Positions 1 through 64,000 of a DNA stretch of 64,000 bases are shown piece by piece. How positions within the stretch are numbered: position 1 is the first letter of the stretch; every line of letters begins with the position of its first letter. The translations under genes were made by a program, and so were the position numbers. The stretch is taken from NCBI GenBank assembly GCA_002269645.1, contig NIVC01000380.1:124001-188000 (forward strand). Reading direction: 5' to 3'. Below the pieces are notes generated by a model. It did no database searches. It was not told the origin of the DNA and saw nothing but the letters and a program-made list of their open reading frames with translations. This DNA comes from Macrostomum lignano. Taxonomy: Eukaryota.

Positions 1-107
1 ACTTGTGAATGCGGTCTGCAAGGATGCTGATTACAGGTATACCATTGTTCACCAGCCAAAATCCATGGTTGGGGAAGAATATATATGGGACTAGGCAAAA
101 TTGATAT

Positions 108-733
108 TGAGGATCTGGGAGGCTGGCCCAGTAACTGAGGATCTGGGAGGCTGGCCCAGCAACTGGGGATCTGAGAGGCTGGTGGCCCAGCAACTGGGGA
201 TCTGAGAGGCTGGTGGCCCAGCAACTGAGGATCTGGGAGGCTGGCCCAGAAACTGACCCTTTGGGAGGCTGGCCCAGCAACTGGGGATCTGAGAAGCTGG
301 TGGCCCAGCAACTGAGGATGTGGGAGGCTGGCCCTGGCCCAGCAACTGACACTCTTGGGAGGCTGGCCCAGAAACTGGCACTATGGGAGGCTGGCCTAGC
401 AACTGAGGATTTGGGAAGCCGGCCCAGCAACTGGGGATCTGGGAGGCTGGTGGCCCAGCAACTGAGGATCTGGGAGGCTGGTGGCCCAGCAACTGAGGAT
501 CTGGGAGGCTGGAGGCCCAGCAACTGGGGATCTGGGAGGCTGGTGGCCCAGCATCTGAGGATCTGGGAGGCTGGCCCAGTAACTGAGGATCTGGGAGGCT
601 GGTGTCCCAGCAACTGGGGATCTGGGAGGCTGGTGGCCCAGCAACTGGGGATCTGGGAGGCTGGTGGCCCAGCATCTGAGGATCTGGGAGGCTGGTGGCC
701 CAGCAACTGGGGATCTGGGAGGCTGGCCCAGCC
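108..733. repeat. 28/31-bp minisatellite (GGCTGG[TGG]CCCAGCAACTGAGGATCTGGGA), about 20 copies, just downstream of the CCDC13 stop
   Basis: Tandem units read directly. The ORFs 91..774 and 213..929 are repeat translations. Confidence 0.95.
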
Positions 734-784
734 AGCGGAACTCCGATGCCAAGTGGACAGGAAGTCTCTATCAAACAACGAACG

Positions 785-3700
785 TCACTGCCGCGCCTTA
801 AAAGCTTTAAACGCCGCGAGGAACTGCTCCCTAGTCTGGGAAATAATATCCGTCAGCATTTTCAAATCCTCATTCTTAGAATGCAGCGCTGATTGCAGTG
901 CGCGTCTCAGCGATGCCGCCTCCTCGTAGCAAGCGGTCAGCGCATCTCGCAGCCGATCAACCGACTCCTTGTTGGCGGCAAGGTCTTCGGACAACAGAGC
1001 GGCTAATTCAGCGTCGCTAGGCATCTCTATGGCAACGCTAGTACCCGGATGAGCCTGAGCAGTTTTACCAGTTTGCCTAGAAGATTTCTCTAATTGACGT
1101 TCCAGCAGAGCCAGACGCCGCATAGTCGACTGAAGTTGAGCAGCTGATTTTGCTTCGCGATCCAGCAGGTGCTGATATCTGCAGGTGTGCGGGCAGGGCC
1201 TGTCTAATCCCTGATCGTCTAATCTCACTGTCTAATCTCAGCCTGTTGTCATCACTGTCTTATCTCAGTGTCTAATCTCAGTCTGTGCTCACTGTCTAAT
1301 CTCAGCCTGTGCTCACTGTCTTATCTCAGCCTGTGCTCACTGTCTTATCTCAGCCTGTGCTCACTGTCCAATCTCAGCCTGTGCTCACTGTCTAATCTCA
1401 GCCTGTGCTCACTGTCCAATCTCAGCCTGTGCTCACTGTCTAATCTCACTGTCTAATCTCAGCCTGTGCTCACTGTCTAATCTCAGCCTGTGCTCACTGT
1501 CCAATCTCAGCCTGTGCTCACTGTCTAATCTCAGCCTGTGCTCACTGTCTAATCTCAGTCTGTGCTCACTGTCTAATCTCAGCCTGTGCTCACTGTCTAA
1601 TCTCACTGTCTAATCTCACTGTCTAATCTCACTGTCTAATCTCAGCCTGTGCTCACTGTCTAATCTCACTGTCTAATCTCAGCCTGTGCTCACTGTCTAA
1701 TCTCAGCCTGTGCTCACTGTCTAATCTCAGCCTGTGCTCACTGTCTAATCTCACTGTCTAATCTCAGCCTGTGCTCACTGTCTAATCTCAGCCTGTGCTC
1801 ACTGTCTAATCTCACTGTCTAATCTCAGCCTGTGCTCACTGTCTAATCTCACTGTCTAATCTCAGCCTGTGCTCACTGTCTAATCTCAGCCTGTGCTCAC
1901 TGTCTAATCTCAGCCTGTGCTCACTGTCTAATCTCAGCCTGTGCTCACTGTCTAATCTCAGCCTGTGCTCACTGTCTAATCTCAGCCTGTGCTCACTGTC
2001 TAATCTCAGCCTGTGCTCACTGTCTAATCTCAGTCTGTGCTCACTGTCTAATCTCAGCCTGTGCTCACTGTCTAATCTCACTGTCTAATCTCACTGTCTA
2101 ATCTCACTGTCTAATCTCAGCCTGTGCTCACTGTCTAATCTCACTGTCTAATCTCAGCCTGTGCTCACTGTCTAATCTCAGCCTGTGCTCACTGTCTAAT
2201 CTCAGCCTGTGCTCACTGTCTAATCTCAGCCTGTGCTCACTGTCTAATCTCAGCCTGTGCTCACTGTCTAATCTCACTGTCTAATCTCAGCCTGTGCTCA
2301 CTGTCTAATCTCACTGTCTAATCTCAGCCTGTGCTCACTGTCTAATCTCAGCCTGTGCTCACTGTCTAATCTCAGCCTGTGCTCACTGTCTAATCTCAGC
2401 CTGTGCTCACTGTCTAATCTCAGCCTGTGCTCACTGTCTAATCTCACTGTCTAATCTCAGCCTGTGCTCACTGTCTAATCTCAGCCTGTGCTCACTGTCT
2501 AATCTCAGCCTGTGCTCACTGTCTAATCTCAGCCTGTGCTCACTGTCTAATCTCAGCCTGTGCTCACTGTCTAATCTCACTGTCTAATCTCAGCCTGTGC
2601 TCACTGTCTAATCTCAGCCTGTGCTCACTGTCTAATCTCAGCCTGTGCTCACTGTCTAATCTCAGCCTGTGCTCACTGTCTAATCTCAGCCTGTGCTCAC
2701 TGTCTAATCTCAGCCTGTGCTCACTGTCTAATCTCAGCCTGTGCTCACTGTCTAATCTCAGCCTGTGCTCACTGTCTAATCTCACTGTCTAATCTCAGCC
2801 TGTGCTCACTGTCTAATCTCAGCCTGTGCTCACTGTCTAATCTCACCTGGTCTCCTGTACGCCAGCCAATTCCCTTAGCCTGTCCCGTTCAACTTCGCAG
2901 GCGCTTAACAGAGCGCGCAGTTCGGCTAATTCAGCGGCGCTAGCGCTAGCGCCGGCGCCAGATGATCTGTCAGTGCCAACGTCCGCGCCGCCGCCGCTGC
3001 TGCTGGCAGTGCGCGGACGAGCAGAAACGGCTCGTTCCACTTTCTGCGAAACGAAATGTGCCAAAATGAAGTTGCGGTGAGAAATAACGTTATCAACTTT
3101 TATTCCGAGCGATTCTTTAACAAGGATTAGGGGCGATTCTTAAGGTGGATTAGGGGCGATTCCTCAAGTGGATTAGGGGCGATTTTTAAGGTGGATTAGG
3201 GGCGATTCCTTAAGGTGAATTAGGGGCGATTCCTTAAGGAGGATCACGGGCGATTCTAAAGGAGGATTCGGGTGAAGGGTCCTCAAGTGGATTAGGGGCG
3301 ACTCTTAAGGTGGATTAGGGGCGATATTAAGGTGGATTAGGGGCGATTCCTTAAGGAGGATTACGGGCGATTCTAAAGGAGGATTCGGGTGAAGGGTCGT
3401 CAAGTGGATTAGGGGCGACTCTTAAGGTGAATTAGGGGCGATATTAAGGTGGATTAGGGGCGATTCTTAAAAAAGGGCCAGGGACAATTCTTAGGGTGGC
3501 TTAGGAATTAAAAATAACTTTAAAGGATTAATGGGCTATTTTCGAAATGGCATAGGGATTACAGGTTATTACCTGAGTGAGCGGCATCGGTAGCGGCAGA
3601 GGCTGGTCAAAATTATCTTCATCTCCAGCATCCCCAGAACGCCGTCCAGACACCTGCTGTTGAAGTTTTCGAATCTGAGCGTCCTTATCAGCAACGATCT

Positions 3701-6700
3701 CCTTCAATCGATCGATAACCCGAGCTTCCTGATCTCGCTGAACCGCCTGTCTGGCCGTCTCGCCCTGCGCCGCTTTTTCCAGCGTAGCTCTGGCTTCTAT
3801 TGCTTCTTCTAGAAGAGTCCTGGCTCGCTCTTGCTGGCGCATTAACGAAGCGATTAATTCGTCGTCATGGCGACCCTTCTCGAGCAGGGTTTGCACCTGC
3901 GATTTCAGCGACTTGTTATCGTTGGCCAGGGTCTTTGCACGGGCTTTGGCACCGTCTAAACGCTCCTGAGATGAGGGGGAGAAGGGAAACGATGAGGATT
4001 GTAAGAATACTAAATGAGTCTAATACTAATCCCATCACAAATCCCCCATGATCCTAAATAACTTCCCAATACCATTAATAATTTCCATGATCCCAAATAA
4101 CTCTAATCCCGTTACTAATCCTCCATGATCCCAAACAATCCTATCACTAATCCGCCATGAACCTAAATATCTCTAATCCCATCACTAATCCGCCATGAAC
4201 CTAAATAGCTCTAATCTCATTACTAATCGTCATGATCCCAAATAATCCCATCACTAATCCGCTATGATCCCAAATAATCCCATCACTAATCCGTCATGAT
4301 TCTAAATAGCTCTAATCTCATTACTAATCGTCATGATCCCAAATAATCCCATCACTAATCCGCTATGATCCCAAATAATCCCATCACTAATCCGTCATGA
4401 TTCTAAATAGCTCTAATCTCAATACTAATCGTCATGATCCCAAATAATCCCATCACTAATCCGCCATGAACCTAAATAGCTCTAATCCCATCACTAATCC
4501 GTCATGAACCTAAATAGCTCTAATCCCATCACTAATCCGCCATGATCCTAAATAGCTCTAATCTCATTACTAATCGTCATGATCCCAAATAATCCCATCA
4601 CTAATCCGCTATGATCCCAAATAATCCCATCACTAATCCGTCATGATTCTAAATAGCTCTAATCTCATTACTAATCGTCATGATCCCAAATAATCCCATC
4701 ACTAATCCGCTATGATCCCAAATAATCCCATCACTAATCCGCCATGAACCTAAATAGCTCTAATCCCATCACTAATCCGTCATGAACCTAAATAGCTCTA
4801 ATCCCATCACTAAACCGTCATGATTCTAAATAGCTCTAATCTCATTACTAATCGTCATGATCCCAAATAATCCCATCACTAATCCGCTATGATCCCAAAT
4901 AATCCCATCACTAATCCGCCATGAACCTAAATAGCTCTAATCCCATCACTAATCCGTCATGAACCTAAATAGCTCTAATCCCATCACTAATCCGCCATGA
5001 TTCTAAATAGCTCTAATCTCATTACTAATCGTCATGATCCCAAATAATCCCATCACTAATCCGCTATGATCCCAAATAATCCCATCACTAATCCGTCATG
5101 ATTCTAAATAGCTCTAATCTCATTACTAATCGTCATGATCCCAAATAATCCCATCACTAATCCGCTATGATCCCAAATAATCCCATCACTAATCCGTCAT
5201 GATTCTAAATAGCTCTAATCTCATTACTAATCGTCATGATCCCAAATAATCCCATCACTAATCCGCTATGATCCAAAATAATCCCATTACTAATCCGTCA
5301 TGAACCTAAATAGCTCTAATTCCATCACTAATCCGCCATGAACCTAAATAGCTCTAATTCCATCACTAATCCGCCATGAACCTAAATAGCTCTAATCCCA
5401 TCACTAATCCGCCATGAACCTAAATAGCTCTAATCCCATCACTAATCCGCCATGAACCTAAATAGCTCTAATCCCATCACTAATCCGTCATGATCCTAAA
5501 TAGCTCTAATCTCATTACTAATCCGTCATGATCCCAAATAATCCCATCACTAATCCGCTATGATCCCAAATAATCCCATCACTAATCCGTCATGAACCTA
5601 AATAGCTCTAATCCCATCACCAATCCGTCATGATCCCAACCACTCACCTGCAATTTCTCTCTCTCGTCGCGCAACTCTCGCAGCTCTTTCTCCGAACGCT
5701 CAACCGCCTCTCGCCTCTCCCGCTGCAGCCGCTGCAGGTCTCTGTTAGCCGCAGTCGCAGTGGTAGACTTATTATCGACACCCCGCTGAGTAGAAGCCGC
5801 CGAACCGACAGAGAAAGCGTCATATCCTAGAGACGTTGCCCCAGTCGACATCATCAAATTTGACGAAGTTGACTCGGCCGATTTCAATCGCTGTTCCAGC
5901 TCGCGAACCCGAGCCTGCAGCATCAGCACCTGCTGTTGGCGACCTTTCCAGTTGCCACCCTGTCCGGAAAGCAGCTGAACAGGCGTAACGCCGCAGTCGC
6001 CCAATTCTTCGGTCAGAACTTTCTTAGCTATGTTCAATTCGCGAGTTAACGTTTGCACCTGGGATTGATTGACATGACATTGTAGATAGAAAATTTATTA
6101 TGTTAAATTAAAGTTGCATAGCATAACCATGTGGGATTTGGGATATTGGGGAGGGGATTATACGACTAATGGGGATTCGCGGATTAATGAAGGATTAAGA
6201 AATGGTGGGGATTTGGAAAATCATGCATGGGGGTTTGGAAAATCATGTAGGGGATTTGGGAACTCACGGGGATTTGGGAAATCATGGGGGACTTAAGAAA
6301 TCATGCTTGGGCTTTGGGAAATCATGCAGAGGATTTGGGAAATCATGCAGAGGATTTGGGAAATCATGCAGAGGATTTGGGAAATCATGCAGAGGATTTG
6401 GGAAATCATGCAGAGGATTTGGGAAATCATGCAGAGGATTTGGGAAATCATGCAGAGGATTTGGGAAATCATGCAGAGGATTTGGGAAATCATGCAGAGG
6501 ATTTGGGAAATCATGCAGAGGATTTGGGAAATCATGCAGAGGATTTGGGAAATCATGCAGAGGATTTGGGAAATCATGCAGAGGATTTGGGAAACCATGC
6601 AGGGGATTTGGTAAATCATACAGGGGATTCGGGATATCGTGCAGGGGATTTGGGAAATAATTAAAGATTTGGTAAATCCTACAGGGGATTTGGGAAATCA

Positions 6701-7646
6701 CGGGGATTTGGGAAATCATGGGGATTTGGGAAATTATGGGGATTTGGGAAATCATGGGGATTTGGGAAATCATGGGGATTTGGGAAATCATGGGGATTTA
6801 GGAAAATTATGGGGATTTTGGAAATTATGGGTGATTTGGGAAATAAAAACGCCTGGAGATGTGACGAATAGCTCGTAATGGACAGCTTTAGCTCAAAGAA
6901 TGGGGATTTCGGGAATCAGTAATTAGGATTGTTATAAAGCTGACCTGCCCGCGCAAATCAGTCAGCTTAGCATCGCTGGCTTTCAATCGTTCTTTCAATT
7001 CTTTCCGTTCCTTTTTAGTAGATTCTTCTGGCGCCTCCCCGGCAGCGCTAGGCGCCATCTTAGGGGGCGCCGAGGCCGGAACGGCAGCCGAAGCAGCGCT
7101 GGACCGCTCCAACTCGTGACATTTCCTACTCAATTGAGCTGATTTAGTTCGCTCTTTCTCCAATTCAGCCGTTAATTCGCGAATCTTTTTTGATAGTTCA
7201 ACAATTTTAGTTGAGGCCGCGGCCGCGGCGGCGCCAGACTCGGCATTCGAGCCGCCTTCGCCTCCGGCGCCCATTGTTAGCCGATCTTTAGCCCTTTGCA
7301 AGCGTTGAATTTCAAATTCTCGCTCATTAACTAGCTTCAATAGGCGACCATTTTCGTCTGTTAAAGCGCGCACACGATCGCGCAGTTCCAGCGTCTCTGT
7401 AGAATCATTATTGCTGTTATTGTTGCTTTTGCTATTTCCGCTACTAGCAATAGACAGGCCTAGATTATCTTCAACGCCACCAAAAGCTGTTGATTGCCTG
7501 GACTGCAGCTGAGTCTGGGAAGAAGACTGTTGCTGTTGCTGTTGCTTGATTTCTTTCATTCGTTCCAGTCTGCGCTGTTGCTGCTGCTGTAGCCTATTGA
7601 ACTCGCTGCTAAGCTCGGCTGGCTTCTGCTGCCCATTGTTTGACAT
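785..7646 (-). CDS. CCDC13: Coiled-coil domain-containing protein 13. CDS join (minus): 7646-6945, 6058-5648, 3965-3573, 3043-2847, 1178-785; about 698 aa
   Basis: Recognised family motifs: [71 protein letters not shown]. All four introns are GT-AG with compatible phases (0,0,0,2). The total of 2097 nt is in frame to TGA at 785-787. Confidence 0.92.
1200..2846. repeat. CCDC13 intron 4 satellite: 24-bp unit CTGTCTAATCTCA+GCCTGTGCTCA with interspersed 13-bp half units
   Basis: Direct reading. The array fills almost the whole intron and runs up to the donor at 2846. Confidence 0.97.
3123..3500. repeat. CCDC13 intron 3 degenerate ~23-bp repeat (GTGGATTAGGGGCGATTCTTAAG)
   Basis: Direct reading. 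Confidence 0.9.
4020..5640. repeat. CCDC13 intron 2 compound satellite of ~31- and ~38-bp units (ATCCCATCACTAATCCGCCATGA...)
   Basis: Direct reading. Confidence 0.95.
6130..6845. repeat. CCDC13 intron 1 satellite: 21-bp GGGAAATCATGCAGAGGATTT and 18-bp variants
   Basis: Direct reading. It explains the 7-aa periodic ORFs in this region. Confidence 0.95.
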
Positions 7647-9353
7647 TCCTTGGCTGGCTATTGAAGTTTACTGTACTGAATACTATTAATTATTTTTATA
7701 TGCTGTTTCTTTTTTAATTACATGAAATATACAATGCAAGTTATTATTACTAAGATTGTTTCATTATAGTGATTTGAACTGTTTAACAATAAGCTCCATG
7801 TATGTGTGTCATTGCCAGTTGTAGTTGATATATAGTCCCATATCTAGTTTCCTATATTGGCCACTTCAGTTATTGGAAGTTCTAGGAAACTAGCTATAAT
7901 TAAAGGAAACTAACCTAAATAATTAGCTATAAATATTTTAACACTAGAAAAAGTAAATTTCAAGCTACAAGGAATATAAAAATATATCTAAGCCTAATTT
8001 GTATATATCAACAATTTAATCTAACATTGGCACTACAACTTATATGCCTAGTTTTTGTACTACATATATATCATTTTGAACTTGGATATTAATTAGCACT
8101 TCATTTTTTAGACTAGATACAATTCAAATTTAAATGAAAAATAAATCTTTGTTTAAAAGATTTTAAATTTTAGAGTTTTAGTTTAAAAAATCTCTAGAGT
8201 GTTATGGATATTCATTCAAACATACAAACCTTAGAGATTTAGTATATTTGGATAGAAGATTTTCTTATAATCTTTAAAAGCAACTACATTTATCTCAACA
8301 TAAGCCACTACTACTCTAACTACATAATTTGTATATAATATAGAAAATCACTGTTACTTGATTTTCTAACCAAGTTAGAAAAAGAGACTTAAAAGTTCCT
8401 ATTTTAAAAGCTTGGAAACTGGCAAGTAGCAACATTCATTTATTTCTAGTGCTCTATCTATTTTATCTTTATCTATTAAATGAAAGGCTCGAATGGTATT
8501 TTAAATATTAGTTGTAACCTTGCTATTTACTTAAGGGTTCCTTTAAAATAGAATATCAAAATAATAAAAACAATTAAAAAATGGATAAAAATGCTTAAAA
8601 TTTGAACAAGTTGGATATATAGAAAACAGTATAATAAGTTTATAAATAGACTAACAGACTAACAGAAGTTTTTAGCTAAGTTTAATATATCTAAATATAG
8701 TATACTAATAGTAATACAAATTGTTGCTAAAGAATACTGATTTTATTTTCTTTATTTTTCTCTTTTATTTTATAATTTTTTTTACTAAGAACCATACATT
8801 TAATTAAAAAGCTATAGTTTTTTATAATAAAATACTAATAATACAAATATATTATAACCATTTTTGGTTTATATAGGGGCCTAGTTTCTATGGTTAGAAA
8901 ATGGAAATCTAGTATATAAAGAGCCATAAAAAAGAGCACATAGATGGCATCTAGGTGGTATATAGATTATCCTCCAAAATATATATTTTAATATATGCAA
9001 TGTCACCTTCTTAACTTATTAACTATGGTCTATATTTTTCAAACAAGAATGTCTTTAATCAATTATAATCAAATGCATATAAGAAATATAATTAATGGGA
9101 TACTATAAAAATTATATATAGTTTATTCTTATTTCTAGACCATGGAATATAATTTAACTATTAAAAATCGATAGACTTTAAAAAGTCCATCAACTTGCAA
9201 ATATGTATACAAAGGTAGGCTTAAATTTAAATGAAGAGGTTTTTTGCAAATAAATAACTTTGAAATGCAAAATTACATTGTATAAAAAGCATTTGAAGGC
9301 CTAAAAGGTAGAAAAAATATCATTTCAAAGTAAAAAAACTATTTATAATATAG

Positions 9354-9760
9354 TAGAATTCAGACGGGATCCTGATCCTGATCCTTAAATCCTATGATCC
9401 TAAGGAAAATTGTATTCTCGCAGGACTAGGATCCCAACCCTAAAAAACACAAGAATTGGGAACAGGTCTTTTGATCAAAAGTTTATAGAATTAGTGATTA
9501 TTTAAATGTATTTTGTTCTAACTTATTCATTATATTATTAATTTGTTTTGTTACAAAACTTTGCACTAATTTTGTTATATTTTACTTTTGATCTTGACAT
9601 TTTTTGCTTGATTTTATTTAACTTTATATGGACCTACAAACTACAATACACTAAAAGACCTGATCCCAATTCCAGAATCCTGATTCCAATCCTGATCCTG
9701 AGAAAAAAATTATTCCCGATCTCAATCCTGCCCAAAGATTTTAATCCCGTCTGACTTCTA
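9354..9760. mobile_element. hAT-type MITE, 407 bp
   Basis: 17-bp TIRs TAGAATTCAGACGGGAT / ATCCCGTCTGACTTCTA (16/17 match). 8-bp TSD TAATATAG at 9346-9353 and 9761-9768. An 8-bp TSD is typical of hAT. No ORF. Confidence 0.85.
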
Positions 9761-10150
9761 TAATATAGCTATATAATTAGGCTTTTATATAGATTAAAAC
9801 AGTTTAAATTATTATTTTTTAGAAGACTTAATAAAAAACTAATAGTCATATCATTATAATTTAAAAAATAAGCTTTTTTTATAGGTGTTCCATATTTGTA
9901 GGAAATATAAAGTAGCCAGGTTAGATATAAGATAAAATAGCATATTCAGTGAGGTGAGCCTAACATCATATTGCTATAAACTATTTGTTCTTGACACTAT
10001 TTGTTACAGTTTTCAATTGTTCAAATTCTGGGAACTTTTGGCTCAACTTAATAAAACAGACAAATGGAAATCTAGCAATTCCAATAGTTTTGTACATAAA
10101 TTTTTTTGTCAATAATAATAATTTTAAGTAACTTTAGGCTTAGTTAAATA

Positions 10151-10457
10151 GGGGGCCATAGCCCAGTGGTAGCGCAGCTTCTCTAGTGTGCCAATGACCT
10201 AGGCTCAATTCCAAGTGTAGTCACATTAATTTGGGGCTGAATTATAATCTTGGCTTGGCTTTGCTCATGGAATTAATGGCCTTGAGAGCCAACCCCCCAA
10301 GGTACACTCCTGTGTGTGTGCCTGCATACGAATCCATGCACTTGTATGCCTGCTCAGAGGAGTTGGTGGAATGGGTAATAATGCCTCTTGCCAGTTATGT
10401 GCCTGTCGCTTAAAGTAAGCCAGGGTACAAACAATGCCTTGCCTCTAATAAAAAAAG
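10151..10457 (+). mobile_element. tRNA-derived SINE, decayed copy with a ~46-bp internal deletion
   Basis: Aligns along its length to the copy at 33254-33616. A-box TAGCCCAGTGG, mutated B-box GGCTCAATTCC, A-rich tail. Confidence 0.85.
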
Positions 10458-12374
10458 AAAATTTTAAGCTTTGTAAATGACAGAATAGGTAAAAAGACAA
10501 CAAATTTAATGTATTATCAAGTGCCTACTTTTGTTTAAATGTGTATAGTATAGGCTAAACAATGTTTTTTCTGGCTTAAACTTCATGGCTGGCCAATCTG
10601 CTGCCTTAGCAATAATCCTACTCCTACCTTTAAGTATATATATGGCTAAGCTATATCTTATTACAAAACTCTGAAAAACTTGATATCAACTTGTATAATA
10701 TACTTGTACATAGAATAATTATAAACAAGATGGCTTCTATGATATAGGCCTATAAAATAGTTTGCCAGGTACCACCTATTGGCAAATAGCCATTAATATC
10801 TATTATTATTAATATAATTTATAGGCATTTAAACTAAAGTAGGCACTCTATAATATATTAAATTTGTTCTCTATTAGGCCCCTATCTATTTTTATTTTTG
10901 TCACTTACTAAGCTTAAAGTTAGGCCCTAGGCCTAATAGGCCCTACTATGCAAATTTTTCTTTGTTATATCAATTTTTTTTGGCCTACATTTTTTGTAAT
11001 TTCTTAATTTTAAACCAAAACCCAACCTTTAGGAGGCTAAACAAAATGTAGAAAGTAGCAGTCTTTTGGTGAGATGATAACTATTAACTCAAATGTCCAT
11101 TTTACAAAAGGCAAAATATCTAGGCCCCTAGCTCCCCCAAGTGTGGCGGTCTTGGTGTGTGGCGGTCTTGGTCCTACACCAGTTGTGAGTTGCCTTTACA
11201 AAGTATATATTAAATAGGTTAGGCCTATATAGAGTCCTACAGTCCTAGACTAGGCCTATTTAGGCCAATAAACTTATAGGCCTACTATAGTTTTTATTAG
11301 GGCCTAGGCCCTAAAAAGCTAGCCTAAAAAGATAAAATTTTAGGCTAGACAAGGCTGTATGCAAACTATAGTCTATGGCCAAATTACAGTTAGGCTATGC
11401 CATATGCCATGGCCATAGCCCATATATAGGCTGTATATTATATTGGAAGCATCTACAAGGTTCTTATATTGGAAGGTTCTACAATTGATTCTGGTGTAGA
11501 ACTACCTGGGTCAGGCAATATGAAAAGGCCCATAGTCGAACTGATGCATTTTTACGTGCATCTACACTTACAGCATTATGTTATACTTAACTTTTCGATA
11601 ATCATTTTTATCGATTTTAACTATAATATGTTATATACAATACAAATACTACGACACAAGTTATTGAGATTCGTGCTCTTGTAAGCATTTTTAATGTTGA
11701 TGCTTTCTAAGAACACTGTTAAAAAAGAGTGAGGACGGACGGGGGGTTGGAAACAGAAAATTTTCCGGTGTAGGTTTCCGTTTCGGCCGTTTAAATCGGT
11801 GCTGATCTGTTGCGATTAAACAAACTCGAACTAACTCGGGGTGCAAAATAAAGGAGCTCCGGCTGCTGCATGAGTTCTTCAGGCTCCAGGCGGAGGGTAG
11901 CTGTGGTCGTGGCTGAGCGGTATAGCTATGCCTTCCGTCTCTAAGAATGCCGAATGCAGAAATGTACCCGCTATACGGAGAACTAAAATAAAACTAATAT
12001 TTGGTGAGTGCAGTACTAGAGTAGTAGCTCCACTACTAGTAGTAAAGAGTACTAGAGATCGCTGCCACCAGCGCGGTAATTCGCGGAAAAAGCTCTAAGA
12101 CTCAAATAGCGCGAATTTGCCTAGAACTTCTCTTTTAGTAGTTAAGACCACCGAGGATATGAATGCTTCCGAGAGGTTGCGAAGGCTAAGACACCGACTT
12201 AACAAACGAATAACCGCTGAATAAAATACAATTGTAGCTGCGGCGCTAACGGAATATTATTATTTATGGGTAAATTAAAGTCGGCAAATAATAATTATTA
12301 CCGTGAGCAAAGTTAACTAATTAGTTTGCTGATCGGGACAGGAGTTGGATCGGGTCAAGGGGCAGTCAGGCTTA

Positions 12375-14356
12375 TGATGAGGACGCACTTTTTCCCAAAT
12401 CCCGCGCTAGCACATGGGCTCTAAACTTACTAGCCTACTAACAGTGGGCGATGGGCATTTTTATCCTTTTTCTGCGAATTGTCATAGAATCTATACTAGA
12501 TATAATGTCTGGCCATACTAGTAGTCATAATTACATAGGCATTGCTTTTTGGGTCATAAATCATCGCTTTCGAAGCTGGTCTGACAGCCACCTGCGCCTC
12601 ACTCAGTGTTGAGACGGGCGCCAGATGGTCTGAGAGGATGCGGGCGGTAGCTTTTTTCTCATCATTTTGACAGGCCATCAAGATTTATGAGGTCAGAGCC
12701 TATTGTTCGGATTCACTCAAGCCTGTGACAGCTTTGACAGCTATGCGTTTTACCCCTAAAAGTACTTTGGGATTAGCGATTAGCAATTTCTCTTCATTAT
12801 CTTCACTTTCTATTTAATAAGAGCTTTCTAATGCATATTTTTTCATTAATTTCTGTCAATCCTACGCGAAAAGTCATAAATCATTTTGTTGCGATTTTGA
12901 GTGATTTATGGCCGCACCTGTCATCTTTTTACGACCCTGTGGGAACTGATAGGATCTCTCGGTCACGTGATTCTGGGTAGCAACAAGCTTAGCCAATCAG
13001 AAAATTCGGCGCTCATTTTAACAAAACGGCTCAGCCAATCAGAATCGACGTGTTCCATTATAACAAACTGCGGTCCAGTTGGCGGCTATTTAAACCGGAG
13101 TTTTTGGCCCGCTCGGACGCAACTTTTGCTCGGGCCCAGCACGCAACTTCTGGTTCCCGGAGCACGACCGTCGTTTCTTGATCCCCGGATTGCGACTTCC
13201 CCCATCATCATCAAGGACGAGCCCCCCTGTCGACAGCAGCGAACATCAAGCGAAGATCATCACCTGCTAGCTATCAGCGAAGATCGTGACAGCATCATCC
13301 CGAGTCTACAGCTACAGAGCATCAAGCCGATTCGGTCACTGTGGATTACCTGGTCTCCGGCTGTTGAGTTTCTGATTGGTTGGGTGAGAGGCTACCTAGA
13401 CTTGCTTGATTGGGTGATTCCCTATCTGTCCCCTGTTTCAGTAGCTGGATTAGGCGCACACTTTTGCTCATTTTGTTCAGTAATGCTGTTACTGAGGCAG
13501 AAATCATTCAATAATACTGCTAGTAGTCTGAAACTCCAATTCAATCTGAGGTGTGAAGTGATCTAAGGAGAAGGTTAAATCTAACAGTTATTTTTATCAG
13601 TTTTATTTCTTTGTTCGCCGATGGCTCAGATGAGTAGCTAAGCTAGTGAGGGCCGGTCACAGTGGACCAATGGCAAGGCAGAGTCGATCAATCAATCAAA
13701 TCAGTGAGCAAAACTGCCAGAAGTGCAGAATCGGCGCCAGAGATGTACTTTGTGCACTCTAGGTTAGCCAAGCGGCTCGGGTAATGAATCATGCGGTCTC
13801 TGAAGTTCGAGTTAGTCTATCATCAGCGCTATGAGAGGCTAGTTGGCGCGTTGAAGGCCAAAAGTACATAACTTCGTATTTAGCAATGTAATAGTACATG
13901 TAACTACCCCATAGTCTCACCACTGCAAGGATCCCCTGCACAAGTCCCCTCTGTACCTGCATGGCCAATGCGATCTAGTCCCAGCAGTGTCCCTTATCAT
14001 CGGCTATGACTTCGAGATTGACAGCAAAAAGACACTAGTTGGCAGGTAAGTGCAAAGCCCCTTCTAGTCGGAAGCCCGATTTCGAGAGTCCCGGTGTGGT
14101 GAGCCTGGACGCACGGGCTGGTGGCAGCGAGTTAGCTTAGTCTGCGGATTAGCTAATTTCTACCTTCAAAATTCTCCCTGCTTGTCTCTCGCTGTCCCTC
14201 TCTTAGCTATAGGACCTAGACTGCTCGCCACACGATCAAGCTACCACGGGGCTGACCATCTGACAGGAGTGGGGGGCCAGGTCTCTAAGTGATTTGTTTC
14301 TGAGCCTGAGGCCCGAAGGCTTCCCTAACAAGGGGCCCGAAGGTCGAAACCCATCA
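12375..14356 (+). repeat. 5' LTR (1982 bp)
   Basis: TG...CA ends. Nearly identical to 20377-22362: I found about 4 substitutions and 2 small indels. Confidence 0.96.
12964..13094 (+). promoter_or_regulatory. Candidate LTR U3 promoter: CACGTG, two AGCCAATCAG (CCAAT) boxes at 12991 and 13033, TATTTAAA at 13087 (repeated in the 3' LTR)
   Basis: Motifs are in the conventional order and spacing. Function is inferred. Confidence 0.55.
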
Positions 14357-14358
14357 AA

Positions 14359-14376
14359 TGGTGGCAGCGGTGGGAT
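14359..14376 (+). promoter_or_regulatory. Primer-binding site TGGTGGCAGCGGTGGGAT, complementary to the 3' end of tRNA-Leu
   Basis: Lies 2 nt after the 5' LTR. It matches the reverse complement of ...ATCCCACCGCTGCCA-CCA of eukaryotic tRNA-Leu(AAG/TAG type). Confidence 0.9.
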
Positions 14377-16705
14377 ATATGGTAAACACTAGCCGGTAGG
14401 AAGTGGTAAAGTGCTCACCGGTAGTGATGGCTGGTAAATGGCAAATTGTCACAAATAATCATATCGAGTTGCGCCGTTTAGATTTCAAAATTGGGAATTT
14501 AGGTTTCTATTAGATTACTGTAAGTAGTCAGTTGCGATAGCTTTTCAAGTCTGAATTATGAGAGTCCAAAAATGCACAAAAAATTTATGCTACTGGAACC
14601 AAAAAAATTACTAGTATGAATTGCTTACCATTAAATGCATGCCTCTTCCAAAAAATCAACCAAAAAAATTATAAAAATTCAAAAAGCCAGAGCATATAAA
14701 AAAATCAACCCCGCACATATAACTCTCTCAGCTTGATCAGTTATCTAAGCTCTCTGCTTAGTTCTTCAGTTTTGATTTCAGCCAGCTAATTATGTGGAAA
14801 ATAGAGACTTAGGATAGTTCTTGTACTTTTGCTAAACAGAAAAGTTTCGAACTGATCACTCGAAATTAAGCTATTAATTTTTGTCGTGTAGACAAGAGGC
14901 CATTATCCGAATGGTAATGCTTCCTCGGCCAAAACGTTCATTATAGAATGCTGACAGCGCTCGTAGTTTTTGTCTTGTTTGCAAAATTTAGAATCAGGCA
15001 GCTTTTTGGATGTGCGAAGCCTTGGTTTCATACGCAGGGCCTCACGGGTTTTGGGTTCAAAGGTTATACTCTGGAGCAGATTAGTACGGGACAGTCGGAT
15101 TAGCGTACTGTGTGATTATAGTATCATTTCGATTGAAATCGGGGTGTTCTATCTGAGTGCTTCTCACGAATTGTTGTCCGCTATTCGGGCTTTGGTGGTA
15201 TAAATCGCTTTACGTAAGTGGCAACGGAGAGCTCAAATTCCCACCGCAATTCTCGGTCTTCCGGCTAACAATGGCAAGTGCTGTGCCGTTGGGCCTCTGG
15301 ATGCGCTGGGTCAGACATCCATGTCCTGAAAAATATGTCTGGGGTCGACGGCTACCGGAACGCGGGAACAGCCACGCTACTTTGGGTTTGGGTACAGAAT
15401 TGTGAGGTCTGGAGTTATTTTAAGTTCGTACATTTACCATCTGCTTAGCCTAGGAGTCTGGAAAGTGTGTAGGTATTACTTTCAGTAGTATAGTTTGCCA
15501 GTGCACAAGTAATTTTTCCTGGTTGCGGAATTTAGGGTTTGGAAGTTTGCTTTTGCCCTTTCGGTTCTTTCTTAGAATTGGAGGGGTATCTAATGTAAAT
15601 ACAGTAAGGAAAGCGGAGAGAATTACCCACACGGTGCCATGGTAGTATGTGCGAATTCCAGCTACCGCTCTGGTTAACGATTCTGCAGAGAGCAGAAAAC
15701 GCCGTGGCTATTCATTTTTATGATAGCAAGAGGAGGGGAGCGCAGCTTTGTCTGGACAGACTCTACTGACTCAAGACACAGATGTCTTCTGTGGTTCGCC
15801 GCTATAAAAATACCCGACCCGATAACGTAGGGTCATAATATTTGACAAACTTTCCTGCTGCCCGTAGCTTTTTCTATGATCAAAATTCTTAGGGACCGTG
15901 CCAAAAGGTTTTGTTGCGGAGTGAACACTACACTACGGACCTGCTTAACTCCTTGTGTATTATCTGTCTGTTCGCGAGTATCGTTTATTAGGTGTAATCC
16001 GCCCTCACCGGTCAATGCTGACGAAAGCTACACAGAGGGGCCACTGGGCGCGCTGGGTCAGACGTCCAAGTTCCGCTAAAAGATCAGCCTTGATGGGGAT
16101 TGTGAATCTGTCTAGCCGTAGCAGCACCCGGACGGTTTCCTAGTGGCGATACCACGCAGGAGAGCTCTGATACACATGAGGTGCCCACATATTGGCGCCT
16201 GCAATTTAGGTTAATGAGGACTGAAGAGACCCTCCATGATTTACTAGCCCATTAAAATTGTTCGGAAGCAAAAAGAGCCGCTCAGAGAGAAAGAGAGACT
16301 GAGACTGTAGTAGCCTGCGGAAAGCTGTGGCCTCAGCCCAGTTGAGAATCAGTGAGTTTAAAAGCAGCAATTTGAGAAAAATCCGAGATCGGATTCAAGG
16401 CAGAGACAAGAGGAATTTAGGTGTGAAAGATTTTGAGTCAAGTGTGACTGCAGTGTGAGTGAAATCAGTGAAGTTTCCGCCGAGTTGGTTTTTGCGTATA
16501 TTTTAATTTTTGTGCTGTGTTTGCGATCATTATCGCAAGCCCCGCGTTCGTATTGTACACTTTTTGTATATAGATCGCGTATCTTTTGCTTATTTGCGTG
16601 TTTTTTATTTTTGCTTGTAATTTATTGCTTTTGTTTTGAGCTCCCCAACTCGCGGCGCTCAACCCCCCATTGCTCATTTGTGGCAACTGGTGTTGTGCCC
16701 GAACT

Positions 16706-17878
16706 ATGGAAACATGTAATTCCAGTACCAGTAAGTCAGGAGGTAGAGGCAGAAGAGGTAGAGGGAATAGGAACGGATCAGCAGCTGCCGCTGCAGCCGC
16801 CTGCGATTTTTCGTCCCAGGGCTCAGTCTCCCCAAATGTATCAGAGTGCGGGTCATCCCCGCAGAGAGCCCCACCTCAACCCCAAGCCGCCGACATGGCA
16901 GCCCAATTAGCGCAAGCCCTTGCAGCCATCGGATTGGGCAGAGAGACACAGAGTGTCAAGATTGGCGTTGAGAAATTCAACCCAGCAGAATCCTGCTTCC
17001 CCCAGTGGGTTGACAGAGTCAAATACAAACTCAGATCTGAAGAGATTAGGGACAGAGAGCAGAAGAAGAGCACAGTAATCTCGCTCCTCCCCCCAGATCT
17101 GCAGAGTCTTGCTATTGCCCTCCATCCCGGCCTTGACTTTGAGGAATTCATAGAAAGGTTAGGTCGCCAGGTAGGAGAGGCCAGCTCAGAACTAGCGAAG
17201 AGGAACAAAGTCCGGAATCTAAAACAGAAGGCAGGCCAGAATCACCACGCCTATTCGGCCATGGTGCGTAGTGTGATAGCTTCTGCTTACCCCGACATGA
17301 GTCCTAGACAGTTGGAGTCGGAGGTGATCTTTGCCTACTTGGAAACAGCTGACATCGCCCCAGATGTGCGCAAGTCGCTGCTAGGGCAACAGTTTCGCAG
17401 CATTGATGAAGTGCTGGCAGCACAGCAGAATCTCCAAGAGGCAGATGAGATTTCCCGGCGCTTAGCGCGTGACCAGCCCAGATATGATCAGCGTAGGGAC
17501 GATAGAAACAGAGATCAGAATCGCCCCAGCGACAGAGAATATCAACGCAGGTGGGTCCGCATGCTAGAGTCAGAGGAAGGAAGGGAAGTAGAAGAGGCAC
17601 TGGCAGATTTACAGCAGCGTCAAAACAGCCTAGATGAAACCGTCGGCAAGATTTACGGCGCTATGAGCCAGGTTGCGGAGAGGATTGATCAGGCCATGAT
17701 AAGCCACTCAGATCAGTGGGAGGGAGACCTCACCGTGGTAGAAGATACTGAGCGAGCTAGCCAACCGCCTGAGGGCAAGTCCCCGCCCCCCTCGTCTCAA
17801 AATCTGTCAGCGAAGCCCGCACTATTGAGGCAGAACGCAATTTATGGTGACCCGGCCAAGCAGACTGAAAAAAACTGA
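16706..17878 (+). CDS. gag: Retrotransposon Gag (capsid-like); probably extends to 18056 if one A in the A7 run at 17868-17874 is extra
   Basis: A ~390-aa ORF inside the LTR element with a gypsy-type capsid segment (VEKFNP...W...LKQKAGQNHHAY...SAYP). No CCHC knuckle seen. Confidence 0.8.
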   Translation: METCNSSTSKSGGRGRRGRGNRNGSAAAAAAACDFSSQGSVSPNVSECGSSPQRAPPQPQAADMAAQLAQALAAIGLGRETQSVKIGVEKFNPAESCFPQWVDRVKYKLRSEEIRDREQKKSTVISLLPPDLQSLAIALHPGLDFEEFIERLGRQVGEASSELAKRNKVRNLKQKAGQNHHAYSAMVRSVIASAYPDMSPRQLESEVIFAYLETADIAPDVRKSLLGQQFRSIDEVLAAQQNLQEADEISRRLARDQPRYDQRRDDRNRDQNRPSDREYQRRWVRMLESEEGREVEEALADLQQRQNSLDETVGKIYGAMSQVAERIDQAMISHSDQWEGDLTVVEDTERASQPPEGKSPPPSSQNLSAKPALLRQNAIYGDPAKQTEKN

Positions 17879-18046
17879 GGTTTACCGGCCCCCGCAGTTG
17901 CGCAACAGTGCGCGCGCGCGCCCGCCTCCCCTGCATGTTCCTACCCAGGGTGAGAGCAGTACAGGAGAAGAGAATGTGAGGCCCCCGCCAACCCCGGCGC
18001 CTGGAGCACAGAAACAGCGGCCCACTTTCTATCTCCCGTCCGGGTC

Positions 18047-18559
18047 GGAAAACTGAGAGTAGGGATGGGTGGCGCCCACACTCACCCCTCTTCTGGACTT
18101 TCAAGGGCAAATTTAGCAAATGGTGGCAAAAGGAAAGTGAATTGCATACCCGACTTCATTGTTCCCAGGAAGGCTATGCCATTTAAAAACTCTCGAGCTG
18201 ACGTGTATGTGAAAGTTCAAGTGGAGAGATTGCCACTCCGAATTCTCATTGATTCTGGATCGGCAGTCTCCATCTTGCCCTTCAGAGACTTTGTGGCGGC
18301 CACTAATGATGACAGGGACAGGTTGGAAGCCCCTACAGTCTCTATCTATTCCTATAGCGGGCATAGATTAGAGATTGTGGGTCAGTCCAAGCTGATTGTC
18401 ACCCTAGGGGCTGAAACCATGCCAGTTATGTTTTTAGTCGCCAGTGACCCCGCCACGAGGCCTCTGTTGGGAAACTCTTTTCTGGCAGCCGCGCCTGCTG
18501 TCTTGGACTATCACACTAGAAATTTACTAGTATTGGGGCAAATGCTCCCATTCTGTTGA
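18047..18559 (+). CDS. Retropepsin-type aspartic protease, probably reached by frameshift
   Basis: ILIDSGSAVSIL catalytic motif, flap-like IYSYSGHRLEIVG, C-terminal PLLGNSFL. The ORF stops at 18559 with no RT following. Confidence 0.85.
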   Translation, partial: GKLRVGMGGAHTHPSSGLSRANLANGGKRKVNCIPDFIVPRKAMPFKNSRADVYVKVQVERLPLRILIDSGSAVSILPFRDFVAATNDDRDRLEAPTVSIYSYSGHRLEIVGQSKLIVTLGAETMPVMFLVASDPATRPLLGNSFLAAAPAVLDYHTRNLLVLGQMLPFC

Positions 18560-20358
18560 CTTCCTTGCGAACTTTGAGGTCTGGGGCCCAACTCGGTTTC
18601 CCCTTGCCCACCTCTATTTGGCTAAAGTAATATAACAGGTTGGACTTCTAGAGTGATCAGGTCAAATTAATCAGGATTAATCGCTAGGAATTTAAGAAAA
18701 ATGATGAATGAAATAATAAGTTATGAAAAGCAGTTTACTTAAGAAACATTGGCACAAAGAAATTAATACGGCAATAGTTTTCTTAAGAAAATAATTTACA
18801 AATCACATCAGATGGTGCAGCTTAGTGGGAACAGATTTGTCGCAAGAAGTTGTATTCTCCTATTTATTATGCTATACTAGTAGTCATTTTGCGCAATTAT
18901 TCTACTTTATCTTCAATGGTAATGCGGAAACAAGTATGATGTGTGACTGTATTTGCTTGCTTATCGTTTCATGTTTGTGTATCAATTAAACCATTGCTTG
19001 AAGTTGAGTGAAACTTGAGTTGAAAATGAAAATTGACGCCTTGCCGTGTGTATGAAACTTATTGAGCCGAAGCGAAAAAAGAAATTAATTTTAGTGAAAA
19101 GACCCTGAGTAGCCCTAGAGGGTCCGCCTGAACTAATACAGTTGCTAAATCAAATTAGGAGTGGTAAATTTAACCTGAATTTCGCGGCCGTGCGATACTA
19201 ATGACGTGTAGTAATACTGAGTGCAAAATAAAATAGGATTGTGTGAATTAAACTAGACAGATAATGCGATTGAAGCGGAGTTTTGAAGACAAACCCCTTC
19301 GAAAGAAACTTTTAAAACTTAACACTAGAGTTCCAAAATTATTCTGCCTCTTATCTGAAACCCTATTCATAATATATCTTAAAGTATATCCTACACAGCA
19401 CTGAATGGGCAAATGAGTAGGAGGGAGAGTACCCTGAAGGTTGCTGAAACTGTGGGATGGGTCTGGGATTGTCTGATTGAGTAGAAGTGGACGGTAGAGT
19501 ATCACAAAGCTGAGATGAGACTTACCAGTTGGAGATTGGAGGTCTGCAGAGGCTGGTCTGGCTCGGTGCGAAGTCAACAAATGCGGCAGTGGCGAGGCTT
19601 TGGCTGGCGCGCGATACGTTGTTGCGAGAGTTGCAGCACTCACAGATGAAATTGATAATTTGTGGATGACCCGAGCGGTCACTCGTCTTTATCTCCCTGC
19701 GAACTCGAGGCGGTTGAGATCATCCTCCCCCAGCAGCGTCTCAGCCAGTCAGCAAAGATGACTCGAGGGTCCCTTAATCCTCTGAGGGTCGCCATTCGCC
19801 AGCAGCCGCCAGATGAGCACGGCAACCCCTGGCACGTGGATTCCACAGGCGGGAGGGGAGAATGTGCAACGCATTTCCCAGGCTCCTCGCCCATCCTGGC
19901 TCGGGTCGGCCGCGCGGCAAAGGAATTAAGCCATCAAGAGGCTTAACAGGTAGAAGCGAGACTGACTCGAACGCGAACAATGAAGCTTAGTCTCGTTGAA
20001 CATGCGCTGTTTATCCCATCTCGCACATTTTGAACTATGTCTTCTCGCGCGGCAATAATTTATCTGTTTATTATTCCCTTACATGTATCTCGCACTTAAC
20101 ACTGTATTGGCAAATGCGATATCTATTTTTAAGCACCTTTCTTTTGATCCCTTTCTTTCTTCATTCTTTCCCTTCCCCAAATTCTTTCTCTTTCGGGATT
20201 TCCTTTCTTGGGACGCGCATTAGTTTAATATTTTTATACCTATTTGTGAGTAACTATTATTTTTACTATTCTTTTTGATGTGCTAGCTGCGATTTTGTAC
20301 AAAACTGTGCTCATTTTTCTTCTTTGTTTCTGAGTTAATCTGCGATCAACTCACAAAT

Positions 20359-20372
20359 AGGGGGGGGGGGGG
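20359..20372 (+). promoter_or_regulatory. Polypurine tract (A + G13)
   Basis: Lies 4 nt before the 3' LTR. Confidence 0.9.
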
Positions 20373-20376
20373 CATA

Positions 20377-22362
20377 TGATGAGGACGCACTTTTTCCCAA
20401 ATCCCGCGCTAGCACATGGGCTCTAAACTTACTAGCCTACTAACAGTGGGCGATGGGCATTTTTATCCTTTTTCTGCGAATTGTCATAGAATCTATACTA
20501 GATATAATGTCTGGCCATACTAGTAGTCATAATTACATAGGCATTGCTTTTTGGGTCATAAATCATCGCTTTCGAAGCTGGTCTGACAGCCACCTGCGCC
20601 TCACTCAGTGTTGAGACGGGCGCCAGATGGTCTGAGAGGATGCGGGCGGTAGCTTTTTTCTCATCATTTTGACAGGCCATCAAGATTTATGAGGTCAGAG
20701 CCTATTGTTCGGATTCACTCAAGCCTGTGACAGCTTTGACAGCTATGCGTTTTACCCCTAAAAGTACTTTGGGATTAGCGATTAGCAATTTCTCTTCATT
20801 ATCTTCACTTTCTATTTAATAAGAGCTTTCTAATGCATATTTTTTCATTAATTTCTGTCAATCCTACGCGAAAAGTCATAAATCATTTTGTTGCGATTTT
20901 GAGTGATTTATGGCCGCACCTGTCATCTTTTTACGACCCTGTGGGAACTGATAGGATCTCTCGGTCACGTGATTCTGGGTAGCAACAAGCTTAGCCAATC
21001 AGAAAATTCGGCGCTCATTTTAACAAAACGGCTCAGCCAATCAGAATCGACGTGTTCCATTATAACAAACTGCGGTCCAGTTGGCGGCTATTTAAACCGG
21101 AGTTTTTGGCCCGCTCGGACGCAACTTTTGCTCGGGCCCAGCACGCAACTTCTGGTTCCCGGAGCACGACCGTCGTTTCTTGATCCCCGGATTGCGACTT
21201 CCCCCATCATCATCAAGGACGAGCCCCCTGTCGACAGCAGCGAACATCAAGCGAAGATCATCACCTGCTAGCTATCAGCGAAGATCGTGACAGCATCATC
21301 CCGAGTCTACAGCTACAGAGCATCAAGCCGATTCGGTCACTGTGGATTACCTGGTCTCCGGCTGTTGAGTTTCTGATTGGTTGGGTGAGAGGCTACCTAG
21401 ACTTGCTTGATTGGGTGATTCCCTATCTGTCCCCTGTTTCAGTAGCTGGATTAGGCGCACACTTTTGCTCATTTTGTTCAGTAATGCTGTTACTGAGGCA
21501 GAAATCATTCAATAATACTGCTAGTAGTCTGAAACTCCAATTCAATCTGAGGTGTGAAGTGATCTAAGGAGAAGGTTAAATCTAACAGTTATTTTTATCA
21601 GTTTTATTTCTTTGTTCGCCGATGGCTCAGATGAGTAGCTAAGCTAGTGAGCGCCGGTCACAGTGGACCAATGGCAAGGCAGTTCTCAGTCGATCAATCA
21701 ATCAAATCAGTGAGCAAAACTGCCAGAAGTGCAGAATCGGCGCCAGAGATGTACTTTGTGCACTCTAGGTTAGCCAAGCGGCTCGGGTAATGAATCATGC
21801 GGTCTCTGAAGTTCGAGTTAGTCTATCATCAGCGCTATGAGAGGCTAGTTGGCGCGTTGAAGGCCAAAAGTACATAACTTCGTATTTAGCAATGTAATAG
21901 TACATGTAGCTACCCCATAGACTCGCCACTGCAAGGATCCCCTGCACAAGTCCCCTCTGTACCTGCATGGCCAATGCGATCTAGTCCCAGCAGTGTCCCT
22001 TATCATCGGCTATGACTTCGAGATTGACAGCAAAAAGACACTAGTTGGCAGGTAAGTGCAAAGCCCCTTCTAGTCGGAAGCCCGATTTCGAGAGTCCCGG
22101 TGTGGTGAGCCTGGACGCACGGGCTGGTGGCAGCGAGTTAGCTTAGTCTGCGGATTAGCTAATTTCTACCTTCAAAATTCTCCCTGCTTGTCTCTCGCTG
22201 TCCCTCTCTTAGCTATAGGACCTAGACTGCTCGCCACACGATCAAGCTACCACGGGGCTGACCATCTGACAGGAGTGGGGGGCCAGGTCTCTAAGTGATT
22301 TGTTTCTGAGCCTGAGGCCCGAAGGCTTCCCTAACAAGGGGCCCGAAGGTCGAAACCCATCA
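20377..22362 (+). repeat. 3' LTR (1986 bp)
   Basis: Direct repeat of 12375-14356. Confidence 0.96.
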
Positions 22363-24265
22363 CTTACAAATTAATAATTAAGGGGCCTCGAATATTGGAA
22401 ATTTGGAGTCCGGGAAGGCCGTTTATTCCACTCGAGTCTGGTGGGAAAGATCGAGGGGCGCAGACTCTTTAAATACGGCCGCTCTATAGCTACTCATGAG
22501 TCGATCACCAAGAGGAAGCGTTACCCCGGGTGGAAGAGAGGGTTTACACGAATGGGAAAAGAACGGGTACACCAGGTGGCGCGGCGATCCATCTGATGTA
22601 CCCTATTCAAAATACATGTAACTGTAGTGTTCTACTTCCCACAGAAAGAACCTAAAAAGTGTTAACGTACTAAGCTATCTTAAGCATTTCATTCAGAGTA
22701 TACTAAGTATCAGAAATATTGAATCACATGCGTAATTTTGTCAACCAATTGGAAAAAGGCACTAGTCATAAAATGCTATTTTTACAACCAACCAATCACG
22801 CGTGACCTACAATTGTCAGTTTCAAACCCCAGCAGCGATTGATCATCATTCGGTCTGCACTGAATGAACCAATCAAAAATAACACAGCGCTACGGTAACC
22901 ATGATGCAATCATGCGCATTTACAGTTGACTACATAGTTGCTTCACTTTCTACCCTGTCAGGCTTGACAGCAACGAAAGCGTGAACCTCTGACATTAAAG
23001 AAAATGTACCCAACGACCTCACGTGGGGTCCGATTCTCTATAAATACAAGTAGTCCAAAGCAGACCGGGAGCCTCAGAATCTTCCAGAGAGAAGAAGCTC
23101 CGAAGAGGAAACCTGCAGACTTAATTCCTTCAGACCAAGTCAACCAGGACTCGGCTGAGTTATTTGCGGTAAGCCTTACTTATTTGCGCTAGGTGCTGAG
23201 TCGACTCAAATTGATATTGTGACTGCAAGTCTATTTGAGACTCCATTATTGGTTGTAGTTTCCAGAGAAGGACTACCCTGATAGCCTGACAGCTTCCTAT
23301 TGGCCCGAACTACAGATACCGGCTGGCGAAAACTTCAAGGAATACAAGAAGGAAATTGGACCAGAACTACAGACTCAAGGTACCTAAACTAATGAAATCA
23401 AGGAATGGCGAGTTGCAAGAGAACTACTCTCAGGGAATCATAACTCACAAGGTAATAAATACCTGATCATTTGATTACTGGGTTGCCTAGCAGTAGCAAG
23501 AAGTGATTGTTCCTTGATTACTAAGAAGCTGTCTTATAGTAGTAAAGAACGCATCATAACAACGCAAGAAGAATACAAGGGTTGGGCTCCTGAAGTACAC
23601 TAAGAGGCAAAAGAAATTTCCACACAGGGAAATGACGTCAACCACATACTGTAAAGATTTCACTGGGTGAACAACCCACACAGAGGAAAAATAAAAGCTA
23701 CATTCGGTGGGAATAGTCGGAGGCCTCGCGTACCACAATATAGCCAAGTCAGTTTTTTTGCGAAACCGATCATGTAGTGTACAAAATTTCGAAGACGCTT
23801 GTACAAACAACTGGACACAGTCCGTACATGCATTTTGCACATAAATGCTTTGCCCATAAATCAATGAATCTATCACTAGGTTCCTTCGTGCGTAAATAGT
23901 CTATGGCACTCGAAACCTAGAGATAAATGTACCATTCCCGCACTCGTGCCCGTGCAGGAATCATTCATTCCTGCCCTTTCTGCTCACTTGTCTATGGCCC
24001 AAAACCAAGTGGCGATCAACTATCGATCGTGCTGCCCATGGAATTGTACAGTATCGTCTGTGGCTGAAAGGGGCGACTCGGACCCTTTTATATTGCTGAT
24101 CCCGAGCCCTGAGCTCTCAGGATTTCTACTTTCGATAAGCTGAATTTGCACTTTTCACAAAACTTGACCAGACAGCTCTGTAGGAGAAACTAGTAACATT
24201 ATTTCTTAATAAGTTCAGCAACAGTTTGCGCCGATCAGACTGATTTTATTCACCTCGACCCAAGC

Positions 24266-27200
24266 ATGTTCCGAACGGTTCTGCTTCTGTTCTGTATGAG
24301 CGCAGGCATCTACAATACTTTGAGCTCCCCGTCCTCAATACGTGAGTATAGATTTTTTCTTGCCTTTGATTTGCGCTTTAGCTTGCAAGAATGCATTGAT
24401 CATGATAGTATACTAGCTGGAAAAGTAGCTTTAGTAGTTAACGTCTTTTCGACACTTTCAATGGACTTCTTGAACTTAAGAAATATAAATTAGTAGCAGT
24501 TTCAAAATTGGATCATAGGCATAACAATTCATCTCTACAATACAGGGATTTTTTATGGTGCCGATTTTCAAATTTAAGCTGCAAAGTTAAAGCGTATGGA
24601 ATCTCAAACTAGCAATCAGCACCCCCAATTCTCAGCCATTCTCCCCCGTGAGCCTTGACATCTGCAGCAATCCCCCGTGAGCCCTGACATCTGCAACAAT
24701 CCCCCCGTGAGCCTTGACATCTCACTCAGTAAAATTCTCCTCAAGAGTCACAGCGTTATAGCAATTGAGACTTGACATCGAAGCAATTCCCAAGGACAAA
24801 TAAATCTTCTATGTTCCTCGACATGACGCTACCTTTATGCTTTACATGCATGGCTTGTTTTTTTGACATGACAAATTTTTATGTATTACATGAAGCTTCT
24901 CTTATGTCTGACATGACGCTTCTTTTCATACATGACTCTGCTTTAATGTTTTACATGCAGATTGCGCAATTCCTAGGGCTAGGTGTTTTACATGGCACTT
25001 CTTTTGTTTTATTTTGACGCTTCTTAATGTTTTACATAAAACTCAGATTAGTGCATTTACTCGTACCAATTCCCCTTATCAGTCTTGACATCGTAGCAAA
25101 TCCCAATAAGCCTTTTATGTTCGATCAGGCACTTCAACTTTTTTTGTTGAGTTTTCTTCTGTTTAAGTAAAACAGCTTTCAATAAAATTATTGCTATGGT
25201 TCACTTGCAGTTTAGCAGATTAGTACCACTCTTACCGAAAACGCTACGTGCTGCTCCAGTTTGAGATGGGCGTCTATTTTATACAGACTGGCATTTTTGA
25301 CCTCTCGGAGCAACGCCGGGGGGGGTTTAAGCAATAGAAAGATCTGGGACTCAGTCCACTAGTTGTACACGAATTTAGTTCGTTCTAGTAGGTTGCTAAG
25401 TGTGTGTGGGTTAGAGATTATTCGGGGTTTTGCAAATCTATGCGTTGAGTTGGATAAATTTTGGGATAGAGAGGTTACAGAAAAATTATTCGAATAAAGA
25501 AAAAGTTTTTTCTCTTAGCTCTGTCCATAGTAGGGGTGTTCGGGTTGTCAAGCTTCTTGGGGTTGATCTCGCCTTCTTGGGCAGCTCCAGGTTGAATAGG
25601 GGTCAGTGGGCGGACCTTCTGATTCTCCCCCAGTGTTCGCCAGATTCTGCCACGTGCCGATCGCTCTTTTAACTTCGTTTGCTGTCTAATTTGGGCCTCT
25701 CCCCAGTTTGCTTCTCCCAGCCGGTTTGAGCGCCATTGTGCCTGCGGCGGGTGTGGCTTTCTTAGATTTGGTCATTCAAATTTGACTTGACAGTTTGATT
25801 AATTATCTTAATGCTGCTTCTATTCACCCTTCTAATAGCAATCTATAGGACTTTCATTGTGCTTTTCTGTCTCGCCCTTCCCTGTGCCTGGGCATTTGAT
25901 AATTTTCTACCTATCTTCAGGCTTAGGTGAATTTCAGATTTCTAACTCTTATACTCTGGTCACATAAATAAATTATCTGCTTCAATGCAGACTCGAACAG
26001 CCGACCTTCCGAGCGTATGCCTGATACTATGTGCCTAAAACGCGGCTATTATGCCTAATATATTGACAGATGAACGAAAACGGCCTTATGCTATAACTTT
26101 TCATTTTACAATCCGCATAGTCGGGCAGTCACGAGCAGTCAATCACTGGTACAGTAAAATGCACCCATGCTGCTCAAATTTGATTGCACAACGTACAGTC
26201 AAGGAGAAGCACATTAATGTTAGCTACGGTCACTGCCAGTCAAACGGCTAGATAATCTGAATGGACACACGCGACCACTGACCCGAAAATCTGAGCTGAT
26301 GTACGAGCTAATATTCTCTACTGAATTCAACGATTTTGCCTTTTCAGATGAAAAGAAGCAGGGAGCGAAGGTCTACCCGGTTATTCCGAGTGAGTTTGCT
26401 TAATTGAGTTCATTGGATCTCATCCGTCTTCTGCAGCAGAATATTTTTGCACGTTTTGTTAAACCACAAACCTTTGTGTGCCAACTTGGTCTCACCTGCT
26501 ATACATTTAATTTCAACTTTTTAGAGTTTCCAATTGGATGCTACTACTATAAGAAGACGATTGAAGGTTTTCGAACACCAGTGCTAGAATCTAAAAATAT
26601 GTCACACCTCATTTGCGCTACCGAGTGTGTGAGGCGTAATGTCAACGGAAAATACATATATTTCGGCATCGCCAATGGTGACCGCTGCTTCTGTAAATCG
26701 GGATTTTCTTCGTTGACCGGGATAAGCATCCCCATGAGCTATTGTTCATACCGATGTCAACAAAATGACAAGCAATTCTGCGGTGGCGGCATTGGAATTT
26801 TGTATTTTAATCTGGACACAACGCTTACTCCTCCAGAAACAGGCAAGTATTCGGTGGTATCACCTGTGAAAGAGCTGATTCAAATGCAAACCCAATTGAT
26901 ATCTGCTTTTCCAAACCGGTAAAAATCTGTTTGCGAATCCTCAGTCGTGCCTGAATTCGCCACATGCGCACGGTAAGGATTTCCCTGTCTAAAATTATCG
27001 ACATCCCTCAACTAAGATTTAACCAGCTCTCTCGATTTTCACAGCTACATGTAACTTTCGGCCAGCCGACCAAAATTACCCCAAATGTCTCAGTGACTAT
27101 GAAAACGTTTTTTTGTTCTTCGTAGAAGTGCCAAATTGTTCTTCCAGCTTTTCTATGCGATTTCCTTTCAAATGACCTGTAAATCTGTTCGAGATGACGT

Positions 27201-28644
27201 AAAGTGTTAGCTACTGGGTTCAACAACGATTTTGCCTTTTCAGATGAAAAGACGCGGGGAGCAAAAGTCTATCCGGTTATTCCGAGTGAGTTTTAACTAT
27301 TTGAGTTCATTTTCATCTATCTTCAGCAGCTGAATATTTCTGCATGCCTTTACGCGTATTAGCCACGCGCCAATTTGATCTCACCTCCCATAAATTGGAT
27401 TTCAACTCTTTTAGATTCTCTAATTGGCTGCTACCACTACTATGCGGAGGGTGACGATTTTTATGCAGTAATAAAATCAAAAAAGATGTCACACCTCATT
27501 TGCGCTACCAAGTGTGTGAGTCGTGACGGCTATGGAAAACTCAAATATTTCGCCATCGCCAATGGTGACCGCTGCTTCTGTAAATCGAAATTACCTGCGA
27601 TTAACGAGATAAGCGTCCTCAAATATTGTTCATTTCGATGTCAACAAAATGACAAGGAACCATGCGGTGGCAGCATTGGAATGTTGTATTTTAATCTCAC
27701 CACAACGCTTACTCCTCCGGAAACAGGCAAGTATTCGGTCGTGTCACCTGTGCAGGAGCTGATTCAAATGCAAACCAATACTCAGTCGTTTATTTATTTA
27801 CCTAATGTTCAGGATTTATTTGTCTGATATTCTCTAAAATATAAAATGCCCTCAACCATCTTTGATTCATTTAGATCTCTCGATTCTCACAGCTTGCAGG
27901 CATTCACCAAACAGTAAAAAATTGCCCCAACTGTCTACGGTTGCCCATGGGGACGTTTTCCTGGAAATGCCAATTGTTCTTCCAGCTTTTTATGCCATTT
28001 CCTTTCAAATGACCTGAAAATCTGTTTGAGATGACGTAAAGTGTATTTGTAGTCTATCACGTTGAACAACGATTTTGCCCTTTCAGATGAAAAGAGGCAG
28101 GGAGCAAAAGTCTATCCGGTTATTCCGAGTGAGTTTAATATTTAAGTTCATTCTCATCTATCTTCTGCAGCTGAATATTTCTGCATGCCTTTACGCGTAT
28201 TTGTGTGCGCACTTGGTCTCACCTCGCATAAATTTGATTTCAATTCTTTTAGATTCTCTAATTGGCTGCTACCACTACCATGAGGAGGGTGACGATTTTA
28301 AAATAGTAGTGAAATCTAAAAATATGTCACACCTCATTTGCGCTACCGAGTGTGTGAGGCATGATGTCTATGGAAAATACAAATATTTCGCCATCGCCAA
28401 TGGTGACCGCTGCTACTGTAAATCGGAATTACCTTCGAATAACGAGATAAGCGTCTCCAAATTTTGTTCAAATCGATGTCGACATAATGACAAAGAACTA
28501 TGCGGTGGCAGCAGGGGAATGTTGTATTTTAATCTCACCACAACGCTTACTCCTCCGGAAACAGGCAAGTATTCGGTCGTGTCACCTGTGCAAGAGCTAA
28601 TAATTCAAATGCGAACCCTCTTCGATGCTTTCAAAGCCGGTTAA
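24266..28644 (+). CDS. Secreted tandem WSC-domain protein. Join: 24266-24341 (signal peptide), 26348-26389, 26525-26842, 27244-27285, 27415-27726, 28087-28128, 28253-28564 (then read-through to stop at 28644, or an unseen further exon)
   Basis: Three 8-Cys WSC domains (IGCY...C...C...YF.IANGDRC.C...C...C...CGG). All junctions are phase 1 and in frame. Exon 1 MFRTVLLLFCMSAG is signal-peptide-like and ends at C|GTGAGT. The WSC exons end at CAG|GCAAGT (GC-AG). Confidence 0.78.
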
Positions 28645-28800
28645 AATACGTTTGTCAATTCGCCACATGCGCACTTTACGGATTTCCCTGTTTAAAATTA
28701 TCGACATCCCTCAGCTATCTTTGATTCACCGGCCAGCTCTCTACGATTGTTACAGCTTGCTGCCCAGAATTACCCGACAGTTCGTAACAGAATATAGTCA
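26320..28800 (+). repeat. Three tandem ~0.85-0.9-kb genomic duplications, each carrying a linker exon, an intron and a WSC exon
   Basis: Introns and exons are homologous between the units. Confidence 0.9.
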
Positions 28801-29496
28801 TTGTCCTTTGCTGTACGCTTACTATTGAACGCTTCGAAATCAATACTTAAGGCTACTACTACATGTAACCTCTAAAACCATATACACAACTGACCATTGT
28901 GCCAAAGTTTGTACTGGAGAGTTCAGTGTATTTAGCGGTAAAAGCTCAGAAGGCGCACATTATTGAACTAACCCGATAGACACTATGTAATATGAGTATT
29001 CGTTAAAAGCACTTGCCTTTCAATAACAAGCATCTTCACCACCCCCAGGCTGCATGTTATGCACTCCATAAATACTACATATACCCATTAGGAGAAAGTG
29101 ATTTTATCTTTGGTCAACAATGCTATGTTGGACTGCTGCTTTTTACGAATTATTGTGAAGGAAATTCCTCTCAAACTAATTCATGATTTTAAAGAAACGC
29201 AAAGCAGAAGTGATTAAAAATTAACTAGTCCAGCTAAAGAGAAGTTGCAGAACTTTTTGACAAGTGGAGTGGAGTCTACACTTCCTCAACTGACTCTTTA
29301 TACCTTTGATAAAAAATTTCAGAGATCTAACAATGGCTGCTCTGAAGTTCAATGGAACAGTTCGGTGCTGCATTGGAGGCGGCAAAACTATAGGTGGCCC
29401 ATAGCAAACTGACAGTGTATTGGTTATTTGACTTTCTGGCAAATACTTTAATTCAGTGAAATTTAACCCAGCTATTAATAATAAACTACTCTAAAA

Positions 29497-30242
29497 CTAT
29501 TGTTTTGTTTCTAAGCATGGTGTACTAAGTAAGCCAGCTAATACTTTGTTCCGATTACCTGTGTGTGGCCTGGGAATCATTTCTAAATAGTTGCATTGTG
29601 TTACCGCATATTTCATATTGTAGTATTGTTTTGTTTCTAAGCATGGTGTACTAAGTAAGCCAGCTAATACTTTGTTCCGATTACCTGTGTGTGGCCTGGG
29701 AATCATTTCTAAATAGTTGCATTGTGTTACCGCATATTTCATATTGTAGTATTGTTTTGTTTCTAAGCATGGTGTACTAAGTAAGCCAGCTAATACTTTG
29801 TTCCGATTACCTGTGTGTGGCCTGGGAATCATTTCTAAATAGTTGCATTGTGTTACCGCATATTTCATATTGTAGTATTGTTTTGTTTCTAAGCATGGTG
29901 TACTAAGTAAGCCAGCTAATACTTTGTTCCGATTACCTGTGTGTGGCCTGGGAATCAATTCTAAATAGTTGCATTGTGTTACCGCATATTTCATATTGTA
30001 GTATTGTTTTGTTTCTAAGCATGGTGTACTAAGTAAGCCAGCCAATACTTAGTTCCGATTACCTGTGTGTGGCCTGGGAATCATTTCTAAATAGTTGCAT
30101 TGTGTTACCGCATATTTCATATTGTAGTATTATTTTGTTTCTAAGCATGGTGTACTAAGTAAGCCAGCCAATACTTAGTTCCGATTACCTGTGTGTGGCC
30201 TGGGAATCATTTCTAAGCATGGTGTACTAAGTCAGCCAGCCA
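29497..30242. repeat. 126-bp tandem repeat, about 6 copies
   Basis: Period measured from 29511 to 29637. The 42-aa periodic ORF is an artefact. Confidence 0.95.
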
Positions 30243-30820
30243 ATCGCTCATTTCAGTTAATTTCTAATTTACAGCGAGCAAGTATGCAAAACCACTTAAG
30301 CACATTTTCGTAATTTCATGCGCATAGTCAAAACCAATAAACTTTGCGGGCCCATTCATCCGTTTCTCCCTAAGCAATCTCTGTCTCTGTGCTTATTTTA
30401 TAATAAGAAAATTAAAGTATTTGTTAACTGGAACTTTTCTAGGAGTTAATAGCAAGAACTGTTACTGATAAGACGGAAGATCACTTTTGAACCAGAATGT
30501 CGAGATTGCAGAGCCATTTTAACCCATAGATAATAAAAAAGGCGAAGATTTGCACACAATTGAGTAAAATTCATTTTGCAGCCGATACTACTACAACAAA
30601 CTATAAGTAGTGTACCTTAGTGCGTCCAAAATTTTCTTAGACACCCCTCTTATCTCCACTGCCCTATCCCATGTCCAATTTTTGTTTTTGAGGAGTTGAC
30701 AGGCCCTTTCAATCCCCTGATTCGTTTAGCTCGTGTAGCCTCTGACACTTATAGGCCTCCTGCTCATTTCTAAGAAAATCCGGGTGTTAGCATCCACTGC
30801 AGTTGGATCCATGCGTCGAA

Positions 30821-30985
30821 GTGGATACAGAAAATAATAATTTTGTCCGAGTTTTCATTTTTTCAGCATAAAATTGTTATTGCTTTCGAAAGGCACAGCA
30901 TATCAAAAGATGAGCATTGGGCCTGCCTTCTATCGAAGGCAATAACAATTTTTGTACTGAAAAATGAATATTTTCTATCTCCGTA
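30821..30985. repeat. Imperfect inverted repeat / hairpin (MITE-like)
   Basis: Arms of ~45 bp at 30854-30895 and 30924-30968, with further outer pairing AGAAAATA/TATTTTCT. Confidence 0.7.
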
Positions 30986-31730
30986 GGGTAGTTTTTTTTC
31001 GAAGAAAACCTACCCCCTAAAATTATCCAAGAAACGTGGTTTTATGTCCTTCTATTTGAGAAGTCCTTGAGTGATATATTTTTACTAATCGTGTTAAACA
31101 TTCCTCGACATTAAAAATCGAATGTATTTTGTTAGATTATTAAGCTGCAAACACTATTGCAATAATAGAAACGTATGCAAATGTCTATAAACCGATATAG
31201 CTAAGGTTTAACTATAAAAACTGTTAGATTCTACATTTTAAAGCTGTTCAGTTACACCGTTAAAAACTCACTGTAATAAAATCCACAAAGAAAGTGCAAA
31301 GCATTGTATCGAAGCATTAATAGCATCAACAGATCACTGTAGCAAATAATGGCATCACAGTTAATAAAACAAAGACTATAGCAAAACTATGCATTAGGCT
31401 ACTGACTAACAACAAATTAAGACACGAATGAACAAAATGTAAAGACAAGAGAGACGGTGGAGCAAAGATTAGAAAGGCAAAAGACTACTATAAAATCAGG
31501 ACTAAACAAAGAACTTTAAATGACAGACAACCTAAGTAGAGTAGAATAAAAACTTCTAAATAGAAGCACAAATAATTAAACTTCTAGGAAATATTTTTGA
31601 AGACGCGCCTAATTAAAACTAATTTGATAGTTATTGTTTTTTATTTTTCTAGCACTATTTCTTTCTATTTGCGTCAACACAGCCTTCGAAAATTGCTGTT
31701 TAAGAAATGAGTTCTCTTCATCCTTTTGCT

Positions 31731-32949
31731 TTAAGCGCTGTTTTCAGCAGCCAAGTAGACCTTAGTGAGGCCTTGTCTGTCAAATATTTCAGCCATCAAT
31801 CGGTCCAGATTGGCGTTGACTCCGCGCAGACCGCTGCAGACTTGCGCAGACCAGAGAAAATAGGCGTCCACCCGGTCGCGAGTCCAACCAACCGGGTGTA
31901 CGCGTTCCAAATCGCGCAGATTGTAAATCTTGTCGGCCGATTTCACAAGCTTAGCGCGTACGGACGCGTGCGGTGTGTGCAGGATCTGTGTTTGAGGTTT
32001 GACGTGGCGCTTTGACTCTCTGATTTAAAAATAGCTTCTTTTCATAAGATCGCAACTTTAAATCAACTTATGGATTGCTCAATTTAATCAGCTCAAAAAT
32101 TTTGCTCCAATTTCATGGATCTTACATTATGGAATCATATTGATTTCTTGGATTAGTTTTATCGATTTTTCAGATTGGCTTATCGATTTTTCAGACTGGT
32201 TAATCGATTTCTTAGTTTGACTTACCGATTCTTAGATTGGCTTATCGATTTATTATATTGGCTTATCGATTTCTTGGATTAATTTTAACAATTTCTTTGA
32301 TTAACTTATCGATTTATTAGATTAGTTTTATCGATTTCTTGATGATTAGTTTTATCGATTTCTTAGATTAGTTTTACCGATTTCTTAGATTAGTTTTTAT
32401 CGATTTCTTAGATTGGCTCATCGATTTCTTAGATTACTTTTATCAATTTCTTTGATTAACTTATCGATTTCTTTGATTACTTTTATCAATTTTTAGATTA
32501 GTTTTGTCGATTTATAAATTAGCCCTTGAATTGCAAACAATAAAACTGCTTGTACTTTATTTTTTTACCTGGATTCTTTTCCGTTCTGCAGCTGGCAGAA
32601 GTTTATCGTCGCTGCACTCTTGCACAACCTGAGCAACTGGCCGACCAAAAACTGTTTCGAGCTCTTCAAAACTTGTATCGGTGTCTTCAACAGTGTCGTG
32701 AAGAATTGCTGCCTCAAGAGCGATTGTGTCCGACACACCAGCTTCGGAGCTGAGAATTCGAGCCACTCCAATTGGATGGTTGATGTAGGGCGTCGCTTCT
32801 GGATCTTTGCGTCGCTGACACTTGTGCTTCTCGGCGGCAAAGTTGACAGCTTCTAGTAGCCTGGGCAGACTGCCCACTTCTACATCATCGATGCCCTGAT
32901 TTGCACTTAATACTGGAGCTGAGCGATCCATTCTGTGTTTAGCAGTCAT
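31731..32949 (-). CDS. HDDC3: MESH1 (ppGpp hydrolase / HD-domain phosphatase). Join (minus): 32931 (or 32949)-32569, 31985-31731; about 205 aa
   Basis: Motifs HKCQRRKD, TPYINHPIGVA, AAILHDTVEDT, VQECSDDK, KLVKSADKIYNLRDL, GWTRDRVDAYF.W. The intron is phase 0, GTAA...CAG. Confidence 0.95.
32150..32520. repeat. HDDC3 intron degenerate ~20-bp repeat (TTATCGATTTCTTAGATTAG)
   Basis: Direct reading. Confidence 0.85.
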
Positions 32950-33253
32950 GCAGTATTTTAATAAGCAGCTTGTGTCAATCAAGGTTTTTATGGGTTATTT
33001 TTTACTACTACTACCTAATTGCTTATTGAATAGACACTATTGCAGTCGTGTCCTGCAGGTTGGCTACTGGTTATTATGTTTAGTGGATTTTAACTGGTTT
33101 GAATTCTGGTAGAATGCTGCCATCAGGTTCCTGGTATTCCCTAATCCTAGTACTTAGATAATTAAAGAATAAAAACAGGAAACCAAAGATTTATTAGTTA
33201 CTTGAAGATATAAAACTGATAGTAGTGTAAAATCATATCTACTTTACTATTAA

Positions 33254-33616
33254 GGGGGGGGGCCGTAGCCCAGTGGTAGCGCAGCTGCTCTGGTATGCCA
33301 GTGACCCAGGCTCGATTCCAAGTGCAGTCACATTAATTTGGGGCTGAATTGGAATCTCGGCTTGGCTCTGCTCGTGCAATTAACGGCCTTGAGAGCCAAC
33401 CCCCCAAGGCGCAGTGAAGTGTACATGCCTAACGATAAATAAAGTTAGGGCCGCTGTACACTCCTGTGTGAGTGTGTGCCTGCGTACGTATCCGCGCGCT
33501 TGTGTGCTTGCTCAGGGGAGTCGGCGGAATGGGCAGTAATGCCTCTCACCGGTTGTGTGCCTATGTCGCTTAAATTGCACCAGGGTGCACACAACCCCCC
33601 TGCCTCTAATAAAAAA
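33254..33616 (+). mobile_element. tRNA-derived SINE, near-intact copy
   Basis: G-run start, A-box TAGCCCAGTGG, B-box-like GGCTCGATTCC, tail CTAATAAAAAA. 13-bp TSD ATCTACTTTACTA at 33237-33249 and 33617-33629. Confidence 0.88.
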
Positions 33617-35125
33617 ATCTACTTTACTACACTATCATTATATACATTTATGCACCAAGACACATTTTGGCATATATTTTAGAGAAATTTTTGTTTTTGG
33701 CATACACTGGCATACATTTAGCTGAGATAGGATTCTTGTTCTAGCATACACTGCTACATGATCTAGAACCTGGGGGTTTTTGGCAATACCTATAGCTATA
33801 GGCTGCAATCAATATTGGCAATGTCCTAGTTTCCCATGTTAAATTGTTTTGACCCGATTTTCATTATTTTTAGTGTAAATCATGGCTAGACAACCTCGAG
33901 TGCCTGCTCAAATATCTTACCTCTTGCCAATTTATGGCCATCAGCTAACCTCTGTGACCTTGATATCAGTCATTAAGAATACCAATGAAGGAAAAGTTTT
34001 ATAGTCAGCATGGCGCCAGTGATGACCTTTTTGACTCCCACCTTAGCAAGTTTCTCTGGTGCTGACTCTACCAAAAAAGAGTTCTGACAACTTTTTGTAC
34101 TGGCTGACACATTACTACATTGTGTAATACTCCTTTTAGTTTAGACATAAGACTCATTTTAAATCTTGAATAGGCTAAACTTGCTTTTGTTTGTTTGTTT
34201 CAAATTCTAGGTCAAAATAATTTAATGCAGGAAACTAGGACATTGCCTCAATATCTTTTTTAGGCTTTATCTTTGCCATTGCAATTATAAGCTAATAGTC
34301 AATACCAAGCTAAAGGAGCTATCCCTTATATGATAATCTAAATGGCAAATTTGTTTTATAGATCCACTGCTTGCAAGCTCTCATTTTTGTATTTTCAATG
34401 GATATGTTATGTTGTCATATTTGCTATAGTAGGCAGTAGGCTACTTGGACTTTTTGAACATTAGGTTCATAAAATACTTCCAATTTTCCTATTTTTCTAA
34501 AACTTTTGCCAGAGTCTTAGAGGCTGTCCAAAATGATAATAAAGCAAAGAAAACTGCAAAAAAATACTGTCAGAGTTAACAGGAGCTCAATTTGTTAATA
34601 TTCTATGCAATTAATGATTATTTGATGCAAGCAGTTTTAGAGAATTGTATGTTTGAAAACTAAACTTTTTTAGAATCATGGCTCTCAAAGGTAAATATTT
34701 TCTAAAATTTTGATGAATTCATTGTAAAAAACATTTAGGAGGTAAGATTTTTAACTTCCAATAAAAAGAGTGTCTATTCTAATTTTTTTTTCACTCAGTT
34801 TGTTATAGTGCACTGAGAGTTCTACATCAAATTAGTGTTTTTTAAAAATGCTGACTCACGGTTTGCCATCGCCTTGGCTTCCTACTTTTGATTCACTATT
34901 ATTCTCTCATGGTTGTGACTAGCTGTATATTCTTTATTTGTTTACCTATACTTAATTTCTACTAATCTACATCAATTGTCTTCTCTATTTTGAAAGGTAA
35001 TTATAGCTGTTGATATCAATTAGTTTGATAAGGTTATAATTTTTCTCTATGGAGGTATTTGATGACTTGCTGAATGTTTTATTTAAGCTTCATTACATTT
35101 CTACTCTAGAACCCTTAGTCTCCAA

Positions 35126-35600
35126 ATTTATCTACCTAATCTACAATAGACACCCATGCCTCTATTGAAGTTTCCCCATGTAAAATCAATCCCCATGAAG
35201 ATTCTCCCCACCCTAAAACCCCCCATTCTCCATGTCCCAGTGGTTGGTAGTTATCAGCCTATCTCCCTTTGTCAGATCCCCCTTGGGTTTAGAATTTATC
35301 TACCTAATCTTCAATAGATCCCCATGCCTCTATTGAAGTTTAAATAAATAAAATCAATCCTTATGAAGATTCTCACCACCCTAAAACCCCCCATTTCCTA
35401 TGTCCTAGTGGTTGGTAGTTATTGGCCCATCTCCCCTTGTCAGACCCCCCCTCATTAGACCACCCTTAGGTTTAGAGTTTACCTAGGCCTACCTAATCTT
35501 CAATAGATCCCATGCCTCTATTGAAGTTAAAGTAGATAAAATCAATCCCCATAAAGATTTTCCCTACCCAGAACCCCCTATTTACCATGTCCCAGTGGTT
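35126..35600. repeat. ~168-bp diverged tandem repeat, 3 copies, CpG-free
   Basis: Recurring TTTATCTACCTAATCT...CCCATGCCTCTATTGAAGTT...GTGGTTGG. Confidence 0.85.
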
Positions 35601-38600
35601 GGCTTTAAGCTACAAAAAACAAGCTCAAATTTGAAATCAGCACCATAAAAAACCCCTAGAGAGACAAAACTATGATCCTATCAAAACTGCAACTAGGCCT
35701 ATTTTATCTACCTAAAGTTCAAGAAGTCTATCTACTTTTAACAGAGGATAGCCAATCCTCTGTTAAGGGATTGGTCCAATAGATGGCTTAGGGGCTATCT
35801 TGCAAAATCATTTACTAAATTCACTACCACTAGGCCTATATGCACATTTTTTAGCTATTGCCTATTAATATGAAACTTGCCAAAAATGAATACTTTCATT
35901 ATGCTAACATTTTAGAAGTGTTTTGGCATTTAGATTCTATTTGTAGGGGGTTGTAAGTTAACTTTTATTGCAATTTCTAGATTTTCTAATTTTTTCAAAA
36001 TTTAACAACTATTAGGCCTAACAATTATAATTATGCAATTTTGAATTTGTGCGTTGATATGACTGGCAAAAAATGTATCTATGGCCAAAATTAGTTACAA
36101 ACTCTGGGGCTTTAAGAAGAGGGGCACTGCTAAGCTGCAAATATTGCGTCAGCATCATTGCGAATAGTGCTTTCCAATTAAAATTGCCTTAAATTGGCTG
36201 GCGGACGACCTTCTGCCTCAACATAGATTTTGCCACCTTAAGAGTTTCGCCCAGCCCTTGAACTAATAAATATAAACACTTTCTAAATACTTCCAAAATG
36301 TTGGCATAAACATTCATTTTTGGAAAGTTTTATGTCAATAGCTAAAAAATGTGCATACACAGTGAATTTAACAAACGATTCTGCAGGATAGCCAGCTTAG
36401 GCCTATATCTAAAGCGTTGGCTGCAATTAATAAATCAGACTTAAAAAGACTTATGATCAAATTTATCCATGTTAAATATCTGTCACCAAACTTGTTTCTT
36501 GCCAAATTTGTGCATGTCCTTATTCCTATTTCCTACCAAAACTTTAATTAGGCTAGAGCCTGCCTACAAAGAAACTAGAAAAATACTTTTGAAAAGAGAC
36601 CAAACCAGCAATAGCAACACATCATCCACTTGTAGGTTATAGCTAAAGTAGTAACTTTGTTTCTGATCAAAATAGACAGTGATTCGCGTGTCCGTTCGTT
36701 ATTTGAGAATAGATGAAGTAGTAGTAGTAGTAGTAAGTTGGCTCAGGCAAGAAGCCTGTTTGGCCAGTATATTTCTGTGTATTTAAGTTATTTTGGCATT
36801 AGTTGTTTAATTACGATTAAGTTCAAAAGGTTAAATTTGTTTGTTCAAAAGGTTAAATTTTTACACGAGTTATGATGCGAGTTACGATTTTTGTAAAATT
36901 ATTAAGGTATTTGAAAGAGCGTTTTTTGTAAAAAGATGTAGTATTTTGCAAGCGCGCAATATTTCAAAGCGTGAAAAACGAACGAAAAATGAACAAAAAC
37001 GAACTTCGAAAGAACTTTACGTTAAACGAATAACGACGATTTAAATATGAACACTTCTTCGAAAGCACATTTGAAATAAAAAATAAACAGGATGAAAAAT
37101 TGATAAAACAAAACTCGATTGAAAAGAAATCTAATTTCTATTTTCTACTATTGTACTAAATAGTTAATAAGATTTTACAGAATTATTCTGTCACCGAATT
37201 TAAAAGGTTGTCGCTGAATTGGCTTCACTGAATTTGTCGTTGGTGAATCTGTCGCCAAATTTGTCTGTCCCCGAATCGATCAGCACCCCTGTGACATTGG
37301 CCTATACCGGCTATACGCAGATAAATTCTGGATAGAACGCATTGTAAAATTAGAAAAAGCCTAGCAAAGCCTAGAAAAGGTCCTTAACGCCTTTGCTTCA
37401 ATTCTGTATTGTACATTTTAAATGATGTGCACTGCACAAGCTTGTTCTCGATCGTTGGAGTAGTAGAGTTTTTTGGTGGAATAAAAGATTTCGAGCTTGT
37501 TTATTGTGTCTTTATTTCTAGTATTCATGGGTACTTCACGTAAGTACATGTAATACATCATGTGATATAGCTTCTACTAAGCTATTATCACGATATGTTG
37601 CTCGCGCGTATTTGCGCGTCTCAATCGATCGTCTGAATCTTGCGCGCTACCACCCGCGAATTTCTACTCGTGGCGCATATGGTGACCACATTCATTTGGG
37701 CTAGCTTGTGTGTGCAGGAAAATTGGCCGCAAAGGGTAATTGTTAATGCAGTTTGACCACGTACTGCATGTAGTACATGCCATGCCTCCAAAAGTTCAGT
37801 GTATTGCATGACGCGCCTCGTCAGCTCAGGAGACAAATCAACGAAATATGCAAACTGTCTCGATGGGACGATGTCGCTAAAACGGATCGACATCGACTAT
37901 GCTGCATGTCTAGTCATGGATCGATTCTGTAAAGGGTTACTACGATAGGAATGGGTTTTTGCTTTATAAAATTCAGTTCTGCATGCTGAACATAACATCA
38001 TGTATCGTTTCTACGATCGTATGCAGCTGAAATTGCAATTAAACTGCCACTTGACCTTACATTTTCACGAAGCCATTTTTATAAGCGTCAATTTACCTAC
38101 TGTATAGTAGAGCATAAAACTACTTGAACGCGTTGTGGTTTTGTGGTAATTTTTACCTACATGTACGTGCAATAAATCGGTAGCTACGAGCTATATAATT
38201 ATTTGTCTATTTTCACCTTCGCTAGAAAACAAGTTTGACTTTATAGTAGTTACAGTATACGCTCGCTTCATGAACCCCACACTTATCATTGCACTACTAA
38301 AGCACCAAGCACATGTTTACAGATTATACAAATGATTACACTGCGTGCACAAATATAATGCTGCTTTCGAGAGGTTGTAGGGGTTGAGATGCGAACAAAG
38401 ACTAAGCCTACAGTATATTTATACAGTTCAAGATCGTGTTCATACTCGCGTTATGGGATTTTTAACATCTGTTGTGTGTACCAGTCAGTTCTAAATAAGG
38501 TTTCTCCCTATAAATAAAAAAATGTCAAAAATTGCGCTGACCTCGAATGACCTTTTCTACTCGACTATCTGTGCAAGCCTATTTTGAATGGATCTGACGA

Positions 38601-38804
38601 CAGCCAGGCTATATCCCTTTATCAGTTGTCGGTAGCTATAATATATACCACATTAAATTATATATAGCACTGCAACGATCTGAAAAGAAAAACGATCCAT
38701 ACAGGTCAGCTTCCACCAGAAAGCAATATTTTATATTGACTTTGCTTGGATGAACGATTCCCCTGCACCTTTGCCAGTGCTCCGCTATCCCCTCTTTTAC
38801 TATC

Positions 38805-41385
38805 CATTGTCTTTCTTCGTTCCTCTCTGTCTCCTCCCTCTCTCCTCTCTTCCTCTGTCTCCTTCTCCCTCTCTTCTCTCATCCTCTGTCTCCTTCTCCC
38901 TCTCGATCCTCTCATCCTCTCTGTCTCCTTCTCCCTTTCTCGATCCTCTCATCCTATCTGTCTCTTCTCCCTTTCTCGATCCTCTCATCCTCTCTGTCTC
39001 CTTCTCCCTTTCTCGATCCTCTCATCCTATCTGTCTCTTCTCCCTTTCTCGATCCTCTCATCCTCTCTGTCTCCTTCTCCCTCTCGATCCTCTCATCCTA
39101 TCTGTCTCTTCTCCCTTTCTCGATCCTCTCATCCTCTCTGTCTCCTTCTCCCTTTCTCGATCCTCTCATCCTCTCTGTCTCCTTCTCCCTTTCTCGATCC
39201 TCTCATCCTCTCTGTCTCCTTCTCCCTTTCTCGATCCTCTCATCCTATCTGTATCTTCTCCCTTTCTCAAACCTCTCATCCTCTCTGTCTCCTTCTCCCT
39301 TTCTCGATCCTCTCATCCTATCTGTCTCCTTCTCCCTCTCTCCTCTCATCCTCTCTGTCTCCTTCTCCCTCTCCTCTCATCCTCTCTGTCTCCTTCTCCC
39401 TCTCCTCTCATCCTCTCTGTCCCCTTCTCCCTCTCCTCTCATCCTCTCTGTCTCCTTCTCCCTCTCCTCTCATCCTCTCTGTCTCCTTCTCCCTCTCCTC
39501 TCATCCTCTCTGTCTCCTTCTCCCTCTCCTCTCATCCTCTCTGTCTCCTTCTCCCTCTCCTCTCATCCTCTCTGTCTCCTTCTCCCTCTCCTCTCATCCT
39601 CTCTGTCTCCTTCTCCCTCTCGATCCTCTCATCCTATCTGTCTCCTTCTCCCTCTCCCCTCTCTTCCTATCTGTCTCCTTCTCCCTCTCGATCCTCTCAT
39701 CCTCTCTGTCTCCTTCTCCCTCTCCTCTCATCCTCTCTGTCTCCTTCTCCCTCTCCTCTCATCCTCTCTGTCTCCTTCTCCCTCTCCTCTCATCCTCTCT
39801 GTCTCCTTCTCCCTCTCGATCCTCTCATCCTATCTGTCTCCTTCTCCCTCTCCTCTCATCCTCTCTGTCTCCTTCTCCCTCTCCTCTCATCCTCTCTGTC
39901 TCCTTCTCCCTCTCCTCTCATCCTCTCTGTCTCCTTCTCCCTCTCGATCCTCTCATCCTCTCTGTCTCCTTCTCCCTCTCCTCTCTTCCTCTCTGTCTCC
40001 TTCTCCCTCTCGATCCTCTCATCCTATCTGTCTCCTTCTCCCTCTCCTCTCATCCTCTCTGTCTCCTTCTCCCTCTCCTCTCATCCTCTCTGTCTCCTTC
40101 TCCCTCTCTCCTCTCTTCCTCTCTGTCTCCTTCTCCCTCTCCTCTCATCCTCTCTGTCTCCTTCTCCCTCTCCTCTCATCCTCTCTGTCTCCTTCTCCCT
40201 CTCCCCTCTCTTCCTCTCTGTCTCCTTCTCCCTCTCGATCCTCTCATCCTATCTGTCTCCTTCTCCCTCTCCCCTCTCTTCCTATCTGTCTCCTCCCCCC
40301 TCTCGATCCTCTCATCCTCTCTGTCTCCTTCTCCCTCTCCCCTCTCTTCCTATCTGTCTCCTCCCCCCTCTCTCCTCTCATCCTCTCTGTCTCCTTCTCC
40401 CTCTCTCGATCCTCTCATCCTCTCTGTCTCCTTCTCCCTCTCCCCTCTCTTCCTATCTGTCTCCTCCCCCCTCTCTCATCTCATCCTCTCTGTCTCCTTC
40501 TCCCTCTCGATCCTCTCTTCCTATCTGTCTCCTTCTCCCTTTCTCGATCCTCTCATCCTCTCTGTCTCCTTCTCCCTCTCCTCTCATCCTCTCTGTCTCC
40601 TTCTCCCTCTCCTCTCATCCTCTCTGTCTCCTTCTCCCTCTCCTCTCATCCTCTCTGTCTCCTTCTCCCTCTCCTCTCATCCTCTCTGTCTCCTTCTCCC
40701 TCTCGATCCTCTCATCCTCTCTGTCTCCTTCTCCCTCTCCTCTCATCCTCTCTGTCTCCTTCTCCCTCTCGATCCTCTCATCCTATCTGTCTCTTTCTCC
40801 CTCTCCTCTCATCCTCTCTGTCTCCTTCTCCCTCTCCTCTCATCCTCTCTGTCTCCTTCTCCCTCTCCTCTCATCCTCTCTGTCTCCTTCTCCCTCTCCT
40901 CTCATCCTCTCTGTCTCCTTCTCCCTCTCCTCTCATCCTCTCAGTCTCCTTCTCCCTCTCCTCTCATCCTCTCTGTCTCCTTCTCCCTCTCCTCTCATCC
41001 TCTCTGTCTCCTTCTCCCTCTCCTCTCATCCTCTCTGTCCCCTTCTCCCTCTCCTCTCATCCTCTCTGTCTCCTTCTCCCTCTCCTCTCATCCTCTCTGT
41101 CTCCTTCTCCCTCTCCTCTCATCCTCTCTGTCTCCTTCTCCCTCTCCTCTCATCCTCCCTGTCCCCTTCTCCCTCTCCTCTCATCCTATCTGTCTCCGTC
41201 TCCCTCTCCTCTCATCCTCTCTGTCTCCTTCTCCCTCTCCTCTCATCCTCTCTGTCCCCTTCTCCCTCTCCTCTCATCCTATCTGTCTTCTTCTCCCTCT
41301 CTTGTCTCTTTTCTCTCCTATCTCCCCTCTCCATTCTCTCTCCCCTCTCTCCTCTCTCCGCTCTCCACTCTCCACTGCTCTCTCT
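38805..41385. repeat. 2.6-kb polypyrimidine compound satellite (~31-34-bp units, CTCTCATCCTCTCTGTCTCCTTCTCCCT)
   Basis: Direct reading. The long Ser/Leu/Pro ORFs are artefacts. Confidence 0.97.
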
Positions 41386-41613
41386 TCTAGTCAATTGCCA
41401 ATTTCTTCACTCACCCGGCTCGCAGTCATACGCTAGATTGTTTATCTGGCCGTTGAGATAAAATTGATCTTCAAACCTCGGCTTTATACAGTGTGGCCTT
41501 CCTCTTCTCTCATTGGCTGGTTGAGCTGGCGCATAGCTAAGCCAGCTACATCACGTAACGATATAAGTCACGCGAAACAACCGCCGCATCATGAGATTCA
41601 AATTAATTCGCCA

Positions 41614-63903
<22,290 letters not shown>

Positions 63904-64000
63904 TGTCTCAATTATCATCCATTACACTAAAAATTATTATCCCACATCTGTTAACAGCTCGTTATTTATTGTTTATGACGCCTTTTAAAATCTAAATCTT

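What the first reader, a model, noticed from the sequence alone, without database searches (positions are those of the whole stretch)
7700..11500. Domain with CG plus CWG (CAG/CTG) C>T hypermutation: possible plant-like symmetric non-CG cytosine methylation in an animal
Seen: aligning the SINE copy inside this domain (10151-10457) to its sister at 33254-33616, nearly all differences are C>T/G>A in the domain copy. By hand I count about 12-13 at CG, about 8 at CWG (4 CAG-strand and 4 CTG-strand, e.g. CTGG>CTAG, CCAGG>CTAGG, GCAGT>GTAGT, CTG>TTG, and GGCAGT>GGTAAT hit on both strands) and only about 5 at the more numerous other C/G sites. The flanking DNA agrees: in 7801-8400 I count 0 CG, about 3 CAG+CTG and about 44 TAG+CTA, roughly double the base-composition expectation. 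Equally AT-rich DNA elsewhere (about 36850-37050) is CG-rich. Known: 5mC deaminates to T; animal methylation is mainly CG, while symmetric CHG/CWG methylation is a plant CMT3 trait (Dcm targets CCWGG, but these sites are not limited to CCWGG). Inference: a locus-restricted germline CG+CWG methylation or RIP-like mutator acted here. The domain ends near a perfect minus-strand donor GTAAGT at 11571, so it may be a 5'UTR intron or outron of CCDC13. The CCDC13 exons keep many CGs.
Basis: partly seen in the sequence, partly recalled or inferred. Interest (0 to 1): 0.8.

Follow-up and report, generated by a model that had tools for sequence, protein, structure and literature searches.

The report
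Cytosine-decay islands in a flatworm genome
Two AT-rich non-coding stretches just upstream of genes in the flatworm Macrostomum lignano have lost nearly all CG and many CA/CTG cytosines by C-to-T change, which fits long-term germline DNA methylation by ordinary animal DNMT enzymes better than a plant-like system.

Summary
The window is Macrostomum lignano, a flatworm reported to keep DNMT1 and DNMT3. The SINE at 10151-10457 differs from its relatives almost only by C>T/G>A changes, and 7647-11530 is nearly CG-free (o/e 0.13).

Three corrections:
1. The locus is not unique. A second island lies at 32990-36050 (CG o/e 0.08). The "sister" SINE is a young insertion inside it, with a perfect 13-bp target duplication.
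2. A third, equally diverged copy from a CG-normal locus lost 0 of 18 CG sites. The decay is therefore regional, not just a matter of age.
3. The non-CG part is not CWG-specific. Pooled rates are CG 15/34, CAG 5/19, CTG 6/18, CAH 15/58, CTH 0/33 and CCN 2/59. This order (CG > CA > CT with a following G > CC) matches the published flank preference of animal DNMT3. No plant chromomethylase is needed.

The magnitude is unusual for an animal: non-CG sites decay at roughly 30-45% of the CG rate. Methylation itself is inferred, not shown. A palindrome, TAGGCCTA, clusters in both islands and is unexplained.

The parts
7647..11530 (.). Island 1: AT-rich (GC 29%), non-coding, CG-depleted stretch between the first coding exon of a minus-strand coiled-coil gene and a CG-rich flank
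   Evidence: It has 11 CG in 3884 bp (o/e 0.13). Only 2 of them (8490, 9169) lie in old unique DNA; the rest sit in the foldback element, the SINE or a 16-bp duplication. There are no ORFs above 71 aa and no Rfam family. Dinucleotide o/e: CG 0.07, CA/TG 0.91, TA 1.12, CC/GG 1.55.
10151..10457 (+). Old tRNA-derived SINE copy that decayed in place
   Evidence: Twelve of 15 CG dinucleotides are lost. There are 28 C>T/G>A changes against 4 in the reverse direction. The changes are derived relative to two other copies.
9348..9766 (.). Foldback/MITE-like element inside island 1 that still holds 4 of the island's CGs (probably a later insertion)
   Evidence: Terminal inverted arms 9348-9370 / 9744-9766 are 87% complementary. 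CGs lie at 9365, 9419, 9717 and 9748.
10745..11313 (.). Cluster of 11 TAGG+CC+TA palindromic motifs at the right-hand end of island 1 (5' with respect to the gene)
   Evidence: The exact motif TAGGCCTA occurs 11 times in the window against 1.12 expected.
11566..11571 (-). GTAAGT donor-like site about 35 bp beyond the end of the CG-free stretch
   Evidence: Splicing was not tested.
6888..7646 (-). It keeps its CGs.
   Evidence: CG o/e is 1.09. No Pfam family and no database hits were found.
11531..12368 (.). CG-rich unique flank of island 1 (possible promoter or first exon)
   Evidence: CG o/e is 1.26. It has no similarity to other parts of the window.
32990..36050 (.). Island 2: a second CG-depleted AT-rich stretch, directly upstream of the minus-strand HD-domain (MESH1/HDDC3-like) exon
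   Evidence: It has 6 CG in 2682 bp once the young SINE is excluded (o/e 0.08, GC 34%). TAG+CTA is 139 against 88.8 expected. A further CG-free piece at 36416-36684 may belong to it.
33258..33617 (+).
   Evidence: It has a perfect 13-bp target-site duplication ATCTACTTTACTA at 33237-33249 and 33617-33629. It keeps 18 CG and has only 1 lineage-specific change.
35112..35603 (+). 168-bp tandem repeat (about 2.7 copies) inside island 2, used to polarise in-island substitutions
   Evidence: C>T rates are CA 6/42, CT 1/36 and CC 1/66.
35793..35923 (+). Island arm of a diverged inverted repeat. Its partner lies at 36285-36393 (minus) in the CG-intermediate margin.
   Evidence: It was found only by purine/pyrimidine-coded BLAST and aligned. 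It has 10 C>T changes in the island arm, all at CG, CA or CTG.
35484..36405 (.). Cluster of 5 TAGGCCTA motifs at the right-hand end of island 2
32557..32982 (-). HD-domain exon (MESH1/HDDC3-like) abutting island 2
   Evidence: Pfam HD_4, E=3e-14. CG o/e is 0.79.
36685..37300 (.). AT-rich but CG-rich flank beyond island 2
   Evidence: GC is 32% and CG o/e is 1.8.

Best explanation
These are two discrete non-coding islands of the Macrostomum lignano genome, probably long first introns or upstream regions of two minus-strand genes. I infer that they were densely cytosine-methylated in the germline for a long time.

Proposed mechanism:
- Deamination of 5-methylcytosine, or deamination at sites engaged by the methyltransferase, turned C into T at nearly every CG.
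- At roughly 30-45% of that per-site rate, it also hit cytosines followed by A (any CAN) and cytosines in CTG.
- Cytosines in CC and in CT not followed by G were spared.
- This order is the flank preference of animal DNMT3-type de novo methyltransferases, so the non-CG part is read as DNMT3 spill-over inside heavily methylated DNA.
- The decay drove the islands to 27-34% GC, removed the TG/CA products of CG decay by a second step to TA, enriched TAG/CTA and left C/G mainly as CC/GG.
- Later insertions (a young SINE, a foldback element) have not yet decayed.

Shown: the regional, directional, 3'-context-specific C>T spectrum and the resulting composition.
Inferred: that methylation is the cause, that DNMT3 is the enzyme, and that the germline is the tissue.
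For: - Organism: a RasGAP ORF in the window is 100% identical to an M. lignano protein.
- Published background: M. lignano is reported to keep DNMT1 and DNMT3 and to have low global 5mC.
- Sharp islands: CG o/e is 0.13 and 0.08, against 1.09-1.26 in the abutting exon and flank.
- Polarised SINE comparison: the island copy has 14 GC>AT transitions (8 CG, 4 CWG, 2 CAH), 0 AT>GC and 0 at CTH/CCN. The control copy in a CG-normal locus has 15 changes, 0/18 at CG, and 5 GC>AT vs 6 AT>GC.
- Pooled pairs: CG 15/34, CAG 5/19, CTG 6/18, CAH 15/58, CTH 0/33, CCN 2/59. CA and CWG each differ from CTH+CCN at p about 1e-5. CTG vs CTH gives p=0.001.
- Tandem repeat inside island 2: CA 6/42, CT 1/36, CC 1/66.
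- No 5'-neighbour preference and no strand bias.
- K-mers: C-versus-T odds relative to background are 0.06-0.10 for CGN, 0.26 for CAG, 0.41 for CTG, 0.43-0.65 for CAH, 0.67-1.0 for CTH and about 1-1.4 for CCN.
- Forward simulation from the window's own CG-normal DNA. A CG-only model fails, giving GC 0.39, CA/TG 1.39 and TAG/CTA 0.92. A CG+CA+CTG model gives GC 0.28, CA/TG 0.87, TA 1.15, CC/GG 1.34 and TAG/CTA 1.75, close to island 1 at 0.27, 0.91, 1.12, 1.55 and 1.74.
- Enzyme precedent: DNMT3B in vitro methylates CpA at 17%, CpT at 7% and CpC at 6% of its CpG rate, with a strong TACXG preference for both CpA and CpT (PMC7672481). At mouse prospermatogonial SINE B1 loci, methylation is 94% at CpG, 9.8% at CpA, 1.3% at CpT and 0.4% at CpC (PMC3553940).
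Against: - No methylation data were available. The Wasik 2015 bisulfite paper is not held.
- Counts are small: three inside/outside pairs plus one tandem repeat. Two pairs are unpolarised.
- A few 'CAH' events are CA/TG doublets that probably descend from CpG.
- The inferred non-CG rate (about 0.3-0.45 of CG per site) is far higher than the roughly 0.03-0.1 ratio of methylation levels in mammalian cells.
- Both strands of CWG are hit, whereas mouse CHG sites are hemimethylated.
- The DNMT3B preference for T at -2 and A at -1 is not visible.
- The adjacent exons show no CG depletion at all, unlike classical invertebrate gene-body methylation.
- An in-island foldback pair shows no CA preference (CAH 1/7, CTH 4/11; unpolarised).
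- For island 2, the k-mer fit is slightly better with CG+CWG than with CG+CA+CTG.
Confidence: 0.55

Rival explanations
1. Plant-like symmetric CG + CWG (CHG) methylation by a chromomethylase-like or horizontally acquired C5-methyltransferase, with a maintenance loop.
For: - Both strands of CWG are hit about equally (CAG 5/19, CTG 6/18), and CTG far exceeds other CT contexts (0/33).
- CCG is 0/8 in the SINE.
- In the cleanest polarised subset, CWG at 4/16 exceeds CAH at 2/21.
- The k-mers of island 2 fit CG+CWG best.
- The non-CG/CG rate ratio of about 0.3-0.45 resembles plant heterochromatin (own knowledge) more than mammalian cells.
Against: - CAH is hit as often as CAG (15/58 vs 5/19, p=1.0), and CAT is hit 4/21 in the tandem repeat.
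- DNMT3B itself prefers a G after both CpA and CpT, so CTG > CTH does not require a CHG enzyme.
- Only DNMT1 and DNMT3 are reported for this species.
- No methyltransferase inventory could be made here.
Confidence: 0.1
2. Methylation-independent, chromatin- or structure-dependent cytosine deamination. AT-rich, heterochromatic or late-replicating DNA breathes more, and cytosines at weakly stacked CA/TG steps deaminate faster. CG loss would come from methylation or from the same cause.
For: - The effect is confined to very AT-rich DNA.
- Spared cytosines are those stacked in CC/GG and GGCC.
- No methylation data exist for the locus.
Against: - The CG rate is about 25-50 times the baseline. Twelve of 15 CG are lost while CTH/CCN change about 3%. 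That is typical of 5mC.
- CT contexts without a following G are flanked by A/T as often as CA contexts, yet are unchanged (0/33).
- The SINE was GC-rich (55% in the young copy) when it entered the island.
Confidence: 0.15
3. Age only. The same context-dependent decay acts genome-wide, and the islands are simply the oldest neutral DNA. Everything else in the window would be young repeats or selected exons.
For: - The window is mostly satellites, a 99.4%-identical-LTR retrotransposon and exons.
- The undecayed SINE inside island 2 and the CG-bearing foldback inside island 1 show that age matters.
Against: - The L002 SINE copy carries as many lineage-specific changes (15) as the island copy (17) but lost 0/18 CG sites and shows no GC>AT bias.
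- Ancient coding exons next to the islands have CG o/e 0.8-1.1.
- Unique non-coding stretches elsewhere have CG o/e 0.76-1.3.
Confidence: 0.1
4. A RIP-like premeiotic repeat-targeted mutator, or editing by an AID/APOBEC-type deaminase.
For: - C>T changes have a CpA component and produce AT-rich, TpA-rich blocks with sharp borders.
- Island 1 has TpA/ApT of 1.20.
Against: - Repeats elsewhere (the L002 SINE, the young SINE, the LTRs) are untouched, while unique DNA in the island is CG-free.
- CG, not CA, is the main target.
- Island 2 fails the RIP indices, with a substrate index of 1.33.
- Specificity is on the 3' side with no 5' neighbour preference, the opposite of APOBEC (TC/CC) or AID (WRC).
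- The -1 bases include G and A, so the pattern is not UV-type dipyrimidine damage.
Confidence: 0.05
5. Chance or compositional artefact. The islands would be natively AT-rich sequence, and the non-CG pattern would be noise from a handful of alignments.
For: - Few events were scored (43 forward C>T in the three pairs).
- CWG is not depleted against the islands' own base composition.
- The Markov-1-corrected CAG/CTG deficit alone is weak (0.79, z=-1.5).
Against: - The direction bias is 28:4 in the SINE.
- Four independent comparisons agree on CA/CTG far above CC/CTH.
- The TAG/CTA excess survives removal of all recognisable repeats.
- The simulation reproduces five composition measures at once.
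Confidence: 0.05

Closest known systems
Germline-methylated, CpG-depleted compartments of mosaic invertebrate genomes (bimodal CpG o/e; own knowledge)
   Same: Sharp regional CpG depletion through 5mC deamination, in a genome whose bulk has CpG o/e near 1. The organism retains DNMT1 and DNMT3.
   Different: - The depleted compartment here is AT-rich non-coding DNA, while the abutting exons are untouched. Classical cases affect gene bodies including exons.
- Depletion is extreme (o/e 0.03-0.13).
- There is no TG/CA excess, because those products decay further.
DNMT3-dependent non-CpG methylation in mammalian germ and stem cells (mouse prospermatogonia at SINE B1 loci, PMC3553940; DNMT3B flank preference, PMC7672481)
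   Same: - The order is CpG >> CpA > CpT > CpC.
- A following G is favoured (CAG, and TACXG for both CpA and CpT).
- It occurs within densely CG-methylated DNA, including SINEs, in germ cells.
   Different: - In mouse, the CpA level is about 10% of CpG and CHG sites are hemimethylated.
- I know of no evolutionary footprint described there.
- Here the inferred CA/CWG decay is about 30-45% of the CG rate, both CWG strands are hit, and CAH equals CAG.
- Enzyme and methylation are not demonstrated in the flatworm.
Plant CMT3/CMT2 chromomethylase pathways (CHG, especially CWG, and CWA methylation of heterochromatin; own knowledge)
   Same: - CG plus CWG on both strands.
- CC contexts are spared.
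- The non-CG/CG ratio is high.
- The effect is confined to heterochromatin-like repeat-bearing DNA.
   Different: - CAC and CAT are hit as much as CAG.
- CTA and CTT are not hit.
- No chromomethylase is known in animals, and none was tested here.
Fungal RIP and RIP-generated AT-rich blocks
   Same: Directional C>T decay with a CpA component makes sharply bounded AT-rich, TpA-rich, gene-free blocks.
   Different: - The decay here is not triggered by duplication.
- CG is the prime target.
- The RIP indices are only borderline in island 1 and fail in island 2.
- The organism is an animal without RID.

Membership tests
Germline-methylated CpG-depleted domain (animal DNMT1/DNMT3 system) | Regional CpG o/e far below that of flanking DNA | tested here: met
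   CG o/e is 0.13 and 0.08, against 1.09-1.26 in the flanks.
Germline-methylated CpG-depleted domain (animal DNMT1/DNMT3 system) | Resident repeats lose CG by C>T/G>A while copies elsewhere keep it | tested here: met
   The island SINE changed at 8/18 CG sites and the control copy at 0/18, both polarised.
Germline-methylated CpG-depleted domain (animal DNMT1/DNMT3 system) | Excess of TpG/CpA as the decay product | tested here: not met
   CA/TG o/e is 0.91-1.09. The simulation explains this by a second step from CA/TG to TA.
Germline-methylated CpG-depleted domain (animal DNMT1/DNMT3 system) | 5mC actually present at the locus in germ cells | not testable with these tools
   No methylome was accessible, and the Wasik 2015 paper is not held.
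Germline-methylated CpG-depleted domain (animal DNMT1/DNMT3 system) | Organism encodes DNMT1 and DNMT3 | not tested
   Literature statements only (PMC11292947 and PMC9246332).
DNMT3-type non-CpG methylation | Order CpG > CpA > CpT > CpC | tested here: met
   CG 44%, CA 26%, CT 12% (all of it at CTG) and CC 3%. K-mer odds agree.
DNMT3-type non-CpG methylation | Preference for G after CpA/CpT (CAG, CTG) | tested here: inconclusive
   CTG 6/18 vs CTH 0/33 meets it (p=0.001). CAG 5/19 vs CAH 15/58 does not. K-mer odds are 0.26 for CAG against about 0.54 for CAH.
DNMT3-type non-CpG methylation | Upstream T(-2) A(-1) preference of DNMT3B | tested here: inconclusive
   No consistent -1 or -2 base is seen among 14 events. 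The sample is too small.
DNMT3-type non-CpG methylation | Non-CpG level a small fraction (a few % to 10%) of CpG | tested here: not met
   The inferred per-site decay at CWG/CA is about 0.3-0.45 of CG. CG is near saturation, so the ratio is rough.
Plant-type CMT3 CHG methylation | CWG hit symmetrically on both strands | tested here: met
   CAG 5/19 and CTG 6/18. One CWG is hit on both strands (GGCAGT > GGTAAT).
Plant-type CMT3 CHG methylation | CWG clearly above asymmetric CHH contexts | tested here: not met
   CWG 11/37 vs CAH 15/58, p=0.81. CAT is hit 4/21 in the tandem repeat.
Plant-type CMT3 CHG methylation | A chromomethylase gene in the genome | not testable with these tools
   No access to the M. 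lignano proteome remained.
Fungal-type RIP | Mutation is triggered by duplication and hits all copies of a repeat | tested here: not met
   The L002 SINE, the young SINE and the 2-kb LTR pair (99.4% identical) are untouched.
Fungal-type RIP | RIP indices: TpA/ApT > 0.89 and (CpA+TpG)/(ApC+GpT) < 1.03 | tested here: not met
   Island 1 gives 1.20 and 1.07. Island 2 gives 1.02 and 1.33.
AID/APOBEC editing | Specificity set by the 5' neighbour (TC, CC or WRC) | tested here: not met
   All four bases occur at -1. The specificity lies on the 3' side.

The most novel reading that the evidence does not exclude
Macrostomum lignano may run a heterochromatin-type methylation system that is unusual for animals. 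In this reading, discrete non-coding islands are kept methylated in the germline at CG and, at plant-like levels, at CWG and CA. The enzyme would be a DNMT3 or DNMT1 paralogue with relaxed specificity, or an acquired methyltransferase. The islands would be marked or bounded by clusters of the palindrome TAGGCCTA. The system would be strong enough to reshape base composition.
Probability: 0.12. Interest if true: 0.8.

Novelty: new variant of a known kind. Interest (0 to 1): 0.5.

Why it matters
[quoted passage not shown] Most flatworms have lost DNMT1 and DNMT3.
- These footprints suggest that M. lignano does not follow the usual invertebrate gene-body pattern. Instead it would methylate discrete AT-rich non-coding islands heavily while leaving the neighbouring exons alone.
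- They also suggest that non-CG methylation, thought negligible in invertebrates (own knowledge), was strong enough there to leave an evolutionary trace.
- The claim is immediately testable. The coordinates, the contexts (CG, CAN, CTG versus CTH, CCN) and an internal control (the young SINE at 33258-33617) are all defined. Bisulfite and long-read data for this species already exist.
- If the islands prove unmethylated, the result is a strong context-dependent mutational process with no known cause.

Tried and rejected
- Protein searches with two exons of the 'CCDC13' gene, meant to find homeologous loci, gave no hits. The first query was probably swamped by low-complexity words. All three searches are now used.
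- The look-up of encoding contigs: the RasGAP protein P0001, the gag ORF and the first coding ORF are not on record. Only two unrelated M. lignano loci were obtained, L001 and L002. L002 fortunately held a third SINE copy.
- L001 and L002 contain no comparable island. All their CG-free stretches are satellites.
- A metagenome scan for the SINE core found nothing.
- Rfam and ARAGORN found no RNA genes. The island has no meaningful ORFs.
- Ordinary BLAST found only the SINE pair. Purine/pyrimidine-coded BLAST was needed to find the other diverged pairs.
- Pair P3 (34167-34282 vs 33783-33910) is low quality and contains a CATG/TGCA doublet that points to ancestral CGCG. Only its core was used.
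- The in-island foldback 10460-10547 / 10820-10921 is unpolarised and near saturation. It gave no CA preference and was not pooled.
- I asked whether the TAGGCCTA clusters are a by-product of the decay. The simulation explains the TA flanks but not the density, and no block of the window turns into a cluster.
- A literature search for the motif found only primers.
- UV, alkylation, APOBEC/AID and transcription-coupled deamination were considered and rejected on 5'/3' context and on the lack of strand skew.

Full report
**Organism and background.**
- A 567-aa RasGAP ORF at 61343-63046 is 100% identical to a Macrostomum lignano protein, so the window comes from this free-living flatworm.
- Reviews state that, unlike planarians and parasitic flatworms, M. 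lignano keeps DNMT1 and DNMT3 and has low global 5mC (PMC11292947, PMC9246332, PMC10658182).
- The primary bisulfite paper (Wasik 2015) is not in the library.

**The observation.**
- A 1-kb scan shows most of the window at CG o/e 0.5-1.3.
- Two non-satellite stretches are almost CG-free: about 7.6-11.5 kb and about 33-36 kb.
- Island 1 (7647-11530) has 11 CG in 3884 bp (o/e 0.13, GC 29%). Nine of those CGs sit in a foldback element, the SINE or a recent 16-bp duplication.
- The borders are sharp. The abutting coding ORF (6888-7646) has CG o/e 1.09 and the right flank (11531-12368) has 1.26.
So are the CG-rich AT-rich control at 36850-37050 and the minus-strand GTAAGT at 11571.
- Over the whole island, CAG+CTG is at expectation for the island's own base composition (o/e 0.8-1.07). 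It is low only relative to the genome background of 1.2-1.6.
- The robust signal is the TAG/CTA excess. It is 1.5-2.0 times the mononucleotide expectation and 1.33 times the first-order Markov expectation (z=3.7).

**A second island and the status of the 'sister' SINE.**
- Island 2 spans 32990-36050, with 6 CG in 2682 bp (o/e 0.08).
- Like island 1, it lies directly upstream of the first coding exon of a minus-strand gene. That exon is an HD-domain, MESH1/HDDC3-like exon (Pfam HD_4, E=3e-14).
- It has a perfect 13-bp target-site duplication, 18 CGs and one lineage-specific change. It is therefore a recent insertion.

**The proper control.**
- A third copy of the SINE was found in an unrelated M. 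lignano locus with normal CG content (L002:13913-14204).
- In the three-way alignment the island copy has 17 lineage-specific changes. Fourteen are GC>AT transitions (8 CG, 4 CWG, 2 CAH, none at CTH or CCN) and none is AT>GC.
- The L002 copy has 15 lineage-specific changes. None is at its 18 CG sites, and the spectrum is balanced: 5 GC>AT spread over CAT, CTC, CAG, CCT and CCA, against 6 AT>GC.
- The decay is therefore regional and context-specific, not a matter of age alone. L002-specific differences could partly be subfamily differences.

**The context of the non-CG hits.**
- In the SINE pair the rates are CG 12/30, CWG 8/31, CAH 6/36, CTH 0/25 and CCN 2/49.
- Purine/pyrimidine-coded BLAST uncovered further diverged repeat pairs with one member in an island. 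These were aligned with transition-tolerant scoring.
- Pooled rates are CGN 15/34, CAG 5/19, CTG 6/18, CAH 15/58, CTH 0/33 and CCN 2/59.
- CWG does not differ from CAH (p=0.81). Each differs from CTH+CCN at p about 1e-5. CTG differs from other CT contexts at p=0.001.
- A few CAH events are CA/TG doublets that probably descend from CpG. Removing them leaves roughly 10/55, still far above baseline.
- A 168-bp tandem repeat inside island 2, polarised by majority, gives CA 6/42, CT 1/36 and CC 1/66.
- There is no 5'-neighbour preference and no strand bias.
- K-mer odds of C versus T relative to background follow the same order: CGN 0.06-0.10, CAG 0.26, CTG 0.41, CAH 0.43-0.65, CTH 0.67-1.0 and CCN about 1-1.4.
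- The AT-richness of the islands is therefore due to loss of C before G, before A and before TG, not before C. CC/GG are enriched 1.4-1.6-fold.

**Forward simulation.**
- I started from the window's own CG-normal DNA and ran each model until CG o/e reached 0.08.
- CG-only decay leaves GC at 0.39, a TG/CA excess of 1.39 and no TAG/CTA excess.
- CG+CA+CTG decay, at the rates estimated above, gives GC 0.28, CA/TG 0.87, TA 1.15, CC/GG 1.34 and TAG/CTA 1.75. Island 1 shows 0.27, 0.91, 1.12, 1.55 and 1.74.
- By KL divergence of trinucleotides, CG+CA+CTG fits island 1 best. The less decayed island 2 is fitted slightly better by CG+CWG. CG-only is worst or nearly worst for both. This is a rough check, not a fit.

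**Mechanism.**
- Specificity on the 3' side, in the order CG > CA > CT(G) > CC, is what animal de novo methyltransferases show.
- DNMT3B in vitro methylates CpA at 17%, CpT at 7% and CpC at 6% of its CpG rate. It has a strong preference for C-X-G in both CpA and CpT contexts (PMC7672481).
- In mouse prospermatogonia, SINE B1 loci carry 94% CpG, 9.8% CpA, 1.3% CpT and 0.4% CpC methylation, dependent on Dnmt3l (PMC3553940).
- I therefore read the islands as long-term germline-methylated DNA whose non-CG decay reflects DNMT3 spill-over.
- What does not fit the mammalian precedent is the size of the effect. Per-site decay at CWG/CA is about 0.3-0.45 of CG, though CG is near saturation. Both CWG strands are hit, whereas mouse CHG sites are hemimethylated.
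- They also allow a methyltransferase-catalysed deamination variant, or a methylation-independent structural effect.
- RIP, APOBEC/AID, UV and transcription-coupled deamination fail specific tests.

**Anatomy.**
- Both islands run from just upstream of a start-codon exon of a minus-strand gene to a CG-rich flank 3-4 kb away (11531-12368, CG o/e 1.26; 36685-37300, CG o/e 1.8).
- Island 1 ends about 35 bp short of a GTAAGT on the gene's strand.
- A long first intron or outron is plausible but untested.
- The gene name CCDC13 could not be verified.
- The lack of any CG depletion in the abutting exons distinguishes this from classical gene-body methylation.

**An unexplained companion feature.**
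- The palindrome TAGGCCTA, with variants TAGG+CC+TA, occurs 18 times in the window.
- Seventeen of these lie in or at the two islands, clustered at their right-hand ends (10745-11313 and 35484-36405). With respect to the genes, those are the 5' ends.
- The exact 8-mer occurs 11 times against 1.12 expected. It is 49-fold over first-order Markov expectation in the unique island DNA.
- All its C/G lie in the spared contexts. The simulated decay reproduces the TA flanks of surviving GGCC (41% GGCCTA against 45-67% observed). It does not reproduce the GGCC or motif density.
- In the two cases where a homologous copy lacks the motif, the motif is an insertion of GG(GG)CC plus TA at a TA dinucleotide.
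- That looks like an excision footprint of a TA-targeting cut-and-paste transposon. A binding-site cluster is not excluded.

**Verdict.**
The hypermutation is regional, methylation-like and has a non-CG component including both CWG strands.
- The process is not locus-unique, not CWG-specific and does not need a plant-like enzyme.
- Methylation itself is inferred.
- The data are few: one window plus one outside SINE copy. Existing methylome data could settle the claim at once.

Noticed in passing
window 10745-11313 and 35484-36405 (also 8874 and 57281): The palindromic motif TAGGCCTA (variants TAGG+CC+TA) occurs 18 times, 17 of them in or at the two CG-depleted islands. It clusters at their gene-5' ends. 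The exact 8-mer occurs 11 times against 1.12 expected. In two homologous comparisons the motif is an insertion of GG(GG)CC+TA at a TA site, which looks like a transposon excision footprint. The simulated decay explains its TA flanks but not its density.
   Followed up: partly
window 11297-11314: A perfect 18-bp palindrome, TTAGGGCCTAGGCCCTAA, built from two overlapping motif variants. It starts with TTAGGG and ends with CCCTAA.
   Followed up: no
window 12369-22362: A young LTR retrotransposon of about 10 kb with 2-kb LTRs that are 99.4% identical (12369-14356 and 20371-22362). It carries gag-like and aspartyl-protease ORFs and lies 840 bp to the right of island 1.
   Followed up: partly
window 9348-9766: A foldback/MITE-like element with 23-nt terminal inverted arms (CAGACGGGAT...) and nested internal inverted repeats. 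It holds 4 of island 1's 11 CGs, so it probably inserted after most of the decay.
   Followed up: partly
window 10460-10921: A diverged foldback right after the old SINE (arms 10460-10547 and 10820-10921). Its arm differences show no CA preference. They are unpolarised and probably saturated.
   Followed up: partly
window 36685-37300: An AT-rich (32% GC) stretch with CG strongly over-represented (o/e 1.8), including a GAAAAACGAAC tandem at 36973-37004. It may be a promoter-like unmethylated island beyond island 2.
   Followed up: no
window 38746-53978 and 1-3000: Large arrays of different satellites, several extremely rich in CAG/CTG (o/e up to 7) and devoid of CG (for example 45333-47776). 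CG-free stretches in the other M. lignano loci (L001, L002) are all satellites of this kind and not decay islands.
   Followed up: partly
window 26404-28644: Three tandem paralogous ORFs with a WSC domain (Pfam PF01822).
   Followed up: no
Two of its exons found nothing among 5.8 billion proteins, so either the gene is missing from public M. lignano protein sets or the search was swamped by low-complexity words.
   Followed up: partly
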